NCBI GenBank assembly: GCA_964509335.1 | Contig: CAZDXB010000010.1 | Span: forward strand, 3,977-67,976 | DNA: 64,000 nucleotides | Source of the DNA: an uncultured Hyphomicrobiales bacterium | GTDB lineage: Bacteria > Bacteroidota > Ignavibacteria > Kapaibacteriales > UBA2268 | Direction: 5' to 3' | Part shown: one piece after another, positions 1 to 64,000 of the stretch | How positions within the stretch are numbered: the stretch's first letter is position 1 | Layout of the letters: the number at the start of each line of letters is the position of its first letter | Made by a program: the position numbers and the translations under genes | Notes under the pieces: generated by a model | Told to the model about the DNA's origin: nothing | What the model saw: the letters and a program-made list of their open reading frames with translations, nothing else | Database searches by the model: none

Positions 1-530
1 AAAGCGTCGGCTTGGGCAGAGCCTACGGAGCTGATTTGTCTTTCAGGAAAAATTTTTCGAACCATTATTATATAACGGCGACGGCATCTTATATGAGACA
101 GCAATACAAAGGTTCGGACGGCGTTTGGAGGTTCGGAGCTTTCGACAACGTTTTCGCCGTCAATCTGCTCGCCGGCTACGAGTGGGTAATCACCCCTACT
201 TTTACGATTGAATTTTCCGGTAGATATACAATAGTGGGCGGCGGACCTTACGTTCCGATAGATTTAGAAGAATCTCGCGCTCACGGCGAAACAAGAAGGG
301 AAGAAAGCGAAGCGTATTCCGTAAGGAGTCCAAATTATTCAAGAACCGATTTTAGGATAGATTTCCGAGAGAATTTCGACGGATTCGCAATCGTTAGCTA
401 TGTATCAGCCGAAAACGTATTTAACAAACAAAACGTTTACGATTATCAATACGATTCAAACGACGATAGGATTGAAGCTGTCAGTCAGCTGGGATTCTTT
501 TTCGTCGGCGGATTTAGAATAGAGTTTTAA
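1..530 (+). CDS. C-terminal fragment of an outer-membrane beta-barrel protein (TonB-dependent receptor-like); the 5-prime end lies outside the window
   Basis: Open frame from the window edge. It is Y/F/G/N-rich with alternating hydrophobic beta-strand residues and ends GGFRIEF (aromatic C-terminal residue typical of OM beta-barrels). Confidence 0.45.
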   Translation, partial: SVGLGRAYGADLSFRKNFSNHYYITATASYMRQQYKGSDGVWRFGAFDNVFAVNLLAGYEWVITPTFTIEFSGRYTIVGGGPYVPIDLEESRAHGETRREESEAYSVRSPNYSRTDFRIDFRENFDGFAIVSYVSAENVFNKQNVYDYQYDSNDDRIEAVSQLGFFFVGGFRIEF

Positions 531-539
531 CGTATCTCT

Positions 540-950
540 AACCCTCCCCAGCCCTCCCTTTAACAAAGGTAGGGATCGCATATATGTCTTAAGATGTGCC
601 ACACCTCGCAGGTGTGGCACATCTGCGAAGGAACGTAGAGACGCGAGATTTTGCGTCTCCACAGCCTCCATTTGTAGGGATTTGATTTATCAAATCTCCC
701 AGAACAAAGAATAGCCACGGCAATAACGGCATTCTACGATTTGATAAATCTACAGTTTTTGTTGTAGGAGCGCGGCAAGCCGCGTCCTAACCCAGACGCG
801 GAGCGTCTCCGTATCCGTTCGAAGGAGGAACGAAAAAAGACGCGGAGCGTCTTCGTATGCGTTTTGCCGCGGAGTGGGCGGAACGAGTTGTAATATTAAA
901 ACCCTCTCCGCTTGCGGAGAAGGTTAGGGTGAAGTAGAAGCCGCGGAGCG
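540..950. repeat. Repeat-dense non-coding region with several strong inverted repeats and hairpin-family copies
   Basis: Perfect IR gtgccacacct/aggtgtggcac. Hairpin gagacgcgagattttgcgtctc. gatttgat(t/a)aatcaaatc. A duplicated gacgcggagcgtct(c/t)cgtat. IR ccctctccgcttgcggagaagg. Confidence 0.6.
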
Positions 951-956
951 GACGTA

Positions 957-1442
957 TTACTCTCCCTTCTCCTTCAAATAATCCATCGCCAGACTGAAAA
1001 TTTCGAGCGGAACCGAATGCCCGAAATCCTCTTTTACTATTTGTGTGTTCTTGTAATCGTTTTCCTCTATAAACTTAATCGTTTTTTCCGGTATGATTTC
1101 GTCGTCGTCCTTCCCCAAAATCAAAGTCTTCTCGACGTCGGAAAAGACTTTCATCACGGGAACGGACACAGTTTTGAACGAAATCGCGGGGTTAAACAAT
1201 ACGGCGGGTATTTCGGAAAACTCCGAAAGATAGAATCCTATGTAACCGCCAAATGAACTGCCGACTATATTTGTAATTCTCTCTTTTCCGACAAATACGG
1301 TCAATTCCTCAAAGAGAGAGATATTGCTTTCGTATTCTCGATAATCAATTTTTGGAGCGACAACCTCGCTCCTAGATTCCAAAATCTCCACCTTGTCCTC
1401 TCGCGGATGACTATCCAATCCGTGCAAATACAGTATTTTCAT
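957..1442 (-). CDS. YqiA-like alpha/beta hydrolase (predicted esterase, UPF0227 family)
   Basis: N-terminus MKILYLHGLDS. GxSxG-type nucleophile motif GSSFGGY. Size about 160 aa, typical of YqiA-family esterases. Confidence 0.6.
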   Translation of the reverse strand: MKILYLHGLDSHPREDKVEILESRSEVVAPKIDYREYESNISLFEELTVFVGKERITNIVGSSFGGYIGFYLSEFSEIPAVLFNPAISFKTVSVPVMKVFSDVEKTLILGKDDDEIIPEKTIKFIEENDYKNTQIVKEDFGHSVPLEIFSLAMDYLKEKGE

Positions 1443-1571
1443 TTAATTTCCATTATTAATCTACGAAATATTTCAAGTTAACAAACAATAAAGACAAATC
1501 TAAACAAAATCCAAATTAAACGCCCTTTGATTGTTTCTCTCATTCCGCTCCTCCCTCGTTCCGCTCCTCTC

Positions 1572-1653
1572 CCTCGTTCCGAAATTACAATTTCGGAACG
1601 AGGACGGGGACGCTCTCCCAGACTCATTCCCAAATTACAATTTGGGAATGAGT
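1572..1653. repeat. Two adjacent perfect 32-bp palindromes of the dispersed family TTCC(C/G)AAATTnnnAATTT(G/C)GGAA
   Basis: cctcgttccgaaatt-aca-aatttcggaacgagg (1572..1603) and actcattcccaaatt-aca-aatttgggaatgagt (1622..1653). Arms are perfect and the flanks co-vary. Further copies at 39581..39661 and 47516..47650. Confidence 0.8.
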
Positions 1654-1810
1654 TGTAAAGAATTTGGGATGAGTTGGATAGTAATTCAATGAGAAAGACA
1701 TAAACAAATCAAAAACATCAAAAGAACGTATATTTTTAGGATAATTATCATAAATTCGCTAAATTTATCTTTTACTAAAATTAGTATTAAAATATAAGAA
1801 TAAGGGAAAT

Positions 1811-3178
1811 ATGATAGAAGAGTTTCCGAAAATCTTGTTGCCGGACAAACCCGACTTAAGAAAAATCGACGTATATATGGAAAACGGCGGCTACAACTCG
1901 TTAAGAAAAGCCGTTAGAATGAAAAAAGAAGAAATTATCGAAGAAATAAAAAAAGCCGGCTTGAGAGGCAGAGGCGGCGCGGCGTTTCCGACCGGTCTTA
2001 AATGGTCGTTTATGCCGAAGGACGATTCCATCGACAAGTACCTTTGCGTAAACTCCGACGAATCCGAACCCGGCTCCTTTAAAGACCGGCAGATTTTAGA
2101 GTTCAACCCTCATCAATTAATAGAAGGGATACTAATCTCCGGCTACGTTATGGGCATTAAAGCCGCCTATATTTACATTAGAGGCGAATACCACAAATGG
2201 CAGCGACTAATGCAGGAAGCATTAGACGAAGCCTACGCTAAAGGACTGGTCGGCGAAAAACTAAGAGCTAATTTAAAAAGCCAACTGGGTATCGATTTCA
2301 AAATCGATATTTATATACATAAAGGCGCCGGAGCTTATATTTGCGGCGAGGAAACCTCTCTAATGACTTCAATCGAAGGCGACAGAGGATACCCCAGATT
2401 CAGACCGCCCTTCCCCGCGCAAAAAGGCCTTTGGGGCAAGCCGACCACTGTAAACAACGTCGAGACTATAACTACCGTCCCCAAAATAATAGAAATGGGC
2501 GGCGAAGAATATTCTAAAATCGGCGCCGAAGGACATTCCGGCACTCTGCTTTTCGGCGTCAGCGGACACGTCAACAAACCCGGCGTTTACGAACTGCCCA
2601 CGGGAACTTTATTAACGGATATTATTTACGACGTCTGCGGAGGCGTTCCGGGCGATAAAAAAATCAAAGCCGTTATACCCGGCGGCTCCTCTATGCCGCC
2701 GCTACGAGGCGACGAAATAGAAGGCGTCCGAATGGACGAAAACTCATTGAGCAAACTCGGCACCCACATAGGAACGGGCGGAATAATGGTAATGGACGAA
2801 GACACCGACATCGTGAAAGTAACGCTCCGAATAGCGCATTTCTACCATCACGAGTCCTGCGGTCAATGCACCCCTTGCAGAGTCGGATGCGGCTGGATGG
2901 AAAAAATCTTGAAAAGAATAGCCGACGGCGAAGCTACCTCTGGCGACTTAGACCTGTTGCTCTCGGTAGCCGACCAAATAGAAGGAAATACGATTTGCGC
3001 TTTGGGAGAAGCCGCCGCTTGGCCCATAAAAGGCGACTTCTCGCCGGTAGCGGGCGGATTTATAAATAAATTTAGAGACGAATTTGAAAAAGCGGTCAAA
3101 GAGAAGCGAACTTTTCGCTCCCCGAACGTCGTTCACGGAAGAAAAAAAACCGCCGACTATTTGATTGAAACCGCTTGA
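1811..3178 (+). CDS. nuoF: NADH-quinone oxidoreductase subunit F-like flavoprotein (51-kDa subunit family; NAD(H)-binding, FMN and 4Fe-4S)
   Basis: GRGGAAFPTG(L)KW FMN/NADH motif. Conserved ESCGQCTPCR 4Fe-4S motif. Length 455 aa. Confidence 0.85.
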   Translation: MIEEFPKILLPDKPDLRKIDVYMENGGYNSLRKAVRMKKEEIIEEIKKAGLRGRGGAAFPTGLKWSFMPKDDSIDKYLCVNSDESEPGSFKDRQILEFNPHQLIEGILISGYVMGIKAAYIYIRGEYHKWQRLMQEALDEAYAKGLVGEKLRANLKSQLGIDFKIDIYIHKGAGAYICGEETSLMTSIEGDRGYPRFRPPFPAQKGLWGKPTTVNNVETITTVPKIIEMGGEEYSKIGAEGHSGTLLFGVSGHVNKPGVYELPTGTLLTDIIYDVCGGVPGDKKIKAVIPGGSSMPPLRGDEIEGVRMDENSLSKLGTHIGTGGIMVMDEDTDIVKVTLRIAHFYHHESCGQCTPCRVGCGWMEKILKRIADGEATSGDLDLLLSVADQIEGNTICALGEAAAWPIKGDFSPVAGGFINKFRDEFEKAVKEKRTFRSPNVVHGRKKTADYLIETA

Positions 3179-3276
3179 TATAGCGACTGACTGCTTTGCC
3201 GACATATTATTTGTTTAACGCGTTCTTTAATATTACGAGGAAACGAGACGTTTTAAATTTGTAAGTTTAATACATT

Positions 3277-4605
3277 ATGGTTACTATGAAAAAAATAATC
3301 GCTACCTTCATATTGTCGCTGTTTGTTTTCTCTTGCGCTGAAAAAAAGGAAGTCCAAGAATATAACTTAGACGCCTTAGCCGAAACATACGTCAAACTCG
3401 CTCTCAATCTCGGAGACTACGACGAAGACTATATCGACGCCTATTTTGGTCCGCCAAACATAAAAACCGAAGCGGAAAAAAACAAATTGCCGCTTGAGGA
3501 GATAATAACGCGCTCGGACTCGCTCTTATCTAAACTGAAAAAAATAAACCGACAAAATATCGACTCGTTAGAAAATCTTCGCGTTAATTACATAATCAGC
3601 CAATTAACCGCCCTAAACGCCAGAGCCGAGATTCTAAACGGAGAAACCTTCGACTTCGACAAGGAATCAAAGCTACTTTACGGCGTTGAAGCGCCTATGC
3701 ATTCCTTCGAATATTACGACAAAGCCTTGAAAAATCTCGATTCAATCTTAAAAGGCGAAGGAACGCTAAAAGAAAGAATCCAAAATATTAGAGACGAATT
3801 TCTCATAGACGACGAAAAAATCGAAGCGGTATTCGACGCCGCCGTCGAAGAAGCTCGCAAAAGAACGCTAAAACAAGTCGAAATGCCCAAAAGCGAAAAT
3901 TTCAAAGTAGAATACGTCAAAGACAAACCTTGGGGCGGTTACAACTGGTTCAAAGGCGACGCTACCAGCCTAATTCAAGTCAATCTTGATTTGCCAAAAA
4001 CCGTTGACGGTTTCCTCCATCTCGCCTGCCACGAAGGCTACCCCGGACACCACGTTTATCACGCCCTTATCGAAAAGCTATTCTACAAAGACAAAGGCTG
4101 GCTCGAATTTTCGGTATATCCGCTATTCACGCCGCAAGCGACGCTTTCCGAAGGACTGGCTAACTACGGAATTAAAGTAGCTTTCCCCGGCGACGAAAAA
4201 ATCGAATTCGAGAAAACAGTCTTGTGCGAAATCGCCGGACTCGACTGCGATAATTTAGAGCGCTACATCAACGCTTCTAAACTAATGAAAAAGCTAAACT
4301 ACTCGACTATCGACGTCTCGAGAAAATATTTGAACGGAGACATCGACCGAGAAGAAGCGGTTAAAACGATTATGAAATACAGATTTAGAACGAAAGAAAG
4401 AGCCGAGAAAAATCTCGATTTCGTCGATAGATACAGAACATACATCATAACCTATTACGTCGGCGAAGACCTATGCGAAAAGTGGGTAGAATCAAAGTTA
4501 AAATCCGAAAAACAACGCGAAAAACGCTGGAATCATTACAAAAAACTTTTAACTTCCCCGATAACGCCGGAATTTCTAATGAAAGACATAGGAGAAGAGC
4601 TATGA
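3277..4605 (+). CDS. DUF885-family lipoprotein (putative metallopeptidase-like)
   Basis: Lipoprotein signal MKKIIATFILSLFVFSC. HEGYPGHH motif characteristic of DUF885. Confidence 0.55.
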   Translation: MVTMKKIIATFILSLFVFSCAEKKEVQEYNLDALAETYVKLALNLGDYDEDYIDAYFGPPNIKTEAEKNKLPLEEIITRSDSLLSKLKKINRQNIDSLENLRVNYIISQLTALNARAEILNGETFDFDKESKLLYGVEAPMHSFEYYDKALKNLDSILKGEGTLKERIQNIRDEFLIDDEKIEAVFDAAVEEARKRTLKQVEMPKSENFKVEYVKDKPWGGYNWFKGDATSLIQVNLDLPKTVDGFLHLACHEGYPGHHVYHALIEKLFYKDKGWLEFSVYPLFTPQATLSEGLANYGIKVAFPGDEKIEFEKTVLCEIAGLDCDNLERYINASKLMKKLNYSTIDVSRKYLNGDIDREEAVKTIMKYRFRTKERAEKNLDFVDRYRTYIITYYVGEDLCEKWVESKLKSEKQREKRWNHYKKLLTSPITPEFLMKDIGEEL

Positions 4606-5138
4606 AGCTTTTAAAAATCCTAACTTTCGCTATTATTCTGATTCTCGCTTATTCCCCAACAATTTCGAAAGGAAAAAAAATGACTTTAGAAATTACAAGT
4701 TCATCTTTCGAGCAAGGACAAAACATTCCACAAAAACATACTTGCATTGGAAACGACGTATCGCCTCAAATTGCTTGGAACGGAGCTCCGGAAGGCGTCG
4801 AGAGCTACGCCATAATAGCCGACGACCCCGACGCGCCAATGGGAACTTGGGTGCATTGGGTCGTTTACAATATTCCAGCGGACGTTAACGAATTGCAAGA
4901 AAATTTCCCTAAAGACGAAAAACTAGACAACGGAATAATGCAAGGAATGTCGGATTTCGGAAAAACTGAATACGGAGGACCTTGTCCGCCGGGCGGAACC
5001 CATAGATACTATTTTAAAGTGTACGCTATAGACAAAAAATTAGACGCCGAACCCGGTTTGTCCAAAAAGAAACTTCTAAAGGCTATGGAAGGGCATATTC
5101 TCGCGGAAGGTCAGCTAATGGGTAAATTTAGTAAGTAG
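4602..5138 (+). CDS. YbhB/YbcL-family phosphatidylethanolamine-binding (PEBP) protein, secreted
   Basis: ATGA start/stop overlap with the upstream gene. GGAGA ribosome-binding site. Signal peptide. PEBP motifs [10 protein letters not shown] and [20 protein letters not shown]. Confidence 0.8.
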   Translation: [178 protein letters not shown]

Positions 5139-5158
5139 CAAACAAACAACGGATAAAG

Positions 5159-6088
5159 ATGAAAAAGCATATTTTGTTAGCCCTATTTCTACCGCTTTTT
5201 ATTACGACGGCGGCTTATTGCCAAACGGAGTTTTATAAGAAAGGAACTATCGACGTCAAAATGTTCGGCGGCAAAAACGCCGGCTCGAGCTATTTTAATT
5301 TAGAGGGCAAATTACGCACCGAGAAAAAATTGCCATACGACCCCGACAAGAAATATATTTTCAATCTTACCGAATACGTTTACGGAGCGCGCGCAGAATA
5401 CGCCGTAAACGATAATTTCGCTTTTTCTCTTAGCATTCCTTTGAAGTACTCCAAACTAATAAAAAAAGCCGACACAACTATTGTAACGGTTAACAACCAA
5501 GTCTCTCCTCCCGACACTTCGACGGAAAGCTACAGAAAAACCATCGGAGAATACTCGCTCTTTCAACCGGAATACTTCGCAATCGGCGCTAAATACAAAC
5601 TCTATTCAAAGAAAATACAAGCCGCTTGGCTGTTCGAAGCGAGAATTCCCCCCGGATTCCACAGAGGAATCCACGACGACCCCGACTACGAATTCCTTAG
5701 CGACGGAGCTTTCGAAGCGATTACGGGATTTTCTTTGAACGCAAAATTTCAAAAGAGCTGGCTAGAAACGGCGGTTTTATATAACTATCGCGACGAAGAA
5801 CTCGTGGACCAATTCATATTTCACACCCAATTCGGAGTTTCCACAGTCCCCGGCTCTAAACTACTCGGCTTCGTTAACTTTATTCGAAGCACGGGTTCCT
5901 TCGAAGACGCCGTCGAATTCGACCCGAAAGAAACCATACTGCAAAAGAATCTTTTCAACTTAGGTTTTATGTTTCAGCTCTTTTTTACCGAAAACTTATA
6001 CGGAGAGTTCTCTTACAAAGTAAATCTTCTCGGAAAAAACGCCTGGAATCTCGGAGGCTTCTTAATAGGAGCTGGAGCGAGACTATAA
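5159..6088 (+). CDS. Hypothetical secreted, probably outer-membrane beta-barrel protein
   Basis: Signal peptide MKKHILLALFLPLFITTAAYCQ. Alternating aromatic/hydrophobic beta-strand pattern. No recognisable catalytic motif. Confidence 0.4.
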   Translation: MKKHILLALFLPLFITTAAYCQTEFYKKGTIDVKMFGGKNAGSSYFNLEGKLRTEKKLPYDPDKKYIFNLTEYVYGARAEYAVNDNFAFSLSIPLKYSKLIKKADTTIVTVNNQVSPPDTSTESYRKTIGEYSLFQPEYFAIGAKYKLYSKKIQAAWLFEARIPPGFHRGIHDDPDYEFLSDGAFEAITGFSLNAKFQKSWLETAVLYNYRDEELVDQFIFHTQFGVSTVPGSKLLGFVNFIRSTGSFEDAVEFDPKETILQKNLFNLGFMFQLFFTENLYGEFSYKVNLLGKNAWNLGGFLIGAGARL

Positions 6089-6339
6089 GCCTTATGTGGA
6101 AATTTTTTCACACGCCGAAAAAATTTATATTAAAATATTTTAACTTTTCTTAAAACAGCATAATCACTTGACAAATATATTAGTAAGGGTGTTTTTGCTT
6201 TAAAAAAGCCGTGATTTTGAAAAAAATCATACAATTAAAATCAATAACATTCCGTCATCTCATTTTCGAAATGACGACGCTACTATTAGCGTTATTGATT
6301 AATTTTGTATGTAACATAAACTTAGGAGCATGAACAATC

Positions 6340-7119
6340 ATGCATCAGTTAACTCGCTTAGGCAATAAAACGCTAACGGGCAGCATATTCGGCAGAATAG
6401 CTTCGTTAGCCGCCGTAATAACATTGTTCTTCGTTGTAGTCTTCTTTCAGGCTAAAGCGATAACAACGGATATAGACGGCCAGTTCGCTACGGCGAGCGC
6501 GCCCGACTATCTGAGCGTAATAAACGCCAACAACGTCGGAGAAAACTTAATATACACCCAAGAAGGCATAGCGTCTTGGTACGGCAAACGCTTTCATAAC
6601 CGCTTGACCGCCAACGGCGAAAGATACAATATGCACGAGTTCTCCGCGGCGCATAAGAAATTGCCGTTCGGAACAATTCTCCGAGTAACGAATAAAAACA
6701 CGGGCAAAAATGGCTTGGTCAGAATAAACGACCGAGGTCCTTTCGTCCACAAAAGAATAATAGATTTATCTTACAAATCAGCTAAAACTATTAACGTTAC
6801 CGGCATCTCCGACGTAAAAATCGAAGGGTTCTTACCCGGGTCGGCGTCCAATTTGAAGGACGAGAAAGAAAACTACTATTTCGGCTACTCCTATGAGTAT
6901 CCGTTAGTATGCCTACCTGACAAGGTAGTTGAAATAGTCGATTCGACGGCGACATTCCACGACGCCGTGCAAACTTACAACGAGTATCTAAAAACCGACG
7001 CCGACAAAGTCTATTACTTAATGGCGCCGGTTGACGAAATGACGCGAAGAGAAAAAATCGACGAGTATAACTACTTCATCGGCGAAATAACAGACAAGCC
7101 GCAGAATTTAGCTAGTTAA
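6340..7119 (+). CDS. rlpA: Septal-ring lytic transglycosylase RlpA-family protein (double-psi beta-barrel)
   Basis: N-terminal transmembrane/signal segment. DPBB signature GIASWYG..FHNRLTANGERYNM....AAHKKLPFGT.LRVTN..NGK...RINDRGP. Confidence 0.8.
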   Translation: MHQLTRLGNKTLTGSIFGRIASLAAVITLFFVVVFFQAKAITTDIDGQFATASAPDYLSVINANNVGENLIYTQEGIASWYGKRFHNRLTANGERYNMHEFSAAHKKLPFGTILRVTNKNTGKNGLVRINDRGPFVHKRIIDLSYKSAKTINVTGISDVKIEGFLPGSASNLKDEKENYYFGYSYEYPLVCLPDKVVEIVDSTATFHDAVQTYNEYLKTDADKVYYLMAPVDEMTRREKIDEYNYFIGEITDKPQNLAS

Positions 7120-7141
7120 ATTCGTTTACAATAAACGCTTC

Positions 7142-7207
7142 GACCGCCCTAAGTTTCGTAACCTTAAGGATTAGCAAAACGAAAATTAGGGCGGTCTCTT
7201 TTTTTAT
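7142..7207 (+). terminator. Rho-independent terminator downstream of rlpA
   Basis: Stem gaccgccctaa / ttagggcggtc with a long loop, followed by tctttttttat. Confidence 0.6.
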
Positions 7208-7296
7208 TTGCTCATTAATCTTTATCTTTTTAACTTGCTTTTTCATTTTTCTTTATCTTGAAATAGTTATTGCATAAATAAATTAAGGAGATAAAA

Positions 7297-8832
7297 GTGA
7301 AAAAGCGTGTATTTTCCGTAGTTGTTTTAATCGTAGGAGCGATTCTATTCCAGAATTTCCAGTGCGCCTCGCCGGAAATGACGTCGGGAAAACTGGCTAT
7401 TAGACAAAAAGAATACGCAAAAGCCGAAAAATACTTCAACAAGGAAGTTTCTAAGAACCCTAAAAACAGTCAAGCCTATTTCTTTTTAGCTAAAGCGCAA
7501 TTAGAATTAGAAAAATACGCAAAAGCCGCAGACAATATAGAGATAGCCGAAAAGAAAATAACGGACCCTCAGTTCAAAAGACAAATCATTATAACTAAAT
7601 ATAAACTGTGGGCGGATTGCTTCAACACAGCCGTTCCCGCTTTGAATAAATACTACACAACCGAAGATAAAGCGCACTTGGATACCGCTATAAAATATTT
7701 TGATATAGCGATTCGCGTCAGACCGCAAATGTCGGAATTCTACAGACTAAAAGGAAGCGCTTACGAGTCGGCTGGCAACAAAGAAAAAGCGATAGAAACA
7801 TACAAAGAATACCAAAATCAAATCAAAACGGAAATTGAATTCGCTAAAAGCGCCAATATCTTTATAGATTTACCAAGAGAAAAAGCTTTGGAAAAATTTG
7901 GCGAACCCGCAAAAACCAAAGGCGGCAACTTTTACGGCGACTCTTCGCTTATCGACCATTTCAGCGTATTAGGGCAGCAAATATATCTTTTCTCAGGCAA
8001 AGATAAAGATTCCGAGCAATTTTTAGTTAAAGGCTGGAGAGTCAACCCGCCTAATAATTGGATGCCCGGCGAAAGAGAATACTGGACTAAAATCGACATA
8101 GGTCCTTTGGCTTACTTAACCGACGTTTACTACACAAAAAAAGAATACGAAAAAGCTATAGAATACGCTAAACTCATTACTAAAATAGACCCGACAAACG
8201 TTCAAGCGAACAGATTTTTAGTAAACTTATACATTGAAAGCGGCAAAGAAAAATTCGCAGTCGAAGAAATGAAGAGACTGGTCGAAAGAAATCCCGACAA
8301 TAAATACTATCTATCCCAATACGGCGACATCCTCTTCGCTTTAGAAAAATACGACAAAGCGATTGATAAATACAAAAAAGCTTTGGAAATCGACCCGGAT
8401 TTCTGCGACGCGCAAAGGAACTTAGCCGCGACGTACAAAAACAAAGCTGTCCAAGTTATTCAAAAGGAACAAGACAAAGCCGACGCCAACGAAGATTACG
8501 AAGAAAACCCCGACAAATATTTGTCAATACTCGAAACTTCGGCAAAATACTTTCAAAAAGCGCGTTCCTGCGAGAAGTATAAAAACGATTTGACCGTTTT
8601 GGGCGAGCTAGCCAATATTTACATCGGAACAAAACAACAAGAAAAGTTAAATCAAGTTCTCGACGACTTGGAAAGACTTGAACCAATCATTCCCGAAGAG
8701 CAAAAAGAGAAATATTGGCTGCAGCTTTGCAAAATATACGGCGCTTTGAAAATTAAGGACAAACAAAAGGCTTTGAAAATCAGGGACAAGCAAAAGAAAG
8801 CTTGCAACAAAGCTAAGAGTTTAATGAAGTAA
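7297..8832 (+). CDS. Tetratricopeptide-repeat protein with N-terminal signal peptide
   Basis: Signal peptide. Multiple TPR-like AxxAxxYF/KYxKA repeats throughout. Confidence 0.7.
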   Translation: MKKRVFSVVVLIVGAILFQNFQCASPEMTSGKLAIRQKEYAKAEKYFNKEVSKNPKNSQAYFFLAKAQLELEKYAKAADNIEIAEKKITDPQFKRQIIITKYKLWADCFNTAVPALNKYYTTEDKAHLDTAIKYFDIAIRVRPQMSEFYRLKGSAYESAGNKEKAIETYKEYQNQIKTEIEFAKSANIFIDLPREKALEKFGEPAKTKGGNFYGDSSLIDHFSVLGQQIYLFSGKDKDSEQFLVKGWRVNPPNNWMPGEREYWTKIDIGPLAYLTDVYYTKKEYEKAIEYAKLITKIDPTNVQANRFLVNLYIESGKEKFAVEEMKRLVERNPDNKYYLSQYGDILFALEKYDKAIDKYKKALEIDPDFCDAQRNLAATYKNKAVQVIQKEQDKADANEDYEENPDKYLSILETSAKYFQKARSCEKYKNDLTVLGELANIYIGTKQQEKLNQVLDDLERLEPIIPEEQKEKYWLQLCKIYGALKIKDKQKALKIRDKQKKACNKAKSLMK

Positions 8833-8862
8833 TTTTATAACATAAAAAAACGAGAAGATACT

Positions 8863-9189
8863 ATGAACAAAGAAGAAAAGAACAATCCCAAAAAGCCGCA
8901 AAAATTGAATATCGAACTCGGCGAAAAAGAAGCTCAGGGAACTTACTCCAACTTAGCAATTATATCGCATTCGAAAGCCGAATTCGTTATAGATTTCACC
9001 AGAGTCGTCCCCGGCGCGCCAAAGGCTAAAGTGCATTCTCGGATAATTATGACTCCGCAGCACGCTAAGTTGCTTTTAAAAGCCTTGGGCGAAAACATTT
9101 CCCGTTTCGAAAAGCAATATGGCACGATAGACTCCGACCAAGACAAAAATATGTTTCCGGGCTTAAGCGGACCTCCTAAAGTAAATTAA
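8863..9189 (+). CDS. DUF3467-domain protein
   Basis: Conserved YSNLAIISHSKAEFVIDF..V.PG....KV..RIIMTPQHAKLLLKAL motif typical of DUF3467. Confidence 0.65.
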   Translation: MNKEEKNNPKKPQKLNIELGEKEAQGTYSNLAIISHSKAEFVIDFTRVVPGAPKAKVHSRIIMTPQHAKLLLKALGENISRFEKQYGTIDSDQDKNMFPGLSGPPKVN

Positions 9190-9212
9190 CAGCGAACTCC
9201 ATAAACAACAAA

Positions 9213-9247
9213 GCGGGATTCGTCTTTCTGACGGATTCCGCTTTTTT
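9213..9247 (+). terminator. Rho-independent terminator
   Basis: 12-bp RNA stem gcgggauucguc / gacggauuccgc (two G-U pairs), loop uuucu, then UUUUUU. Confidence 0.7.
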
Positions 9248-9316
9248 GCGGTTTATCTAAATAATCTTTGTATTTTTGTTATTTAATGGATATTTATTAT
9301 TAATAAGGAAAGCGAT

Positions 9317-11041
9317 ATGCGCTCGGGAAATTTTCTGTTTGTTCTGCACGCTCATCTCCCTTGGGTTCTGCATCACGGCTACGCCCCGCACGGAACCGAT
9401 TGGCTCTGCGAAGCTGTCGCCGAATGCTACATCCCAATAGTCAACCATCTGAACGAACTAAAAAACGAAAAAAACCAAGCGAAGATAACAATGGACATCT
9501 CCCCCGTCTTATGCGAGCAACTGGAACACAAAGATTTTTCCAAAGTCTTCAAAGAATATTGCGACGAAAAAATAAAATGGGCGGAGAAAGACGAAAAACG
9601 ATTCAAAGAACTTGGCTACGACCCTGCGCAAATCTATATGGCTCAATACTGGCGCGAATGGTATAACGACAGAAAGAACAACTACTTATTTAATTACGGC
9701 GAATCGGTAATCGGAGCTTTAAAAGAACTGCAAGACGACGGGATTTTAGAGATAGCGACCTGCGGCGCCACCCACGGCTATTTGCCGCTTTTGCCGACCG
9801 ACGAAAGCGTAAACCTGCAAATCGAAGCCGCCGTCAATAATTACGAAAAACACTTCCAACGCTCTCCCAGAGGAATTTGGCTACCCGAATGCGCCTACAG
9901 ACCAAGCTACGAATGGAAGTCTTATCTACCAATCGAACCTTTCCATAAACCAAAACTCAGACCCGGAATCGAGCAAATTCTCGCCGCTCACGGTTTGGAG
10001 TATTTTTTCACGGACCAAAACCTAACTGAAAGAACAGCGCCTATCGGAGTTTTCATCGACAATCAAAAAGAGAAATTCATCCCTAAGGACTCGCCCGATT
10101 ACAAAGCGTTTCCGCGAAATTTCGAGGATTTAATATATAAACCGTATATCGCCAGTTCGAGCGAGAAAGTCGAATACGGAACGGCGGCTGTATTCACGCG
10201 ACACAGAGATATTTCAATGCAAGTTTGGAGCGGGGACATCGGCTATCCAGCCGAACCGAATTATTTGGACTTCCACAAAAAACAGTTCGGCTCTAATCTC
10301 AGATACTGGCGCGTTACCGACAGCAAAGCGGATATGATGTATAAAACGCTATACCATCCGGATTGGACTAAAGATAAAATCGATTTGCAAGCGAACCATT
10401 TTATCCATCACATAGAAAACGCCCTTAACTATTATCACAATAACACCGGACAAATCGGAACGCTCTGCGCGCCCTTCGACGCTGAATTATTCGGGCATTG
10501 GTGGTTCGAAGGACCGGATTTTATCAAGTCGGTTTTGAGAGGATTGAGCAATTCGCCTTGGGTGGACGCCTCGACCGCTTCGGAACAATTAAATAGAATC
10601 AACCCGAAAGAAACTCTACGGCTCCCGGAAGGCTCCTGGGGAGTCAACAACAATCACGACGTTTGGTTTAACAAAGACAACAAATGGACTTGGGAAGCGA
10701 TTTACAACAGCGAAAACAGAATTAGGGAAATAATCTCCGAAAACGATACCGGTAATTTAAGCGAAGCGCGCGAACGAACTTTAAAACAAGCCTTAAGAGA
10801 GCTAACTTTGATGGAAGCCTCCGATTGGCAATTTTTGATTCACGCCCGCACAGCGGAAGACTACGCCCAACAGAGATTGTATTTCCATCATTCCGACTTC
10901 AATAAACTTTGCGATTTATTCGAAAAGCGCGACGACAAAGACAACTTTAAAGAAAATGAAATAAAATACTTAGAGCAAGTTGAGCAAAGAAACTCGATAT
11001 TCCCTGAAATTGAAATTGAATGTTACAGGAAGATAATTTAG
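9317..11041 (+). CDS. Glycoside hydrolase family 57 enzyme, 1,4-alpha-glucan branching enzyme-like
   Basis: N-terminal GH57 signature FVLHAHLPWVLHHGY..G.DWL.EA.AECYIP. Length 574 aa, consistent with GH57 branching enzymes that carry a C-terminal DUF1957-like region. Confidence 0.75.
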   Translation: MRSGNFLFVLHAHLPWVLHHGYAPHGTDWLCEAVAECYIPIVNHLNELKNEKNQAKITMDISPVLCEQLEHKDFSKVFKEYCDEKIKWAEKDEKRFKELGYDPAQIYMAQYWREWYNDRKNNYLFNYGESVIGALKELQDDGILEIATCGATHGYLPLLPTDESVNLQIEAAVNNYEKHFQRSPRGIWLPECAYRPSYEWKSYLPIEPFHKPKLRPGIEQILAAHGLEYFFTDQNLTERTAPIGVFIDNQKEKFIPKDSPDYKAFPRNFEDLIYKPYIASSSEKVEYGTAAVFTRHRDISMQVWSGDIGYPAEPNYLDFHKKQFGSNLRYWRVTDSKADMMYKTLYHPDWTKDKIDLQANHFIHHIENALNYYHNNTGQIGTLCAPFDAELFGHWWFEGPDFIKSVLRGLSNSPWVDASTASEQLNRINPKETLRLPEGSWGVNNNHDVWFNKDNKWTWEAIYNSENRIREIISENDTGNLSEARERTLKQALRELTLMEASDWQFLIHARTAEDYAQQRLYFHHSDFNKLCDLFEKRDDKDNFKENEIKYLEQVEQRNSIFPEIEIECYRKII

Positions 11042-11050
11042 CCGACGGAT

Positions 11051-12469
11051 ATGTCCAAAGCTAGAAGAATACTAAAAAATATGCTCTCGCTCTCGGCGGC
11101 TGAAATCGCCAACAAGGGCATCGCTTTGGTAACAATGGCGTATCTCGCCCGAGTGTTGCTACCCGACGGCTTCGGAATAATCGGCTGGGCGAATTCCTTT
11201 ACTATTTACTTCATCGCCGCCGTCAACTTAGGCTTCGAAATCGTAGGCTCTCGCGAAGTAGCTAAAAATCCCGGCGAAATTAGAAAATACGTCAACAACA
11301 TCTTGTCCATCAAAATCTCGACAGCTCTCGCGCTTTACGCCCTTTTAGGCTTAATAGTGTTTCTATTCGTCGATAAACCGCTTTTTGTCAAATGGGTCGT
11401 AATGATTTCCGGGTTGAATCTTTTCGCTCACGCCGTTCTGCTTAATTGGGCGTTCAAGGGGATAGAAAAGATGGAAATCATCGCTCTCCGACAAGCCGCT
11501 ACTAGCGTTCTTAATCTGGTCGGCATTCTTATATTAGTTCACAGTCCTTCCGACATAGCTATCGCTATGTCCGTAACCGTCGGCTCGATGATTTTAAACT
11601 CCTTGTGGATGCTTCTATACTACGTCAAACTTTTCGGACGCGTCCGCTTCGAATATAACTACGACTTCTGGAAAAAACTGTTAAGCTCGTCAATACCGAT
11701 TTCTTTAAACTTTTTTATTATTTCAATAAACAACTACCTCAATATGTTTCTATTGGGATTGATGCGCTCCGACTACGAAACCGGCATTTACAACGCCGGC
11801 TTCAAAGTTCTGGCATTCTCGCTAGCGCCTTCGGGAATTTTGCAAAACGCGTTTTTCCCGCAACTATCGCGTTCGACAACTACCGAAGAACGTCGCAAAG
11901 TAACGGAGAAATACGCCCTGTTAACTTTTTTGGCGGGAACGATTATTTCTTGCGGCATATTCGTTTTTTCCGATTACGTAATAGACGTAGGCTTCGGAGA
12001 TAACTACGGCGATTCGGTTATTGTTCTACAATTACTTATGGTTGGAGCTTTAGTAACTTATTTGAACGTTACGTATTCGGCGCCGCTTCTTAGCTGGAAC
12101 TTAGAAAAATACGTCGTTTGGGCTATGGGCGCGGGCTGCGTAATTAATCTGATTTTTAATTTAATACTAATTCCGAAATACGGAGCAATGGGAGCGGCTA
12201 TAGCCACCGTCCTAACCGAAACCGCCGTGCTTATCGGTCTTGCCGTTATAATGTGGAAAACCATTAAAAAAGTTTATGTCGCGAAATTTTTGGTCGTTTT
12301 TCTCTACGCCGCTTTCTCCTGCGCCGCCGGTTACTTTATTATGCAAGCGAACGTTCATCCGCTAATTGCCGGTTCAATTAGCTTAGTAATCTTTATTTTT
12401 CTTAACTTTATATTCAAGACAATTACAATTGCGGAAATAAAAATGTATTTGAATAAACAAAACAAATAG
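11051..12469 (+). CDS. Wzx-like oligosaccharide/polysaccharide flippase (MOP superfamily)
   Basis: About 12 predicted TM helices. N-terminal S(A)AEIANKG...ARVL.P..FG motif typical of polysaccharide biosynthesis (Wzx) proteins. Length 472 aa. Confidence 0.7.
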   Translation: MSKARRILKNMLSLSAAEIANKGIALVTMAYLARVLLPDGFGIIGWANSFTIYFIAAVNLGFEIVGSREVAKNPGEIRKYVNNILSIKISTALALYALLGLIVFLFVDKPLFVKWVVMISGLNLFAHAVLLNWAFKGIEKMEIIALRQAATSVLNLVGILILVHSPSDIAIAMSVTVGSMILNSLWMLLYYVKLFGRVRFEYNYDFWKKLLSSSIPISLNFFIISINNYLNMFLLGLMRSDYETGIYNAGFKVLAFSLAPSGILQNAFFPQLSRSTTTEERRKVTEKYALLTFLAGTIISCGIFVFSDYVIDVGFGDNYGDSVIVLQLLMVGALVTYLNVTYSAPLLSWNLEKYVVWAMGAGCVINLIFNLILIPKYGAMGAAIATVLTETAVLIGLAVIMWKTIKKVYVAKFLVVFLYAAFSCAAGYFIMQANVHPLIAGSISLVIFIFLNFIFKTITIAEIKMYLNKQNK

Positions 12470-12475
12470 TTAACT

Positions 12476-13600
12476 ATGAAATACGACTATCTTATTGTGG
12501 GAGCGGGATTCGCCGGTTGCGTCTTGGCGGAAAGAATAGCCGAAGAGCTAGACAAGAAAGTATTAATCGTCGAAAAGCGCAACAGCGTCGGCGGCAATTG
12601 CTACGACTTCCCAAACGAAAAGGGCATAATCGTCCACAAATACGGTCCCCACGCATTCCACACAAACAATGAAGAAGTTTGGAATTATTTATCTAGATTC
12701 ACCGACTGGCACGACTATCAGCATAAAGTTTTAGCTTTCGTTCAAGGCAAAAAAATTCCAATCCCTTTCAATCTTAATTCGATAGACCAATTCTTCGCCG
12801 AAAGCAAAGCCGAAGAGTATAAAAAAGCTCTCGTCGATACTTACGGCGAGGACAAAAGAATACCGATTTTGAAGCTAAAAGAGACGGAAAACGACACTTT
12901 GAAAGAGCTAGCCGACTTTGTCTATAAAAACGTTTTTTACGGCTATACAATCAAGCAATGGGGAATGCCGCCCGAAGAACTCGACTTTTCAGTTACGGCG
13001 AGAGTTCCCGTGTTCACCGGAAGAGACGACCGTTACTTCCACGATAAATACCAAGGAATCCCCGCTAAGGGCTACACAAACCTTTTTAAAAAAATAATCG
13101 ACCATAAAAACATAAAACTGGCTCTAAACACGACTTATAGAAAAGTACTCGGAGAAGTGGAATTCGACAAACTCATATACACCGGTCCTATCGATTACTT
13201 CTTCGACTATATGCACGGCAAATTGCCTTACAGAAGCCTAAGATTTCAATTCAATACTCTAAATAAGGAATACTTCCAGGAAACCGCGCAAATCAACTTC
13301 CCAAGCTTTTATCACTATACTAGAATAACCGAGTTCAAGCATTTTTTAAAAAAGTCAAATCGTTTCACTACTATAGCCTACGAATATCCGATGGAGTTCG
13401 AACCCAATATAAACGAGCCTTACTACCCAATACCAAAAGAAGAGAACCGAAAAATCTACGAGAAATATAAAGAAGAAGCGGCGAAAATTGAAAAGAACGT
13501 TACTTTCATCGGAAGATTAGCCGAATACAGATATTATAATATGGACGAAATTGTCGCGGCGAGTTTGCTTGCTTTTAAAAACAAAATAGCGAACAAATAG
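12476..13600 (+). CDS. glf: UDP-galactopyranose mutase
   Basis: YDYLIVGAGFAGCVLAERIA FAD fold. IVHKYGPHAFHTNNEEVW, FNLNS and YYNMDE motifs conserved in Glf. Length 374 aa. Confidence 0.9.
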   Translation: MKYDYLIVGAGFAGCVLAERIAEELDKKVLIVEKRNSVGGNCYDFPNEKGIIVHKYGPHAFHTNNEEVWNYLSRFTDWHDYQHKVLAFVQGKKIPIPFNLNSIDQFFAESKAEEYKKALVDTYGEDKRIPILKLKETENDTLKELADFVYKNVFYGYTIKQWGMPPEELDFSVTARVPVFTGRDDRYFHDKYQGIPAKGYTNLFKKIIDHKNIKLALNTTYRKVLGEVEFDKLIYTGPIDYFFDYMHGKLPYRSLRFQFNTLNKEYFQETAQINFPSFYHYTRITEFKHFLKKSNRFTTIAYEYPMEFEPNINEPYYPIPKEENRKIYEKYKEEAAKIEKNVTFIGRLAEYRYYNMDEIVAASLLAFKNKIANK

Positions 13601-13682
13601 CAAAGGGATTCTGAGCTATATTTCATAAATTTGATTTTTTGATTTTTCAACTAAAGCGGATTTTGAAATAAGCTAATAGGGA

Positions 13683-15122
13683 ATGGAAAACGACAAACAA
13701 CAAAACGAAACGCCTCTTTGCGTCGATTTAGACGGAGCTTTAATACATACCGACTCCCTAGCGGAAAACTTCCTTTTAGCTCTGAAGAAATCGCCGTTCG
13801 TTATATTTCTCTCGCTTTTTTGGATAACTCGAGGCAGAGCTTACTTGAAAAAACGCTTAGCCGAAATCGCTATCCCCGACCCCGAAATATTGCCTTACAA
13901 CAAAGACGTATTAGAATACGTTAAAGCGGAAAAAAATAAGGGCAGAAAAATAATTTTGGCGACCGCGACCGTAAAACCAATAGCCGAATCAGTCGCAAAA
14001 TACCTAGGCGTATTCGACCGAACGCTTTCCACCGTTGGCGACGTAAACCTTCGTTGCAAAAACAAACGAGACGCTTTAATTGAGTTATTCGGCAAAAAAG
14101 GATTCGATTATCTCGGCGACAGCAAAGCCGATTTGCCCGTCTGGGAGGCGGCGAATAAAGCTATACTTGTCGAGCCTACAAAGAAAGTTGAAAAGAAAGC
14201 TCGTAAGAAATCCAAAGTAGAAAAAGTCTTTATAAAACAAAGAAAGCCGATTAAAGTTCTTATAAAACAGATTCGCGTCTATCAATGGGTAAAAAATATA
14301 CTCGTCTTTTTGCCGTTTCTGTTGGCGCACGAACTTCACTTTACGCATCTTTACAAAGGTATAGCGGCGTTTTTCGCTTTTAGCTTTACCGCTTCGTTCG
14401 TTTACGTCCTAAACGATTTGCTAGATTTAGAAGCGGACAGAAGACATCCGAGAAAAAAATTTAGACCGCTTGCTTCAGGCTTTTTAACTCTCAAATCCGG
14501 AGCTACGGCGGGATTATTCTCAATTATTATCGGACTCGCCGTTTCAATTTTCTTTCTGCCGATTGAATTTCTATATATTTTACTCATTTATTTATTTTTA
14601 ACGACTTCTTATTCCTTTTTCTTAAAGCGGATAATTATAGTGGACGTAATCACTCTCGCCTGCCTTTACACCTTAAGACTGCTGGCGGGAGCGGCGGCTG
14701 TGCAAGTCGAGGCTTCGCCTTGGCTCCTCGGTTTTTCCATCTTCTTGTTCCTCAGCTTGGGAATCATTAAAAGATATACCGAGCTTTCGGGAGTCAAAGA
14801 ACAAAATAAATCAAAAATAAAAGAACGCGGATATAGAATAAGCGATTTAGCTTTTTTAAGCTCGGCTGGACCGGCTAGCGGATATATTTCAGTTTTGGTT
14901 CTGGCGTTGTACGTAAACGGCGAAAAAGTAGCCTCGTTATACAGCGTCCCGCAAGCGCTATGGGTAGTAGTTTTGAGTTGCCTATTCTGGATTTCTAGAA
15001 TGTGGCTAAAAGCTTTTAGAGGCGAAATGCACGACGACCCAATAGTATTCACCGCGAAAGACCCCGCTAGTTATATAGTCGGACTAATTGTAGCTGGAAT
15101 AGCGATAGGAGCGAGTTTATGA
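13683..15122 (+). CDS. Fusion of an N-terminal HAD-like hydrolase domain to a UbiA-family prenyl-phosphate phosphoribosyltransferase (decaprenyl-phosphate 5-phosphoribosyltransferase-like, Rv3806c type)
   Basis: HAD motif I DLDGAL and motif IV GDSKADLP in the first 160 aa or so. Then 8-9 TM helices with UbiA motif NDLLDLEADRRHPRKKFRPLASG and a conserved C-terminal region. Confidence 0.7.
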   Translation: MENDKQQNETPLCVDLDGALIHTDSLAENFLLALKKSPFVIFLSLFWITRGRAYLKKRLAEIAIPDPEILPYNKDVLEYVKAEKNKGRKIILATATVKPIAESVAKYLGVFDRTLSTVGDVNLRCKNKRDALIELFGKKGFDYLGDSKADLPVWEAANKAILVEPTKKVEKKARKKSKVEKVFIKQRKPIKVLIKQIRVYQWVKNILVFLPFLLAHELHFTHLYKGIAAFFAFSFTASFVYVLNDLLDLEADRRHPRKKFRPLASGFLTLKSGATAGLFSIIIGLAVSIFFLPIEFLYILLIYLFLTTSYSFFLKRIIIVDVITLACLYTLRLLAGAAAVQVEASPWLLGFSIFLFLSLGIIKRYTELSGVKEQNKSKIKERGYRISDLAFLSSAGPASGYISVLVLALYVNGEKVASLYSVPQALWVVVLSCLFWISRMWLKAFRGEMHDDPIVFTAKDPASYIVGLIVAGIAIGASL

Positions 15123-16447
15123 ATATAACGGCTTATGAATCTTGGGGCAGATATCCGAAATTATACCCCTCGGAAGTAGAAAGAATATTTTGGCGGGACG
15201 AATTGCCCGACTTATCAAAATACAACAAGCCGGTTTTGCCATACGCATACGGCAAAAGCTACGGCGACAGTTGCTTAAACGAAAACGGAATTTTACTAGA
15301 CGTTAAAGGATTGAATAAATTAATATCCTTCGACCAGAAAAACGGAATAATAAAATGCGAAGCCGGCGTTACGCTCGCGGAAGTTTTAGACTTTGCAATT
15401 CCTAGAGAATGGTTTCCCGCTTCGACGCCCGGAACAAAGCATATTTCCGTCGGCGGCGCTTTGGCGAACGACGTTCACGGCAAAAACCATCACAAAAGCG
15501 GAACTTTCGGGCGCCACGTTGTCAGCTTCGAATTAGTCCGCTCTTCTGGAGAAAGATTGATTTGCTCCCGCGAACAAAACGAAGAACTATTCAAAGCGAC
15601 AATTGGCGGACTTGGATTGACCGGCTTGATTACTTGGGTAGAATTCAAATTACAGTCCTGCCCCAGCGCGTTTCTCGAAATGGAGAGCGAAAAATTCGAT
15701 TCTCTGGAGGAATTTTTCGAAATAAACGAATATTCGGAAAAACGATTCGATTATACGGTTGCATGGGTTGACACTACCGCTTCGTCTTCGAGGCTTGGTC
15801 GCGGAATTTACAACAGAGGCAACCATGCTTCGCCGGAAAAGCATAACTTGCCAAAGCCGCCAAAACCGAAGCAAATACCAATGCCTATAGAAGCGCCGTT
15901 CATAAACCATTGCTCGACGCTAGCTTTTAATACCATGTATTTTAACATACAAATGTATAAAACAATCGACCAGATTATACATTACGACCCGTTTTTCTAT
16001 CCGCTCGACGCCGTCGCGAACTGGAATTTAGCTTACGGCAAAAACGGATTCATCCAATATCAATTCGTCGTCCCATTCGAGAAAGGCGCCGAAGCGATAA
16101 AATTAATTTTAGAAAAAATCGCCGCCTCCGGCATGTCTTCTTTTTTGACCGTGCTTAAGACGTTCGGAGACGTTAAATCTCCCGGCACGATGTCGTTCCC
16201 TCGCCCGGGAATAACATTAGCGGTGGATTTCCGTTACGACGGCGAAAAAACGCTAAAAAAGCTCTTAGAATTAGACGAAGTAGTTAGAGGAGCGGGCGGA
16301 GTCATATATCCGGCAAAAGACGCGCGAATGCTCGCCGAGGATTTCAAAATATTTTACCCGCAATGGAAAGAATTTTCAGATTACATAGACCCTAAATTCT
16401 CCTCGAGTTTTTGGCGGAGAGTAACAAAAAACGACAATAATTATTAA
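15119..16447 (+). CDS. FAD-binding (PCMH-type) oxidoreductase, DprE1-like (decaprenylphosphoryl-beta-D-ribose 2-prime oxidase family)
   Basis: ATGA overlap with the upstream gene. FAD-binding domain with GGALANDVHG. 442 aa with a C-terminal ALO-like region. Genomic context with UbiA PRTase and SDR. Confidence 0.65.
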   Translation: MNITAYESWGRYPKLYPSEVERIFWRDELPDLSKYNKPVLPYAYGKSYGDSCLNENGILLDVKGLNKLISFDQKNGIIKCEAGVTLAEVLDFAIPREWFPASTPGTKHISVGGALANDVHGKNHHKSGTFGRHVVSFELVRSSGERLICSREQNEELFKATIGGLGLTGLITWVEFKLQSCPSAFLEMESEKFDSLEEFFEINEYSEKRFDYTVAWVDTTASSSRLGRGIYNRGNHASPEKHNLPKPPKPKQIPMPIEAPFINHCSTLAFNTMYFNIQMYKTIDQIIHYDPFFYPLDAVANWNLAYGKNGFIQYQFVVPFEKGAEAIKLILEKIAASGMSSFLTVLKTFGDVKSPGTMSFPRPGITLAVDFRYDGEKTLKKLLELDEVVRGAGGVIYPAKDARMLAEDFKIFYPQWKEFSDYIDPKFSSSFWRRVTKNDNNY

Positions 16448-16459
16448 TAATAAAACAAC

Positions 16460-17206
16460 ATGAAAGCTATGAAAAAAATATTGATTTTTGGAGCCGCTTC
16501 GGCAATCGCGAGCGAAACGGCGAAACGATTCGCCGCCGAAAAAGCCGATTTATTCCTCGTAGATTTAAATTTATCGCGATTAGAAGCGACGAAAGACGAC
16601 ATTCTCGCTAGATTTGAAACTAACATTCATTTAAAAGAAATGAACGCTCTCGAATATGAAAATCACGATAAATTATTCGAAGAGGCGGCTGAAACACTCG
16701 GCGGGCTCGACGACGTTTTAATCGCCCACGGAACCCTGCCCGACCAAGACAAAGCGCTTTACGAGCCGAAAACAATGGAAAAAGAACTGAATATAAATTA
16801 CGTCAGCGTAGTTTCTTTAGCGCAAGCCGCGGCGAATTTCTTTGAAAAGCAAAAACGGGGTTGCGTCGCCGTAATATCTTCCGTCGCCGGCGACAGAGGA
16901 CGCCAAAGCAACTATCTATACGGCTCGGCTAAAGGGGGCGTAACGGCTTTCCTGCAAGGACTGAGAAATAGAATGGACCAATTCGGAATAAAAGTAATTA
17001 CTATTAAGCCCGGCTTGGTTGATACACCAATGACCGCCCATCTACCGAAAAATCCTTTATACTCAAAACCGGAAGACATCGGCAAAATAATATACAACGC
17101 AATGAAAAAGGGCAAAGAAATAGTTTACGCCCCAAGCTTCTGGCGATTCGTAATGCTCGGAATAATCCACACGCCCGAAGCCATTTTTAAGAAATTAAAA
17201 TTGTAA
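16460..17206 (+). CDS. Short-chain dehydrogenase/reductase, DprE2-like
   Basis: Rossmann motif IFGAASAIA. Catalytic YxxxK (YGSAK). 248 aa. Context immediately downstream of the DprE1-like gene. Confidence 0.6.
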   Translation: MKAMKKILIFGAASAIASETAKRFAAEKADLFLVDLNLSRLEATKDDILARFETNIHLKEMNALEYENHDKLFEEAAETLGGLDDVLIAHGTLPDQDKALYEPKTMEKELNINYVSVVSLAQAAANFFEKQKRGCVAVISSVAGDRGRQSNYLYGSAKGGVTAFLQGLRNRMDQFGIKVITIKPGLVDTPMTAHLPKNPLYSKPEDIGKIIYNAMKKGKEIVYAPSFWRFVMLGIIHTPEAIFKKLKL

Positions 17207-17585
17207 AGAATACCGCCACAGAACTCGTAAAGACGCAATATCTTGCGTCTCTTAAACGGAACGTAGAGCGGACGCCCTCGTCTGCTCTAAAATAGTAATT
17301 CTTAATTAGTCTGCTCTAAACTAGTGATTCTTAATTAGTAATTATTTTACGAAGACGGGGGCGTCTTCGCTACTATAGCGATAACCGACAGCTTCAGCTG
17401 TCGGCTGGCAATAAAAGGCGTCCTGAACATAGGCAGATAGCTAAAGAGACTGTCTAAAAAGCTATCTGTTACCCTTTGATTATCATTCTTCTTTTAAAAT
17501 TCCAATTTCGGAAGGCGCCAAAAAAAAAGAGACGCAATATCTTGCGTCTCTACTTCTGAACTAAATCTTTTTCGTTCTGAGAATT
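17207..17585. repeat. Repeat-dense intergenic region
   Basis: Two copies of hairpin gagacgcaatatcttgcgtctc (17222.., 17529..). Tandem repeat of about 30 bp tctgctctaaa(a/c)tagt(a/g)attcttaattagt x2. Hairpins gaagacgggggcgtcttc, cgacagcttcagctgtcg and cagatagc...gctatctg. A half-copy of the TTCCAATTTCGGAA element. Confidence 0.6.
17520..17551 (-). terminator. Rho-independent terminator of pnp
   Basis: Perfect 10-bp stem agagacgcaa/ttgcgtctct, followed on the minus strand by a run of nine T. Confidence 0.7.
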
Positions 17586-19796
17586 TTACCTTCTCGGCGA
17601 TCTTCTGGAGCCTCCGCCTCTTGGCGGTCCGCCTTTTCCTCTCGGTTTTCTCGGCGGCCTATCCTCCCAACCTTCCGGCTTGGGCAAAAGGGCTTTTCTG
17701 CTCAGCCTGAACTTGCCGTCGCGGGTGGCTTCCAAAAGTTTCACTTTTACTTCGTCGCCGACGTTCACTACGTCGGTAACTTTATCTATTCTCTCGTAAG
17801 CTATATTTGAAATATGAAGCAAGCCCGACTTCTTGGGTAAAAACTCCACAATAGCTCCGACGCCTTCTTTTATCTCGCGAACGACTCCTTCGTAAATGGC
17901 GCCCTCCTCGGGCTTCTTGGTTATCTCTTTTATTTGTTTTATCGCCTCGTTCGCCGCTTCCTCCGACTGCGAAGCTATAACGATTTTGCCGTCTTCCTGA
18001 ATGTCGATATCGGTGTCGGTCTCCATCGTTAGTTGCCTAATCGTCTCGCCGCCCGAGCCTATTAACGCTCCTATAGTGTCCTGAGGAATTTGAATTATAG
18101 TAAATCTGGGAGCGTGCTCGGAAAGCTTCTCGCGCGGTTGGTCGATTACTTCGTTCATTTTATCCAAGATATGAAATCTTCCCTCTTTCGCTTGCGCTAA
18201 AGCTTTTTTCATTATATCTATCGGCAAGCCGTCTATCTTAATATCCATTTGATACGCCGTGATTCCGTCCTTCGTGCCGGCTACTTTAAAATCCATATCG
18301 CCGAGGAAATCCTCGTCGCCTAGTATGTCGCTCAATACCGCCACGCGGTCGCCCTCTTTTATCAAGCCCATAGCTATTCCGGCTACGGCTTTTTTAATTG
18401 GAACGCCGCAATCATACATAGCCAGACTACCGGAACATACCGTCGCCATAGACGAAGAACCGTTCGATTGTAAAATCTCTGAAGTTACTCTTATAGTATA
18501 AGGAAAATTGTCTTCGTCGGGTAGCACGCATTGAAAAGCTCTTTCCGCCAAATTTCCGTGTCCGACCTCGCGCCTTCCTACTCCAAGTCGTTTAACTTCC
18601 CCCGTGCAATACGGCGGGAAATTATAATGCAGATAAAACCGCCTTTCATACGACGGCAACAAGCCGTCAACCATTTGATTGTCGCGAGACGTTCCTAACG
18701 TAACCATACCCATACTTTGGGTCTCGCCGCGAGTAAATAGAGCGGAACCGTGGGAGCGAGGCAACACTCCGACTTCGCAATCTATATCGCGGATATCGGT
18801 CAATCCGCGTCCGTCAAGTCTCTTGGATTCGTCGAGAATTTTCGCCCGCATAGCGTCCTTTTCAAGTCGCGAGAAAATCTCATCGACTATGCCGTCTAAC
18901 TCTTCTTTATCCTTTTCCTCGTCTTCCTCGTATTCTTCTCCGTAAACTTCCTCTACTTTTTCCATAGCGAGATTTTTCAATTTATCGCGCCACTCTTTTC
19001 TTTCGTTTTTTTCGGTTTCCGAATGTACGTATTCGTCTAATCCTTCGGATACTGTCTCCTTTACGGTACTTGCTATATCTTCGGGCGGTTCGGGTTCTTC
19101 GAATTCCCTTTTCTCCGTTTGTATTTTGTCCGCCAACTCATTCTGCAAATCGTTCAGTATCTTAATATACTCGTGAGCGAACTGAAGCGCTTCTAAAAAC
19201 TCGTCCTCGGAAATCTCCTTGCTCTCTCCCTCGACCATAGCAATCGAAGTATTTGTTCCGGCGACAGTCATATCTATATCGGAAGATTCCATTTGTTCAA
19301 AAGAAGGATTAATTATAAATTCACCGTCAATCCTTCCAACTTTTACTTCCGAAACCGGACCTTCAAACGGAATATCGGAAATCATTAAAGCCGCCGACGC
19401 TCCGACCATAGCTAAAGTTTCAGGATCCACATCAGGATCGAACGAAAAAACCGTCGGTAAAATCTGCGTTTCGTAACGCCAAGATTTAGGCAACATCGGT
19501 CTAATAGGACGGTCGATTAAACGAGAACAAAGAACCTCGTGGTCGCTGGGACGTCCTTCCCTTTTTATAAATCCTCCCGGAAATTTACCGGCGGCGGAAG
19601 TTTTCTCTCTATATTCCACCTGCAAAGGCAAAAAATTAATACCGGGTCTTATCTCGTCGCTGGCGACTACGGTTACTAATGCCATCGTGTCTCCACAACG
19701 AACCATTACCGCTCCGTCGGCAAACTTCGCTAATTTGCCTGTTTCTATTGAATATGTTTTCCCGTTAAGTTCTGTTGATACAATTACTTGAGACAT
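17586..19796 (-). CDS. pnp: Polyribonucleotide nucleotidyltransferase (PNPase), with an acidic internal insertion and an RGG/PR-rich C-terminal tail
   Basis: Conserved N-terminus MSQVIVSTELNGKTYSIETGKLAK. Two RNase PH domains, KH and S1 domains. C-terminal PPRKPRGKGGPPRGGGSRRSPRR. Confidence 0.95.
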   Translation of the reverse strand: MSQVIVSTELNGKTYSIETGKLAKFADGAVMVRCGDTMALVTVVASDEIRPGINFLPLQVEYREKTSAAGKFPGGFIKREGRPSDHEVLCSRLIDRPIRPMLPKSWRYETQILPTVFSFDPDVDPETLAMVGASAALMISDIPFEGPVSEVKVGRIDGEFIINPSFEQMESSDIDMTVAGTNTSIAMVEGESKEISEDEFLEALQFAHEYIKILNDLQNELADKIQTEKREFEEPEPPEDIASTVKETVSEGLDEYVHSETEKNERKEWRDKLKNLAMEKVEEVYGEEYEEDEEKDKEELDGIVDEIFSRLEKDAMRAKILDESKRLDGRGLTDIRDIDCEVGVLPRSHGSALFTRGETQSMGMVTLGTSRDNQMVDGLLPSYERRFYLHYNFPPYCTGEVKRLGVGRREVGHGNLAERAFQCVLPDEDNFPYTIRVTSEILQSNGSSSMATVCSGSLAMYDCGVPIKKAVAGIAMGLIKEGDRVAVLSDILGDEDFLGDMDFKVAGTKDGITAYQMDIKIDGLPIDIMKKALAQAKEGRFHILDKMNEVIDQPREKLSEHAPRFTIIQIPQDTIGALIGSGGETIRQLTMETDTDIDIQEDGKIVIASQSEEAANEAIKQIKEITKKPEEGAIYEGVVREIKEGVGAIVEFLPKKSGLLHISNIAYERIDKVTDVVNVGDEVKVKLLEATRDGKFRLSRKALLPKPEGWEDRPPRKPRGKGGPPRGGGSRRSPRR

Positions 19797-19893
19797 AATT
19801 TTCTTTCTTTTATTGATTGAATTTTAATTTGATTATTAATCTATTGAAGGCAAAGCCAAACAAAAAACGGCGTTTTTATTACGCCGCCTTCTT

Positions 19894-20160
19894 TTATTTT
19901 CTCAAAGACAATTTTCCGATTATTTCCCTATAGCGATTAATATCGTTCTTCTTCAGATAATTTAACAGCTTTCTTCTTTTACTCACCATTTTTATCAATC
20001 CGCGCCTGCTGTGATGGTCGTTCTTATGCTCCGAAAGATGACGCGTCAAATCGTTAACCCTGTCGGTTAACATCGCTACTTGCACTTCGGATTTGCCCGA
20101 ATCTTGCGGATTCTCTCCGTGTTTGCTTATTACTTCAGCTTTTTGCTCTTTAGTTATCAT
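19894..20160 (-). CDS. rpsO: 30S ribosomal protein S15 (start placed at the internal Met, 89 aa, preceded by GGAG)
   Basis: [15 protein letters not shown]....[32 protein letters not shown] conserved S15 sequence. The upstream Met in the ORF track would add a non-conserved 15-aa extension. Confidence 0.9.
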
Positions 20161-20228
20161 TAAATACTCCAATTTATATTTATTATCAATTTTTGCAAGT
20201 TTCAAAGATAATAATTTTTTGCGTTAAT

Positions 20229-21167
20229 CTAAAATCTTTTTATCTTTTTTAAACACTCCTTTTTATCCTCGTCTAATTGCTTCTTCAAGGCTTCGGCTCC
20301 GGAAAATTTCCTTTCGAATCTTAAAAACGCCATAAAACTGACGTCTAGTATTTCCCCGTATATATCGCCGTCGAAATCAAAAAAATGAACTTCCAAAATC
20401 GGTTCTGAATCGCCGGCGAAAGTTGGTCGAGTTCCGATATTCGCCATACCGTAGCGTTTTTTGCCTCTAATCACTGAATTTACCAAATAAACCCCGTTAG
20501 CCGGAATGAGCTTTACCGATGGAATATCGCCAACGTTAGCGGTCGGGTAACCCAAAGTCGCGCCGCGTTTGTCGCCTTTTACGACAGTTCCTTTCGCGTA
20601 ATAATAGTATCCGAGCATTTTATTCGCTTCTTCTATCCTCCCCCGACTAATAGCCTCTCTTATCTTTGTGCTGGAAATCGTTACGCCGTTATTTTTTCGC
20701 GGCTCTATTTTTTCCGTTTCAAAACCCAAATCATTAGATAGCCTCTTTAGCAAATCGACGTTGCCCTTGCGATTCTTCCCAAACATATGGTCGTAACCGA
20801 TTAAAATCTTTTTCATCCCGACCTTATTGAACAAATATTCCTTAATAAAAACTTCTGGGGGAATTCTAGAAAACTCGACGCTAAACGGAATTATCAAAAC
20901 ATCGTTCACGCCCAAATATTCGAACAGCTTCAATCGCTCGTCAACTACCGTCAGCAACCTTATCGGGTCTTTGTGCTTGTTAAATAAAACCGACTGCGGA
21001 TGAGGGTCGAATGTAATTATTACGCTTCTTAAATCGTTTTTTTTCGCCAACTCGGTTAATCTCTCAATTATTATCCTATGCCCCAAATGCACGCCGTCGA
21101 ACGTCCCCACCGTCAAAATCGAGCTGGAATTACAGTTAAATTCCTCAAATGATTTATAGATTCTCAT
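20229..21167 (-). CDS. ribF: Bifunctional riboflavin kinase / FMN adenylyltransferase
   Basis: N-terminal nucleotidyltransferase motif GTFDGVHLGHR. C-terminal riboflavin kinase domain. 312 aa. Conserved position after truB. Confidence 0.9.
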   Translation of the reverse strand: MRIYKSFEEFNCNSSSILTVGTFDGVHLGHRIIIERLTELAKKNDLRSVIITFDPHPQSVLFNKHKDPIRLLTVVDERLKLFEYLGVNDVLIIPFSVEFSRIPPEVFIKEYLFNKVGMKKILIGYDHMFGKNRKGNVDLLKRLSNDLGFETEKIEPRKNNGVTISSTKIREAISRGRIEEANKMLGYYYYAKGTVVKGDKRGATLGYPTANVGDIPSVKLIPANGVYLVNSVIRGKKRYGMANIGTRPTFAGDSEPILEVHFFDFDGDIYGEILDVSFMAFLRFERKFSGAEALKKQLDEDKKECLKKIKRF

Positions 21168-21192
21168 TTTTCGTTACATAGAGTTAAATTAA

Positions 21193-21927
21193 TTAAGACT
21201 CCGCTTCGCTAACTTTATTTATTAAATTCTCAAATTCTTTTATCTTAAACGCATTGTCAACTGTAAAATCTCCGATAGCCGTTCTTCTTAATCCGGATAA
21301 ATACGCTCCGCAATCTAAATCCGCTCCAATATCTCTCGCTAAAGACCTAATATAAGTTCCTTTAGAACATTCTATATCCAATTTCGCAAAAGGCGGATTG
21401 TAATCGATTAAATCTATCGAGTAAACTTCGACGGTCGCCGGTTTCAATTCGACGTTTTGGTTCTTCCTGGCGTATTTATAAGCTCTCCTGCCCTTAATCT
21501 TCTTAGCCGAATACAAAGGCGGTATCTGCTCGATTTTCCCGATATATTTCTTCGTCGCTTCAGCTATACAATCTTTCGTAATCCCGTCAATTGGCTTGCG
21601 GTTTTCTTCGGAAGTTTCAGAATCGTCGGAAACCGTTACCGCGCCTAACTTGACAGTCGCTTTGTATTTCTTCCTCATCCGTTGGAAATATGTCATCTGT
21701 TTAGTGGCTTTTCTGCCGACGCAAACAATTAATAAACCCATCGCCAGAGGATCCAAAGCCCCGGCGTGCCCAATTTTTTTAATATCGGTCAACGACCTGA
21801 TTTTTGCTACAACATCGAAAGAAGTCCAATCGCGCTCCTTATCAATTAAAATCGCTACCCCGTCGTTCGCGGCGTTTTCGGAAAATTTATCGAAAGAAGC
21901 TTTGGAGTCTTTGCGGTAATAAATCAT
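21193..21927 (-). CDS. truB: tRNA pseudouridine(55) synthase
   Basis: Catalytic GHAGALDP motif. 244 aa. Sits between rbfA and ribF. Confidence 0.9.
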   Translation of the reverse strand: MIYYRKDSKASFDKFSENAANDGVAILIDKERDWTSFDVVAKIRSLTDIKKIGHAGALDPLAMGLLIVCVGRKATKQMTYFQRMRKKYKATVKLGAVTVSDDSETSEENRKPIDGITKDCIAEATKKYIGKIEQIPPLYSAKKIKGRRAYKYARKNQNVELKPATVEVYSIDLIDYNPPFAKLDIECSKGTYIRSLARDIGADLDCGAYLSGLRRTAIGDFTVDNAFKIKEFENLINKVSEAES

Positions 21928-22337
21928 TTATCTTTTTTTTTCTTTTTCTCCAACTCCTTGGGATCGTAATCGTCCAAATTAACGTCAACGTCCTTTGAAT
22001 CCTTCTTTACAGTGTCGATTAAAGATTGAATTTCCTCCATCTTTTCCAGAGTGTCGTCCAAATAAAACTTCAAATCGGGAGCTTTCCTTAACCTCATTTG
22101 GGAAGTTATCATACCTCTCAAGGCTCCCTTTTCTCTTTCTAAAATAGAAATGAACTTGCCGGGAGAAATATCTTCGCCGTACAAACTTATATATACTTTT
22201 GCGGAACTCAAATCGTCCGAAACGCGAACGCTTGTTACCGTCGTTAATCCAACTTCGTTTTCGTTTCCCAAACTCTCAATCGGATTAGCCAACAACTTCT
22301 TTATCTCGGCTCCGACTCTTTCGGCTCTTATAGACAT
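21924..22337 (-). CDS. rbfA: Ribosome-binding factor A
   Basis: R.ERV...I...LA and (L)TTVTSVRVS.DLS.AKVYIS motifs. Overlaps the truB start. Has a C-terminal K/D-rich extension. Confidence 0.85.
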   Translation of the reverse strand: MSIRAERVGAEIKKLLANPIESLGNENEVGLTTVTSVRVSDDLSSAKVYISLYGEDISPGKFISILEREKGALRGMITSQMRLRKAPDLKFYLDDTLEKMEEIQSLIDTVKKDSKDVDVNLDDYDPKELEKKKKKDK

Positions 22338-22363
22338 AATAAATCTGGAATTTTATGGAAAAT

Positions 22364-25315
22364 CTACGTTAAGGTTCTCTTTATCTCTTTCAACCTGAAG
22401 GCTTCAATTACGTCGCCTTCTTGGATTTCTGTGAATCCGTCGAGCAAAATTCCGCATTCATAACCGGAATCGACTTCCTTTACGTCTTCTTTTTCTCTTT
22501 TAAGAGACTGAATTTTACCTTTAAAAATCGGCAAGCCGTCTCTCAGGACTTTCACTCTGTCGTTTCTGTGAACTTTGCCGTCGGTAACGTAACAACCGGC
22601 GACGTTGCCCAATTTGCTGATTTTAAATACTTTGCGAACTTCTATTGACGCCATCCTGTCTTCATGTATTTCCGGCGAGAGCAAGCCCTCAATAGCCAAA
22701 CGAATATCGTTGATGGCGTCGTAAATAATGCTGTATTGCCTAATATCTATAGCTTCCTGATTAGCTAATTTTCTCGCTTGAGGCGAAACCGAAACTTGAA
22801 AACCGATAATTACGGCTTTAGAAGCCATAGCCAACATTACGTCCGACTCGGATATAGCGCCCACGCCTTTATGCAGCACTACTACTTTTACCTCGTCGGT
22901 CGATTGCTTTTGTAAAGCGTCGCTCAAAGCTTCGATTGAACCGGCTACGTCGCCTTTGATTACAAGATAAAGTTCTTTTACCCCGCCCATTTGTATCTGT
23001 TGCGAAATATCGTCCAAAGTCATATGTCGAGTTTGACGTATTTCCTGTTCGCGTTTCAACTGTTTCCTTTCGTTGGCAATTGTTCGCGCTTTTGAATCAG
23101 TATCCATAGTAATTAATATATCGCCCGCTTCGGGCAATCCGTCAAAGCCAATTACTCTAACGGGAATTGTCGGTTCGGCGGATTTAATTTTATTACCGCG
23201 CTCGTCAAACATCGCCCTCACTCTTCCGGCGTTGACTCCCGCGACAAACGGTTGTCCGAGCTTTAACGTGCCTTGTTGGATAATTATCGTTGAAACCGGT
23301 CCCAAACCTCTATCCATATTGGCTTCGATTACCGCTCCGCGAGCCATCTTGTTGGGATTAGCTTTCAAATCCAACATTTCGGCTTCCAAAAGAATTCTAT
23401 CCAATAAATTATCCACGTTCTTGCCGGTTTTAGCCGATATTTCAACGCTCTGGACTTTTCCGCCCCAATCCTCGACCAGAATGTTCTGCTCGGAAAGCTG
23501 CTGCCTAATCCTTTCGGGATTAGCTTCCGGTTTATCAGTTTTATTTATGGCTACTATAATAGGCACGTTGGCGGCTCTAGCGTGGCTTATAGCTTCCAAA
23601 GTCTGCGGCATAACGCTATCGTCGGCGGCTGCCACCAAAACGACAATATCTGTAATTTGCGCGCCGCGAGCCCTCATAGCCGTAAACGCTTCGTGTCCCG
23701 GAGTGTCTAGAAACGTTATGAACTTATCTTCGGGCAATTCAACCCTGTAAGCGCCTATATGCTGTGTTATCCCGCCCGCTTCGCCGGCTACCACTCTAGT
23801 TTTCCTAACATAATCCAATAACGACGTCTTACCGTGGTCAACGTGTCCCATTACAGTTACTATAGGCGAGCGAAACTCTAAGTTCTCCTCGTCGTCTTCT
23901 TCATCGTCAACGATAGCTAACTGCGCCGTCTTCTCGTCCATAAATTCTACGTCGTAACCGTAATCGTCGGCTATCAAAGTAATTGTATCTTTATCTAATC
24001 GCTGATTTAACGTTACCATCAACCCCAACTCCATACATTTGACGATAATGTCGTTTGGATTAATGTCCATTAAATCCGCTAAATCAGCCGTAGTAACGAA
24101 TTCGGTAATTCTTAATGTCTTGGATTCTTGTTGCTCCTCTTCTTTCTTCTTCAGCTCTTTTTCCTCGCGTTCGGCTTTCTTCTTTTGTCTTAATTTTTGA
24201 CGCTGATTTAAAGCTTTAGAACCGCTCATATTCGAAAGCGTCTTCTTCAAAGCCTTATCGACGTCTTCTTCTTTAACCAATTCCCTAACGGATAACTTTT
24301 TCTTTCTTCTTTCCTTCTTCTTCTTCCTTGAGCGCATTTTTTTACGCTCTTTGACGGATAAATCTTTTCCGGGTTCTTTTGTCTCTTTCTTCTTCTTGTC
24401 TTTTTCGGGTTCTTTCGGCGGTTTCTTTCGCGCCTCTTTTTCCCTTTTCTTCTCGGCTTCCTTTATCTCTTTTTCTCTTCTCTTTTCTTTATCTAAATCT
24501 ATCTTGCCGACAATCTTCAATCCTTTCTTAGGACTGATTTCTGATTCCTCGATATCTACTTCGGCTATTGTCTTCCTTTGTTTTTTCTTCGGTTTCCGCT
24601 TGGCGGCGACCTTTTCCTTCTCAGCTTCCTCTTTCTCTGCTTTCTTCTCTTTTTCCTTTGCCGCTTGTTCTTTTGCCTTTTCGGCTTCTTCTTTCTTAAC
24701 CTTCTCTATTTCTTTCGCTTCTTTTTCTTTATCGGCTTCTTCTTTCTTTGCCTCGGCTTTTTCAGCGGTTTCAAGTTCTTTAGCTTTTTCTTCTTCTTTA
24801 GCTTTTTTAGTCTTTTTCTTCTTAGCTTCTTCTTTAGCCGCCTCTTCTGTCTTCTTTTTCCTTGGTTTGGCTTTGCGTTCTTTCTTTTCTGGTTCCTCTT
24901 TCTTTTCAGCCGCTTTCTTTTTCTTTGTCTTTGGTTTCTTTTCGGCTTTTTCTTCTTCTTCTTTTGCTTCCGGTTCCTTTTGTTCTTTTTTGGTTTCTTT
25001 TGCTTTTTGTTCCTCTTCTCCGGCTTTTTCGGCTTCCGCCTCTTCCTTTTCGGGTTCCCCTTTTTCTTCGATTTCTTTTTGGAGAGCTTCCTTGCGTATT
25101 TTTCTGTGCTTTTCTAATTTATCGCGCTGTATTTCCGCCGCTTTTCTTTCCCTTTTAAATTTATCGTCTATCGCTTCTAACATTTCAGGCGATAAAGTAG
25201 CGGTGGCTTTGTTTGTTATATCAAAACCTTTGCTTTGTAGGAACTCTACTATTGCGTTCCTACCGATATTTATCTCGGCCGCTACCTTGAAAAGCCGTTT
25301 CTTTTTTTTTGCCAT
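22364..25315 (-). CDS. infB: Translation initiation factor IF-2 with a 370-aa or so K/E/A-rich low-complexity N-terminal region
   Basis: G domain GHVDHGKTSLLD, DTPGHEAF, NKTD. IF2 N-terminal domain MAKKKKRLFKVAAEINIG..IVEFL. 983 aa. Confidence 0.95.
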   Translation of the reverse strand: MAKKKKRLFKVAAEINIGRNAIVEFLQSKGFDITNKATATLSPEMLEAIDDKFKRERKAAEIQRDKLEKHRKIRKEALQKEIEEKGEPEKEEAEAEKAGEEEQKAKETKKEQKEPEAKEEEEKAEKKPKTKKKKAAEKKEEPEKKERKAKPRKKKTEEAAKEEAKKKKTKKAKEEEKAKELETAEKAEAKKEEADKEKEAKEIEKVKKEEAEKAKEQAAKEKEKKAEKEEAEKEKVAAKRKPKKKQRKTIAEVDIEESEISPKKGLKIVGKIDLDKEKRREKEIKEAEKKREKEARKKPPKEPEKDKKKKETKEPGKDLSVKERKKMRSRKKKKERRKKKLSVRELVKEEDVDKALKKTLSNMSGSKALNQRQKLRQKKKAEREEKELKKKEEEQQESKTLRITEFVTTADLADLMDINPNDIIVKCMELGLMVTLNQRLDKDTITLIADDYGYDVEFMDEKTAQLAIVDDEEDDEENLEFRSPIVTVMGHVDHGKTSLLDYVRKTRVVAGEAGGITQHIGAYRVELPEDKFITFLDTPGHEAFTAMRARGAQITDIVVLVAAADDSVMPQTLEAISHARAANVPIIVAINKTDKPEANPERIRQQLSEQNILVEDWGGKVQSVEISAKTGKNVDNLLDRILLEAEMLDLKANPNKMARGAVIEANMDRGLGPVSTIIIQQGTLKLGQPFVAGVNAGRVRAMFDERGNKIKSAEPTIPVRVIGFDGLPEAGDILITMDTDSKARTIANERKQLKREQEIRQTRHMTLDDISQQIQMGGVKELYLVIKGDVAGSIEALSDALQKQSTDEVKVVVLHKGVGAISESDVMLAMASKAVIIGFQVSVSPQARKLANQEAIDIRQYSIIYDAINDIRLAIEGLLSPEIHEDRMASIEVRKVFKISKLGNVAGCYVTDGKVHRNDRVKVLRDGLPIFKGKIQSLKREKEDVKEVDSGYECGILLDGFTEIQEGDVIEAFRLKEIKRTLT

Positions 25316-25371
25316 ATGTGTTTTGGAACTATTTTAATTTATTTCTCGTTTAATTATTACGACGTAGTTTC

Positions 25372-26778
25372 CTAGTCTTTATCTTCTTTTTTTTCTTGAT
25401 TAGCTTCTTCTTCTAAATCTTCTGCTTCCTCGTTTTCCTCGTCTTTTTCTTGTTCGTTGAACTCAAAATTTCGAATTTCCTCTACGATATCTTCCGACTC
25501 TTTTTCCTCAAACTCGCTCAAGATTATGCCTCGAAGCTCGACTAAGAAATCTTTAGTCATACCTTCGACATTTAACAATCGTCCAATGTCGGCTTCGAGT
25601 AATTCTCGGGCGGTTTCGATATCGGAGTCCAACAATCTCTCGTATAAATCCGTTCCTAATTCGTCCTTGAACTCCGACAATTCGATATCCTCGCCGCCTT
25701 CTTTAACCAGCGTTATCGAATAACCGACTAATTTCGAAGCGAGTCTAACGTTTTGTCCGTTCTTGCCGATTGCCAAAGAAACTTGGTCGTCGGGAACAAT
25801 TACCGTAGCGCTTCTGATTTCCGGCTCCGCAATTATTTCTTTTACGCGCGCCGGCAAAAGAGCCCTGCTAATAAAAGTTTTTACGTCCTCGGAATATTCT
25901 ACTAAATCTATATTCTCGTTATTCAATTCGCGAACGATAGAATGTATTCTAATCCCTTTCATACCGACGCAAGCGCCCACTGGGTCAACTCTGTCGTCGT
26001 AAGAGAGAACAGCGACTTTCGAGCGTTCTCCCGGGTCCCTAGCTATCGATTTCAACTGAATAATTCCGTCGTAAATCTCAGGTATTTCTATCTCGAACAG
26101 ACGAGCCAAGAAATCGTTGGAAGCCCGAGACAAAACAATCTCCGGCTGCCCAGACGAACCCGAACGCCTAACTTCCTTAATTATCGCTTTAATCGATTGG
26201 TTCTTCTTAAACTTATAAGGCTCGTTCGGAATCTGTTCTTCTCGCGGCAAAAGCATCTCGACTTTGTTGTGCATTATCAGAATATAGTTTCTTCTAATTT
26301 GATAAATCTCGCCGATTATGATTTCGCCGACTTTGTCGTTGTATTCGTTATATATATTATCTTTTTCTACTTCGCGAATTTTTTGATTCAAATTTTGAGA
26401 AGCCATCGCGACCAGCCTTCTGCCAAAATTATCGGCTATATTGTCAAGAGTTATCTCTTCTATAAACTCGTCGCCAACTTCGAATTCTTCGTTAGGATTT
26501 ATATCTTCGGCGTCTTCAAGAGAAATTTCCGTTTCAGGGTCCTCTACTTCCTCGACTATCTCTCGCATCAAATAGATTTCTATATCGCCTTTGTCCAAAT
26601 TGACTATTATCTCAAAATCAGCTTCCAGTCCGTACTTTTTCTTAACTAGCAAAGATAAAGTCTCTTCCACTATACCCTGTAACAAGTCGCGATCGATATT
26701 CTTCTGCTTCGCCATCTCGGCGAAGGCGTCGATTATCATCTTTTTATCTACTACTCTCTTTTTCTTCTTTCTAGCCAT
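25372..26778 (-). CDS. nusA: Transcription termination/antitermination factor NusA with an acidic C-terminal tail (true start may be the internal Met at 26739)
   Basis: N-terminal domain, S1 and tandem KH domains (GxxG: AIGKNGQNVRLASKL). Directly upstream of infB. Confidence 0.9.
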   Translation of the reverse strand: MARKKKKRVVDKKMIIDAFAEMAKQKNIDRDLLQGIVEETLSLLVKKKYGLEADFEIIVNLDKGDIEIYLMREIVEEVEDPETEISLEDAEDINPNEEFEVGDEFIEEITLDNIADNFGRRLVAMASQNLNQKIREVEKDNIYNEYNDKVGEIIIGEIYQIRRNYILIMHNKVEMLLPREEQIPNEPYKFKKNQSIKAIIKEVRRSGSSGQPEIVLSRASNDFLARLFEIEIPEIYDGIIQLKSIARDPGERSKVAVLSYDDRVDPVGACVGMKGIRIHSIVRELNNENIDLVEYSEDVKTFISRALLPARVKEIIAEPEIRSATVIVPDDQVSLAIGKNGQNVRLASKLVGYSITLVKEGGEDIELSEFKDELGTDLYERLLDSDIETARELLEADIGRLLNVEGMTKDFLVELRGIILSEFEEKESEDIVEEIRNFEFNEQEKDEENEEAEDLEEEANQEKKEDKD

Positions 26779-26810
26779 TTTTACTTTGCTTTATAAATAA
26801 AACTTAATTG

Positions 26811-26841
26811 CCAATAAAAAATGGGCTAAATTAGCCCATTT
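26811..26841 (-). terminator. Rho-independent terminator after the carboxyltransferase gene (minus strand)
   Basis: Perfect 11-bp palindrome aaatgggctaa-a-ttagcccattt, followed on the minus strand by a T-run. Confidence 0.65.
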
Positions 26842-26931
26842 CACAGTCACAAAATTACGAACTTTAAATAGATAAGACAAACTGTTTTTTATTTTATTTT
26901 ATAGATTTAATCTAATTTGAACGAAAATTTA

Positions 26932-28539
26932 TTACATTCTGAACACTCCGTATTTCTGGTCTGGAATAGATGAATTCAAGGAAGCAGCTATGCCCAAAGC
27001 CAATGTCTCCCTTGTGTCTAGCGGGTCGATAATTCCGTCGTCCCAAAGTCTGGCGGAACTATAATACGGCGAGGCTTCTTGCTCGTATTTTTCAATAATA
27101 GGCTTTTTGATGGCTTCAATGTCCTTTTCGGACAGCTTCTCTCCCGCTCTTTCCAATTGCTTGATTTTAACCGTCGCCAGAACGTTAGCGGCTTGTTCGC
27201 CGCCCATAACGCATATCTTGCCGTGGGGCCACATCCATAACAGACGCGGATTGTATCCCCTGCCGCACATAGCGTAGTTGCCCGCTCCGTAAGAACCGCC
27301 GACTATTACGGTAAACTTCGGAACGTCGGCGTTGGCAACCGCGTGAACCATCTTCGCTCCGTCGCTCGCGATACCGCCGTGCTCATATTGCTTACCGACT
27401 ATGAATCCCGTAATATTCTGCAAAAACAAAAGCGGTATTTTCCTCTCGGTGCATAATTCTATAAAGTGCGCCCCTTTTTTGCTCGACTCGGAAAATAAAA
27501 CGCCGTTGTTAGCCAAAATTCCAACCGGATACCCCATTACGCGAGCGAAACAAGTAACTAAACTCGTCCCGTAAAGCTCCTTAAACTCCTGAAATCTGCT
27601 TCCGTCCACAATTCGCGCTATTATCTCCCTAATATCGAAGGGCATTCTAATATTTTGCGGCATAATGCCGTACATTTCCTCGGGGTCGTAATAAGGCTCT
27701 TCGGATTCCTCGCGCTTAAGCTGGAATTTTGTTTCCAAACCGAAGTTCTCGACTATGTTTCTCACGATTTTCAAAGCGTGCTCGTCGTTTTGCGCGTAAT
27801 GGTCGGAAACGCCCGAAATTTTACAGTGAACGTCCGCTCCGCCAAGTTCTTCGTCCGTAACTTTCTCGCCTGTCGCGGCTTTAACCAAAGGAGGACCGCC
27901 GATGAATATAGTCGCCTGATTGCGAACCATAACCGTCTCGTCGCTCATAGCGGGAACGTAGGCGCCGCCGGCGGTGCAAGAACCCATAACGCAAGCGATT
28001 TGCGGGATATTCAACGCCGACATCCTAGCCTGATTATAAAATATCCTGCCGAAATGGTCTTTATCGGGGAAAGTGCCTGACTGATACGGCAGAAAAATAC
28101 CGCCGGAATCCACTAAATAAATACAAGGAAGCCTGTTCTCCAAAGCTACTTCTTGCGCCCGAACGTGCTTCTTAATTGTCGTAGGAAAGTAAGTGCCGCC
28201 CTTAACCGTAGCGTCGTTCGCGACTATCATACACTCCCTTCCGTTAATAACGCCGACGCCCGTTACCATTCCCCCGCTCGGAGCGGCGTTATCGTACATA
28301 TCGTAAGCGGCGAACGGCGACAGCTCCAAAAAAGGCGTATCCTTGTCGCACAATAGCTTTATTCTATCTCTGACCAAAATTTTATCTCTGTCGAGATGCC
28401 GTTTTCTCGCCTTCTCGGACCCTCCCTTCTTTAATTCTTCGTATCTCTCTTTTAGCTGTTTTACTAACTTCAAAGAATTTTCTTTGTTCGCCTTAAAATC
28501 GGGGGATTGAGTTGAAATCTTCGACTTAAATCGATTCAT
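26932..28539 (-). CDS. Acyl-CoA carboxylase carboxyltransferase (beta) subunit, methylcrotonoyl-CoA carboxylase beta / glutaconyl-CoA decarboxylase alpha family
   Basis: Tandem crotonase-fold carboxyltransferase domains. 535 aa. High similarity pattern to MCCC2-type N-terminus ([18 protein letters not shown]). No biotin carboxylase/BCCP partner in the window. Confidence 0.75.
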
Positions 28540-28659
28540 AAGCCTAAAACCTAGTTTATGTTATACAATTGTTTTTCAATATCATAAATTCATTGTAGTG
28601 GCTGAAAATTTTCAGCCGCTACTAGCGCGACCAAAAACATTTTGAAAACTCATTAGAAT

Positions 28660-29178
28660 CTACTTCTTTAACCTAAACTCCCAAATACAAGCGTAATCTT
28701 CGTCCGTAATTTCCGGCGGGCAGGAAATACACTCCGTCTCGAACCTCTCGTCAATCGTTTTGGCGAAATAGCCGTATTCTACTATTCCGACCGACTTACA
28801 AGGAAAGTCGGGCAAATTCTTCCTCCTTCTCGCGCTCTGCACCCTGCAAGTCTTTACGTAATATCTGACTGTATTATCATCGATAATTTCCACTCTGTCT
28901 TCGTTCAAAGTAGAGTAAAGCCTGTAAAGCAGAGCTTCGCCCAAGCCAGGAACGCCCGAGTTTTCGCCCAAATCCAAAAACTTCTTCAATCTGTTCGCTT
29001 CGACGACGGTGAATTTCCGCCACGCCTCTCTGTCCATATCAATTGCCGCGTCCATCCCGTATTTTTCTTCAATCGACAAGAACCAACAACCGTCGTGAGC
29101 GAGCCAATTCTTCGCGTAGATATTCGCCAACTCAAAAAGCTTTTCCTTAGGTAAATTATTGATTTTTTCTGAACCCAT
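28660..29178 (-). CDS. Hypothetical Cys-rich protein (172 aa) directly downstream of the DNA methyltransferase
   Basis: ORF with cysteines CW, CRVQ, CKSV, CISCP, YAC. No confident family assignment. Confidence 0.4.
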   Translation of the reverse strand: MGSEKINNLPKEKLFELANIYAKNWLAHDGCWFLSIEEKYGMDAAIDMDREAWRKFTVVEANRLKKFLDLGENSGVPGLGEALLYRLYSTLNEDRVEIIDDNTVRYYVKTCRVQSARRRKNLPDFPCKSVGIVEYGYFAKTIDERFETECISCPPEITDEDYACIWEFRLKK

Positions 29179-29210
29179 AAATAACTCGGAAATTAATTAA
29201 ACTAAATGAT

Positions 29211-30164
29211 TTATGCCTCTTTGCTAATCTTAGAGCCGAAATTCATTTCCTTCGGGTCAACCAATCGCTCCAAAGCGCCGTCCGCCCTATAAAAATACGG
29301 CAGCGACTTAATCCGTTCGTCAAAATCAGCCTCGACGCTTTCTTCTCTTTCAAAAGCTATTTCCTCGCCAAAAATTGAACCGTCGCGAACGCCGAGATTT
29401 TCTTTGACTAATTCCAAATAATCGTCGTTTATTTCGTAACCTATAGAGCTTCTCCCAAGATTTTTAGCCGCCAATGAAGTAACGCCGCTACCCAAAAAAG
29501 GGTCTAATACCGTCTCGCCGACGAATGAATACATTTTGATAAATCGTCGCGGCAACTCCTCGGGAAACGCGGCTAAATGCTTGCCCTGCTTAGCTCCGGC
29601 AAAATTCCAATGCCCCGAAAAATAATTCTTCCATTCCTCTTTAGTCATTTCCGACGCTTCCTTTTGCTCTTTCGTCGGTTTTGGAGCCTTGCCCGGCTTC
29701 TTAAAAATCAAATTAAACTCGTAGTCAATCTCCACTATCCCGTTTCTCGGATACGGATACGAACCCATAATTACCGCGCCGCCCGTCGTGTTCATTGTGG
29801 TTCTCTTTTGCCAAATGATAGCTCCCATATAATCGAAGCCGATTGTCTCGGCGAACTTAATAATCTCCGTCCTAATGGGAATAATCTTATACCTACCGTA
29901 ATAAACCGAGCGAGCGAATTGGTCGCCTACGTTGACAATCATTTTACATCCGGGATGCAAAACCTCGAAGCAACGCGCCCAAACTAGATTCAGATGATTT
30001 ATATACTCTTCGTATGTTTGGTCGTAGCCTATTTGTTCTTCTTTTCCGTAATCCTTCAGTTGCCAGTAAGGCGGTGAAGTTACTATTAAATGAACGCTCC
30101 CGTCTTCGAACGATTTCATCAATCGAGAGTCGCCGATTATTATTTTATGAGACGTATTATGCAT
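29211..30164 (-). CDS. DNA methyltransferase, beta-class amino-MTase (PF01555 type). The SPPY motif suggests N4-cytosine, or N6-adenine.
   Basis: Motif IV SPPY at residues about 30-33. Motif I DPFLGSGVT near the C-terminus (the circular permutation typical of the beta class). Confidence 0.8.
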   Translation of the reverse strand: MHNTSHKIIIGDSRLMKSFEDGSVHLIVTSPPYWQLKDYGKEEQIGYDQTYEEYINHLNLVWARCFEVLHPGCKMIVNVGDQFARSVYYGRYKIIPIRTEIIKFAETIGFDYMGAIIWQKRTTMNTTGGAVIMGSYPYPRNGIVEIDYEFNLIFKKPGKAPKPTKEQKEASEMTKEEWKNYFSGHWNFAGAKQGKHLAAFPEELPRRFIKMYSFVGETVLDPFLGSGVTSLAAKNLGRSSIGYEINDDYLELVKENLGVRDGSIFGEEIAFEREESVEADFDERIKSLPYFYRADGALERLVDPKEMNFGSKISKEA

Positions 30165-30185
30165 AAACGCTATACCGCCGCAAAA

Positions 30186-33100
30186 TTACATTCCTCTCCT
30201 GTACTGACCGCCAATCTCGTAAAGCAACTGAGTTATCTGCCCCATAGAACAATGCTCGACTGTATTCAGAAGCTCCTCGAAAACGTTGCCGCCGGTCAGG
30301 GCGACCTCTCGCAATTTTTTAAGAGCTTCCTCTGAATCGCCGCTATGCTCGGCTTGGAAGTCTCGCAACTGCTCCAATCTCTTGCGTTTTTCTTCGTCGG
30401 TGGCTCTGGTTATATTCATATTGTCGTAAGGATTTTCCGCGTCTTCGTCAACGAAAGTATTGACGCCGACAATAGGATACTCGCCCGTTTCTTTCAGAGC
30501 CTCGTATTTCATCGACTCTTCCTGTATCTTCGAGCGCTGATACTGCGTCTCCATAGCGCCCATAACGCCGCCTCTTCTCGACAATCGCTCGAATTCCTTT
30601 AAAACGGCTTCTTCGACTAAATCGGTCAACTCCTCTATAATAAAAGCTCCCTGATTGGGGTTCTCGTTCTTAAGCATTCCGAACTCTTTAGCCAATATCA
30701 TTTGTATAGCCATAGCCCGGCGCACCGATTCTTCCGTTGGCGTCGTAACCGCCTCGTCGTAAGAATTAGTATGCAGCGAATTGCAATTGTCGTAATAAGC
30801 CAAAAGCCCCTGTAAGGTCGTTCTTATGTCGTTAAACGCAATTTCCTGAGCGTGAAGCGACCTGCCGGAAGTTTGAATATGATACTTCAGCTTTTGCGCC
30901 CTTTCGTTCGCTCCGTATTTGTCTCTCAAAGCTATAGCCCAAATCCTGCGAGCCACTCTGCCGATTACGGAATACTCCGCGTCCATACCGTTGGAAAAGA
31001 AATAAGACAGATTCGGCGCGAAGTCGTCCACGTCTATTCCGCGATTAATAAAATACTCGACGTAAGTAAATCCGTTCGCTAAAGTGAAAGCCAACTGCGT
31101 GATTGGATTAGCGCCCGCCTCGGCTATATGATAACCGCTTATGCTCAGCGAATAATACTTCTTGATTTCATTTCTCGACAAATACTCTTGCAAATCGCCG
31201 ATTAATTTCATAGCGAAATTGATTGAGAAAATGCAAGTATTCTGTCCTTGGTCCTCTTTCAACATATCCGCCTGAACGGTTCCTCGCAATTGCCTGAAAG
31301 TGTCTATCTTTAATCTCTCTTTTTCTTCGGCGTCCAACTCGCCCCTTTCTTTTCTAGCTTTCTCCAACTCTCTTCTATATGCCATAATGAAATAGAAAGC
31401 CACCATAATTGGCGCAGGCGCGTTTATCGTCATCGAAACCGACGTGAACGGGTCGGTTTGGTCGAACCCCTTCAAAAGAACGTCCATATCTCTTAATGTG
31501 CAAATAGAAACGCCGCTCTCGCCGATTTTGCCGTATATGTCGGGGTCTTCGTCGGGGTCTTCGCCGTAAAGCGTTATCCCGTCAAAAGCCACCGAAAGTC
31601 TCTTGGCTTTGTCGCCTTCGCATAAATAATGGAAGCGCTTGTTAGTTCGCTCCGGTCCGCCCTCGCCTGCAAATTGCCGCTTCGGGTCTTCGGTAGTTCT
31701 CTTAAACGGAAAAACTCCGGCGGTAAATGGAAACTCCCCGGGCAGATTCTCTTTATAAAAGAATTTTACGAGTTCGTACCAAGACTTATATTTCGGCAAA
31801 GCGACTTTCGGAATTTTACTGCCGGATAGGCTTTCAATCACCAAAGGAATAGAGTATTCCTTACCGGATATAGTATAATTAAGCGTGTCTTTTTGCAATT
31901 CCTTTTTCGTTTCGTCCCAATTGGATAGAAAATCCTTCGCCTCGTCGGAAAGCTCTTCCCACTTTTCCTTAAACGCTTCCTTCAGCGTCTTCATAGCGTC
32001 GGAATCTTCTATCTGCTTAGTCGCTTCTCTAATAGAGAATATATCCGAAGCCAACTGGGCTTGCTCTTCCGCGCTCTCTTTATATTTCCTGACCGATTCC
32101 GCAATTTCCGCCAGATAATTAATATTTTTGCTGTCGATTAAGCCGAAATCATCGGTTAGCTTAGTCGGCAGCTTTTCAATCATATCTGTATGCTCGCCGT
32201 AGCCGTCGCCCTTCTCTTTTTTGAGCAAGCCGAGTAAATCCTTGAACAATCTATTTACGCCGGAATTGTTGAATTGATTGCTCATCGTGGCGTAAACCGG
32301 CAACTCAAGCTCGTCGAGCGGAATCGACTTATCGACTTTACCCGGATTGTTCCTAAGCCAATTGATTTTTACTTCTCTGAAAGCGTCTTCTGAGCCTTGC
32401 TTTTCGAATTTGTTTATCACGACGAAATCCGCCAAATCCAGCATCTCGATTTTCTCCAATTGAGAGGGACCACCAAACTCCGCCGTCATAACATAAATCG
32501 AGTAATCGCAAATATCTACAACCGAGCTGTCGCCCTGTCCTATTCCGCTAGTCTCGACTATTATTAAATCGAAGCCGCAACTCTTCATAGCGCGAATAGA
32601 ATCGTCAACCGCCGCGCCGAGTTCGTTCAGGCTTCCTCTCGTAGCGAAACTTCTCAAAAACACACGATTGTTATATATCTGATTGAATCGAATTCTATCG
32701 CCCAACAAGGCGCCGCCAGTTCTTTGCTTAGATGGGTCGAAAGTTAAAACGCCTATATTAGCATTGTCGGTAAAAGACAGAAATCTGCCTATAATTTCAT
32801 CGACTAAAGAGCTTTTGCCGCAACCGCCTGTTCCGGTAACGCCCAAAACTAAGGACTTGCCTTTGTCGTATTTATCGTAAAGTTTCCTGATTTTCTCAAT
32901 ATCGCCGTTCTTGCTGGAATAATCCTCGAGATAAGTTAACTGCTTCGCTATTTCTCCGTGGCGCTCGACGTCGTTTTTCTTTATGTACTCCTCGTCGAAC
33001 TTAGGAAATCGCGAAACGTCCAGCTTTTCTCTGCGCTCTTTAATTCGATTTACGATATCCTCGGTTATACCGCCGATGCCGATTCTTTGACCGTCAACCG

Positions 33101-33443
33101 CGTGATATAGCTTAGTTACGCCGCATTCTTCCAACGCCTTAATTTCGGAAGGCAGGATAACGCCGCCGCCGCCGCCAAAAATCAATTTATCTTCGGCGCC
33201 CTTATTTTTAAGCTCGTCCGCGAGAAAGCGGAAATACTCGTTGTGTCCGCCTTGATACGAACTAACCAAAACGGCGTCCACGTCCTCTTGCAAGGCGACC
33301 GTTACGACTTCGCGGACTGAACGGTTATGCCCTAAATGAACTACCTCGACGCCTTTCTTTTGCAGCAATCTTCTATATAAATTTACAGAAACGTCGTGCC
33401 CGTCAAACAATGACGTCGCCGTCAACGCTTTCATCGAACTCAT
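30186..33443 (-). CDS. icmF: Fused isobutyryl-CoA mutase IcmF (B12-binding domain + MeaB-like G-protein + mutase catalytic domain)
   Basis: N-terminal B12-binding Rossmann fold (DGHD..V). P-loop GVTGTGGCGKSSL (MeaB-like). C-terminal methylmalonyl-CoA mutase-type TIM barrel. 1085 aa, matching the IcmF architecture. Confidence 0.85.
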   Translation of the reverse strand: MSSMKALTATSLFDGHDVSVNLYRRLLQKKGVEVVHLGHNRSVREVVTVALQEDVDAVLVSSYQGGHNEYFRFLADELKNKGAEDKLIFGGGGGVILPSEIKALEECGVTKLYHAVDGQRIGIGGITEDIVNRIKERREKLDVSRFPKFDEEYIKKNDVERHGEIAKQLTYLEDYSSKNGDIEKIRKLYDKYDKGKSLVLGVTGTGGCGKSSLVDEIIGRFLSFTDNANIGVLTFDPSKQRTGGALLGDRIRFNQIYNNRVFLRSFATRGSLNELGAAVDDSIRAMKSCGFDLIIVETSGIGQGDSSVVDICDYSIYVMTAEFGGPSQLEKIEMLDLADFVVINKFEKQGSEDAFREVKINWLRNNPGKVDKSIPLDELELPVYATMSNQFNNSGVNRLFKDLLGLLKKEKGDGYGEHTDMIEKLPTKLTDDFGLIDSKNINYLAEIAESVRKYKESAEEQAQLASDIFSIREATKQIEDSDAMKTLKEAFKEKWEELSDEAKDFLSNWDETKKELQKDTLNYTISGKEYSIPLVIESLSGSKIPKVALPKYKSWYELVKFFYKENLPGEFPFTAGVFPFKRTTEDPKRQFAGEGGPERTNKRFHYLCEGDKAKRLSVAFDGITLYGEDPDEDPDIYGKIGESGVSICTLRDMDVLLKGFDQTDPFTSVSMTINAPAPIMVAFYFIMAYRRELEKARKERGELDAEEKERLKIDTFRQLRGTVQADMLKEDQGQNTCIFSINFAMKLIGDLQEYLSRNEIKKYYSLSISGYHIAEAGANPITQLAFTLANGFTYVEYFINRGIDVDDFAPNLSYFFSNGMDAEYSVIGRVARRIWAIALRDKYGANERAQKLKYHIQTSGRSLHAQEIAFNDIRTTLQGLLAYYDNCNSLHTNSYDEAVTTPTEESVRRAMAIQMILAKEFGMLKNENPNQGAFIIEELTDLVEEAVLKEFERLSRRGGVMGAMETQYQRSKIQEESMKYEALKETGEYPIVGVNTFVDEDAENPYDNMNITRATDEEKRKRLEQLRDFQAEHSGDSEEALKKLREVALTGGNVFEELLNTVEHCSMGQITQLLYEIGGQYRRGM

Positions 33444-33488
33444 ACTTTCCTCGAAATTTTTAAAACATTAAAGCGAATAATCAGATAA

Positions 33489-34628
33489 TTACATCAGCAT
33501 AGAACGCGCGATCACCAATCTTTGTATCTCGCTCGTCCCTTCGTATAGCTCGGTAATTTTTGCGTCTCTTAGATATCTTTCGGCGGCGAAATCCTCGGTG
33601 TAACCGTAACCGCCGTGAATCTGGATACATTTATTAGCGCAGAACGAAGCTACCTCCGAAGCTTTCAATTTAGCTTCAGCCGCTTCTTTAGAATATCTCA
33701 TACCTTTGTCTTTCATCATAGAAGCTTTCCAGTTTAGCAGCCAAGCGGCGTCGTATTCGGTCTCCATATTCGCCAGCATCCACTGAATCGCTTGGAAGTT
33801 AGCTATCGGCTGACCGAACTGCTTTCTTTCTTTAGCGTAATTTGTAGCGTCTTCTATTGAAGCCCTCGCTATGCCGAGCGCTTGAGCCGCAATGCCCAAC
33901 CTGCCGCCGTCGAGCGTAACCATTGACAATTTAAAACCTTTGTTCAATTCGCCCAACAAGTTTTCTTTGGGAATTTCGGCGTTGTCCAAGATTATTTCCG
34001 CAGTAGAAGAGCCTCTGATTCCAAGTTTCTTTTCAAGTTTGCCTATGCTAACTCCGGGCGTTCCTTTTTCTATAATAAAAGCCGAAATGCCTTTAGTTTT
34101 AGCGCCGGGGTCGGTTGAAGCTATTAAAACGTAAACTTCCGCTTCGCCGCCGTTAGTGCAAAACAGCTTCGAGCCGTTCAAAACCCACTTATCTCCTTCA
34201 AGCTTAGCGGTAGTTTTGGTGTTGCCCGCGTCGGAGCCGGCTTCGGACTCGGTTAACGAAAAACTGCCGATTTTTTTGCCGCTTAACAAATCGGGAAGAT
34301 ACTTCTGCTTTTGTTCTTCCGTGCCGAATCTAAAAATCGGGTCGCATACGAGCGACGAATGAGCCGATACTATTACGCCGGTAGAAGCGCACCAGCGCGA
34401 AATCTCCTCGAGAGCTAAAAAGTAGGATACGTGATCCATACCCGCTCCGCCGTAATCGACCGGATAAGCTATTCCCATAAGACCAAGCTCGGAGGCTTCG
34501 TCGATTACTTCTTTCGGGAACATATGTTCTTTGTCAACTTTGTCGGCGATTGGAGCGATTTTTTCTTTCGCAAACTTCGTTACCATCTCCTTCAGCATCT
34601 TCTGTTCTTCGGTGAGCAAAAATTCCAT
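33489..34628 (-). CDS. Acyl-CoA dehydrogenase (short/branched-chain type)
   Basis: ACAD N-terminal, middle and C-terminal domains. Catalytic-base region YEGTSEIQRLVIAR. 379 aa. Confidence 0.9.
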   Translation of the reverse strand: MEFLLTEEQKMLKEMVTKFAKEKIAPIADKVDKEHMFPKEVIDEASELGLMGIAYPVDYGGAGMDHVSYFLALEEISRWCASTGVIVSAHSSLVCDPIFRFGTEEQKQKYLPDLLSGKKIGSFSLTESEAGSDAGNTKTTAKLEGDKWVLNGSKLFCTNGGEAEVYVLIASTDPGAKTKGISAFIIEKGTPGVSIGKLEKKLGIRGSSTAEIILDNAEIPKENLLGELNKGFKLSMVTLDGGRLGIAAQALGIARASIEDATNYAKERKQFGQPIANFQAIQWMLANMETEYDAAWLLNWKASMMKDKGMRYSKEAAEAKLKASEVASFCANKCIQIHGGYGYTEDFAAERYLRDAKITELYEGTSEIQRLVIARSMLM

Positions 34629-34888
34629 AGCGGAACCTCCATTATTAAAAAAACGTATTTAAGACAAAAATAAAAAATTCAACTAAAATCTTTTTAAGTT
34701 AAATCTTTTTTCATTATAATATAATAGCTAAATATATGAAAATAATCAATTGAATGAAACAGAAATTGAAGATATTATTAACTCTGTATCGCGCGAAGAA
34801 AAAATTCGTCAAAAAACCTCCTTCAATGAAATTAAAAACGCCTTCCATAAACAACTATTATAACTACAACTTATAACGAGGTCTGGAT

Positions 34889-36046
34889 ATGCCAATCAAC
34901 AGAAATTTAAATCAAGAGCAGATATTGTTACGCGACACGGTCAGAAAATTCGCCGAAGAAGAAATCAAAGAAAAAGCGAAGGAACTCGACGAAAAAGAAG
35001 AATTCTCTTACGAAATAACTCAAAAAATGGCGGAAATGGGCTTTCTCGGAGCCTTTCTGCCGGACGAATACGGAGGCTCGGCTTTAGACTACGTTTCTTA
35101 CATTATCTTAGTCGAAGAGCTTTCTAGAATCGACGGCTCGCAAGGAGCGACGATAGCCGCGCACAATTCGCTCGGCGTAGGTCCGCTCCTGTATTTCGGA
35201 AACGATGAGCAAAAAAAGAAATATCTGCCTAAATTAGCGGAAGGTTCCCTCTGGGGCTTCGGACTCACCGAACCGGAAGCAGGCTCCGACGCCGGCAACA
35301 CCCAAACAACCGCCGTTAAAGACGGAAACGAATGGATCTTAAACGGCTCGAAAATATTTATTACAAACGCTTCGACCGACGTTACTCTAGGCTCGACAAT
35401 ACTTGCTTGCACAGGAAAAAACAACAAAAGAAAAGAACTTACTTGCTTTATCGTCGAAAACGACGCTCCCGGATACACGGCTCGCCCTATGAAAAAGAAA
35501 ATGATGTGGCGCTCCTCGAACACAAGCGAGATTTACCTCGAAGATTGCCGCGTCCCCGAAAAAAATATACTAGGCAAGCGCGGAGACGGTTTTAAGCAAA
35601 TGCTATCGACCTTAGACAACGGACGCCTTTCAATCGCTTCAATGGGACTGGGACTAGCGCAAGGAGCTTTGGACGCCGCTTTAAAATACGCCAAAGAAAG
35701 AAAGCAATTCGGCAAACATATTTCCACTTTTCAAGCTAACGCCTTTAAACTCGCCGATATCGATATGGGAGTTGAACTAGCGAGAAATTATCTTTACGAC
35801 GTATGTCGTATGCTCGACGAAGGCAAACGAATAACCAAAGAAGGAGCCATTTGCAAGCTATACTGTTCCGAACTAGCCAGAGCGGCGGCGAACCATTGCG
35901 TTCAAATTCACGGCGGTTACGGGCTAATGAAAGAATACGACGCCGAGAAATACTACAGAGACCAAAAACTGCTTGAAATCGGCGAAGGAACCTCCGAAAT
36001 CCAAAGATTGGTTATATCGAGAAGTATAGGTTGCTACGACGTTTAG
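34889..36046 (+). CDS. Acyl-CoA dehydrogenase (second paralog, divergently transcribed)
   Basis: ACAD fold with GEGTSEIQRLVISR. 385 aa. Confidence 0.9.
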   Translation: MPINRNLNQEQILLRDTVRKFAEEEIKEKAKELDEKEEFSYEITQKMAEMGFLGAFLPDEYGGSALDYVSYIILVEELSRIDGSQGATIAAHNSLGVGPLLYFGNDEQKKKYLPKLAEGSLWGFGLTEPEAGSDAGNTQTTAVKDGNEWILNGSKIFITNASTDVTLGSTILACTGKNNKRKELTCFIVENDAPGYTARPMKKKMMWRSSNTSEIYLEDCRVPEKNILGKRGDGFKQMLSTLDNGRLSIASMGLGLAQGALDAALKYAKERKQFGKHISTFQANAFKLADIDMGVELARNYLYDVCRMLDEGKRITKEGAICKLYCSELARAAANHCVQIHGGYGLMKEYDAEKYYRDQKLLEIGEGTSEIQRLVISRSIGCYDV

Positions 36047-36127
36047 TTTTTTCTTATAAACTAATTATTTCTTATCTTGTCATTCTAAAAAAAGAAAAAG
36101 GAATAACGGCTAGGAGAAAATAAAGAA

Positions 36128-36859
36128 ATGGCGATAGATAGAAACTTTATAAATAAGCTCCCAAACAATATACTCTTAGCGGAACAGAGGATAGTCGACG
36201 CGTTTTATCAGACTATGGAAATCCATACAATGGCGCAAGACAAAACCGAGTTCTACAACGACTTCTTAGACCTATTCAGTTTCTATCAAGTTTACGCCGA
36301 GAAACACGCCCTCGACGTTTCTTTTCCAAAATTAACGGCAAACCCCGAAGGCAATCTAGAAATCATCATTAGCTTTTTCCGAAACAGATACAGAATTATC
36401 TCCAAAAAAGTTAAAAAATACGCCAGCGAAAAAATAGTAGAAGAAAAAAAGAGCAAATTCGAGGCTATGCTTCACGGAGAAGATTATTACAAATTCACAA
36501 CCGAAGAGCTAAAAGAACTGAAAATCAACCTTCAATTCTTAAAAAATACTCTCAAAACAAGCGAGTATTTGGACCACAAATACGTTAAAAGACTTATAAA
36601 GCGGGTTGACGGAATTTTAAAAGAATTAAGAGCGGAAATGCCCAATTTAGACCAGCTTTGGGGCTTAACTGGAGAAGCCGGCATCTTAGTCGGAAGAGGA
36701 AAGGAAAAAGCCGACCTCTTAGTTATAAAAATTAAAGAGATACTAAAGATAGTTTGGGAAGCTCAAGCCAGAGCCGAGGAATTATCCGACGACACGCCGA
36801 CTATTGATTTGAGATACAAAAAAAAAGAGAAAAAAGATAAAGACAAATTAGATTATTAA
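36128..36859 (+). CDS. Hypothetical protein with a K/D-rich C-terminus
   Basis: ORF only. No recognisable motif. Confidence 0.35.
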   Translation: MAIDRNFINKLPNNILLAEQRIVDAFYQTMEIHTMAQDKTEFYNDFLDLFSFYQVYAEKHALDVSFPKLTANPEGNLEIIISFFRNRYRIISKKVKKYASEKIVEEKKSKFEAMLHGEDYYKFTTEELKELKINLQFLKNTLKTSEYLDHKYVKRLIKRVDGILKELRAEMPNLDQLWGLTGEAGILVGRGKEKADLLVIKIKEILKIVWEAQARAEELSDDTPTIDLRYKKKEKKDKDKLDY

Positions 36860-36919
36860 TAACAATAAATTTATCAAACAAAATCACACAACGCTTGTAC
36901 AATTTAACGGAGAATTTTT

Positions 36920-37963
36920 ATGGTAGGAATAGTGGGTTACGGTTCTTACGTTCCTAGTTACAGGATAAGAACGCGTACTATAGCCGAACAATGGGGCGCC
37001 GACCCGTCCACAATCGAAAACGGATTACTAATCAAAGAAAAATCCGTTCCCGGCTGGGACGAAGACACGATAACGATATCGGTCGCCGCCGCCAAAAACG
37101 CCGTAGCAAGAGCGGGAATATCCCCCGACAAAATCGGAGCCGTTTATATCGGCTCGGAATCGCATCCATACGCGGTCAAGCCTTCCGGCACAATATTAAT
37201 AGACGCGCTCGGCATCGGACCGAACGTTCACGTAGCCGATTATGAATTCGCCTGCAAAGCCGGCTCCGAAGCGATGTTCGTCTCTTACAGCCACGTTAAA
37301 GCCGGCAATATGGACTACGCTATGGGAATCGGATCGGACACTTCGCAAGGCGCCCCGGGCGACGCTTTAGAATATTCAGCCGCCGCCGGAGGTTCCGCTT
37401 TTATTTTTGGCAAGGAAAATATTTTAGCGAACGTGTTAGAAACGCACTCGTTCACATCCGACACGCCCGACTTCTGGAGACGCGAATACCAACATTACCC
37501 GAGACACGGCGGAAGATTCACGGGCGAGCCCGCGTACTTCAAACACCTCTTAGGATGCGGCAAAGCGCTTCTTGAAAAATCCGGCATTAAACCCGAAGAA
37601 TTCAAATACGCCGTCTTTCATATGCCCAACGGCAAATTCCCGCTGAAAGCGGGAAAAAAGCTCGGATTCACAAATAAACAAATAGAGCAAGGCTGGGTTG
37701 TCAATTTAATGGGCAACACCTACTCCGGCTCTTCGCCGACCGGTTTAGCGTCGATATTGGACGTAGCCAAGCCGGGAGACAAAATCTTTATGGTCTCCTT
37801 CGGTTCCGGCGCCGGAAGCGACGGATTTGTTTTCGAGGCAACGGACAAAATCACGGCGGCTCAACCCAAAGCGCCGACGGTTAAGGATTACCTCGACGAC
37901 AAAATCTATCTCGACTACGGAAAATACGTCGCTTACAGAAAGAAGATTAGATACAACGTCTAG
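36920..37963 (+). CDS. Archaeal-type hydroxymethylglutaryl-CoA synthase
   Basis: MVGIVGYGSYVPSYRI....IAEQWG, 347 aa, thiolase-fold condensing enzyme. Matches the short archaeal HMGCS type that works with the thiolase/DUF35 partners. Confidence 0.8.
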   Translation: MVGIVGYGSYVPSYRIRTRTIAEQWGADPSTIENGLLIKEKSVPGWDEDTITISVAAAKNAVARAGISPDKIGAVYIGSESHPYAVKPSGTILIDALGIGPNVHVADYEFACKAGSEAMFVSYSHVKAGNMDYAMGIGSDTSQGAPGDALEYSAAAGGSAFIFGKENILANVLETHSFTSDTPDFWRREYQHYPRHGGRFTGEPAYFKHLLGCGKALLEKSGIKPEEFKYAVFHMPNGKFPLKAGKKLGFTNKQIEQGWVVNLMGNTYSGSSPTGLASILDVAKPGDKIFMVSFGSGAGSDGFVFEATDKITAAQPKAPTVKDYLDDKIYLDYGKYVAYRKKIRYNV

Positions 37964-38007
37964 TCTAAATTGAAAACAAATGTTATAATAAATTTTGGAG
38001 GTTAATT

Positions 38008-39156
38008 ATGCGCGATGTCGCTATTATCGGCGTCGGAATTACAAAATTCGGAGAGCTATGGGACCAAAGCTATAGAGACGTTTTCGCCGAAGCCGCTCTT
38101 AAAGCTCTCGACAACGCCGGCGTCGAAAAGTTAGACTCAATGTATATCGGAGCTATGTCTTCCGGTCTATACGTTCATCAGGAACACACTTCGTCTTTAA
38201 TGGCGGATTATATCGGTCAAGCGGGCGTTCCGGCTCTTAGAGTCGAATCGGCTTGCTCTTCCGGCGGAATGGCGGTTAAAACAGGCTTTATGGAAGTCGC
38301 CTCGGGAATGAGCGATTTCGTCCTCGCCGGCGGAGTCGAAAAAATGTGGGACGCCGACGACGGCTCTTTTGTGCTTGCCACAGCCGCCGACCAAGAATTT
38401 GAAGCGTTTCACGGAGTTACTTTCCCCGGACTATACGCTATGATAGCTAACGCCTATATGAATCAATACGGCTTAACGAGGGAAGAACTGGCGCAAATTC
38501 CAATAAAAAGTCATAAACACTCGGTCGGCAATCCTTACGCCCAATATCCATTCGCGATTAACTTGGACGCCGTAATGAAATCGCCGATGGTAGCCGAGCC
38601 TTTAAGACTAATGGATTGTTCGCCAATCACCGACGGCGCCGCCGCGGTTATTCTTTGCCCCTTGGAAAAAGCCAAAGAATTCACTGACAAAGCGGTCAAA
38701 ATACTAGGCGTCGGAGCCGCGACCGGTCCGATTGCTTTGCACGACCACAAAGACTTAACTAAACTCGACGCTGTCAGATTATCCGGCGAGCGAGCTTACA
38801 AAATGGCGGGCGCGACCAAAGACGACATTTCGTTCGTCGAGGTTCACGATTGCTTCTCGATAGCCGAAGTAATCGTCGCCGAAGAGCTCGGATTTTTCGA
38901 TTACGGCAAAGCCGGCAAAGCCATCGCAGAAGGCGCGGGAACTTACGGCGACAAAATCGTAATCAACCCCAGCGGCGGCTTAAAAGCGAAAGGACATCCG
39001 GTCGGCGCGACCGGCATCGCTCAATTAGTCGAAGCTACGATTCAGCTCAGAGGCGAAGCGGGAGACCGACAAATTAAGGACATTAAACTCGGTATGACCC
39101 AAAATATGGGCGGCTCCGGAGGCAGTTCTGTTACACATATTTTGGAGGCTGTATAA
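38008..39156 (+). CDS. Archaeal-type acetoacetyl-CoA thiolase (thiolase superfamily, SCP-x-like)
   Basis: MRDVAIIGVG.TKFGE N-terminus. Active-site Cys in ESACSSG. C-terminal GHPVGATG. 382 aa. Confidence 0.85.
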   Translation: MRDVAIIGVGITKFGELWDQSYRDVFAEAALKALDNAGVEKLDSMYIGAMSSGLYVHQEHTSSLMADYIGQAGVPALRVESACSSGGMAVKTGFMEVASGMSDFVLAGGVEKMWDADDGSFVLATAADQEFEAFHGVTFPGLYAMIANAYMNQYGLTREELAQIPIKSHKHSVGNPYAQYPFAINLDAVMKSPMVAEPLRLMDCSPITDGAAAVILCPLEKAKEFTDKAVKILGVGAATGPIALHDHKDLTKLDAVRLSGERAYKMAGATKDDISFVEVHDCFSIAEVIVAEELGFFDYGKAGKAIAEGAGTYGDKIVINPSGGLKAKGHPVGATGIAQLVEATIQLRGEAGDRQIKDIKLGMTQNMGGSGGSSVTHILEAV

Positions 39157-39554
39157 TGGCTAATAGTCAACGTTCAACCAGAGAAATTCCAATTAGATAC
39201 AGATTAGAAGCGCGAAAATTCGCTTGCGGAACGGTTTCGCTGGCGAGAAGATATATATGCCCTGATTGTTCGCATTCGAATTGCAAAGACTACGAGCGGA
39301 TTACGCTAAAAGGAACCGGCAAAATACTTACTTACACGGTAATCCACATACCCGCCGACCAATTCGCCAAGGAAGCGCCCTTCCCCGTCGCGGTTATCGA
39401 AACCGACGAGGGAGCGCGGCTCACGGCGCAAATTGTCGATTGCGAGCCGGAAAACGTAAAAATCGGCGCGAAAGTCGAACTCGTCTTCCGAAAAATCGGC
39501 GAAGAAGGCGAATCGGGCATCATCAACTACGCCTATAAAGCAAAACTAGCGTAA
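39156..39554 (+). CDS. DUF35 Zn-ribbon/OB-fold protein (scaffold of the thiolase/HMG-CoA synthase complex)
   Basis: Start overlaps the thiolase stop. C-x2-C...C-x2-C zinc ribbon CPDCSHSNC. OB-fold segment. 132 aa. Confidence 0.8.
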   Translation: MANSQRSTREIPIRYRLEARKFACGTVSLARRYICPDCSHSNCKDYERITLKGTGKILTYTVIHIPADQFAKEAPFPVAVIETDEGARLTAQIVDCEPENVKIGAKVELVFRKIGEEGESGIINYAYKAKLA

Positions 39555-39580
39555 GCGATGAATACATAAAGTACTATACT

Positions 39581-39661
39581 CTCCTTCCCAAATTCCAATT
39601 TGGGAAGGAGCTGTAACTATTTGTAAATAAACTAATTCCCAAATTGAAATTTGGGAATTAG
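39581..39661. repeat. Two perfect palindromes of the dispersed TTCCCAAATT..AATTTGGGAA family
   Basis: ctccttcccaaatt-cc-aatttgggaaggag (39581..39610) and ctaattcccaaatt-ga-aatttgggaattag (39632..39661). Confidence 0.8.
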
Positions 39662-39759
39662 GCGTTATAACTGTTCTATATTTTATCTTTTGGAAAAATA
39701 AAAATAAATTAGTAAGTTTTATTTTTAATAAAACGCTTAACAAATAGTCGGGTAAATCA

Positions 39760-40542
39760 GTGAATAAATGGACAAAACTAAGTATTGAATACGCTAACCA
39801 AAGGTCGTATCTTGACGACTTATTTCAAGTTTATCCCACAATTCCCGAAGGCGTTAGAGAAATCGACCAAGAAATTTGGACCGAAGTAGAGAAAGCCTTC
39901 AATCGCAAGGACAATAAATCGCTAATTAAAAAATTGTTGACGCTAGACTTATTCCCCATTAAAGACAGCTATGTCGCTTATTTGAAAAGAGACAAAACGG
40001 CAATTGAAAGAAATCCTAGAACGATTAACCGTATTAGCGGTAGGCTTTACGAAATGGGACTGGATAAAATATTTGAAAGATGCAGCGAACCGAAAGAAAC
40101 AAATCGTCAAATTGGACCGATGTTCAGAAATTGGATTAGTAAAAAATCGTTGGGAATTGAACCGGTCAATTTGAAAATTTTTTCCGCTAACGAAAAAGAC
40201 GGCGTTTTGGAAGCTGGCGATAAAGCAATGATGGATTTCGCTAAGGAACGTCTGGGATACAAGTTAAATAAAGGCTTAGACTTTATCGGCAGATTCAACG
40301 GCAAATATGTAATCGGCGAAGCAAAGTTCCTAACCGATTTCGGCGGGCATCAAAACGCCCAATTCAACGATGCAATTAATACGCTCAAAGCGAAAGGCGT
40401 TAAAGCTGAAAAAATCGCTATACTAGACGGAGTCCTATATATCAAAGGTCAAAACAAAATGTATAAAGCGATAACCGAGAAGTACAAGAACGTCAACATT
40501 ATGAGCGCCCTTGTTTTAAGAGAATTTTTATATCAATTATAA
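39760..40542 (+). CDS. Putative type II restriction endonuclease (PD-(D/E)xK-like)
   Basis: Immediately upstream (4-bp gap) of a DNA MTase. Candidate catalytic signature D(FIGRFNGKYV)IGEAKF. No other family match. 260 aa. Confidence 0.5.
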   Translation: MNKWTKLSIEYANQRSYLDDLFQVYPTIPEGVREIDQEIWTEVEKAFNRKDNKSLIKKLLTLDLFPIKDSYVAYLKRDKTAIERNPRTINRISGRLYEMGLDKIFERCSEPKETNRQIGPMFRNWISKKSLGIEPVNLKIFSANEKDGVLEAGDKAMMDFAKERLGYKLNKGLDFIGRFNGKYVIGEAKFLTDFGGHQNAQFNDAINTLKAKGVKAEKIAILDGVLYIKGQNKMYKAITEKYKNVNIMSALVLREFLYQL

Positions 40543-40546
40543 CGCT

Positions 40547-41608
40547 ATGGAAAATTTACTTATAAAAAGCGATAATATTAAAGGATTAAATTACCTTCTT
40601 GATGAAAGGCGTTTAGAAGGCAAAATTGACTTAGTCTATATTGACCCCCCTTTTGCAATTAGCCGAAATTTTACCATAACAGACAGTAGAGCTTCGACAA
40701 TAAGTAACGCGAGAAACGGTAACATCGCCTACGCCGACAAATTATTGGGAAACGAATTTATAGAATTTCTGCGACAAAGATTAATTCTACTTAAAAAACT
40801 ATTATCGGTAAAAGGCTCAATTTACCTACATACTAATTATAAAATCGGCCATTACGTAAAAGTAATGATGGACGAAGTTTTCGGTCCTAAAAATTTTAGG
40901 AACGACATAACAAGAATAAAATGTAATCCAAAAAATTTCAATCGAGTCGGTTACGGGAATATGAAAGACTTAATTCTGTTTTATTCAAAATCCTCGAGCC
41001 CAATTTGGAACGAACCTAAAGAAAAATATTCACAAAGAGACCTTGAAAAGCTCTTTCCTAAAAAAGACAAACACGGAAGAAGATATACAACCGTGCCAAT
41101 CCATGCTCCGGGAGAAACCGAAAACGGAAAATCAAATCAGCCGTTCAAAGGGATAATGCCGCCCGAGGGAAGACATTGGAGAACCGACGTGGAAACCTTA
41201 GAGCGTTGGGATAAGAAAGGTCTTATCGAGTGGTCGTCATCAGGCAATCCAAGAAAGAAAATCTACGCCGACGAGAGAGAAGGAAAAAGAGTGCAAGATA
41301 TATGGGAATACAAAGACCCTCAATACCCATCATATCCAACTGAAAAAAACGAAAAGATGCTCGATTTAATTATTAGAACATCGTCAAATAAAAACAGTAT
41401 AGTTATAGATTGTTTTTCCGGCTCCGGCGTTACGCTTAAATTAGCACAGATTAACGGTAGAAAATGGATAGGTATAGATGATTCAGAACACGCTATTAAA
41501 GCGTCGATAGAAAAAATTGAGAAAATCGAAGACAATCTATTTGACGAGAAACCTAATTTCAATTACATTGACTTAGAAAAAAAGCGAAGAAGAGAGAAAC
41601 GCGTATAA
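40547..41608 (+). CDS. DNA methyltransferase, beta-class amino-MTase (N6-adenine or N4-cytosine)
   Basis: Motif IV DPPF near the N-terminus (LVYIDPPFA). Motif I DCFSGSGVT near the C-terminus. 353 aa. Confidence 0.8.
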   Translation: MENLLIKSDNIKGLNYLLDERRLEGKIDLVYIDPPFAISRNFTITDSRASTISNARNGNIAYADKLLGNEFIEFLRQRLILLKKLLSVKGSIYLHTNYKIGHYVKVMMDEVFGPKNFRNDITRIKCNPKNFNRVGYGNMKDLILFYSKSSSPIWNEPKEKYSQRDLEKLFPKKDKHGRRYTTVPIHAPGETENGKSNQPFKGIMPPEGRHWRTDVETLERWDKKGLIEWSSSGNPRKKIYADEREGKRVQDIWEYKDPQYPSYPTEKNEKMLDLIIRTSSNKNSIVIDCFSGSGVTLKLAQINGRKWIGIDDSEHAIKASIEKIEKIEDNLFDEKPNFNYIDLEKKRRREKRV

Positions 41609-41707
41609 ATCAAAACCGCTAGAATTTTAAAAAACAACCGCACCTTTGGAAATATCTCAAACTTTCTATAACTTAAGTAAAAAGTTTAAACTAAAAGAGG
41701 CGAAATT

Positions 41708-42898
41708 ATGACTTTCAAAATAAGCGACTCGGTATATTGGACGGGAAAGATAGATTGGCAGTTGCGCAAATTCCACGGCGACGAGCTTTCCACCCACCGC
41801 GGAACTTCCTTTAACTCTTACTTGATTAAAGACGAGAAGAACGTATTAATCGACACAGTTTGGAAACCGTTCACGGCGGAATTTCTCGACAATCTGAGAA
41901 GTCTTATCAAACTGGAAGACATCGACTATATAGTAGTCAACCACGGCGAACCCGACCACAGCGGAGCGCTACCGCATCTAATGGCTTATCTGCCGGACGG
42001 CGTCCCTATATACTGCTCGAAAAGCGGCGTCGCCTCGCTAAAAGGACACTACCATAAGGACTGGAATTTCAAGCCCGTCAAAACCGGCGACAAGCTAAAC
42101 ATAGGTTCTCGCGAATTAACTTTTATCGAAGCGCCGATGTTGCATTGGCCCGACACTATGACGACATACCTTTCGGGCGAAAATATACTGTTTTCTAACG
42201 ACATCTTCGGTCAGCATTACGCCTCCGAGTTTATGTTCGACGACAAAGTCAATCAATACGAGCTATACTACGAAGCGATGAAATACTACGCCAACATAAT
42301 CGCGCCGTTCGCGAAAAAAGCTCTCAAAAAAGTAGAGGAACTCGAATCGCTCGACCTGCCGATTAATCTAATAGCGCCCGCCCACGGCGTTATCTGGCGA
42401 AAAGGCATCAAAAACATAATCGAAACTTACAAGAAATGGTCGGACGCTTACAAAGAAAATCAAATAACAATAATCTACGACACGATGTATAATAGCACGA
42501 GGTTAATGGCTGAATCAATCGCCGACGGAATCAAACAAGCCGACGACGAAGCGGAAATAAAAATATACAACAGCTCGAAAACCGACAAGAACGACTTGAT
42601 TACGGAAATATTCAAATCGAAAGGGATATGCGTCGGCTCGCCTACTCTGAACGGCGGCGTCCTATCGTCGGTCGCGTCCATAATAGAGGAAGCGGCGGGC
42701 TTGAACTTGAGAGACAAAAAAGCCGCCGTTTTCGGCTCTTACGGCTGGTCGCCCGCCAATATTAAAGTCCTGACCAAAGCCTTGGAATCGGCTAAATTCG
42801 AAGTCGTCGGCGACGGCGTAAAAGCCCAATGGAAACCCGAACAAAAGAACTTGGAAGAATGCGTCGAATTCGGCGAGGAATTCGCCCAATCTCTATAA
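41708..42898 (+). CDS. fprA: FprA-family flavodiiron protein (metallo-beta-lactamase-like di-iron domain + flavodoxin domain)
   Basis: Di-iron ligand motif HGEPDHSG. C-terminal flavodoxin-like domain (ITIIYDTMYNSTRLMAE). 396 aa. Confidence 0.85.
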   Translation: MTFKISDSVYWTGKIDWQLRKFHGDELSTHRGTSFNSYLIKDEKNVLIDTVWKPFTAEFLDNLRSLIKLEDIDYIVVNHGEPDHSGALPHLMAYLPDGVPIYCSKSGVASLKGHYHKDWNFKPVKTGDKLNIGSRELTFIEAPMLHWPDTMTTYLSGENILFSNDIFGQHYASEFMFDDKVNQYELYYEAMKYYANIIAPFAKKALKKVEELESLDLPINLIAPAHGVIWRKGIKNIIETYKKWSDAYKENQITIIYDTMYNSTRLMAESIADGIKQADDEAEIKIYNSSKTDKNDLITEIFKSKGICVGSPTLNGGVLSSVASIIEEAAGLNLRDKKAAVFGSYGWSPANIKVLTKALESAKFEVVGDGVKAQWKPEQKNLEECVEFGEEFAQSL

Positions 42899-42968
42899 TA
42901 TTAAAAAGAAACTATCCATGTAAATATGCAATATTATTTAATAAATAATTAAATCTTTAAAAATAAAC

Positions 42969-44444
42969 CTACCTCCCCATAATCAAATTCGCGGAAATCT
43001 TGCCGGATTCAAATATTGTCGGCAAGCCGCTTCCTGGGTGCGTGCCGCCGCCTACCAAATAGCAATTCTTGAACTCCTCGAATTCGTTGTGCGGGCGGAA
43101 GTATAGCATTTGCCCAATATTATGCCCGAGATTGAAAGTCGCTCCGTTGTAAACGTCCATGCTCTCATCCCAATCCTTCGGGGTTAGGATTTTCATCTCC
43201 TCGATATGCTCCCTCAAATCCTTCATATTGGCTTTCGATTCCATCATATCCAAAATCTTCTCGGCGAATTCATCCTTCTTCTCGTCCCAGTAAACCGGAC
43301 CGGTCGTATTGCCTATCGGTACCAAAACGTAAACCGCCGATTTCCCCTCCGGAGCGAGCGTCTTGTCGGTCAACGACGCGTTCTGAATATAAAACGAGGG
43401 GTCTTCCGGCAATATCTTAGAATGCGTTATCTCGTAAACGTTCTTCTCGTAATTGTCGGCGAATATTATATTATGATGCTCCAAGTGGTCGTATAATTTA
43501 TCGACGCCCAAATAAAGCATAAACGTCGAGCATGAATATTTCATCCGCTTCAGTTTATGGTCGGTGTATTTCTGCCTGTGTTTTTGCTCCACGAGCTTGC
43601 TCATAGAGTTCGCGAAGTCGGCGTTAATAACGACGCAATCGGCTTTCTCGATTTCGCCGTTCTCCAGTTCTATTCCTTTCGCCTCGCCGTCCTCGACGAT
43701 TATCCGCTTAACCGGCGCGTTTAAATTAATTTTACCGCCGTCCTCTTCTATCGATTTAGCCATAGCTTGCGACAGTTGATTCAAGCCGCCGGCGACATGA
43801 TATATCCCCCCGCCATGCTCTATGTAAGATATTATGCTAAACGTCCCCGGCGCTTCCCAAGGCGACATCCCAATATATTTCGCCTGAAAAGTAAACGATA
43901 TTTTCAAGTCTTCGCCTTCGAAATACCTGCCCAAAACGTCGTATAAACTAACATGAGCGTCCAAATACGGCAGCGCTTGAATCAATTGCTTGCTAAAATA
44001 GTCGCTAATTTTGCCGTAAGGAACCTGAAGACAAGGGGTAAGCTTCTCGTATTTCTTTTTCTCTTTCTTCCTATATTTCATATACGAAGACGAACTGCCC
44101 GGAAAAACTCGCTCCATCTCCTCCTTCATCTTCTCTTCGTCGGTCGAAGGAAAAAACGTCTTATCTTTGAATTGCAATCTATACATTGGGTCGAGCTTGG
44201 TCAACTCGACGTAATCTTCCAGCTTTCTGCCAGCCATCTCGAATATATCGTCGAGCGCTTCCCGCATCATAAAAAACGTCGGACCAATATCGAAAACGTA
44301 GCCGTTCATTTCAATAGAGCCGTTCCTGCCGCCCACTCTATCTTTCTTTTCATAAATATGAACGTCGTAACCGTTTTTAGTTAAAGGCATTCCGCACGCA
44401 AGACCGCCGGGACCCGCTCCCAGTATAATTACTTTCTCTTTCAT
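42969..44444 (-). CDS. Phytoene desaturase-family FAD-dependent oxidoreductase (CrtI-like)
   Basis: N-terminal dinucleotide-binding motif ILGAGPGGL. E..DRVGGR. 491 aa. Confidence 0.65.
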   Translation of the reverse strand: MKEKVIILGAGPGGLACGMPLTKNGYDVHIYEKKDRVGGRNGSIEMNGYVFDIGPTFFMMREALDDIFEMAGRKLEDYVELTKLDPMYRLQFKDKTFFPSTDEEKMKEEMERVFPGSSSSYMKYRKKEKKKYEKLTPCLQVPYGKISDYFSKQLIQALPYLDAHVSLYDVLGRYFEGEDLKISFTFQAKYIGMSPWEAPGTFSIISYIEHGGGIYHVAGGLNQLSQAMAKSIEEDGGKINLNAPVKRIIVEDGEAKGIELENGEIEKADCVVINADFANSMSKLVEQKHRQKYTDHKLKRMKYSCSTFMLYLGVDKLYDHLEHHNIIFADNYEKNVYEITHSKILPEDPSFYIQNASLTDKTLAPEGKSAVYVLVPIGNTTGPVYWDEKKDEFAEKILDMMESKANMKDLREHIEEMKILTPKDWDESMDVYNGATFNLGHNIGQMLYFRPHNEFEEFKNCYLVGGGTHPGSGLPTIFESGKISANLIMGR

Positions 44445-44530
44445 AACCAGCTCTAATATTTTTCAAACTCATACTTACCATAAAAATAACAAAAAAATCG
44501 CTTAGATGAAACTTTTAAATCAAAACTTCT

Positions 44531-46459
44531 CTATTGCCCGCCGTCCAAGCCAATATTCGCCTCGACGCCAGCCCGTATCCACCTGCCGGGCATCCAAACG
44601 TTCGCTATATCGTTATACTTTACGTCGAAAAGATTAGACGCCTCTAGGTAAAAACTGAGAACATTCCAACTAGCGAACAAACGCAAACTCGTCAAAAAAA
44701 CGGGCTTATACTCGGCTTCCTCGCCCTTGTCGTAATCGTAAAACTCGCCCGCTCGGTCTTGGAAGCTAACCTTTACAACGGCGCCGAAATCGTCCCTATA
44801 GGACAATCGACCGCCGAAATTCAACTTATGCCGCAGAAAATCCAAGGCGTAGAGCGACGAATAACCCGCGACGCTCTTCTCCAAATTTACGTAAGTATAA
44901 TTCAAACTAAGGCTCTTCAAAAAGAGATAATCGAGCGGCGGTATATTAATATCCGGCAATATCCTAACCGACGCTTCAAAACCATTCCCAATTATTTCCG
45001 TAATGTTTTCCGCTCGCCATACGGCTTCCTCGTCGGCGCCTTTCGGCTTCACCCAATCAATTATTCGCTCCCCTTCGCGTCTAAAAACGGAAACGTCGAA
45101 CGCCGCGACGGAACCAAAATATTTCGCTCCCACTTCATACGACAAAGACTCCTCCGGCTCCAAATCCGTATTGCCAACGTTCGTCGGACTGTCGTAATAA
45201 AGCTCCGTGAAGGTCGGCAGGCGCAGAGAGCGGTTAACCGTTCCGAAAAACTTAAAGCCCTCGAAAGCCTCGTAGCTAATATCCACTCCCGGATAAAACG
45301 CTATGTCAAAATCCGTATTCCAATTAACGAGAGCGCCCGCCGAAACAGCCAATCCCCGCCACAATATCGAATGCTCGGCGAATGCGGCTATGTTCTCACG
45401 CGAAGCCCGCTTATCGTATATGCCGTCTGCTTCTTCGGTTTCCTCGCCCAAGACGTTGCTCTTAATATTTTCCGAGCGGAACTCGAAGCCGGCGGAAGAA
45501 ACGCCCCCAAACCACACATAACCGAGATTCGCCGAGCCGCCGAAAACGTCCGTAATATGCCGGTTATGCCCCGAATACCAATCGGGCGGATTATCGCGAA
45601 ACAGCTGAAACACGTCCCGATTGCGCCGCCAATAAGCCGACGACCGGAACCTCAACGTGGCGCCCGCGCTATACTTTGCGCTCGCGAAATACGTTTTCAA
45701 GCGCTCGTATTGATTAGGATACTTCGCCGTGTAAAAGCTATTCGCGCCGAAGCTCTTGTCTCTCCAGCCGCCCTGCAACTCGAACTCGCCGAACGAAGCC
45801 TCGTAACCGCCGCGATAAAATACGTTCGCAGATTGAAAGTCCGTGTTCTCGATATACGGTCCCGAGCCTTTCTTCACGACTGAAACGTAATTGTCGAAAT
45901 TATCGAAATTATAAGATACGGCGGCGGCTGTCTTGTAATACTCATGCTGACCGCCGGCGAGCGAGAGCTTCGCGTTCTTCTCCTTATTCGAGCCGGTAAT
46001 AATATTAATCGCTCCGGCGAAGGCGTTCGGTCCCAAAGCTCGCGAGCCGGGTCCCTCCAAAATCTCGATTTCGAGTATATCGTCGATTTCCACCGGAATA
46101 TTCAAATTATGATGCCCCGTCTGCGGGTCGTTTACGGGGACGCCGTTCAGCAAAATCAAAGTTTGCTCGAACGAGCCGCCGCGAAGGCTAATGTCCGCTT
46201 GCGCGTCTATTCCGCCTCTCCTTCTAATATCCAAACCGCAAGCGTATTCCAATATATCGTCCAAAGACTGAGCCGGCGCGCTTTTTATCTCCTCGCGGGA
46301 AATCGTCCGCGCTATCCGCGAAGTCTCCGAGTAAAGCCGCGGCGCTCTTTTGCCGGTAACGACCACCTCGCTCGTAACGACCGAATCCGTCGCCGCGAGA
46401 GCCGTCGCCGCCGCTACCGCCAAAACAATCGCCGCCGCCAATAAAGTCCCCAATTTCAT
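44531..46459 (-). CDS. TonB-dependent outer-membrane receptor (BtuB/CirA-like size)
   Basis: Signal peptide. Plug domain with TonB-box region (DSVVTSEVVVTG). Conserved LRGG.....LLNGVP and beta-barrel. Visibly higher GC than its neighbours. Confidence 0.85.
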   Translation of the reverse strand: MKLGTLLAAAIVLAVAAATALAATDSVVTSEVVVTGKRAPRLYSETSRIARTISREEIKSAPAQSLDDILEYACGLDIRRRGGIDAQADISLRGGSFEQTLILLNGVPVNDPQTGHHNLNIPVEIDDILEIEILEGPGSRALGPNAFAGAINIITGSNKEKNAKLSLAGGQHEYYKTAAAVSYNFDNFDNYVSVVKKGSGPYIENTDFQSANVFYRGGYEASFGEFELQGGWRDKSFGANSFYTAKYPNQYERLKTYFASAKYSAGATLRFRSSAYWRRNRDVFQLFRDNPPDWYSGHNRHITDVFGGSANLGYVWFGGVSSAGFEFRSENIKSNVLGEETEEADGIYDKRASRENIAAFAEHSILWRGLAVSAGALVNWNTDFDIAFYPGVDISYEAFEGFKFFGTVNRSLRLPTFTELYYDSPTNVGNTDLEPEESLSYEVGAKYFGSVAAFDVSVFRREGERIIDWVKPKGADEEAVWRAENITEIIGNGFEASVRILPDINIPPLDYLFLKSLSLNYTYVNLEKSVAGYSSLYALDFLRHKLNFGGRLSYRDDFGAVVKVSFQDRAGEFYDYDKGEEAEYKPVFLTSLRLFASWNVLSFYLEASNLFDVKYNDIANVWMPGRWIRAGVEANIGLDGGQ

Positions 46460-46607
46460 ATTCTCTCAATTTTCTCTTTCGTCCAAAATAAGTTTGTAAA
46501 GATAAAGGATTAGAGCTAGAAAGAAAAGTTAGTTTGTTAAACTACCGTCAGTTATAGAAATTTCTGATTAGCTATTTATAAATTCGCTCATTCCTTATAT
46601 TTGTATT

Positions 46608-47387
46608 TTGGCAACGACAAATTACGAGCAAATGAAAACAAAAAAGAAATACGAAATAGGAATAGCTTTAGGCGGCGGCGGGCAAAGAGGATTCGCCCAC
46701 TTCGGCATACTGAAAGCGCTGAACGAAAAAGGCATATATCCCGATATGATATCCGGCGTCAGCGCCGGAGCCATAGCCGGCGCGTTCATAGCCGACGGCA
46801 AAGAACCGGAAGAAGCTTTCAACTTGTTAAAAAAGAACAAATTCGCCGATTTCACCAGAATAATATTCCCTATCGACGGCTTCTTCAGCCTCGACAAATT
46901 AAACGACAACCTGAAAAACTTGATTGAAGCCGACGACGTAAAGGACTTGAAACTGCCTTTCTACGCCGCGGCGACTAATTTAACCGACGGAACGGTGGAA
47001 TATTTTGACGAAGGTCCCCTTCATACTATAATCCAAGCGTCGTCTTCGATACCGGTTGTTTTCTCCCCCGTTGAAATCGACGGTAAATTATACGTTGACG
47101 GCGGCATATTCGACAACGTGCCCGTTACCCCGCTCTTGGGAAAATGTAAAAAGATAATCGCCGTCAACGTAAACCCAATGAAGAAAGCCAAAAGCATCAA
47201 AAACTTTTTGCAAGTAGCCGATAGAGTAACGCACCTTGTCGTTAACCAAACCATCAAAGACATAAAAGACAAATGCGATATATTCATCGAACCTAAAAGA
47301 ACGATAGAATATGAAATACTATCTTCCGACCATCCCGACAAACTTTTCGAAATCGGCTACGAATATTGTAAGAGTTTGGATATATAG
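46608..47387 (+). CDS. Patatin-like phospholipase
   Basis: GGG.RG oxyanion motif (LGGGGQRG). Nucleophile GVSAG (GxSxG). Catalytic DGG. Confidence 0.8.
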   Translation: MATTNYEQMKTKKKYEIGIALGGGGQRGFAHFGILKALNEKGIYPDMISGVSAGAIAGAFIADGKEPEEAFNLLKKNKFADFTRIIFPIDGFFSLDKLNDNLKNLIEADDVKDLKLPFYAAATNLTDGTVEYFDEGPLHTIIQASSSIPVVFSPVEIDGKLYVDGGIFDNVPVTPLLGKCKKIIAVNVNPMKKAKSIKNFLQVADRVTHLVVNQTIKDIKDKCDIFIEPKRTIEYEILSSDHPDKLFEIGYEYCKSLDI

Positions 47388-47515
47388 ACGAAGCGATAAA
47401 GACTACCGGACGTCATTCCCAGCTCGACTGGGAATCCAGAGAAAACGATTGTCTTGAAATCATACTTTTATCTCATTACCTAAATCCCGAGGCTAAACTA
47501 AAATCCAGAAACTAA

Positions 47516-47650
47516 TCTAATTCCCAATTTGGAATTTGGAAATTAGGATAAAAAAAATGAAATTTGGATAAACTTTAGAGCGCCGCCTATTTCCCAAATT
47601 GAAATTTGGGAAATAGGATAAATTAGGATAAAATTGAAATTTGGGAAATA
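47516..47650. repeat. Cluster of three copies (one imperfect, one perfect, one half) of the dispersed palindrome family in a 370-bp non-coding region
   Basis: ctaattcccaatttggaatttggaaattag (imperfect). ctatttcccaaattgaaatttgggaaatag (perfect, 47587..47616). aaattgaaatttgggaaatag (half). Additional hairpin attcccagctcgactgggaat at about 47425. Confidence 0.75.
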
Positions 47651-47761
47651 GAACGGATAAAAAGCCGCAAGACTAGGTATAGAAATAAATGAAAACTTGG
47701 ATGATAGGGCAAATATAACTAAATTTTGAAAAATGATTATTAGGAATTATATAAAAGTCTG

Positions 47762-48826
47762 ATGCTACTTTTACTTATATATCTGTTTTTAGCCTTGTTC
47801 GTTTCCTTCCTTTGCTCGGTAATGGAAGCGGTTCTGCTATCTACCACCATTCCTTTTTTGAAAGTGAAAGAAAAGGAAGGCTTCGGCTCGGCGAGAAAGA
47901 TAATGAAGCTAAAGCGTTTTATAAATAAACCGCTCTCCGCCATTCTATCGCTGAATACAATAGCCCACACCGTCGGCGCGGCGGGCGTCGGCGCGCAAGC
48001 TACGCTGGTTTTCGGCAAGGCGTATTTCGGCGTCGTGTCAGCGGTTCTGACGTTTTTAATCCTCGTTATATCCGAAATAATCCCAAAAACCATAGGAGCC
48101 AGATATTGGAAAAAACTAACTATTCCCGCGGGCAACATAATAAGATTCACAATTTTTATAACTTATCCCTTAGTAATTATCTCGGCGCTGGTAACCAAAC
48201 TCGTATCGAGCAAAAAAAGCGGCAAGACAACCAGCAGAGAAGAAATCTCCGCTCTGGCGGACATTGGAGCAGAAGAAGGAATTGTCGGCGCCACCGAAAA
48301 CAAAATCATACAAAATCTTATTCGCTTAAAAAATATAAAAGTCCACGAAATAATGACGCCGAGAACCGTAGTTTCAGCCGCCAACGAAGAGATGGACCTG
48401 CCGGATTTCCAAAAAGACAAAAAATTCCTTTACTTTTCGAGAATACCGGTTTACGCCGAAGAACAGGATAGAATCACGGGATACGTCTTACGCCAGACCG
48501 TTCTCGAAGAATTGACCGAAGGCAGAACCTCTCTAAAACTAAAGGACATTAAACGCGAAATCGCGGTCGTCCCCGATATAACGCCCACTTTCAACGCGTT
48601 TGAAACGCTAATAGATAAAAAAGATCACATCGCTATGGTAGTCGATGAATACGGCGGAATGTCAGGCATAGTAACGATGGAAGATATTATCGAAACGTTA
48701 ATCGGCTTCGAAATCATCGACGAAAGAGACGCCATAAAAGATATGCAACGCTACGCCCGAGAAAGATGGAAAAAACGACAGGCAAAATACAATCTTCTGC
48801 AAAAATTCAGAAACGAGGAAAAATAA
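47762..48826 (+). CDS. CNNM/hemolysin-family transporter-like protein (DUF21 membrane domain + tandem CBS domains)
   Basis: N-terminal 4-TM DUF21. CBS pair (HEIMTPR...). 354 aa. Confidence 0.75.
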   Translation: MLLLLIYLFLALFVSFLCSVMEAVLLSTTIPFLKVKEKEGFGSARKIMKLKRFINKPLSAILSLNTIAHTVGAAGVGAQATLVFGKAYFGVVSAVLTFLILVISEIIPKTIGARYWKKLTIPAGNIIRFTIFITYPLVIISALVTKLVSSKKSGKTTSREEISALADIGAEEGIVGATENKIIQNLIRLKNIKVHEIMTPRTVVSAANEEMDLPDFQKDKKFLYFSRIPVYAEEQDRITGYVLRQTVLEELTEGRTSLKLKDIKREIAVVPDITPTFNAFETLIDKKDHIAMVVDEYGGMSGIVTMEDIIETLIGFEIIDERDAIKDMQRYARERWKKRQAKYNLLQKFRNEEK

Positions 48827-48922
48827 AACGCCGACTTTTCATAAATCACAGTCAGAATATTTTTTTCTTTCGATAAATTTTTCGGAAATTGAAACAAAAT
48901 TAACGCGTAAACAAAATAATAT

Positions 48923-51208
48923 TTGATGGAGAGAAGCGGGGAAGAGCAAAATACGACGTTCGCCCGAGACTTAGGGCTGTTCGACGCTACGATGATAGGC
49001 GTCGGGGCGATGATAGGCGCGGGAATATTTGTGCTTACCGGCATAGCCGCCGGAGAAGCCGGCCCCGCCTCCATTGTAGCCTTCGCTTTAAACGGAGTAG
49101 TTACTTTATTAACCGCATTCTCATACGCCGAACTCGCCTCGGCAATCCCTCGCGCCGGCGGCGGATACTCCTTCGTCCGTATGGCTTTCCCCCGGGCGGT
49201 CGGTTTCGTCGCCGGATGGATGCTATGGTTCGCTTACACAGTAGCTTGTAGCCTCTACGCGCTCGGTTTCGCCGGTTACTTTTGGGAATTTTTCCTTAAA
49301 TATACTCCGAATCTTTCCGGCGGTATATTTAGCGTAATCGGGCATTCGCCTTCAATACTAATCGTAACGCTGATTATCGGAATCGCTTTCGTTTGGCTAA
49401 ACGTCCGAGGCGCCGACGTTACCGGAAGAACGGAAAATATACTGACTATGTCCAAAATCACCATTCTCGCCGTCTTCCTCTTCTTCGGAATCCTGCAAAT
49501 AACCGAAGAGCCGGCGAGAGCGGCGGAGAGCTTCGAACCCTTCTTCCCAAAAGGATTCAACGGCGTCTTAATCGCGATGGGGCTGACATTCATTGCCTTC
49601 GAAGGCTACGACTTAATAGCCACCGTAGCCGAGGAAATCAAAAATCCCGAGAAAAATATACCCAAAGCCACCTTTATTTCCTTAGCCGTTACAATCACTA
49701 TATATTTGCTGATCCTTTTCGTATCGCTCGGAGCGGTCAATCCCGGCGATTTAACTTCTTGGGAATTTCTCGGCAAATACAAAGAAACCGCCATAGTGCG
49801 AGCCGCGGAAGATTTTATGCCCTCGATTGGCGTCGTAGTTATCGTTTTCGGCGGCTTGCTATCGACAATGTCCGCCCTGAACGCCACCGTTATGTCCGCC
49901 TCACGCGTGGCTTTCTCTATGGGCAGAGACAACTGGCTACCTAAAAAAATGGCGTATATCCACCCAAAAAGGCGCACACCCCACGTCGCAATTATTGCGA
50001 CCGGATTCGTTTTATTGGCGATGGCGCTCGCTTTGCCGATTGAGACGGTCGGCTCGGCGGCGAGCTTGATATTTCTGCTGACCTTCGCTTTCGTTAACTT
50101 ATCCGTTATCGTGCTAAGAAGAAAATATCCCGAAGTCCCGCGCAAATACAGAGTCCCTTTTTATCCAATAGCTCCGATTTTGGGCTTTCTGCTCAATATT
50201 TTCCTCGCCGTCTATCAATTCAACTTCCAACCGATAGCGTGGTATATCACAATCGGATGGATTGTGCTTGGGCTGTTATTGTATTACTCCGTCTTCGAAA
50301 AGATAGCTTCCGGCTTCGAACCGAAAGTGTTGATGTCAACCCCCAAAGTAACGCTGTCCGAAAAAACTCCCGCTATAGTGGTCGCCCTTTACAACCCGAA
50401 CAACGCCCGAACCTTATTAAAACTCGCACGCTCCATCGCGAGACAAAAAAATATGCCGATAATAGCGATTAGCGTAATAGTAGTTCCGAGGCAAATGCCG
50501 ATTCACGAGGGGATGCGCTACGCCGAACAAAAGGACGAGCTATTCAACGCCGCTAAAAAATACGCCGAGGAAAACGGCTTCTCAATCGAAACCGACCTCG
50601 TAATAGCGCACGCCGCCTCCGACGGACTGCTCGAAGCAGTCGAAAGACACAACGCCGACACGCTCGTTATGGGCTGGAAGGGCTACACAAGAGCCAAAGA
50701 TAGAATGTTCGGCGAAATAGCGGACAAAATTATAAGATACGTCCCCTGCGATTTAGCGCTTCTGAAAATCGGCGAAGACGCAAGCATTGAAAACTGCCTC
50801 TTCCCCACATCCGGCGGACCAAACGCCAAACTAGCCTCGAAAATTATCGACGGATTGGCCGAAGACAGCGATATGAACATCACCGCAACTTACGTAGCGC
50901 CGGAAAATCCCGATAGCGAGCAAATCGAGTTCGGCGAGAGCAAAATCGACGAGACGCTAAATACGATGAAGAATCGCTCGAAAATAAACAAAAAGCTAAT
51001 CGAAGCGAACTTAATACCCGAAGGCATAACCGAAGCGAGCAAAAACTACGACCTCGTCGTAATCGGCGCGGCTAAAGAATCATTCTTCAGAAAAATGCTC
51101 TTCGGCGAAATACCGGAAAAAGTCGCCCGCAACTCGCCCGCCTCCGTCCTCGTCGTCAAACAATACGAAGGACTCGTAAAAACAGCGATAAAAAGGGTTA
51201 TGGGGTGA
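48923..51208 (+). CDS. APC-superfamily amino-acid permease fused to two C-terminal universal stress protein (UspA) domains
   Basis: 12-TM APC core (GAGIFVLTG, FAY.E...A.P.AGG.Y.F), about 440 aa. Then two UspA-like alpha/beta modules (TLVMGWKG, VLVVKQY). Confidence 0.8.
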   Translation: MMERSGEEQNTTFARDLGLFDATMIGVGAMIGAGIFVLTGIAAGEAGPASIVAFALNGVVTLLTAFSYAELASAIPRAGGGYSFVRMAFPRAVGFVAGWMLWFAYTVACSLYALGFAGYFWEFFLKYTPNLSGGIFSVIGHSPSILIVTLIIGIAFVWLNVRGADVTGRTENILTMSKITILAVFLFFGILQITEEPARAAESFEPFFPKGFNGVLIAMGLTFIAFEGYDLIATVAEEIKNPEKNIPKATFISLAVTITIYLLILFVSLGAVNPGDLTSWEFLGKYKETAIVRAAEDFMPSIGVVVIVFGGLLSTMSALNATVMSASRVAFSMGRDNWLPKKMAYIHPKRRTPHVAIIATGFVLLAMALALPIETVGSAASLIFLLTFAFVNLSVIVLRRKYPEVPRKYRVPFYPIAPILGFLLNIFLAVYQFNFQPIAWYITIGWIVLGLLLYYSVFEKIASGFEPKVLMSTPKVTLSEKTPAIVVALYNPNNARTLLKLARSIARQKNMPIIAISVIVVPRQMPIHEGMRYAEQKDELFNAAKKYAEENGFSIETDLVIAHAASDGLLEAVERHNADTLVMGWKGYTRAKDRMFGEIADKIIRYVPCDLALLKIGEDASIENCLFPTSGGPNAKLASKIIDGLAEDSDMNITATYVAPENPDSEQIEFGESKIDETLNTMKNRSKINKKLIEANLIPEGITEASKNYDLVVIGAAKESFFRKMLFGEIPEKVARNSPASVLVVKQYEGLVKTAIKRVMG
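51128..51208 (+). repeat. Direct repeat copy 1 (the 3-prime end of the permease-Usp gene). Partner copy at 53643..53723.
   Basis: 76/81 nt identical to 53643..53723. Both copies keep the reading frame and end at TGA. Confidence 0.85.
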
Positions 51209-51230
51209 GGTATTGTCCGTTTAAAAAAGT

Positions 51231-51265
51231 ATAAAAAAAGGGAACGCGAAAAACGCGATCCCTTT
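51231..51265 (-). terminator. Rho-independent terminator (minus strand) after the 51288..51872 gene
   Basis: Stem aaagggaacgcg / cgcgatcccttt with loop aaaaa, followed on the minus strand by TTTTTTT. Confidence 0.65.
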
Positions 51266-51287
51266 CTTGTCCGTTAGAGAAAATTAT

Positions 51288-51872
51288 TTAATTCATGATT
51301 CTATCGATTGCAAAGAGAAGCAAATCAGCGCCGCAAAGATTTGTGGAAATGTCAATGACACCTAAATCAACGCCTACACACCAACAAGCGGCATTTGCCT
51401 CGCATCTATGCCCGCAACCGCCAGTGCAACCGGAAAAATCGCCGCCGCTGTTATCGGTCGAAAAACATCTGTCGTATGATTCGGTGAAGGCTTCCAGCGG
51501 AGCGCTTTCAAACTTCTTAATTAAACCGACGACGTTTTTCTCAGCCTTTTTCATCATTTTTCCAATCTTCTCTTCGAATTCTCTCTTGCTTGCGTTCTCC
51601 ATAAAAGCGTAAACCTTCTTGCCTCGATAATTTTCAAAAGAAACGTAATATACCTTTTCCTTTTTATCGAATTTGATATCCCTCTTCAAATCTTCGGTTA
51701 CTTTTCTAAAAGCCTTGCTGATTTTATTCGCGTCAAAATTTTCAGCTAAGTACTTAACGGCTAAATACTGAGCTGGATACACCTTTTGACTTTGAATAGC
51801 GTCGCCTTTCGCGCTAGCTAAGATGGGCGTGAACATAATCGCCGCGAGCGTTAAAATAATTAGTTTTTTCAT
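51288..51872 (-). CDS. Hypothetical secreted protein with a Cys-rich C-terminal segment (start placed at MKKLIIL)
   Basis: Signal peptide MKKLIILTLAAIMFTPILASA. C-terminus C-x12-C-x3-C-x3-C-x5-C-x-C-x15-C. Confidence 0.45.
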   Translation of the reverse strand: MKKLIILTLAAIMFTPILASAKGDAIQSQKVYPAQYLAVKYLAENFDANKISKAFRKVTEDLKRDIKFDKKEKVYYVSFENYRGKKVYAFMENASKREFEEKIGKMMKKAEKNVVGLIKKFESAPLEAFTESYDRCFSTDNSGGDFSGCTGGCGHRCEANAACWCVGVDLGVIDISTNLCGADLLLFAIDRIMN

Positions 51873-51907
51873 AAAACTTCTCCTTTTGGTGTTAAACATT
51901 AAACAAA

Positions 51908-52786
51908 TTATATATCAAAACTCAACGAAAAACATAACGATTGCTCGAGCTGTCTTGTCGCCGAATAATACTTGTCGTATAAAAGACGCATTGAATAATC
52001 TATCTCAAATATATCGTAACGGAGCGAAGAGGAGCCTAAAACGCTAACTCTCGAGTTCTTCAAACTAGTAAACTGGTCTTTTTTGCCTAACGCGTTCGCG
52101 CTAAACGACAGAGAATAAGTTAAATCCTCCACTATTTCTCTATCGTACTCTAGTTCAAACGTCGCGCTATATCCTAATTCCTTAGCCGAATTGACCCTTA
52201 TTTCTTCTCCCTTTTTTAAAGTAAAATCGTCGGTATAAGTCTCCTGATAAGAATAACCGACGCCGTATGTCAAGGATAATCTATTAGAACCGTTTTCCGA
52301 AACGGAGTAATGCTTCTGTCCAATGAATAATGTATTGTAAACAAATAGCGGGTCCATAAAACCTGTCTTCCTATCCCCTATTTTGCCTTCCCCCATTTCG
52401 GTCTCCGCCGTGGTTTCGAAAAAGAGTCTTACTTTAGGAACGTTCCAAATTGTCATAGACGGACATATACTTAATATAAAATCGTCTTGCGTTTTGATCG
52501 GCAACTCCTTTTTATAATGGCTTTGCCCGTAATTCATATACAAATCGACTTTAAAACCAAAGGTCTCGCCTTCCAAATCCAACTTTGATTCCAGCTTAGA
52601 ATTCCACTGCAAACTCTCGTTTTCGTTGCCGGCAGAACTTTCTCCGGAAAAAATCAAACCGGCGGAAGGATTAAATCGAAAATAAACGTCTAATCCTTTT
52701 TCTTCTTCCTCTTCGGCTTTCGCAAAACCGCTAAGCAAGAAGCAAAGCATTAAAGCAAACGTTGTATTTATTTTTGACAACCTCAT
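51908..52786 (-). CDS. Hypothetical outer-membrane beta-barrel protein
   Basis: Signal peptide MRLSKINTTFALMLCFLLSGFAKA. Alternating amphipathic beta-strand pattern. Confidence 0.45.
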   Translation of the reverse strand: MRLSKINTTFALMLCFLLSGFAKAEEEEEKGLDVYFRFNPSAGLIFSGESSAGNENESLQWNSKLESKLDLEGETFGFKVDLYMNYGQSHYKKELPIKTQDDFILSICPSMTIWNVPKVRLFFETTAETEMGEGKIGDRKTGFMDPLFVYNTLFIGQKHYSVSENGSNRLSLTYGVGYSYQETYTDDFTLKKGEEIRVNSAKELGYSATFELEYDREIVEDLTYSLSFSANALGKKDQFTSLKNSRVSVLGSSSLRYDIFEIDYSMRLLYDKYYSATRQLEQSLCFSLSFDI

Positions 52787-52987
52787 AATACAAATATTAA
52801 CAATTATTCATTTTGAAACAAATTTTTATTTAAAAATGAACAGAGTATTAATGTTTTGTAATCAAAACGTTTGCGCAAAAGTATCCTTGCCTTTTAATTG
52901 TCGTAAAAATTTGGACGTTCTATTAAAAAAAACGGAACCCCCAAATAAAATTGAGAGTTCCGCTTAAAAACCATCGCGCGTCGAAAA

Positions 52988-53554
52988 TTACATCTTCACG
53001 AACCTCTTTCCGATTTTCTCGTCGCCGGAATCCAACATTATATAATAAACCCCCGGCGCTAAATCCGAAACGTCCATTCGATAGACGTTCTTTCCTCTTT
53101 GCAAAGATACGCCGAGTTTTTGGCGAACAGTCTCGCCCAAAGAATTATATATATTAACGGCGGTTTCCGTATAAACTTCGCCCGATTTAATTTCCAAATT
53201 TACAATGTCGCTTACGGGATTGGGATTGACGCTCAAAGACAAACCGGAGACAACTCCGCTTTCAACTTTCGCCGGAACGCCCTCGCCCTGAGTTAAAGTA
53301 ATTGTCTTGTTTATTTCGGCAACCTCGAACTTCTCGTAATCGGGAATCTCGCCCGTCCAAGTTACCACAATCGAATCGACGCTCGCGCAATCGCCGAGCC
53401 CGTAATACAGCCTAGCCGGTCTTTGCGACCTGACTCCGTTGCCGGCGGTTACCTCTTGAGTAAACTTTTTATCGCCGTTCCAATACTTCAACGTTTCCGC
53501 TTGGGAAACAACCGTTAACGCAAGAAACGCCAATAAAATCTTCTTTATCATCAT
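52988..53554 (-). CDS. Secreted protein with a T9SS C-terminal sorting domain (type A CTD)
   Basis: Signal peptide. C-terminal about 80 aa carrying the Por-secretion CTD signature (...NIYNSLGETV...GKNVYRMDVSDLAPGVYYIMLDSGDEKIGKRFVKM). Confidence 0.7.
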   Translation of the reverse strand: MMIKKILLAFLALTVVSQAETLKYWNGDKKFTQEVTAGNGVRSQRPARLYYGLGDCASVDSIVVTWTGEIPDYEKFEVAEINKTITLTQGEGVPAKVESGVVSGLSLSVNPNPVSDIVNLEIKSGEVYTETAVNIYNSLGETVRQKLGVSLQRGKNVYRMDVSDLAPGVYYIMLDSGDEKIGKRFVKM

Positions 53555-53642
53555 CCAATATCTCCTAAGATAAACTAAAACTTAACAATGAAATTAATCA
53601 GTTTTGAAAATAAAACTTTTCTATGAAATAGCAAAAAGGCTA

Positions 53643-53723
53643 CGCAACTCGCCTACCTCCGTCCTCGTCGTCAAACAATACGAAGGACTCGTAAAATCAG
53701 CAACAAAAAGGGTTATGGGGTGA
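53643..53723 (+). repeat. Direct repeat copy 2: an orphan in-frame 3-prime gene fragment homologous to the end of the permease-Usp gene
   Basis: Encodes RNSPTSVLVVKQYEGLVKSATKRVMG*, versus RNSPASVLVVKQYEGLVKTAIKRVMG* at the end of the intact gene. Confidence 0.85.
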
Positions 53724-53766
53724 TTTTTATCATAAGGGTTGTAAGACTAGAAAATAAAGTTTATAA

Positions 53767-54885
53767 TTATGCGTGTGAAACAGTTATTTTGTATCGTTTA
53801 TGTAATATTTCGGATAAAGAAATCGCATTCGACCAATTCTCATTATTTTTTATCCAATAATATGATTGAGGCGGTTTTAATTCAGAACCGATTAAATGGT
53901 TGAGCTGAGTTAATGGAATAGGCGCGGTATATCTATTAAAATTCTTAAAAAATATCGAATAAATCTCCTTAGTATCCTTTGTATATTGAAAATATTCTTT
54001 CTCCGAACAAGCAATTTTTTCTTTGTACTTATCCCAAATTAATGTAGGGGGATTTTTCTCTATAGCGTCGATTGTAACATATCCATGTATCTCTTGACTC
54101 GGCTTAGATGAATATAATACCACTTTACAGCCCTTTAGATTTGCATTAAAATATTTGCGAATTTCTACGGTCTTTTCGCCAGACTTAATTTTATCAAAAT
54201 AATCGGGCTTAATACTCATTACTATCCCATTTTGTATATCGTCGTGATACTTAATAAAACGAGAGTTTAATTTAGGCAATTTATTGATAATATTATTCCA
54301 AACAGTATTAAAAGACGCTCTATTAATTAATTCTCGGTCGCCGTTACGATATTCTTTTGTATATTTCGATACATTGTCAAAACCGAAAGATTGGAAAAAA
54401 TCTCTTTTTTCGCTCCAAAGACTTTCAGGAAACGTAAAGAAGATTTGCTTAGCATGTCTCTTTGCGTTGTTAGCCATTAAAGTAAAGAATAATTCGCCTA
54501 AATTATAATTTTGATAATCCTTGTCGATATGCAAATGACAAAATTTAGATAACTCGCCTAGTTTAAGAACGGCAGTGGCAATCGGCAAATTGTCAATATA
54601 ACCAACATAGGCAATTCTTTCGCCGTTTTTAATACCCGGTTTTACTTTATCTTTAAACCAAGTCTTAATATTGGGATAATCAACCTCGTGTCTTTCAATT
54701 AACGCCGCCATATTCAATAATGAATCGTGCTTGAAGTCGATATTATCTTTATCAATAGACTCAATAGTCAAGGTCAACTCTTCTGAAAATAATTCGTAGT
54801 TATTTATTGTTTTCATTTTCTTTCTATTCATCATTCTTTCTCCAATCTTTAAAATATTTAGATAATTGAAGTTCTTGTTCTCCAT
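53767..54885 (-). CDS. GNAT-like acetyltransferase domain fused to a C-terminal ASCH (PUA-like) domain. True start probably the internal Met at about 54816.
   Basis: ASCH signature MSIKPDYFDKIKSGEKTVEIRK (GxKxxExR). N-terminal region with a GNAT-like core (IAYVGYID...LGELFF). Lies in an AT-rich island. Confidence 0.55.
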   Translation of the reverse strand: MENKNFNYLNILKIGERMMNRKKMKTINNYELFSEELTLTIESIDKDNIDFKHDSLLNMAALIERHEVDYPNIKTWFKDKVKPGIKNGERIAYVGYIDNLPIATAVLKLGELSKFCHLHIDKDYQNYNLGELFFTLMANNAKRHAKQIFFTFPESLWSEKRDFFQSFGFDNVSKYTKEYRNGDRELINRASFNTVWNNIINKLPKLNSRFIKYHDDIQNGIVMSIKPDYFDKIKSGEKTVEIRKYFNANLKGCKVVLYSSKPSQEIHGYVTIDAIEKNPPTLIWDKYKEKIACSEKEYFQYTKDTKEIYSIFFKNFNRYTAPIPLTQLNHLIGSELKPPQSYYWIKNNENWSNAISLSEILHKRYKITVSHA

Positions 54886-56116
54886 AACTTGGTTTTTTAT
54901 CTTCGTTCCATTCGTCGAATTTAGACATACGATAAAATTTTAATTTTGCCAATCTCTCTCCGTCCGCTAAAGTTACGTCAACATTATGTCCTCTAACTTC
55001 GAAAATTAAAGGTGTGCCATTTTTCCCGTCATCTCTATGTAAACCAAAATACGGATGCACAAAGCCGGCGTAATGAATTCTCATTTCGCCTAGAGATTCG
55101 TCGATTGCCCTACAATAAACCGCTACTCCTTCAGGCATCGCTATTCTTTCTTTTGACCTTATAATATAAAATTTATCTTTTACTATTTTTAATCTATTGT
55201 TTTTATCAGATTCTACAATATCCCAAAAATCTTCAGGTTTATGTTCTTTTCCAATTAAATCAATAAATTTATCCTCATTATCCTCATTATCGTCTTTCTT
55301 TGAAATAAACGCAGTTGCTTTTTTCCCAACAATGTCAGTTTTAGTTGTATCTACAGATAAATATCCAAGACCATCCTTGCTTCCAATTAAAACATTATTA
55401 AGGAAATCTTCGTCTTTTATTTCAGAATCTTCTGGTTTCCCATAGAAAAATCTTAATTGCGATAATGTCTGATCAGATCTTACTTTTATATTAAAACTTA
55501 TGGGGATAACTTCAAGATACAACTCGCCGGTTGAATCCTTTAAATTCTCCGACTCAAATTCTTCATACTGAGATTCGCCGTCAACTATTAATCGAGCTAG
55601 TACGTCTAATCTTCCAGTTGAGCTTTTCGCTGTCGCTTGACCGTATATATTTTTTAATTTCGCAGTAAGTCTTTCCTTTAATTTAAAAACATAGCATTCC
55701 CCTGCGTATAATTGATAATGTTCATCTTCATTATTCTCATATCTGTCAGAAAGTTCACGATTATTAAGGATTCTTCTATAAGCCTCTTTCCCAAACGGCT
55801 TTATTGACCCTTTTTTCATTTTCCAACATTCATCAGACAATCTCAAATCTACCGATGACTCGTGCCAATCATCCGCCCATTCCTTTTTATCCTCATATTT
55901 TTTTTGGTCGCTTTCTTTTGTAGTAATATCAAAATTGCTTATATAACCGTCGTTATGAAGTTCCTCAAGTTGGGTATGCGATAAAATACCCGGTAACCAA
56001 TGGTTTTCCTCCCAAGGATGTTTTGCCATCTTCTTCCTAAAAAATATTTTTTTTAAACTTTTAACAAAAGATACGAATTTCATAGCAATAAACCAACTTT
56101 TTTCACGATATTTCAA
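54824..56116 (-). CDS. 2-prime-deoxycytidine 5-prime-triphosphate deaminase family protein (DCD, PF06559-like; tandem dUTPase-fold domains). True start probably the internal Met at about 56029.
   Basis: VDLRL... and GRLDVLARLI (compare E. coli Dcd VDLRLG.. and GRSSLARLGL). dUTPase-fold motifs AGFVHPYFG and TPLIFEVRG in the C-terminal half. AT-rich codon usage unlike the neighbours. Confidence 0.55.
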   Translation of the reverse strand: MKYREKSWFIAMKFVSFVKSLKKIFFRKKMAKHPWEENHWLPGILSHTQLEELHNDGYISNFDITTKESDQKKYEDKKEWADDWHESSVDLRLSDECWKMKKGSIKPFGKEAYRRILNNRELSDRYENNEDEHYQLYAGECYVFKLKERLTAKLKNIYGQATAKSSTGRLDVLARLIVDGESQYEEFESENLKDSTGELYLEVIPISFNIKVRSDQTLSQLRFFYGKPEDSEIKDEDFLNNVLIGSKDGLGYLSVDTTKTDIVGKKATAFISKKDDNEDNEDKFIDLIGKEHKPEDFWDIVESDKNNRLKIVKDKFYIIRSKERIAMPEGVAVYCRAIDESLGEMRIHYAGFVHPYFGLHRDDGKNGTPLIFEVRGHNVDVTLADGERLAKLKFYRMSKFDEWNEDKKPSYGEQELQLSKYFKDWRKNDE

Positions 56117-56200
56117 CTCAATAGTAACTCGCTGACATACAACTAATTACTATTCTCAAATTTAGAATTGCGAAAATGCATAGTAATTCGTAATTGAATA

Positions 56201-57742
56201 TCACTCCCACTCAATCGTTCCCGGCGGCTTGCTCGTTACGTCGTAAACGACGCGGTTGATTCCGGATATTTCGTTGACGATTCTGTCGCTCGCCTTCGCC
56301 AAAACGTCGTAGGGCATATTGAACCAATCGGCGGTCATCCCGTCCACGCTCGTAACCGCCCGCAAGGCGCAGACGCATTCGTATGTGCGCTCGTCGCCCA
56401 TAACGCCGACGCTCTTCACCGGCAACAACACCGCGAACGCCTGCCATATATCGTTATAAAGCCCCGCCGAGCGTATTTCTTCTATAAATATATCGTCGGC
56501 GCGACGCAAAATATCCAGCCGCTCCTTCGTTACCTCGCCGAGTATCCTAATAGCCAAGCCGGGACCGGGAAAAGGATGCCGCTCGATAAACCACTTCGGA
56601 ACGCCAAGCTCAGCGCCCACGGCTCTCACCTCGTCCTTGAACAGCTCTCTGAACGGTTCCAAGAGCTTCAGATTCATTCGCTCCGGCAAACCGCCGACGT
56701 TGTGATGCGACTTTATCGTAGCCGAAGGTCCCTTGACCGACACCGATTCGATTACGTCGGGATACAGCGTCCCCTGCGCCAGCCATTGAACGTCCGCGAG
56801 CGATTCGGCTTCCTTCTCGAACGCCTCTATAAATTTCGCCCCGATTATTTTGCGCTTCTTCTCTGGGTCGGCGACGCCCGATAGCTCGCTCAAAAACAAA
56901 TCCGACGCGTCCACGAAATCGACGGGAATATCGAACGACTCGCGAAATAGCTTTACAATCATTTCGCTCTCCTTCAAACGCATAACGCCCGTATCGACGT
57001 GAACGCAATGAAGCCTGTCGCCGATAGCCTCGTGAAGCAATACCGCCGCGACGGTTGAATCTACGCCGCCGCTCAAAGCTAAAATAACTTTTTCGTCGCC
57101 GACTTTCTCCCTGATTTCCTCTTTTTTGCTCTCGGCGAAGGAAGCCGCGTTCCAAGTCCCCTTGCAATCGCAAATGTTTCTGACGAAGTTATTTAATATC
57201 TTCCGCCCCTCGACCGTGTGATGCACTTCGGGATGAAACTGCACGCCGAAATTCATTTTATCGCTCGACCTGACGGCGCAAACGGGCGAATTTGCGGAAT
57301 AAGCGATAATCTCAAAGCCGTCCGGCGGCTCCACTAGCGCGTCGCCGTGGCTCATCCATACGATTGAATTAGGCTTTACGCCGGAAAACAAATCATCGTC
57401 GGAATCTATATATAATTCCGCCCTGCCGTATTCCCTGCGCGCCGCTTTATCCACTTTTCCGCCGAGCTGATAAGCGAGAAGTTGCAAACCGTAGCAAATC
57501 CCCAAAACGGGAACGCCCAAATCGAAAACGTCGAACGAAGGCAACGGAGCATCCTCGGCGTAAACGCTCGAAGGACCGCCCGAAAGGATAAGCCCGTTCG
57601 GCTCTAAACTTAACAATTCCTCTTTTGAAATATTATACGGATAAATTTCGCCGTAAACTCCGCTCTCTCGGACTTTTCGGGCTATCAATTGGGTGTATTG
57701 AGAGCCGAAGTCCAATACGATAATTTTCTCGGTAAGTTCCAT
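56201..57742 (-). CDS. guaA: GMP synthase (glutamine-hydrolysing)
   Basis: N-terminal GATase (ILSGGPSSV, catalytic Cys in GICYG). ATP-pyrophosphatase SGGVDS. Conserved C-terminal KPPGTIEWE. 513 aa. Confidence 0.95.
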   Translation of the reverse strand: MELTEKIIVLDFGSQYTQLIARKVRESGVYGEIYPYNISKEELLSLEPNGLILSGGPSSVYAEDAPLPSFDVFDLGVPVLGICYGLQLLAYQLGGKVDKAARREYGRAELYIDSDDDLFSGVKPNSIVWMSHGDALVEPPDGFEIIAYSANSPVCAVRSSDKMNFGVQFHPEVHHTVEGRKILNNFVRNICDCKGTWNAASFAESKKEEIREKVGDEKVILALSGGVDSTVAAVLLHEAIGDRLHCVHVDTGVMRLKESEMIVKLFRESFDIPVDFVDASDLFLSELSGVADPEKKRKIIGAKFIEAFEKEAESLADVQWLAQGTLYPDVIESVSVKGPSATIKSHHNVGGLPERMNLKLLEPFRELFKDEVRAVGAELGVPKWFIERHPFPGPGLAIRILGEVTKERLDILRRADDIFIEEIRSAGLYNDIWQAFAVLLPVKSVGVMGDERTYECVCALRAVTSVDGMTADWFNMPYDVLAKASDRIVNEISGINRVVYDVTSKPPGTIEWE

Positions 57743-57750
57743 TAGCTCTA

Positions 57751-58632
57751 TTATTCAATATTCTGAATTTGCTCTCTAATCCGCTCCACTTCTTCTTTCA
57801 TATAAACGACTTGTTTCTGTATTTCGGCGTCGTTGCATTTGGAACCGATAGTGTTTACTTCGCGGTGCATTTCCTGAAGCAGAAAATTCATCTTTTTGCC
57901 GACGGGTTCTTGTTTTCTCGACTTCAACATTTCGTTGAAAAACTTAACGTGCGAGAGCATTCTGACGCACTCCTCGGAAATGTCCAGCTTGTCGGCGAGT
58001 AGCGCTATTTCCATTTGCAAGCGCTGTTCGTCGATTTCCTCCGTTTCGAAAAGTTGCGCTATCTTCATTCTTAACTTTTCTCGCTCTTCAGGTATTTTAT
58101 TAACGCCTAAAGCGTCCACTTCTTCAACCTTATTTTTTATTTTCCTAACTCTCGCCGTCAAATCCTTGGCTATTCTTCTGCCTTCGTTCTTTCGCATATT
58201 ATCCAAAGAAGTCAAGGCTTTGTTCAAAGCGGACTTCACGGGCCTCCACTCAATTTCCGACGCTTCGTCGTCTTTTCTCTCGTAAAAATCGCCTGAAAAC
58301 TCAAGCAGATGATCGATTTTAACGGCTTCTCTAAGTTTTAATTTACTCTTAAGATTTTTCAAATCTTCAAAGCATCTCTTCGCCGCTGCGTAATTCAACT
58401 TTAACGGGAAAGCGCCTTCTTCGTAATCTATCGTCGCGCTAATAAAAACCGAACCTCTTTCCAGCTTATTGCCAATCATATCCCTGATGTCAAATTCCCG
58501 ATGCGATAAAGATCTAGGAATCTTGCAATTGATATCTAGGTATCTTCCGTTAAGGCTTTTCAATTCTACCGTCGCCGAGACTCCTTTTTCCTTAGTTTGG
58601 ACTCTGCTATATCCTGTCATACTTTTAATCAT
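57751..58632 (-). CDS. yicC: YicC-family stress-induced protein (start placed at MIKSMTGY)
   Basis: Canonical YicC N-terminus M(I)KSMTGY. C-terminal DUF1732 with EMHREVNTIGSK. Confidence 0.85.
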   Translation of the reverse strand: MIKSMTGYSRVQTKEKGVSATVELKSLNGRYLDINCKIPRSLSHREFDIRDMIGNKLERGSVFISATIDYEEGAFPLKLNYAAAKRCFEDLKNLKSKLKLREAVKIDHLLEFSGDFYERKDDEASEIEWRPVKSALNKALTSLDNMRKNEGRRIAKDLTARVRKIKNKVEEVDALGVNKIPEEREKLRMKIAQLFETEEIDEQRLQMEIALLADKLDISEECVRMLSHVKFFNEMLKSRKQEPVGKKMNFLLQEMHREVNTIGSKCNDAEIQKQVVYMKEEVERIREQIQNIE

Positions 58633-58693
58633 AACGCTTCGTCTTTTTGTTAGTAAATAAAAACGCAAAGATAGCTAATTTTTAACTTTTAAC

Positions 58694-59236
58694 CTATAGC
58701 TCTTGATTTCTATATTGGGAGCTATAATTCACGTAATTAACCGAATGACGCGTAATTGCCTGCAATTCCTCGTTTGTTAAATCGCGGACGACTTTCGCGG
58801 GAATTCCCGCTACCAACTTGCCGTTGGGAACGGTAAATCCTTCCTTAACGACCGCCCCCGCGGCTACAATAGAGTAGGAGCGAACTTGGGCGCCGTCTAT
58901 AATTGTCGCGCTCGCGCCTATCAAGCAATTGTCGGCTATCGTCGCCCCGTGCAGGGTCGCCGAATGCCCAACAGTTACTTTCTTACCTATCGTCAGAGGG
59001 AATTTCTTCCGCGTTACGTGAAGCATACACAAATCCTGAATATTCGTCTGCTTCCCGATTCTAATATAATTGACGTCGCCGCGAATAACCGAGTTGAACC
59101 AAACCGAGCAATCCTCGTCAATCTCGACGTCGCCGATTATTCTAACGCCTTCGGCTAAAAACGCCGACGGATGAATTTTAGGCTCTTTGCCCTTAAAAGC
59201 TATTAAACTGCCGCTCTTTCCGGTTTCTATTTTCAT
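58694..59236 (-). CDS. Gamma-class carbonic anhydrase / hexapeptide-repeat (LbH) family protein
   Basis: Left-handed beta-helix hexapeptide repeats. Conserved IHP.AF....V..IGDV.I...CS.W and H.........IG. 180 aa. Confidence 0.8.
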   Translation of the reverse strand: MKIETGKSGSLIAFKGKEPKIHPSAFLAEGVRIIGDVEIDEDCSVWFNSVIRGDVNYIRIGKQTNIQDLCMLHVTRKKFPLTIGKKVTVGHSATLHGATIADNCLIGASATIIDGAQVRSYSIVAAGAVVKEGFTVPNGKLVAGIPAKVVRDLTNEELQAITRHSVNYVNYSSQYRNQEL

Positions 59237-59261
59237 ATCTAAAAAATGATTTATTTAACAT

Positions 59262-60512
59262 CTACCAAGGGATTACTTTATTCATTGGCGTTTCGTCCAA
59301 CCTTAAAACTCCAAATCTTTCGGTTAGAGGAAAAAGAATATTCGGTCCCGGAGACGCTGCCGGTCGCAACCGCAAAGGCGGAGCTTCCGACAAAGACATC
59401 ATCCTTCTTACGTCGCCCCTTTTGCTTAAAAAAAACAATCCGTAAGCGGCGTCGCTCGCTCCGCAAAACGAAATTTCATTTTCGCCTATCATCACGGGCG
59501 AAGGAACGGCGGCTTCAAAACTTTTGTCCCAAATCTTCTCGCCCTTTTTGTTCAGCTTTATTATCTGACTGATAGGCGTTCCAAAACCAGAGTTATAAGC
59601 GACAACGTATAAATCCCCGTTCTCGGCGGCGGAAATAAATCTAGGCATTTGAGCGAAACCTTTCTTCCAAATAAGTTCTCCCGACAAATCCAAAGCGTAT
59701 AAAGCCGGGAACTTTTCGCCGCCTTTATACTCGACGCCCGAAAAATATATCCGCTTGGAGTTTATTATCGGCGGTTTGACTATTCGCGCGCCCTCAAAAC
59801 TTTTCCTCCAAATCTCTTCGCCTTTGGAGTTGATATAAAGCAAAGTATCCGTTTCGCCGTATAAATTGTGCGTCAGCGGAAGAACGACATTCTCGCCGTT
59901 ATAAGAAGGAAAATAAGAAAGAATCGACATATCTTTATTCATCCCCCAAAGTCGCTCGCCTTCGAACGAATACATAGCGATTACTCCGTCGGTTGAAGCC
60001 GCTATAATTCCGTCGTTCAAAGCCAGCAAATCGGAAAAGACTGTAATGTTCTCGCCGACCTTCGTATGTCGCTTCTTCCACCTCAAATCGCCGTTTTTAG
60101 AGAAAGAGTAAAGCTTGCCGTCGTTATCTATCGCGTATATATTCTGCTTTTTATCCGCCGCCATCCCAGCCGCTACGACGAAGCTCGAATCCAGTTGGGC
60201 GGTCCACTTCAAAATCTCTTCGTCGATAAGCGAAATGGAACCGTCGGCGCAAGGATAGACGGTTTTAAAGCTGGAAAGCGAAAGTAGCGGAGCTATAACT
60301 CCTTTGTCCTTTTTTGATTCAACGGTATCTATAACGTATAATTCGCGGTAAAAATCGCCGAATCGCTCAAAGGAATTATCCCTCGCGCCTCCGCCGTATA
60401 AATTAACTAGTTCGCCCTCCAAACTCTTCTCAAAATTGCAAGAAGTTATCAGAGTCAGAGCCAAAATAACCTTACCGACTATAAGGAGCGACTTTCTTCT
60501 TTCGCTAAACAT
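59262..60512 (-). CDS. PQQ-like beta-propeller repeat lipoprotein (BamB-like)
   Basis: Lipoprotein signal ...LTLITSC. Repeated WK/W-containing beta-propeller blades (GELIWKK, GERLWG, GEEIWRK, GEKIWDK). Confidence 0.65.
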   Translation of the reverse strand: MFSERRKSLLIVGKVILALTLITSCNFEKSLEGELVNLYGGGARDNSFERFGDFYRELYVIDTVESKKDKGVIAPLLSLSSFKTVYPCADGSISLIDEEILKWTAQLDSSFVVAAGMAADKKQNIYAIDNDGKLYSFSKNGDLRWKKRHTKVGENITVFSDLLALNDGIIAASTDGVIAMYSFEGERLWGMNKDMSILSYFPSYNGENVVLPLTHNLYGETDTLLYINSKGEEIWRKSFEGARIVKPPIINSKRIYFSGVEYKGGEKFPALYALDLSGELIWKKGFAQMPRFISAAENGDLYVVAYNSGFGTPISQIIKLNKKGEKIWDKSFEAAVPSPVMIGENEISFCGASDAAYGLFFLSKRGDVRRMMSLSEAPPLRLRPAASPGPNILFPLTERFGVLRLDETPMNKVIPW

Positions 60513-60634
60513 AAACTCTCCGAATATTTTCTCGTTAAGATAACAAATTAATATATACAAAAATATCGTTAAGAAAAATAAATTCTAAATTAATAAACGA
60601 TTTAAAAACAGATGATATATTCAAGATTAAATAA

Positions 60635-62395
60635 ATGAATAAAAAATTAAAAAGAGCTATGCCAAAAATTAATTTAGAAAAAGTTATAACGGAAAAGTTC
60701 GATTTGAAGAGCCGAATAGGTTCTTTGGCGCTAGCGAATGCATTGTTGAAAGCGATAATCAAAACAACTCGCGTAAACGAAATAAATTATGTATTGAATA
60801 AATATTCCGATAAAAAGAATTTTGACTTTATAGACGAAATCTTTGAATACCTTGACTTTAGCTATTCAGTTTCGCGCAAGCACAAGTTGCGAATACCTTC
60901 GGAAGGCAAACTGATTCTCGTATCGAATCATCCAATAGGCGGGCTCGACGCTTTAGCTATACTAAACGTCGTTGGCGAAGTTAGAAACGACATAAAGTTC
61001 ATAGCGAACGACTTACTGCTGAATTTGCATAACTTATCGGACTTGTTCTTGCCCTTCGACATCTTCACCAAAAAAAATTATCTCAAGAACTTAAAAGGAA
61101 TAAACGAACACTTAAACAAAGAAGGCGTTCTGGCAATATGCCCAGCGGCGAAAGTTTCAAGATTATCTTTTAAGGGAATCAAAGATTCAAAATGGCTCAA
61201 CGGAGCCGTCAAACTAGCCAAAAGGCACAAAGCCCCCATTTTGCCCGTTTACGTAAAAACCAGAAATTCTTTATCGTTCTACGTAGCGTCGATGATTTAC
61301 AAAAATCTTTCGACCGCTATGTTGCCGAGAGAGATTTTCAACCAAAAATCAAAAACAATCGGCATAAAAATCGGACGCCAAATTCCGGCGGAAATTCTCA
61401 AAAAAAAGTCGAATGTTTCCGACGACGAGCTAAGCAAAATGCTCAGAAAACACGTTTACAGATTAGGCAAAGGAAAAAAAGTCGTTTTCAAAACCGATAG
61501 CAACATAATTCATCCGGTAAATCCCAAGATCCTAAAGAGCGATTTACTTAATTCCGAAATCTTAGGCGAAACCAAGGACGGCAAAAAAATCTTCCTAGCG
61601 GATTTTGAACGCTCTCCAAACGCTATCAAGGAAATATCCAGATTAAGAGAAATAACTTTCCGCAAGGTAGGCGAAGGAACTGGCAAAAAAGCCGACTTGG
61701 ACGAGTATGACAGATATTTCAAACACATAGTTTTATGGGATAACAAAGACTTAGAAATCGTCGGTTCCTACAGAATCGGAGTCGGCAAAGATATTGTAAA
61801 GAATAAAGGATTACAGGGCTTTTACAATGCTTCCCTATTTTTATTAGACGAAAGATTTAAGGAAAAAGCCGAAAAAGGTATAGAACTCGGTAGAAGCTTT
61901 ATACAGCAAAAATATTGGAAAACCGCCGCTCTTGATTATCTCTGGCAAGGTATCGGAGCTTATTTATCAAATCGCTCCGGAGCGAGATACTTGTTTGGAG
62001 CGGTCAGCATTAGCGCCGCTTATTCTAAATTCGCCACCCAGCTGATTGTCTATTATTATAAAAAGTGGTATAACTTCGGCGCCAAATTCGCAAAAGCAAA
62101 AACGCCCTATAAAATCAACGAACGAACCGAGAACGAACTCTCTAATATCTTCGTAGAAAATTCGCCGGAAAAAGACTTCCGCATCCTAAAATCCTCTCTT
62201 AGGAACCTTGGGTTTACAACGCCGGTTCTCTTTAGAAAGTACGTGGACATTTGCGCGCTAGGCGGCGCCGAATTCGTCGATTTCAACGTCGATGAAAATT
62301 TCAACAATTGCGTTGACGGCTTTATCATTCTCGACCTCAAAATGATTAAAAAAGAAAAAAGAAAAAGATACTACGCCGCGCCAGACGCCGTATAA
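60635..62395 (+). CDS. Bifunctional OlsF-like acyltransferase: N-terminal lysophospholipid (PlsC-type) O-acyltransferase + C-terminal OlsB/hemolysin-like N-acyltransferase (ornithine/glycine lipid synthase type)
   Basis: H(x4)D motif VSNHPIGGLDA. C-terminal GNAT-like OlsB-type domain (LWDNKDLEIVGSYRIG...GRSFIQQKYW). 586 aa. Confidence 0.7.
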   Translation: MNKKLKRAMPKINLEKVITEKFDLKSRIGSLALANALLKAIIKTTRVNEINYVLNKYSDKKNFDFIDEIFEYLDFSYSVSRKHKLRIPSEGKLILVSNHPIGGLDALAILNVVGEVRNDIKFIANDLLLNLHNLSDLFLPFDIFTKKNYLKNLKGINEHLNKEGVLAICPAAKVSRLSFKGIKDSKWLNGAVKLAKRHKAPILPVYVKTRNSLSFYVASMIYKNLSTAMLPREIFNQKSKTIGIKIGRQIPAEILKKKSNVSDDELSKMLRKHVYRLGKGKKVVFKTDSNIIHPVNPKILKSDLLNSEILGETKDGKKIFLADFERSPNAIKEISRLREITFRKVGEGTGKKADLDEYDRYFKHIVLWDNKDLEIVGSYRIGVGKDIVKNKGLQGFYNASLFLLDERFKEKAEKGIELGRSFIQQKYWKTAALDYLWQGIGAYLSNRSGARYLFGAVSISAAYSKFATQLIVYYYKKWYNFGAKFAKAKTPYKINERTENELSNIFVENSPEKDFRILKSSLRNLGFTTPVLFRKYVDICALGGAEFVDFNVDENFNNCVDGFIILDLKMIKKEKRKRYYAAPDAV

Positions 62396-62635
62396 ACGGA
62401 ACATATAAATTGTTTGAATCGTCCAACCCTTAACGCTAATATATCTTTGGAAGCGATAAAAATTATCTTTTTAATCAAAAACTTATTAGCATAATTTTAA
62501 CTTGTCGCAAAAATCAATTAAGTTTATAAAAGAAAGGCTATGAATAATTAACATTAAATTAACAAATGCTTTGCAATCAAATAACATTTGTTTCGTAAGT
62601 TTGTTATTGAGTTTTTTCATTAATAGGATACGCTT

Positions 62636-64000
62636 ATGCCTAATATAGATTTGAACAAAGTTCTAACAGAAAAGTTCGATTTAAAAAGCAAAATAGGCTC
62701 CGAGTTTTGGGCTAACCTCCTTCTAAAAATCATAAAAAAAGTAACCCGCATAAACGAAATAAACTACGTTCTAAATAAATATCCCGACAAAAAGAACTTC
62801 GACTTCATAGACGAAGTCTTTGAATATCTTGATTTTAGCTACTCAGTTTCGCGAAAGCACAAGTTGCGAATACCTTCGGAAGGCAAACTGATTCTCGTAT
62901 CGAATCATCCGATGGGCGGGCTCGACGCTTTAGCTATACTAAACGTAATCAGCGAAGTGAGAAGCGACGTTAAATTCATAGCAAACGACTTACTGCTCCA
63001 TTTGCATAACTTGTCGGGCTTGTTCTTGCCCTTCGACATTTTCACCAAAAAAAATTATCTAGCTAACTTCAAAAAAATAGAAAAACATCTGCAGAAAGAA
63101 GGCGTTCTCGCTATCTTTCCCGCCGCTAAAGTCTCGCGATTATCGCTTAAAGGAATAAAAGACTCTAAATGGCTCAACGGCGCCGTAAAATTAGCTAAAA
63201 AACACGACGCCCCTATACTCCCTGTTTTCGTCGACGCGAGAAACTCCATAACTTTTTACATAGCCTCGATGCTATACAAAAAGCTTTCAACCGCTTTATT
63301 GCCAAGAGAGATTTTCAAACAGAAATCAAAAACCATCAACATAAAGATTGGGCACCAAATTCCGGCGGAAATTTTAGACAATTCAGCTCTCGCCTCGGAC
63401 GACGTCTTAAGCAAATTACTTAAAAAGCACGTCTATAAGATGGGCGGCGGCAAAAAAGTCGTTTTCAAAACCAAAAACAATATAATTCATCCCGTAAACG
63501 TAAAATCCATTAAGAATGACTTACTGAATTCCGAACTCTTAGGCAAAACAAAAGACGGAAAGAAAATCTTCTTAACCGACCATAAGAATTCACCGAACGC
63601 TATAAAAGAAATATCTAGATTGAGGGAAATAACTTTCCGCAAGGTAGGCGAAGGAACCGGCAAAAAAGCGGATTTGGACAGATACGATAAATACTTTAAA
63701 CAAATTGTCCTTTGGGACGAAAAAGATTTAGAAATAGTCGGCTCTTATAGAATTGGAATCGGCAAAGATATAATAGCAAACCAAGGATTAAAAGGTTTTT
63801 ACAACTCTTCCCTTTTTGAGTTAGACGACAGCTTTAAAGAAAAAGCCGTTAAAGGCATAGAACTCGGAAGAAGTTTTATACAACAGAAATACTGGAAAAC
63901 TACCGCTCTCGATTACCTTTGGCAAGGAATCGGAGCTTATCTTTCAAAAAATCCCGATACGAGATACCTTTTCGGAGCGGTCAGCATTAGCGCCGCTTAT
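62636..64000 (+). CDS. Second OlsF-like bifunctional acyltransferase paralog (tandem duplicate); 3-prime end outside the window
   Basis: Open frame from the ATG at 62636 to the window edge (455 codons, no stop, so absent from the ORF track). About 80% aa identity to 60635..62395, including VSNHPMGGLDA and LWDEKDLEIVGSYRIG. Confidence 0.75.
   Translation, partial: MPNIDLNKVLTEKFDLKSKIGSEFWANLLLKIIKKVTRINEINYVLNKYPDKKNFDFIDEVFEYLDFSYSVSRKHKLRIPSEGKLILVSNHPMGGLDALAILNVISEVRSDVKFIANDLLLHLHNLSGLFLPFDIFTKKNYLANFKKIEKHLQKEGVLAIFPAAKVSRLSLKGIKDSKWLNGAVKLAKKHDAPILPVFVDARNSITFYIASMLYKKLSTALLPREIFKQKSKTINIKIGHQIPAEILDNSALASDDVLSKLLKKHVYKMGGGKKVVFKTKNNIIHPVNVKSIKNDLLNSELLGKTKDGKKIFLTDHKNSPNAIKEISRLREITFRKVGEGTGKKADLDRYDKYFKQIVLWDEKDLEIVGSYRIGIGKDIIANQGLKGFYNSSLFELDDSFKEKAVKGIELGRSFIQQKYWKTTALDYLWQGIGAYLSKNPDTRYLFGAVSISAAY

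Follow-up and report, generated by a model that had tools for sequence, protein, structure and literature searches.

Studies of REP-type repeats have dealt almost wholly with Proteobacteria, and these repeats are considered to be genus-specific. Those of the REP/BIME and REPIN-RAYT kinds are extragenic palindromes of 20-40 nt that occur as doublets or as hairpin mosaics and turn over lineage by lineage (PMC3116915, PMC3337134, PMC3479197). The closest published analogue in architecture to the repeats considered here is an 18-nt palindromic repeat of Caldithrix abyssi, nAACCGTTnnAACGGTTn, which is intergenic (lying between convergent genes among other places) and has a reported strand bias in its central dinucleotide. 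Its authors judged it to be REP-like, not a site for a transcription factor, and gave its function as unknown (PMC5317091).

The 64-kb stretch of DNA analysed here (the window) holds a family of palindromes that is real and previously undescribed; its core strings bring up nothing in the searchable literature but primers and shRNAs. Like the PU/REP sequences of E. coli and the REPINs of Pseudomonas, these are short extragenic palindromes, non-coding, non-autonomous, dispersed and clustered, and the inverted doublets typical of REPINs are seen in related two-hairpin units (B-A units, below) from MAGs labelled as at least seven other phyla. Then there are the differences. REPs are imperfect palindromes, whereas those of the window are perfect and strand-symmetric, 14 nt on either side of a centre of 2, which is atypical of REPs and counts against placing the family among them. 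RAYT-associated REPs carry GTAG or GTGG at the 5' foot, while the foot here is CT-NN / NN-AG. A REPIN-RAYT system includes a RAYT gene, and there is none in the 64 kb or in the ~85 ORFs neighbouring related copies. Finally, REPs are usually confined to a species or genus, but the core of the window's family recurs across phyla. With the GTAG motif absent and no RAYT gene among the ORFs examined, membership in the RAYT-REP class is unproven, and since each copy is symmetric, the orientation of the pairs in the window is undefined. The Caldithrix repeat also comes from a host in the FCB group and shares the plan of two arms about a free 2-nt centre. It differs in its unrelated sequence and in its arms of 8 nt as opposed to 14-15 nt, and covariation in the stem, pairing in clusters and arrays of arms are not reported for it (PMC5317091).

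Palindromes of the window

The window is ordinary chromosome. Its genes include nusA-infB-rbfA-truB-ribF-rpsO-pnp, those of acyl-CoA metabolism, nuoF, GH57 and a TonB receptor, and among the ORFs of its 64 kb no transposase (Y1_Tnp or other) is found. The pattern TTCCSAAATTN{2,3}AATTTSGGAA has five exact matches (at 1577, 1627, 39585, 39636 and 47591) where 100 dinucleotide shuffles of the 64-kb window give an expectation of 0.00, each of the five being a perfect inverted repeat about a 2-nt centre. Seven perfect palindromes in the window have arms of at least 11 nt (0.33 expected from simulated sequence), five of them in the family. If the arms are allowed to be as short as 9 nt, there are 12, and the centre is 2 nt in 7 of these as against 0.3 expected. 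The local density of full family copies is 6 per 64 kb. The copies and the pieces beside them are as follows.

1539..1581, tandem array of left arm plus flank, CTCGTTCCGCTCCTCTCC, 18 nt x 2.5, continuing into the copy at 1572-1603
1572..1603, strand-symmetric, perfect palindrome with 15-nt arms, CG-type flank and the TTCCG core variant, cCTCG TTCCGAAATT AC AATTTCGGAA CGAGg; arms continue imperfectly to 22 nt; DNA fold -16.8 kcal/mol, z = -6.1
1622..1653, strand-symmetric, perfect palindrome with 15-nt arms and CA-type flank, aCTCA TTCCCAAATT AC AATTTGGGAA TGAGt; DNA fold -13.9 kcal/mol, z = -7.5
1639..1686, tandem array of right arm plus flank, AATTTGGGAATGAGTTGGAAAG, 22 nt x 2.2
1661-1673, half copy AATTTGGGATGAG inside the array 1639-1686, with the TGAG flank of the adjoining copy
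17497..17515, decayed copy between convergent genes, right arm AATTTCGGAA intact, left arm eroded
39581..39610, strand-symmetric, perfect palindrome with 14-nt arms and CC-type flank, the stop codon of an OB-fold gene lying 27 nt before it; fold -13.3 kcal/mol, z = -6.8
39632..39661, strand-symmetric, perfect palindrome with 14-nt arms and AA-type flank, a gene for a Tsp45I-like endonuclease lying 99 nt downstream; fold -11.7 kcal/mol, z = -7.6
47516..47545, decayed full copy, CTAA TTCCCAATTT GG AATTTGGAAA TTAG, one substitution per arm leaving 12/14 complementarity; nhmmer E = 2.9e-5; fold z = -0.41, the level of shuffled sequence
47586..47617, strand-symmetric, perfect palindrome with 15-nt arms and AT-type flank; fold -13.3 kcal/mol, z = -6.6
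47631..47650, partial copy AAATTGAAATTTGGGAAATAG comprising the inner part of the left arm, the centre and the whole right arm, and bearing its neighbour's ATAG flank

The original prediction, made from the letters of the window, had claimed at least seven copies, and it placed them correctly, with five of them exact. Its claim that every full copy is a perfect inverted repeat of 14-15 bp holds for those five but not for the copy at 47516-47545, decayed in both arms and in its fold. The centre, thought to be two or three nucleotides, is 2 nt in every copy and 3 nt in none, and what had passed for a degenerate half near 17500 is a full copy in decay (17497-17515), as its intact orthologue in a sister species attests. 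Arm arrays with periods of 18-23 nt adjoin full copies in the window and in that sister species. The half copies have the flanks of the full copies next to them (TGAG at 1661, ATAG at 47631) and are therefore local duplications, not independent insertions; the partial copy at 47631-47650 is most likely a duplicate of the neighbouring full copy.

All copies are intergenic, and they come in clusters of two or three in which paired copies are 50-70 bp apart. Cluster 1 lies between divergent genes, UPF0227 on the minus strand and nuoF on the plus strand. Cluster 2 lies between genes in tandem, with the OB-fold gene ending 27 nt before it and a Tsp45I-like restriction-modification pair beginning 99 nt after it. 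Cluster 3, likewise in tandem context, is ~130 nt past a stop codon, between the patatin and CNNM/CBS genes, and the decayed copy at 17497-17515 lies between the convergent genes SDR and pnp. The clusters are separated by 38 kb and 8 kb, and the genes around them are unrelated. It had been claimed that the copies concentrate at the edges of accessory genes. They do adjoin such genes, on one side only: the restriction-modification pair on its right (41608-41708) and the patatin gene on its left (46460-46608) are both without a family copy. The concentration is thus weak, and with both far edges empty, the idea that copies bracket accessory genes is not supported. In the sister species, copies adjoin genes for MscS, a response regulator, GcvP and a FemAB-like protein, at loci other than those of the window.

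The restriction-modification pair at 39760-41608 consists of a Tsp45I-family restriction endonuclease and an N6/N4 methyltransferase. It is missing from the syntenic position after the thiolase/OB-fold operon in a relative (metagenomic contig L072), and so is probably a recent insertion. At the nuoF locus of another relative (L069) there is an EcoRV-like restriction-modification pair instead. Elsewhere in the window, an apparently orphan N6/N4 DNA methyltransferase (29211-30164) adjoins a DUF6125 gene, the two forming a segment (28660-30164) flanked by genes for a carboxyltransferase and a fused MeaB/methylmalonyl-CoA mutase.

Covariation and the copies of relatives

Judged by NuoF and other proteins, the window belongs in the Ignavibacteriota/Kapabacteria radiation, where named hits are 71-75% identical. 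A sister species is present in the metagenome Ga0102934, its SDR gene 89% identical to that of the window in nucleotides and 94% in protein. It supplies 7 intact and 2 decayed copies of the family on five short contigs (L028, L041, L045, L049 and L064), as well as a tandem array of the right arm, 23 nt x 4.5, on L041.

The family consensus is CT-NN-TTCC-S-AAATT-NN-AATTT-S-GGAA-NN-AG, a 30-bp unit in which the outer CT...AG is invariant and the stem varies only at positions -2/-1 and at the S of the core. The flanks of the five perfect window copies are CTCG/CGAG, CTCA/TGAG, CTCC/GGAG, CTAA/TTAG and CTAT/ATAG. Flank positions 1-4 are complementary in all five, past position 5 complementarity is at the level of chance, and the pairing of the stem ends sharply at the CT/AG boundary. 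When the five are aligned with the seven intact copies of the sister species, three pairs vary over the 12 copies: pair 5/30 (C:G in 9, A:T in 3), pair 6/29 (A:T in 8, G:C in 2, C:G and T:A in one each) and pair 11/24 (C:G in 10, G:C in 2). Among 36 variable cells there is not one mismatch or one-sided change. No shuffle of 500 reaches the observed covariation score, and shifting the partner column by a single position destroys the pairing. The flanks were left free by the search pattern, so this part of the test is unbiased.

It follows from changes so strictly paired that the potential to form a hairpin or cruciform is what is preserved, as the original prediction had it when it said that the outer positions change on both arms together and that the compensation keeps this potential. 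I consider it probable that hairpin formation is the property maintained. Folded as single-stranded DNA, the five perfect copies reach -11.7 to -16.8 kcal/mol (z = -5.5 to -7.6). No G-U or G-T intermediate occurs at the covarying pairs of the 12 aligned intact copies, and three of the pair switches exchange transversion pairs, which together favour coupled change over slow compensation in two steps. Any correction of one arm by the other would not be absolute, as decayed copies make clear. The earlier view went too far in adding that no fixed protein-binding sequence is involved: among the 12 intact copies the 10-nt half-site of the core never varies except at the covarying S, although the copies were selected by that same core. 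This constancy suggests that sequence-specific recognition may act in addition to structure.

The comparison of orthologous copies with the sister species concerns the SDR locus alone. There the sister species (L064, L074 and L075) has an intact perfect palindrome, CTCA TTCCGAAATT AT AATTTCGGAA TGAG, while in the window the left arm has eroded and the flank has changed. From a copy that is intact in one species and eroded in the other, it may be concluded that copies outlast a nucleotide divergence of ~11% and are nonetheless individually dispensable. Orthologues of clusters 1 and 2 were not obtained from the sister species, NuoF and the OB-fold protein having no homologue above 79% identity. 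In the relatives whose NuoF is 79% identical, 2 x 21 kb contain no copy of the family; upstream of nuoF these relatives and the window have a conserved promoter-proximal block in common (TTTTAGGATAAT...), but the palindromes are missing from the relatives.

A different picture comes from contig L072, whose OB-fold protein is 73% identical to that of the window. The same operon that adjoins cluster 2 has, at a different site (between KAS-III-like and thiolase genes), a 111-nt unit in tandem that comprises three hairpins: TCCTTTCCAAA-CTCCGA-TTTGGAAAGGA, CGAAAC-TCTG-GTTTCG and CATTCCCAAGT-GAA-ACTTAGGAATG. Relative to the window's family their sequence has diverged and their complementarity has been retained. 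The spacer in which they lie (8364-8800 of L072) is crowded with hairpins: besides the two A1-B-A2 units that make up the 111-nt tandem, it contains an AT-rich (TAATTAATAA)n palindrome and two hairpins of the form CCCTTAT(A/T)AATAAGGG.

The same core in other phyla

Matches to TTCCC...GGGAA in public genomes and metagenomes are ~8 times commoner than those to a mixed-arm control, and the first flank pair is complementary in 21 of 25 such loci as against 2 of 7 controls. About half of the loci have a second small hairpin, B (GAAAY-NGA-RTTTC), 10-12 nt upstream of the palindrome A (CGTTCCCAAATT-GG-AATTTGGGAACGAG), and where B is present, A is followed by YGAG, the whole unit coming to ~53 nt. 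Across MAGs with the labels Deferribacteres, KSB1, Ignavibacteria, Thiotrichaceae, Caldilineaceae, Hydrogenedentota and Cloacimonadota, the units share 80-89% identity. The labels under which the two-hairpin element is found in all are Ignavibacteria, Hydrogenedentota, Deferribacteres, KSB1, Cloacimonadota, Chloroflexota (Caldilineaceae) and Gammaproteobacteria (Thiotrichaceae, Methylococcales), and the G+C content of the loci in other phyla that bear the core runs from 0.32 to 0.56. Hairpin B covaries too (GAAAC/GTTTC in some, GAAAT/ATTTC in others). A covariance model of the B-A unit finds full-length copies (>45 bits) in 13 loci; the copies of the window score through their A part alone, the B hairpin being absent.

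The units are often arranged as inverted doublets, A'-B'...B-A, as in L007, L014 and L020, and contigs of Hydrogenedentota contain units of ~140-155 nt bounded by inverted copies of the palindrome (L020 2512-2667, L007 604-744) with no direct repeats flanking them. Their neighbours are unrelated housekeeping genes, to which they are oriented in mixed fashion (sense, antisense, convergent), and no shared neighbour family, RAYT, TnpB, regulator or transposase appears in the ~85 ORFs beside related copies. In 185,579 representative genomes, a set that does not include the source genome, the family pattern occurs as single matches only, in unrelated organisms. Of the two, the cross-phylum unit is a more novel lead than the family of the window.

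Two loci deserve mention for their surroundings. In a Chloroflexota MAG (L011), a perfect copy with a CG-type flank at 154-183 lies ~290 nt upstream of a gene for a 1086-aa RAMP (CRISPR-associated) domain protein (470-3727), which is probably a coincidence. On a metagenome contig of 29% G+C (L058), a repeat of ~290 bp (1-480 and 880-1000) containing a palindrome with CC-type flank and a GTCGAAATGGCATTTCGAC hairpin flanks a DUF5618 gene on both sides.

What the repeat may be

I propose that the palindromes of the window make up a REP/BIME-type (REPIN-like) family specific to its lineage, whose members are short intergenic repeats that form hairpins and are non-autonomous, a reading to which I give somewhat better than even chances. 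That they are dispersed selfish or neutral repeats and not regulators, whatever their kind, is held with considerably more assurance. The copies are dispersed over all intergenic contexts, they cluster, their arms are duplicated, they decay, they are present in one lineage and absent from another, and their changes are paired. The dispersed, clustered, intergenic copies bear out the REP/BIME-like behaviour originally predicted.

A palindrome of 30 bp with an AT-rich centre and clamps of G+C could extrude as a cruciform, or fold into a hairpin when the DNA is single-stranded. It would spread in trans by means of an enzyme that reads the shape of the hairpin together with the invariant core TTCC-S-AAATT, and the two variable pairs of the stem would be the positions that the enzyme does not read. 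The most plausible enzyme would be a single-strand transposase (HUH/Y1), either RAYT-type or IS200/IS605-type, whose gene would lie elsewhere in the genome; that the mobiliser is RAYT-like in particular is possible but rather doubtful. The ends of IS200/IS605 elements and the non-autonomous PATEs resemble the family in that they need no terminal inverted repeats or target duplications; they are recognised by a hairpin and adjacent linear sequence and have been widely transferred between phyla. Their hairpins, however, are imperfect and strand-specific while the palindromes of the window are perfect and symmetric, and no tnpA or tnpB lies beside any copy examined. The symmetry of the arms may be kept up by selection on folding, by correction of mismatches within the hairpin (template switching at quasipalindromes) or by both. 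Any function for the host, such as protecting the 3' ends of mRNA or binding a nucleoid protein, would be secondary, since single copies are dispensable.

Some observations sit poorly with REP-type repeats. The 64 kb of the source genome hold no mobilising enzyme. At least some copies appear to be old and not recently mobile, to judge by retention at one orthologous site. Moreover, the invariant core (in copies chosen for it), the fixed 2-bp centre and the half-site arrays of ~22 bp would fit a dimeric DNA-binding protein as well. If the reading is right, the family is a clean example of the REP type from an uncultured lineage of the FCB group, with perfect covariation and with birth, duplication and decay in plain view.

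A bolder proposal takes the palindrome to be the expanded A module of an undescribed two-hairpin element found across phyla, marking either a so far unrecognised hairpin-mobilising system that spreads horizontally (a new RAYT-like clade, for example, would be a candidate mobiliser) or a conserved host factor that binds hairpins, its symmetry kept by correction within the hairpin and not by selection alone. I regard this as speculative and would sooner bet against it. Were an enzyme indeed shared across phyla, the known range of REPIN-like systems would be widened, and there would be a compact hairpin substrate, with positions defined as read or unread, for studying recognition by single-strand transposases.

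It is unlikely that the palindromes act instead as stem-loops in neighbouring mRNAs, blocking 3' exonucleases, terminating or pausing transcription or serving as processing sites. The hairpins are very stable, their covariation is of the type seen in RNA helices, and two of the three clusters follow a stop codon at 27 nt and ~130 nt, much as a Rho-independent terminator would. E. coli REPs, too, have been reported to stabilise upstream mRNA, in work cited in PMC5317091. Cluster 1, however, lies between divergently transcribed genes, and there is no U-tract on the coding strand: cluster 1 gives no hit in a scan for terminators, and the hits at the other two clusters are on the wrong strand or weak, at the level of shuffled sequence. 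The want of G-U intermediates and the three transversion switches also count against RNA, as do the strand symmetry of the palindrome and the mixed orientation of the composite unit to its flanking genes in other phyla. Rfam 15 yields no hit at gathering score in the window, and at permissive thresholds only spurious ones of the miRNA type. Finally, one copy has terminators of another type beside it. These belong to a second family of hairpins, AGACGC-N8-GCGTCT, at 639-658, 17231-17250 and 17530-17549 (3 copies, 0.05 expected); those at 17231 and 17530 are identical, lie just past the convergent stop codons of SDR and pnp, and adjoin runs of A/T or T. They are probably the canonical terminators of the source genome.

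Slightly less credit goes to the view that the palindromes are sites for a dimeric, sequence-specific DNA-binding protein (a global regulator, a nucleoid-associated or a partition-like protein) for which the 10-bp half-site AATTTSGGAA would be the unit of recognition, either inverted with 2 bp between the two or directly repeated at ~22 bp. The core is invariant in intact copies and the 2-bp centre is fixed in length and free in sequence, half-sites form tandem arrays whose periods of 22-23 bp are about two helical turns, and sites are paired 50-70 bp apart. But it is too much to expect of such a protein that three positions should change symmetrically in both arms, or that the diverged hairpins A1 and A2 of L072 should change in sequence and keep their complementarity. 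Operators of transcription factors would be expected upstream of a conserved regulon or a cognate regulator and would keep their sequence as opposed to their complementarity; these copies sit beside unrelated genes and between convergent ones, with no conserved neighbouring gene or regulator found, and their changes are strictly compensatory. Individual sites decay, and isolated half-sites (one mismatch allowed) are not clearly enriched, at 43 against 30.5 expected, the excess falling mostly within copies.

The palindromes would make strange MITEs, and I find it improbable that they are minimal ones, composed of two abutted terminal inverted repeats of a DDE insertion sequence with a 2-bp spacer, like the junction of an IS circle, and mobilised by an IS elsewhere whose own termini would match CTNNTTCCSAAATT. 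The architecture of arm-NN-arm is compatible with this, the units of ~140-155 nt in Hydrogenedentota (L020, L007) are bounded by inverted palindromes, and the spread across phyla suggests that an autonomous element has transferred them horizontally. Bacterial MITEs (Correia/NEMIS, RUP, BOX, ERIC) are likewise non-autonomous and intergenic with inverted ends and the potential to form hairpins, and some are cotranscribed with neighbouring genes. At 100-400 bp they are longer, however, and they have distinct repeats at their termini as well as target-site duplications, while the units of the window are 30 bp and palindromic throughout. The MITE-like behaviour once suspected lacks its hallmark here: no direct repeats lie beside any of the five perfect copies. 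An IS with such ends turns up in none of ~55 loci, plasmid BLAST and viral contigs give no match to the family pattern, and terminal repeats that were independent would not covary. The absence of any transposase from the window also speaks against the copies being parts of a longer transposable element with ORFs.

That the palindromes arose by chance, or by a solely local duplication without the behaviour of a family, can be dismissed with near certainty, for although three clusters are visible in as little as 64 kb, chance predicts no matches at all, the clusters stand 38 kb and 8 kb apart beside unrelated genes, and seven more intact copies lie at unrelated loci on five contigs of the sister species.

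Several narrower identifications were tried and rejected. Read as a promoter for an ECF sigma factor (TGAAAC...CGT), the composite unit has an inconstant spacer of 18 to 20 nt, and a Bacteroidetes -7 box (TAnnTTTG) within the arm has the wrong spacing. The centres found in the window (AC, CC, GA) are not conserved, unlike the GGA loops bound by CsrA-type proteins; GTTCCC does not fit the GTTRRRY of integron attC sites; and uptake sequences of the DUS/USS type are out of keeping with isolated half-sites that lack clear enrichment.

One kind of evidence for repetitiveness was also discarded. Logan contigs, which are built from k-mers, stop at 30-bp perfect palindromes, and three of them (L025, L026 and L071) terminate within the copy at 1622-1653. 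But L071 ends likewise inside an unrelated perfect palindrome at 592-624, AGATGTGCCACACCT-CGC-AGGTGTGGCACATCT, with arms of 15 nt and lying between convergent ORFs, and a perfect palindrome of ~k-1 nt will itself break a de Bruijn graph. The contig ends in 592-624 and 1622-1653 suggest that perfect palindromes of ~30 nt break k-mer assemblies, and those of 30 bp probably fragment the assemblies of such genomes.

The window contains still other hairpins. The spacer between SDR and pnp is a BIME-like mosaic, consisting of a perfect arm-NN-arm palindrome at 17385-17404, CCGACAGCT-TC-AGCTGTCGG, conserved with the sister species, a hairpin at 17420-17460 (GGATAGCT...AGCTATCC), the decayed family copy and two terminators. 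Just past the patatin stop codon is the hairpin CATTCCCAG-CTCGA-CTGGGAATC (47405-47436), with arms similar to the core of the family (ATTCCCA/TGGGAAT); it may have diverged from the family or be a terminator. Two regions stand out by composition. The segment 53767-56116, whose G+C content of 0.33 is low beside the ~0.43 of the window, has genes for an ASCH-domain protein and for one resembling dCTP deaminase (DCD_N, DCD, DCD_C) and may be a horizontally acquired module for defence or nucleotide depletion. The region 24001-26000, minus strand, has an extreme AT skew (-0.49) across the 5' part of infB and the 3' part of nusA, which suggests a strongly biased, low-complexity N-terminal region in IF2.

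Follow-up and report, generated by a model that had tools for sequence, protein, structure and literature searches.

Five-gene cluster and its gene layout

In the 64-kb stretch of DNA analysed here (the window), a flippase gene and a gene for a galactofuranose-forming enzyme are followed by three genes resembling those of the mycobacterial D-arabinofuranose (Araf) route. This raises the question of what the five genes make, and whether they act together. The cluster very probably makes a lipid-carried D-Araf donor, beside the galactofuranose-forming enzyme and the flippase. Going by the sequence, the locus is likely to consist of two modules, a polyprenyl-P-D-Araf donor line (13683-17206) and a Wzx-Glf pair. 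What the genes are, their family placement, their catalytic residues, their distribution and their synteny were read from the data, and from these we infer the substrates, the Araf product, the lipid carrier, the role of the flippase and the acceptor.

All five genes are co-directional on the + strand. A Wzx-like flippase of the MOP/PST family (11051..12469, 472 aa) is followed after 6 nt by Glf, UDP-galactopyranose mutase (12476..13600, 374 aa) and, after a further 82 nt, by a HAD-UbiA fusion (13683..15122, 479 aa). The fusion gene is coupled by an ATGA start/stop overlap (15119..15122, + strand) to a gene for a DprE1-like, FAD-dependent, putative polyprenyl-P-ribose 2'-oxidase (15119..16447, 442 aa; E1). 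A gap of 12 nt (16448-16459) separates the latter from a gene for a DprE2-like SDR, the putative 2'-keto reductase (16460..17206, 248 aa; E2). An earlier sequence-only reading of this DNA had proposed the same order (wzx, glf, HAD-UbiA, FAD oxidase, SDR) and the same domain content. The coordinates and the profile matches agree with it on both counts, but the ATGA overlap, which it had placed between the last two genes, lies between HAD-UbiA and the oxidase. Since the five ORFs match their profiles nearly end to end, there are no fragments among them. The HAD-UbiA protein is encoded with identical sequence on an independent assembly (L001), where the Wzx-like protein, Glf and the oxidase are 99-100% matches and the oxidase is cut by the contig end.

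Directly upstream, 9 nt before the Wzx-like gene, lies a GH57 alpha-glucan branching-enzyme-like gene (9317..11041, + strand; Pfam Glyco_hydro_57 1.1e-36, BE_C 5.2e-21). This adjacency was seen in at least 15 related loci, and GH57 is probably co-transcribed with Wzx-Glf. It is a context gene, outside the pentofuranose chemistry.

The Bacteroidota-type -7 box TAnnTTTG is enriched in the window (83 copies versus 51.5 ± 6.9 in shuffles). One copy lies at 9271..9278 on the + strand, 39 nt upstream of the GH57 start, and TAAATTTG lies at 13626..13633 on the + strand, in the Glf/HAD-UbiA spacer and 50 nt upstream of the HAD-UbiA start. The + strand gaps right before Wzx (9 nt) and Glf (6 nt) contain no TAnnTTTG copy. 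Because both motifs are consensus matches only, we assign them as candidates: the first as promoter of a GH57-Wzx-Glf transcription unit, the second as internal promoter of the three arabinose genes (the trio), which look like a second module with its own promoter-like motif. A palindromic hairpin at 17231..17252 (+ strand), 25 nt past the DprE2-like stop codon, may mark where the transcription unit ends; the identical sequence recurs at 17530-17551, where it is the terminator of pnp on the opposite strand.

Separable Wzx-Glf and arabinose modules

The HAD-UbiA fusion was found in at least 579 species of many phyla. In 48 of 69 HAD-UbiA loci whose downstream flank is 3 kb or longer, drawn from genomes of many phyla, E1 and E2 follow directly downstream. 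Most genomes carry the trio without Wzx-Glf, among quite different neighbours. Many relatives of the Ignavibacteria/Kapabacteria/Chlorobiota lineage repeat the exact five-gene order. In this lineage the cluster lies within a conserved housekeeping block, in the window beside nusA-infB-truB-rpsO-pnp. The sequence-only reading had expected an FCB example with this gene order to be new, and D-Araf donors outside the Corynebacterineae to be restricted to a few cases. Neither expectation survives these relatives and the wide spread of the fusion with DprE1/E2. With the general pathway published in 2024 and present in hundreds of bacterial species, the cluster is an ordinary new example of it.

Gene context shows that the Wzx-Glf pair and the Araf trio can exist apart. 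At least 12 related loci carry the pair and lack the trio: in L084 it stands among housekeeping genes, in L085 it accompanies GT2/GT9 genes, and ten further loci are L089, L095, L096, L104-L107, L117, L127 and L133. One locus (L088) has the trio on the opposite strand relative to Wzx-Glf, and another (L102) has the trio with Wzx and without Glf. In this lineage the Wzx-Glf pair is inherited vertically, and only some genomes have the trio linked to it.

Do the two modules then serve two unrelated glycans? If they were neighbours only by inherited gene order, there would be no Galf-plus-Araf glycan. The trio-less loci, the differing neighbours of the trio in most genomes, the inverted trio of L088 and the candidate internal promoter at 13626 all favour such a separation. 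On the other hand, the adjacency persists across Wzx proteins that are only 35-55% identical, in one locus with the label Ignavibacteria (L002), one with the label Chlorobiota (L042) and on several other contigs. In addition, the 82-nt spacer in the window contains no terminator-like site on the + strand, and mycobacteria likewise cluster glf with ubiA (Rv3806c-Rv3809c). On balance, we regard two unrelated glycans as rather unlikely. The matter touches the coupling of the modules only and leaves the function of the trio in Araf donor synthesis unaffected. The link between the Galf and Araf modules is drawn from adjacency in one lineage and may be plain synteny; among Ignavibacteria, Kapabacteria and Chlorobiota relatives, no glycan that contains Araf or Galf is known.

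Flippase and glycosyltransferase

The Wzx-like protein matches PF01943 (Polysacc_synt, MOP/Wzx) with 120.8 bits against a gathering threshold of 28.2, as well as PF13440, and has about 10 or more TM helices. Domain and topology are thus those of a Wzx/PST-type MOP protein. The sole specific NCBIfam model, Wzx_EPS, gave 57 against a cut-off of 800. The subfamily of the protein is small and specific to the lineage, and its members almost always lie beside glf, with or without the Araf trio. Glf scored 433.3 bits with TIGR00031, above the equivalog cut-off of 303.75, with 2-371 of 378 matched (PF03275 5.8e-72), and is assigned as the enzyme making UDP-Galf. The most likely role of the Wzx-Glf module is to provide UDP-Galf and to flip a lipid-linked oligosaccharide, which could be the acceptor later decorated by Araf.

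In the three-component system of extracytoplasmic pentofuranose addition, exemplified by C. youngae O1/O2, a synthase (ORF15, HAD-PRP + UbiA PPPRS) is accompanied by a small transporter (ORF14) and a GT-C transferase of GT136 (ORF12) (PMC11127046). The window departs from this arrangement. The ORFs of the 64-kb window include no GT-C, encoded with the synthase or elsewhere, no small SMR/GtrA/EamA-type flippase (no small 3-4-TM ORF) and no Galf transferase, and no glycosyltransferase domain was found among those scanned. Apart from Wzx and HAD-UbiA, multi-TM ORFs are limited to an amino-acid permease and a CNNM protein, in agreement with the proposal that the GT-C transferase lies outside the window.

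The Wzx-like protein is the sole transporter in the cluster, and it might itself flip polyprenyl-P-Araf in place of the GtrA/SMR/EamA-type small transporter. The GT-C/GH57/Wzx/Glf/trio block of the relatives likewise has no other transporter, except for an EamA gene after E2 in L007. In L102, which lacks Glf, Wzx is directly followed by a methyltransferase-like ORF (put in the FkbM type by eye) and then by the trio. In the accounts available to us, it is not settled for mycobacteria or for Pseudomonas which protein flips the D-Araf donor. Against this role, the most constant partner of the subfamily is Glf and not the trio, and in many Wzx-Glf loci the trio is absent from the surrounding 5-9 kb. 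The trios of Proteobacteria rely on GtrA or small EamA proteins, the genes of which are present in their loci as in L007. PST-family Wzx proteins, moreover, are flippases of polyprenyl-diphosphate oligosaccharides. We therefore consider a role in flipping the Araf donor improbable and favour the lipid-linked oligosaccharide as the likely cargo.

Syntenic relatives encode a 526-aa membrane protein without a Pfam match between DUF3467 and GH57, two genes upstream of the Wzx-like gene. The top 22 PDB matches of its predicted structure (pLDDT 91.4) are all GT-C enzymes, including ArnT, AftB, AftA and AftD, and according to this model it is a GT-C-fold protein. A homologue (31% identity, 8e-46) lies within the trio of an Acidobacteriota locus (L032). 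No sequence similarity was detectable between the GT-C-fold protein of the relatives and the multi-TM protein, likewise without a Pfam match, encoded after E2 in proteobacterial loci (L077 type). One could imagine that the whole block in the housekeeping region (GT-C, GH57, Wzx-like, Glf and trio) builds a core envelope glycan with Galf and D-Araf, with the Wzx-like protein and not a GtrA/SMR-type transporter flipping polyprenyl-P-Araf. Such a glycan would parallel arabinogalactan chemistry in a Gram-negative host, but this combination as a whole seems to us quite improbable.

DprE1-like oxidase and DprE2-like reductase

The oxidase contains a PCMH-type FAD-binding domain (PF01565, FAD_binding_4, 1e-20). 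Its best PDB matches are DprE1 chains (1.4e-67, residues 42-425), with cytokinin oxidase next at 1e-10 and xylitol oxidase at 1e-6. With the NCBIfam DprE1 equivalog NF053785 it scored 331.2 bits (next model 57 bits), below the cut-off of 500, and it is therefore filed as DprE1-like and not as an equivalog. K400 in YPAKD aligns with the catalytic Lys418 of the M. tuberculosis (Mtb) YTAKD motif, and the sequence HGKNHH is found at residues 120-125.

The reductase has an SDR fold (PF00106, adh_short, 4e-36) with Y154-x3-K158 and the glycine-rich GAASAIA at 11-17. PDB DprE2 (21gq_C) matched residues 8-247 with 2.8e-35, compared to 1.4e-17 for the next entry and ~1e-14 for FabG. The protein reached 183.3 bits with the DprE2 equivalog NF053786 (cut-off 250) and passed NF005489 (PRK07102) with 286.8 bits (cut-off 267). 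As both proteins fall under the equivalog cut-offs, the identity of their reactions is assigned by homology and not by membership in a trusted clade.

These scores might also fit a pair that makes no Araf, the donor staying polyprenyl-P-ribofuranose or becoming another pentofuranose or a keto-sugar. Indeed, other epimerases yield Xylf in C. youngae O2, and E1 and E2 are altogether missing in 15 of the 69 HAD-UbiA loci, so that Ribf donors must be common. Nevertheless, the two proteins match DprE1 and DprE2 along their full length and by very wide margins, and they keep the catalytic Lys and the YxxxK motif, which makes a different product very unlikely. The same is indicated by the cases that Kelly et al. 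looked at, in all of which DprE1/E2 homologues go with Araf and an ORF13-type epimerase with Xylf (Kelly et al., PNAS 2024, PMC11127046).

HAD-UbiA fusion

The fusion consists of an N-terminal HAD domain (approximately residues 10-175) and a C-terminal UbiA-type domain (approximately 190-479). It matched NCBIfam NF006088 over its full length (residues 3-478 on profile positions 5-480 of 482) with 609.5 bits, well over the curated cut-off of 351. The runners-up were decaprenyl-phosphate phosphoribosyltransferase models (110-137 bits), and UbiA/CyoE/MenA-type models gave 16-40 bits. The best PDB match of the UbiA domain is Rv3806c (8j8j, 7.7e-26), followed by DGGGP synthase (3.3e-5). Source annotations do name homologues '4-hydroxybenzoate polyprenyltransferase', but there is next to no chance, given these scores, the fusion to a HAD phosphatase and the translational coupling to DprE1/E2 homologues, that the UbiA domain is a prenyltransferase of aromatic compounds, of the quinone or haem kind, and that the cluster is unrelated to sugar donors.

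In the UbiA domain, the first Asp-rich motif NDxxDxxxD and the loop-IV Arg/Glu are present as N244, D245, D248, D252, R364 and E367, which are invariant in 25 relatives. HAD motif I (DxDxT) reads DLDGA in the window protein. Its two aspartates, D15 and D17, do not vary among the relatives, and Ala replaces a Thr that is at least 90% conserved in them, a point that counts against the assignment. The catalytic residues are collinear with D18, N247, D248, D251, D255, R366 and E369, which were mutated in C. youngae ORF15 (PMC11127046). ORF15 makes farnesyl-P-Ribf from PRPP, and its HAD aspartate mutant accumulates the 5-phosphate product; a fused HAD domain standing in for the Rv3807c phosphatase has thus been shown experimentally for the same architecture (PMC11127046). 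We assign the window protein to this characterised type of polyprenyl-phosphoribose synthase (Kelly et al. 2024). Its HAD domain is predicted to be a phosphoribose-5-phosphatase and its UbiA domain a polyprenyl-phosphate 5-phosphoribosyltransferase, which together would yield polyprenyl-P-ribofuranose from PRPP.

The Rv3806c-like UbiA domain, the DprE1-like oxidase and the DprE2-like SDR of the sequence-only reading are all borne out. As the three enzymes are closest, among solved proteins, to Rv3806c, DprE1 and DprE2, none of the groupings it had named as counter-evidence (unrelated PCMH oxidases, generic FabG, quinone/haem prenyltransferases) was found.

Predicted route and known systems

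In the proposed route, the UbiA-type domain would move ribose-5-phosphate from PRPP onto polyprenyl phosphate, probably undecaprenyl phosphate, the host being a Gram-negative FCB bacterium. The fused HAD domain would then strip the 5-phosphate. C2' would be oxidised by the DprE1-like flavoenzyme, and reduction of the keto intermediate to the arabino configuration by the DprE2-like SDR would complete the ribo-to-arabino epimerisation. Once flipped, the donor would serve a periplasmic GT-C in the decoration of an envelope glycan.

The locus shares with the C. youngae three-component system the fused HAD-UbiA synthase and a predicted polyprenyl-P-pentofuranose product for periplasmic use, and with the variants whose glycan carries Araf the DprE1/E2-like genes, here directly downstream (Kelly et al., PNAS 2024, PMC11127046). 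However, its synthase adjoins a 472-aa MOP/Wzx protein and Glf instead of a GT-C and a small transporter, and the cluster lies in a housekeeping region, not in an O-antigen or capsule locus.

DprE1/E2 homologues are also tied to D-Araf in P. aeruginosa pilin, rhizobial Nod factors and Araf-containing O-antigens, as far as the available descriptions go. In those accounts, D-Araf pilin glycosylation in Pa5196/PA7 (PsPA7_6245-6251 with TfpW) and the rhizobial noeC(N)HOP operon for Nod-factor arabinosylation likewise use non-actinobacterial Rv3806c/DprE1/DprE2 homologues and a lipid-linked D-Araf donor. Unlike the window, both are described as having, in the cluster or close to it, a separately encoded phosphatase, a GtrA-like protein and a transferase of their own (TfpW or NoeP), and these descriptions report no glf or wzx there.

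The mycobacterial DPA pathway comprises Rv3806c, Rv3807c, DprE1 (Rv3790) and DprE2 (Rv3791), with glf (Rv3809c) nearby. The predicted order of PRPP transfer, dephosphorylation, 2'-oxidation and 2'-reduction is the same in the window, as are the homologous transferase, oxidase and reductase and the linkage to glf. In contrast to mycobacteria, the window has no Emb/Aft transferases, the host is Gram-negative and the carrier is probably undecaprenyl and not decaprenyl phosphate. The predicted phosphatase is the fused HAD domain, replacing the separate PAP2-type Rv3807c. Finally, the non-catalytic Cys387 of Mtb DprE1, the benzothiazinone target, aligns with an alanine (A368) in the DprE1-like protein.

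Organization of the cluster

An ORF listing of the window reproduced exactly the coordinates of the five co-directional plus-strand genes that the sequence-only reading had proposed as an operon for a lipid-linked D-arabinofuranose (D-Araf) donor. The first gene encodes a MOP/Wzx-like flippase (Pfam Polysacc_synt; 11051-12469, 472 aa, approximately 10 TM helices), and the second encodes Glf (12476-13600, 374 aa), which scored 433 bits with TIGR00031 (cut-off 304). They are followed by a HAD-UbiA fusion (13683-15122, 479 aa), a DprE1-like FAD_binding_4 oxidase (15119-16447, 442 aa) and a DprE2-like SDR (16460-17206, 248 aa), these three assigned with both Pfam and NCBIfam. Profile matches were nearly end-to-end for all five proteins. 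The ATGA overlap that had been placed between the last two genes was not found there: the overlap (15119-15122) joins the fusion and the oxidase gene, and the oxidase and SDR genes are separated by 12 nt. A search for the remainder of the 94-kb source contig gave only an identical Logan contig of 4.5 kb.

A GH57 branching-enzyme-like gene (9317-11041; Pfam, alpha-glucan) lies upstream of the Wzx-like gene with a gap of 9 nt. This adjacency is repeated in at least 15 related loci and could reflect either a functional link or mere synteny. Downstream of the cluster, the opposite strand carries the housekeeping operon nusA-infB-rbfA-truB-ribF-rpsO-pnp, in which NusA, IF-2, TruB, RibF and PNPase were assigned by Pfam, and rbfA and rpsO by ORF size and position only.

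Family placement of the three enzymes

The whole fusion matched NCBIfam NF006088 with 609 bits (cut-off 351). For its UbiA domain, the top PDB match was the mycobacterial Rv3806c (8j8j, 7.7e-26), followed by an archaeal DGGGP synthase (3.3e-5), and NCBIfam phosphoribosyltransferase models gave 110-137 bits compared to 16-40 for UbiA, CyoE and other prenyltransferases. Profile scores and PDB ranking together rule out a quinone/haem prenyltransferase. The FAD enzyme matched DprE1 across residues 42-425 (1.4e-67), far ahead of cytokinin oxidase (1e-10) and xylitol oxidase (1e-6), a ranking that excludes an alditol or cytokinin oxidase. In the same way, the SDR aligned over its whole length with DprE2 (21gq_C, 2.8e-35), the second match being at 1.4e-17 and FabG-type enzymes at approximately 1e-14, which dismisses a FabG identity. 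Thus, none of the three rival family placements that the sequence-only reading had named as counter-evidence was seen in PDB or NCBIfam. Both downstream enzymes scored below the NCBIfam equivalog cut-offs (331 vs 500 bits for the DprE1-like and 183 vs 250 bits for the DprE2-like protein).

Characteristic residues are retained in all parts: D15 and D17 in the HAD domain; N244, D245, D248, D252, R364 and E367 in the UbiA domain; K400 in the oxidase, the counterpart of K418 in Mtb; and Y154-x3-K158 in the SDR. Mtb Cys387 is replaced by Ala368 in the oxidase. HAD motif I (13725-13739) is DLDGA where DLDGT is usual; of 25 relatives, at least 90% have the Thr. Both the nucleophilic and the acid/base aspartate are intact.

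A proposed route to a D-arabinofuranose donor

D-arabinofuranose was long held to be a hallmark of mycobacteria. In the proposed route, the UbiA domain would join polyprenyl phosphate and PRPP to polyprenyl-P-ribose-5-P, from which the HAD domain would remove the 5-phosphate; 2'-oxidation by the DprE1-like enzyme and 2'-reduction by the DprE2-like enzyme would then yield polyprenyl-P-D-Araf. Strong homology and a characterized prototype underlie these four steps. The prototype, ORF15 of Citrobacter youngae, has the same HAD-UbiA architecture and converts PRPP to farnesyl-P-ribofuranose, and the 5-phosphate builds up when its HAD domain carries D18A (PMC11127046). Its mutated residues D18, N247, D248, D251, D255, R366 and E369 are collinear with those of the fusion in the window (PMC11127046). 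Family placement, kept residues and this prototype back the interpretation as a lipid-linked Araf donor route.

According to Kelly et al., a synthase, a transporter and a GT-C transferase form a widespread route for pentofuranose addition, and DprE1/E2 homologues were present in every case of an Araf-bearing glycan (PMC11127046). In the inferred later steps, a transporter would flip polyprenyl-P-D-Araf and a GT-C transferase would move Araf onto an envelope glycan in the periplasm; the lipid carrier and the acceptor are inferred as well. Most likely, Glf and the Wzx-like protein belong to the route for a lipid-linked oligosaccharide with Galf, and this oligosaccharide may also be the Araf acceptor. 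The case for the neighbouring Wzx-like protein as flippase of the Araf donor itself is weak.

Outside the actinobacteria, the P. aeruginosa cluster for D-Araf on pilin and the rhizobial noeC(N)HOP operon are earlier precedents. A DNA search of E. coli genomes, meant to tie the window protein directly to the published E. coli example of Kelly et al. and run with an enterobacterial homologue as query, gave no match, and literature searches on Bacteroidota, Ignavibacteria or Chlorobi found no report of DprE1 or Araf. If the proposed route holds, members of a poorly studied FCB lineage add D-arabinofuranose to an envelope glycan via the fused-synthase version of the pathway, shown by Kelly et al. 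to be general, whose known range would grow by one more phylum-level group, and 13683-17206 would be a compact three-gene cassette usable in glycoengineering. The cluster reveals no new mechanism; its single wider point of interest is the identity of the donor flippase.

Distribution and modularity

More than 7,600 relatives of the fusion were found in the protein collection (E <= 1e-10), and at least 579 species genomes carry it, from groups including Ignavibacteria, Kapabacteria, KSB1, Acidobacteriota, Verrucomicrobiota, Nitrospiraceae and alpha-, beta-, gamma- and deltaproteobacteria. Among the 69 fusion loci whose downstream flank covers 3 kb or more, DprE1-like and DprE2-like genes lie directly 3' of the fusion in 48, the oxidase alone follows in six, and neither enzyme in 15. 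In proteobacterial loci, four genes recur after this trio: those for a 9-TM protein without a Pfam family, an NAD-dependent epimerase, a flavoprotein resembling amine oxidases, and either GtrA or a small EamA protein. The set of 9-TM protein, epimerase, flavoprotein and GtrA occupies 11940-16450 of locus L077, and similar sets occur in L012, L020, L029, L060 and L061. The extra epimerase and flavoprotein suggest that the pentofuranose donor is modified further there.

The nearest relatives of the fusion are 47-62% identical and labelled Bacteroidota, Ignavibacteriae, Kapabacteria or FCB group, and the window shares synteny with a Chlorobiota MAG (L042). The Wzx-like protein is a member of a small subfamily specific to the lineage. 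Metagenomes were scanned for this subfamily with a narrow Wzx alignment and then searched by tblastn with the window proteins. The conserved block reads [DPBB]-TPR-DUF3467-[multi-TM protein]-[GH57]-Wzx-Glf-[HAD-UbiA-E1-E2], E1 and E2 being the DprE1- and DprE2-like enzymes. The complete five-gene order, or its beginning on early-ending contigs, was found in the window, L002, L003, L007, L011 and L042, and further in L082/083, L097, L109, L111, L113 and L114. The order had been thought new in the FCB group; as it recurs in these loci, it is in fact common in the lineage.

Other arrangements also occur. The trio is reversed on the other strand in L088; in L102, Wzx is followed by a methyltransferase-like ORF (put in the FkbM type by eye, with no profile search) and then the trio, with no Glf. 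The trio is absent within 5-9 kb of Wzx-Glf in L084, L085, L089, L095, L096, L104-L107, L117, L127 and L133, and located elsewhere in the FCB-type genomes L004, L005, L014 and L040. Wzx-Glf and the Araf trio thus behave as separable modules. The MAG records L003, L005, L007, L011 and L040 show FCB-type synteny (TPR-DUF3467-GH57-Wzx-Glf...), with proteins 47-51% identical to those of the window, and their titles 'uncultured Hyphomicrobiales' look wrong.

A candidate arabinofuranosyltransferase family in relatives

The sequence-only reading had noted that no GT-C transferase lies in the window, and three approaches agree with it. TM scans and Pfam searches of nearly all ORFs found no GT-C, GtrA/EamA small flippase or any glycosyltransferase in the window, and tblastn of the window with four GT-C candidates from relatives found no homologue. 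Three features of the cluster are worth recording: its site in a housekeeping region, its link with a Wzx-Glf pair specific to the lineage, and the lack of an adjoining GT-C or small flippase.

In syntenic relatives, a protein of 526-554 aa with 11 TM helices and no Pfam family is encoded between DUF3467 and GH57, namely in L007 (4161-5741, protein P0249), L089, L095, L096, L097, L099 and L127; a further homologue is encoded at L032:11445-13154. The L032 homologue, from Acidobacteriota (31% identity, 8e-46), lies inside the trio, in the order HAD-UbiA, 11-TM protein, E1, E2. An AlphaFold model of the 11-TM protein (pLDDT 91.4, pTM 0.91) had only GT-C proteins among its top 22 PDB matches (ArnT, STT3/PglB, AftB, AftA, AftD, ALG9, Emb; TM-scores approximately 0.5), and D42-D43 past the first helix are invariant in the family. 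This widespread family, with its confidently predicted GT-C fold, probably supplies the cognate arabinofuranosyltransferase and is a candidate for a new family of such enzymes. It is absent from the window; therefore, the copy of the window genome, if any, is encoded elsewhere.

Promoter-like boxes, repeats and other features of the window

The Bacteroidota-type box TAnnTTTG occurs in 83 copies in the window (51.5 +/- 6.9 in shuffles), frequently 12-50 nt 5' of start codons, e.g., at 3254, 6300, 9271, 13626, 46596 and 62596. This enrichment fits an FCB-group origin. Consensus matches before GH57 (9271-9278) and in the 82-nt Glf/HAD-UbiA spacer (TAAATTTG, 13626-13633) would fit two transcription units, as far as such matches alone indicate. 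A scan of the window for sigma-70 promoters and terminators gave counts at chance and is uninformative for the phylum of the host; an Rfam scan of the window gave zero matches.

From the DprE2-like gene to pnp, the intergenic region 17207-17585 contains two copies of one 22-nt palindrome (AGACGCAATATCTTGCGTCTCT; 17231-17252 and 17530-17551), which flank a 273-nt segment carrying a tandem 29-nt repeat (17280-17337). This arrangement may represent a terminator hairpin shared by both directions, or else a small repeat element. Positions 639-658 hold a similar palindrome.

A low-GC island (52000-56200, GC 0.33-0.38) encodes on the minus strand an ASCH-domain protein (53767-54885; PADLOC candidate defence family PDC-M11B, 2.4e-26) and an adjoining dCTP-deaminase-like protein (54824-56116), and is a possible anti-phage island. 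Another patch (39760-41608, GC 0.38) contains genes for a Tsp45I-type restriction endonuclease and an adjoining N6/N4 DNA methylase, and a second, apparently solitary N6/N4 methylase is encoded at 29211-30164 on the minus strand.

Follow-up and report, generated by a model that had tools for sequence, protein, structure and literature searches.

Three adjacent genes in a 64-kb stretch of DNA from a Kapabacteria-like bacterium (the window, i.e. the whole stretch that was analysed) encode a catalytically intact member, judged by its sequences, of the thiolase/HMG-CoA synthase (HMGCS)/DUF35 family. We consider it probable, at roughly 75%, that, instead of opening a mevalonate pathway, this trio handles the HMG-CoA and acetyl-CoA end of a Liu-type route for leucine/isovalerate, whichever the direction in which it operates. 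The assignment is made because the trio is linked to genes for the beta subunit of methylcrotonyl-CoA carboxylase (MCC-beta), enoyl-CoA hydratase, biotin carboxylase (BC), BCCP and acyl-CoA dehydrogenase (ACAD), because HMG-CoA lyase occurs in the corresponding setting in sister genomes, and because no mevalonate signature is found nearby. The same linkage, together with the neighbouring IcmF gene, strongly backs the original prediction that HMG-CoA may serve branched-chain acyl-CoA metabolism. As to direction, a catabolic operation in which the trio replaces the lyase is tentatively favoured over de novo synthesis of isovaleryl-CoA, at somewhat below an even chance and on genomic context.

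Layout and identity of the trio

The order HMGCS, thiolase, DUF35 had been noticed before, and the three plus-strand reading frames fit it exactly (Table 1). The overlap of the thiolase stop codon with the start of DUF35, described at the same time, is the sequence TAATG, in which base 39156 is common to both genes (1 nt). The gap between HMGCS and thiolase is 44 nt, and a GGAG or GGAGG ribosome-binding site lies ahead of each gene, i.e. the three genes are adjacent and operon-like. Together with the IVD-like ACAD1 they form one plus-strand gene run with short gaps and one start/stop overlap. The palindrome pair past the DUF35 stop (fold -42.5 kcal/mol, z = -6.4) is likely the end of the transcription unit; it recurs at two more intergenic sites in the window.

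Table 1. Position of the trio and of the neighbouring features in the window.
Feature	Coordinates	Strand	Remarks
Methylcrotonyl-CoA carboxylase beta (MCC-beta, carboxyltransferase)	26932..28539	-	divergent unit
DUF6125 protein	28660..29178	-	PF19620, 250 bits; conserved IcmF partner
IcmF, fused isobutyryl-CoA mutase/GTPase	30186..33443	-	NF045497, 1586.6 bits (cut-off 1500)
ACAD2, short-chain/butyryl-CoA dehydrogenase type	33489..34628	-	heads divergent unit; ACAD domains
ACAD1, acyl-CoA dehydrogenase	34889..36046	+	first gene of plus-strand unit; all ACAD Pfam domains
243-aa Lys/Glu-rich protein	36128..36859	+	between ACAD1 and HMGCS
HMGCS, archaeal-type HMG-CoA synthase	36920..37963	+	347 aa
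Archaeal-type acetoacetyl-CoA thiolase	38008..39156	+	382 aa
DUF35 scaffold protein	39156..39554	+	132 aa; coupled translationally to thiolase
Two similar 30-nt palindromes	39581..39661	none	past DUF35 stop

HMGCS passed the cut-offs of two archaeal equivalog models, NF003274 (525.3 bits, cut-off 244) and TIGR00748 (495.7 bits, cut-off 353.35), and stayed under that of the bacterial HMGS model TIGR01835 (110.1 bits, cut-off 360.35). Its best PDB match is 6esq_I (425.8 bits), and its catalytic tetrad E80/C112/H234/N266 is invariant in all 69 aligned sequences; in 6ESQ numbering the tetrad is E82/C114/H238/N270 (PMC12960953). The thiolase passed PRK06064 (517.9 bits, cut-off 420) and was a close miss for NF053570, the Methanothermococcus acetyl-CoA acetyltransferase equivalog (525.5 bits, cut-off 600), so that its sequence assigns it to the subfamily and not to that equivalog. 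It best matches 6esq_A (384.8 bits) and carries the motifs ACSSG (Cys83), HDCF (residue 280) and GHP (residue 329). Like the HMGCS tetrad, these thiolase elements (the Cys, HDCF and GHP) are conserved between the window proteins and 63-69 relatives. The DUF35 protein has the PF01796 OB domain (81 bits) and best matches 6esq_E (95.7 bits). In the N-terminal zinc ribbon, which has four Cys in such subunits, the first CxxC is replaced (KFAC), the CPDC is retained and an extra Cys stands four residues on; no zf-ChsH2 domain was detected in the Pfam search. With 6ESQ/6ET9 as top PDB matches of all three proteins and with the catalytic residues intact, the trio belongs to the archaeal type of complex that had been proposed for it.

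The archaeal prototype condenses three acetyl-CoA to HMG-CoA via a shared CoA site, and the window HMGCS is 56% identical to that of the Methanothermococcus complex 6ESQ. Of the features of this complex (published in 2018, cited through PMC12960953), the E-C-H-N tetrad, CxS, HDxF, GHx and the OB domain are all kept. The differences are that the window host is bacterial, that the neighbours are leucine/isovalerate and not mevalonate genes, that DUF35 is without the first CxxC of its zinc ribbon, that the thiolase is under the equivalog cut-off, and that complex formation and channelling are putative in the window trio.

Other known systems were compared as well. PhlABC of Pseudomonas and MucABC of Streptococcus belong to the same three-subunit family, have bacterial hosts and provide the next-best PDB matches of HMGCS (182-198 bits). 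According to PMC12960953, they have lost the E-C-H-N tetrad and HDxF and catalyse Friedel-Crafts acylation; the window trio keeps both and this type was rejected. Like the window, the steroid system Ltp2-ChsH2 and the benzoylsuccinyl-CoA thiolase BbsAB pair a thiolase fold with a DUF35 protein, but they have no HMGCS partner. An affinity to the steroid proteins, which the original prediction had named as evidence against itself, was not found: the thiolase scored 98 bits with Ltp2 versus 385 with the archaeal thiolase, the DUF35 protein 45 bits with ChsH2 versus 96 with the archaeal DUF35, i.e. by score the trio sides with the archaeal complex. The BbsAB type was likewise rejected (BbsB 220 bits; BbsA model 33.8, cut-off 250).

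Neighbours in the window

The trio run faces a divergent unit in the order ACAD2, IcmF, DUF6125, MCC-beta. Both acyl-CoA dehydrogenases and the IcmF that had been reported beside the trio are thus present, and of the carboxyltransferase described as "MCC-beta/GcdA-like" the first half of the label stands while the second does not: the protein scores 759.7 bits with human MCCB and 747.7 with P. aeruginosa MCC-beta, as opposed to about 250-280 with classical PCC-beta and 164 with GcdA, and the GcdA identity was rejected.

The best PDB match of ACAD1 is Bcd (375 bits; IVD 264 bits). Its motif IGEGT has Gly instead of Tyr and retains the Glu, a change from Tyr to Gly that we take to be the same as in IVD, and its orthologues (68-78% identity) have the same motif. 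By this motif and by the HMG-CoA lyase that follows its orthologues (see below), ACAD1 is a candidate isovaleryl-CoA dehydrogenase, despite its higher score with Bcd. ACAD2, with the motif LYEGT, is of the canonical butyryl-CoA dehydrogenase type and is 67% identical to the ACAD preceding IcmF in the related locus L087. The position of IcmF is conserved in four loci (L006, L009, L010 and L012), and a DUF6125 protein, with a predicted V4R/Bet3-like fold, follows IcmF in L087 and L088 too. The 243-aa protein has no Pfam or NCBIfam match; of the related loci, only L009 and L012 have it in this place. The window also encodes a CrtI-family desaturase and a UbiA prenyltransferase, neither of which is specific to the mevalonate route.

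Methylglutaconyl-CoA hydratase, BC and BCCP (the parts of MCC alpha) and HMG-CoA lyase are absent from the 64-kb window, and MCC-beta lies 9.7 kb from the trio on the opposite strand. The missing hydratase and BC/BCCP and the remote MCC-beta count against the Liu-type assignment.

Distribution and conserved synteny

The trio was matched in at least 600 genome stretches, and 79 of the 80 best loci are bacterial, from about ten phyla. Its occurrence in a bacterium, which the original prediction pointed out, is therefore no exception. Synteny was recorded in 82 loci, a census with a bias to the window protein's 80 nearest relatives, within at most 10 kb on each side of the trio; 36 of these loci form a subset with long flanks. 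The gene order is near-invariant, the thiolase being in place in 74 and DUF35 in 73 of the 82 loci, which excludes chance as the cause of the order.

MCC-beta orthologues (67-83% identity) stand beside the trio in 24 of the 82 loci and, where the flanks are long, in 15 of 36; another count has them next to the trio in 21 loci besides the window. Enoyl-CoA hydratase (17 loci), BC (16) and BCCP (12) are further neighbours in the census. These genes recur in one operon order, HMGCS-THL-DUF35-MCCb-ECH-BC-BCCP, in loci labelled Cloacimonadota, WOR-3, Stahlbacteria, Acidobacteriota/Aminicenantes, Holophagales, Zixibacteria, Glassbacteria and Ignavibacteria. The best model for the operon hydratase is gamma-carboxygeranoyl-CoA hydratase, below its cut-off. 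An acyl-CoA dehydrogenase is often among the neighbours as well; it stands just upstream in L081 (from the ORF table) and L068 (from the tblastn census), and with it these loci would cover all steps from isovaleryl-CoA to acetyl-CoA without a lyase.

Two observations weigh against the assignment here. Twelve of the 36 long-flanked loci, e.g. from Gemmatimonadota, have no Liu-type gene near the trio, and in Ignavibacteriaceae the trio is followed by AtuA and surrounded by housekeeping genes (pimt, miaA, prfB).

The HMG-CoA lyase itself is found in sister Kapabacteria (L089-L091), where it directly follows the ACAD1 orthologue; in L089 the next gene is BCKDH E2. An ACAD, the trio and a lyase-like gene (PRK05692, 191 bits) stand together in L004/L005, which represent one lineage, and an ACAD and the trio in the clade of the window. 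The lyase adjoins the trio only in L004/L005 (1 out of 82 loci).

The Liu cluster of pseudomonads (LiuA-E) serves leucine/isovalerate catabolism. The trio clusters resemble it in that MCC-beta, enoyl-CoA hydratase, BC/BCCP and an IVD-like ACAD are grouped near the trio in related loci. They differ in that BC and BCCP are separate genes and that the lyase (LiuE) is missing in nearly all of them, with the trio in its place; in the window the set is moreover split over two divergent units and is without hydratase and BC/BCCP.

Direction of the pathway

In the favoured catabolic operation, isovaleryl-CoA would be converted to 3-methylcrotonyl-CoA by ACAD1, this to 3-methylglutaconyl-CoA by MCC, and this in turn to HMG-CoA by a hydratase which in the window organism would be encoded elsewhere in the genome. 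The trio would take the slot of HMG-CoA lyase and reverse its two Claisen steps (HMG-CoA + 2 CoA -> 3 acetyl-CoA), the strongly favourable thiolysis pulling the unfavourable HMGCS reversal through channelled acetoacetyl-CoA. A thioester that is lost with the free acetoacetate of the lyase route would thereby be saved. The thiolase condensation is estimated at about +25 kJ/mol, and the overall reaction 3 acetyl-CoA + H2O = HMG-CoA + 2 CoA at roughly 0 to -10 kJ/mol, close to equilibrium. For citrate synthase, reverse operation in vivo is known. The ATP-dependent BC/BCCP would point to the carboxylating, i.e. catabolic, direction. On the other side, the thioester hydrolysis step of HMGCS is usually treated as irreversible, we know of no reverse activity of an HMGCS complex, and the operon of L004/L005 holds both the trio and a lyase, which a simple replacement does not predict. 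That the trio, running backwards, has taken over from HMG-CoA lyase in the leucine/isovalerate catabolism of many bacterial phyla may be suggested from gene context as a rather doubtful proposal.

The same pathway could also run forward. HMG-CoA would be dehydrated, decarboxylated and reduced to isovaleryl-CoA while IcmF converts butyryl-CoA to isobutyryl-CoA, both yielding primers for iso-fatty acids or leucine. In keeping with such a route, iso-C15 lipids are abundant in many of the phyla concerned. This direction would be analogous to the AIB route of myxobacteria and corresponds to the first suggestion of the original prediction, of which the pathway is supported and the direction is one of two live options, in a context that is more catabolic (Liu-like). 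Forward synthesis is the only reaction demonstrated for the complex (as summarised in PMC12960953), and in M. xanthus an operon HMG-CoA synthase is dedicated to de novo isovaleryl-CoA synthesis (PMC5389471). As in that AIB pathway (MvaS, LiuC, AibA/B, AibC), HMG-CoA synthase is here tied to the series HMG-CoA, 3-methylglutaconyl-CoA, 3-methylcrotonyl-CoA and isovaleryl-CoA and not to mevalonate. However, MvaS is a stand-alone bacterial-type HMGS and works with the decarboxylase AibA/B and the reductase AibC (PMC5389471), whereas the trio has the ATP-dependent MCC (beta, BC, BCCP) and ACADs as partners, in a setting that looks catabolic. The window and the annotated recurrent neighbour families yielded neither AibA/B (CoA-transferase fold) nor AibC. 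The synteny with hydratase, MCC-beta and ACAD is compatible with either direction. The pairing of ACAD1 orthologues with HMG-CoA lyase and BCKDH E2 in the sister genomes is in turn a catabolic setting, and the lyase in the operon of L004 would destroy the HMG-CoA made by the complex. We regard the forward route as somewhat unlikely.

A ketogenesis-like HMG-CoA cycle appears improbable. Here the complex would run forward and a lyase, adjacent in L004 and supposedly encoded elsewhere in the genome of the window organism, would split HMG-CoA to acetoacetate and acetyl-CoA, which frees CoA from acetoacetyl-CoA derived from butyryl-/isobutyryl-CoA oxidation. ACAD2 and IcmF could feed acetoacetyl-CoA into it, a 3-hydroxyacyl-CoA dehydrogenase is near the trio in three loci (L025, L031, L036), and the lyase-like gene of L004/L005 would fit, but this adjacency is confined to the single locus mentioned above. 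Moreover, the cycle wastes a thioester with no obvious benefit to a bacterium, and it leaves the linkage to MCC-beta, hydratase and BC/BCCP unexplained.

Equally little probability is given to ordinary isoprenoid metabolism, in which the trio would start a mevalonate pathway and the other genes for it would be located in another part of the genome. The prototype complex has this role in archaea, and the two prenyl-related genes of the window could be read in its favour were they specific to that route. The earlier statement that neither HMG-CoA reductase nor mevalonate kinase is visible agrees with our searches: no HMGR, GHMP kinase, IPK or IDI was found among the scanned window ORFs of at least 150 aa, and no HMGR (DAMGxN) or GHMP signature within up to 10 kb of the trio on each side in the 82 loci, which argues against a mevalonate role. 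So does the fact that bacterial mevalonate genes are normally clustered and that the archaeal-type pathway has been reported among bacteria only in Chloroflexi (PMC6107057). Cloacimonetes MAGs, furthermore, are reported to hold a complete MEP pathway and, of the mevalonate enzymes, only these first two (PMC7852524).

Finally, it is very improbable that the trio acts as a housekeeping system for acetoacetyl-CoA thiolysis or synthesis (a thiolase system), with only a loose clustering of acyl-CoA genes, as the one third of well-flanked loci without a Liu-type neighbour and the housekeeping surroundings in Ignavibacteriaceae might suggest, since the invariant HMGCS tetrad indicates selection on HMG-CoA chemistry and an operon with MCC-beta, hydratase and BC/BCCP on the same strand and in the same order recurs in about eight phyla.

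Implications

HMG-CoA synthase in prokaryotes is usually taken as a marker of the mevalonate pathway, and "the first two mevalonate enzymes" are counted as partial isoprenoid pathways in MAGs of the FCB group. Our comparison instead suggests that the complex is part of branched-chain acyl-CoA metabolism in a wide range of bacteria; we found no description in the literature of the trio as a link between acetyl-CoA and this metabolism. If true, pathway annotations would have to be corrected, and arguments on the distribution and evolution of the mevalonate pathway would be affected. The compact operon defined here in multiple phyla is directly testable.

If the trio runs forward, isovaleryl-CoA and iso-fatty acids would have a second and widespread de novo source, which could be of use in engineering branched C5 products. 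Reverse operation would amount to the physiological reversal of a supposedly irreversible enzyme, akin to reversed citrate synthase, and a new energy-saving ending of leucine/isovalerate degradation. The thioester saved would amount to about one ATP per leucine as compared to the lyase route, which would be relevant to anaerobes living on low energy.

Identity of the trio proteins

The genes of the trio, i.e. HMG-CoA synthase (HMGCS), thiolase (THL) and DUF35 protein, were found exactly at the coordinates of the original prediction, all on the forward strand. The proposed overlap is also there, the stop codon of the thiolase and the start codon of DUF35 having base 39156 in common (TAATG), and a GGAG or GGAGG site precedes every trio gene.

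Genes of the trio and its surroundings in the window (ACAD, acyl-CoA dehydrogenase; MCC-beta, methylcrotonyl-CoA carboxylase beta subunit; IcmF, fused isobutyryl-CoA mutase/GTPase)
Feature	Position	Strand	Length (aa)	Remarks
Carboxyltransferase, MCC-beta type	26932-28539	-		divergent unit
DUF6125	28660-29178	-		divergent unit
N6/N4 DNA methyltransferase	29211-30164	-		inside ACAD2-IcmF-DUF6125-MCC-beta unit, same orientation
IcmF	30186-33443	-		1586.6 bits (cut-off 1500)
ACAD2	33489-34628	-		divergent from trio unit
ACAD1	34889-36046	+		upstream of trio, same strand
Lys/Glu-rich ORF	36128-36859	+	243	between ACAD1 and HMGCS; without family match
HMGCS	36920-37963	+	347	
Thiolase	38008-39156	+	382	
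DUF35 protein	39156-39554	+	132	

The window HMGCS passed the archaeal equivalogs NF003274 (525.3 bits, cut-off 244) and TIGR00748 (495.7 bits, cut-off 353) and failed the bacterial HMGS model (110 bits, cut-off 360). The thiolase is of the PRK06064 type (517.9 bits, cut-off 420) and narrowly missed the Methanothermococcus acetyl-CoA acetyltransferase equivalog (525.5 bits, cut-off 600), while the third ORF carries the DUF35 OB domain (PF01796, 81 bits). The top solved-structure relative of all three proteins was the M. thermolithotrophicus thiolase/HMGCS/DUF35 complex, 6ESQ/6ET9 (HMGCS 425.8, thiolase 384.8 and DUF35 95.7 bits), which bears out the suggested archaeal complex type.

True complexes can be told from repurposed bacterial ones by the E-C-H-N tetrad of HMGS and by the CxS, HDxF and GHx motifs of the thiolase (PMC12960953). 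The window HMGCS keeps the tetrad (E80, C112, H234, N266), the window thiolase keeps Cys83, HDCF and GHP, and across 63-69 relatives the catalytic motifs of both show little or no variation. The sole departure is in the DUF35 zinc ribbon, the first CxxC of which is lost in the window clade. As judged from sequence, the window trio is a genuine case of the complex family with predicted intact active sites. Its proteins are ordinary members of this known family, and public MAGs already annotate these genes as HMG-CoA synthase.

Scores together with catalytic residues led to the rejection of membership in three related systems, the steroid-type Ltp2/ChsH2, BbsAB and PhlABC/MucABC: Ltp2 (98 bits), ChsH2-DUF35 (45 bits), BbsB (220 bits) and PhlA/PhlC/PhlB all score far below 6ESQ/6ET9.

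Distribution and origin

The nearest HMGCS proteins (73-82% identity) are labelled Ignavibacteria, Kapabacteria, FCB group or Chloroherpetonaceae; the window also contains TonB-dependent receptor, T9SS-tail and OlsF genes. A Logan contig carries an identical HMGCS protein in the same gene order. Scanning one genome per species gave at least 600 matching stretches, the best 80 of which (59-80% identity) comprise 79 bacterial ones and one Aenigmarchaeota contig. Labels among these best 80 include Kapabacteria, Ignavibacteria/Melioribacter, Cloacimonadota, WOR-3, Stahlbacteria, Gemmatimonadota, Calditrichota, Acidobacteriota/Aminicenantes, Zixibacteria, Eisenbacteria, Glassbacteria and Planctomycetota, many labels being MAG bin names and some plainly wrong, e.g. 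'Hyphomicrobiales'. Two of the loci, L015 and L021, come from Melioribacter.

In a quick, rough neighbour-joining tree of HMGCS with two archaeal sequences only, these two branched outside the bacterial sequences, whose clades broadly matched the taxon labels. Together with the 56% identity between the Methanothermococcus and window HMGCS, this suggests that 'archaeal-type' is a family name and does not denote a recent import. A recent horizontal-transfer island was likewise rejected: GC content is unremarkable (0.43-0.47), the whole divergent cluster is conserved in four related loci (L006, L009, L010, L012), and in the rough tree the bacterial sequences sort broadly by taxon label.

Gene neighbourhood of the trio

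The 80 closest relatives of the window HMGCS were fetched and, together with the Kapabacteria locus L004 and the window (82 loci), subjected to our own ORF calling and clustering; reference proteins were placed separately by tblastn. Thiolase follows HMGCS in 74 of the 82 loci and DUF35 comes next in 73, the exceptions being mostly contig ends. An MCC-beta orthologue lies near the trio in 24/82 loci (67-83% identity to the window MCC-beta, PCC-like paralogues being clearly separate at 32-38%), followed in frequency by enoyl-CoA hydratase (ECH; 17/82, top model gamma-carboxygeranoyl-CoA hydratase, below cut-off), biotin carboxylase (BC; 16/82), biotin carrier protein (BCCP; 12/82), ACAD (12/82), AtuA (10/82), IcmF (5/82), DUF6125 (4/82) and HMG-CoA lyase (1/82). 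Flanks of at least 6 kb upstream and 8 kb downstream are available for 36 loci; MCC-beta occurs in 15 of these, and one or more of the listed neighbours in 24.

Three layouts recur. In the window type, MCCb-DUF6125-IcmF-ACAD is divergent from ACAD-(243-aa ORF)-HMGCS-THL-DUF35; it is complete in L006, L009 and L012, and present in L010 as far as the flank extends, the 243-aa ORF occurring at this position elsewhere only in L009 and L012. The second layout, HMGCS-THL-DUF35-MCCb-ECH-BC-BCCP, runs on a single strand and is found in about eight phyla. Two such loci have an ACAD directly upstream (L081 in the ORF table, L068 by tblastn), and are thereby predicted to encode all enzymes from isovaleryl-CoA to acetyl-CoA with no lyase. 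The third, pimt-miaA-HMGCS-THL-DUF35-AtuA-AtuA_ferredoxin-prfB, is that of Ignavibacteriaceae/Melioribacter.

The window carboxyltransferase had been described as MCC-beta/GcdA-like. The first half of this description holds (about 760 bits; human MCCB 759.7, P. aeruginosa MCC-beta 747.7) and the GcdA likeness does not (164 bits). Its top match is 9tps (764.7 bits), deposited as 'PCC beta', whereas classical PCC-beta chains reach about 250-280 bits. In loci of the Cloacimonadota/Stahlbacteria type an acyl-CoA mutase adjoins the trio; it was not counted as an IcmF equivalent, because its neighbours (a PCC-like carboxyltransferase, methionine gamma-lyase and an epimerase-like protein of glyoxalase fold) suggest a propionate module. 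Further neighbour families, once annotated, gave no hint of the pathway direction.

AtuA is a second conserved partner of the trio. The AtuA-family protein (PF07287, 507 bits) follows the trio in L013, L014, L015, L017-L020 and L023, e.g. at L018 6793-8160, and homologues are also near it in an Acidobacteriota (L053) and a Chlorobiota locus (L054). Ignavibacteria-type loci have a separate AtuA ferredoxin-like protein (e.g. L013 14674-14982). A sequence search of AtuA against the PDB found no relative. In L053 (1200-2606) and L035, the gene after HMGCS encodes a protein of 469 aa that has a zinc ribbon and a DUF35 OB domain at its C-terminus and 340 N-terminal residues without assignment; this protein is perhaps a variant or fused scaffold.

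The position of HMG-CoA lyase

In one Kapabacteria lineage (L004) an HMG-CoA lyase-like gene (PRK05692, 191 bits) comes after ACAD-HMGCS-THL-DUF35. In three more Kapabacteria-type contigs, found with a lyase query, the lyase directly follows the ACAD and the trio is absent; in one of them BCKDH E2 comes next. The ACADs of the lyase contigs are orthologues of the window ACAD1 (68-78% identity, same IGEGT motif). It follows that the slot after an IVD-like dehydrogenase holds, within one clade, lyase, trio plus lyase, or trio alone. ACAD2 has the canonical YEGT motif and groups with the ACAD preceding IcmF elsewhere. In the IGEGT of ACAD1 the Tyr is replaced by Gly, the substitution by which the pocket of isovaleryl-CoA dehydrogenase is widened.

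We found no description of such an operon in the literature on the trio or on HMGCS with MCC, isovalerate or syntrophy. Nor did we find an account of the systematic operon linkage of the trio to MCC, enoyl-CoA hydratase and ACAD, or of its alternation with HMG-CoA lyase, both of which are seen in the gene context.

Other features of the window

DUF6125 homologues, including those of Kapabacteria, Deferrimicrobium and Acetivibrio, are 64-79% identical among those listed and share four invariant Cys. The order ACAD-IcmF-DUF6125 occurs in unrelated contigs (DUF6125 at L087 7001-7525 and at L088 3541-4122); in Acetivibrio DUF6125 is not directly after IcmF. A PDB sequence search gave no match, and the AF2 model (pLDDT 93.5) weakly matched V4R/Bet3-like ligand-binding domains, e.g. 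PoxR/MopR sensor and TRAPP Bet3 (TM about 0.58, E 2e-3). Possibly DUF6125 serves the fused mutase as an accessory protein that has yet to be characterised. The N6/N4 methyltransferase is missing at its divergent-unit position in L006, L009 and L012; L006 has a homologue downstream of its DUF35 gene.

tRNA and Rfam scans of the window gave no matches. Around the operon, the scans for sigma-70 promoters and for terminators did not outperform shuffled sequences. The only feature standing out there is a set of paired palindromes after DUF35 (39581-39661, fold z = -6.4). The palindrome TTCCCAAATTNNAATTTGGGAA has 6 matches in the window, with none expected by chance, as pairs ~50-70 nt apart at this site (39585-39657) and two other intergenic ones (1577-1648, 47521-47612), which has the look of a family of REP-like or terminator elements. 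The pair after DUF35 is directly followed by a low-GC stretch (39760-41608, forward strand, GC 0.38) with a restriction enzyme of the Tsp45I family (PF06300, 412 bits) and the methyltransferase belonging to it; the same position past DUF35 in L004 holds the HMG-CoA lyase. The gene set at 12476-17206 (forward strand) brings to mind decaprenyl-phosphoryl-sugar epimerisation, in this case in a member of the FCB group: it comprises UDP-galactopyranose mutase, a short-chain dehydrogenase, a prenyltransferase of the UbiA family (PRK08238, 609 bits) and a DprE1-like FAD oxidase (331 bits, below cut-off). A strong AT skew (-0.49) across 24001-26000, where nusA and the 5' part of infB lie on the minus strand, is probably due to the N-terminal region of the 983-aa IF-2, which is rich in Lys and Glu.

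Pathway role and direction

The trio is linked to Liu-type (leucine/isovalerate catabolic) genes across phyla, with mevalonate signatures absent nearby, and we infer that the complex joins acetyl-CoA and HMG-CoA for an isovaleryl-CoA pathway. The catabolic direction, with the complex run backwards, is our favoured but tentative reading (probability about 0.4). It is favoured because the trio is partnered by an ATP-dependent carboxylase and by ACADs and not by an AibA/B-type decarboxylase and a reductase, because ACAD1 orthologues pair with lyase and BCKDH E2, and because the trio occupies the lyase position. An operon with both trio and lyase is awkward for a complex that replaces the lyase.

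Iso-C15 lipids are probably abundant in many of the phyla involved. A forward route from HMG-CoA to isovaleryl-CoA, like the myxobacterial AIB route, has biochemical precedent (PMC5389471) but fits the gene context less well than catabolism, and we regard it as somewhat less likely.

That the trio starts an ordinary mevalonate pathway is unlikely. As the original prediction had stated, the window shows neither mevalonate kinase nor HMG-CoA reductase: the ORFs scanned, i.e. those of at least 150 aa not nested in a longer annotated gene, except the 5'-end ORFs 12-530 and 957-1442, include no reductase, GHMP kinase, IPK or IDI. Across the 82 loci DAMGxN, which we take to be the HMG-CoA reductase signature, and the presumed GHMP kinase motif were both absent. 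Published surveys describe the mevalonate genes of bacteria as clustered, and Chloroflexi are reportedly the only bacteria with the archaeal-type pathway (PMC6107057). The literature on Ignavibacteria and mevalonate yielded only a remark on Cloacimonetes MAGs, which reportedly have a complete MEP pathway and, of the mevalonate route, only thiolase and HMGCS (PMC7852524). The mevalonate reading shares the remaining probability with an HMG-CoA cycle and with the absence of any link.

The catabolic route would demand that the complex work in reverse (HMG-CoA + 2 CoA -> 3 acetyl-CoA + H2O), and we know of no demonstration of such a reversal. By a rough estimate the overall reaction is close to equilibrium, since the thiolase step (about +25 kJ/mol) and the synthase step almost offset each other, and channelled thiolysis could therefore pull the reversal of HMGCS when the CoA/acetyl-CoA ratio is high. 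Relative to the lyase route, the catabolic organism would then gain one extra acetyl-CoA per leucine.
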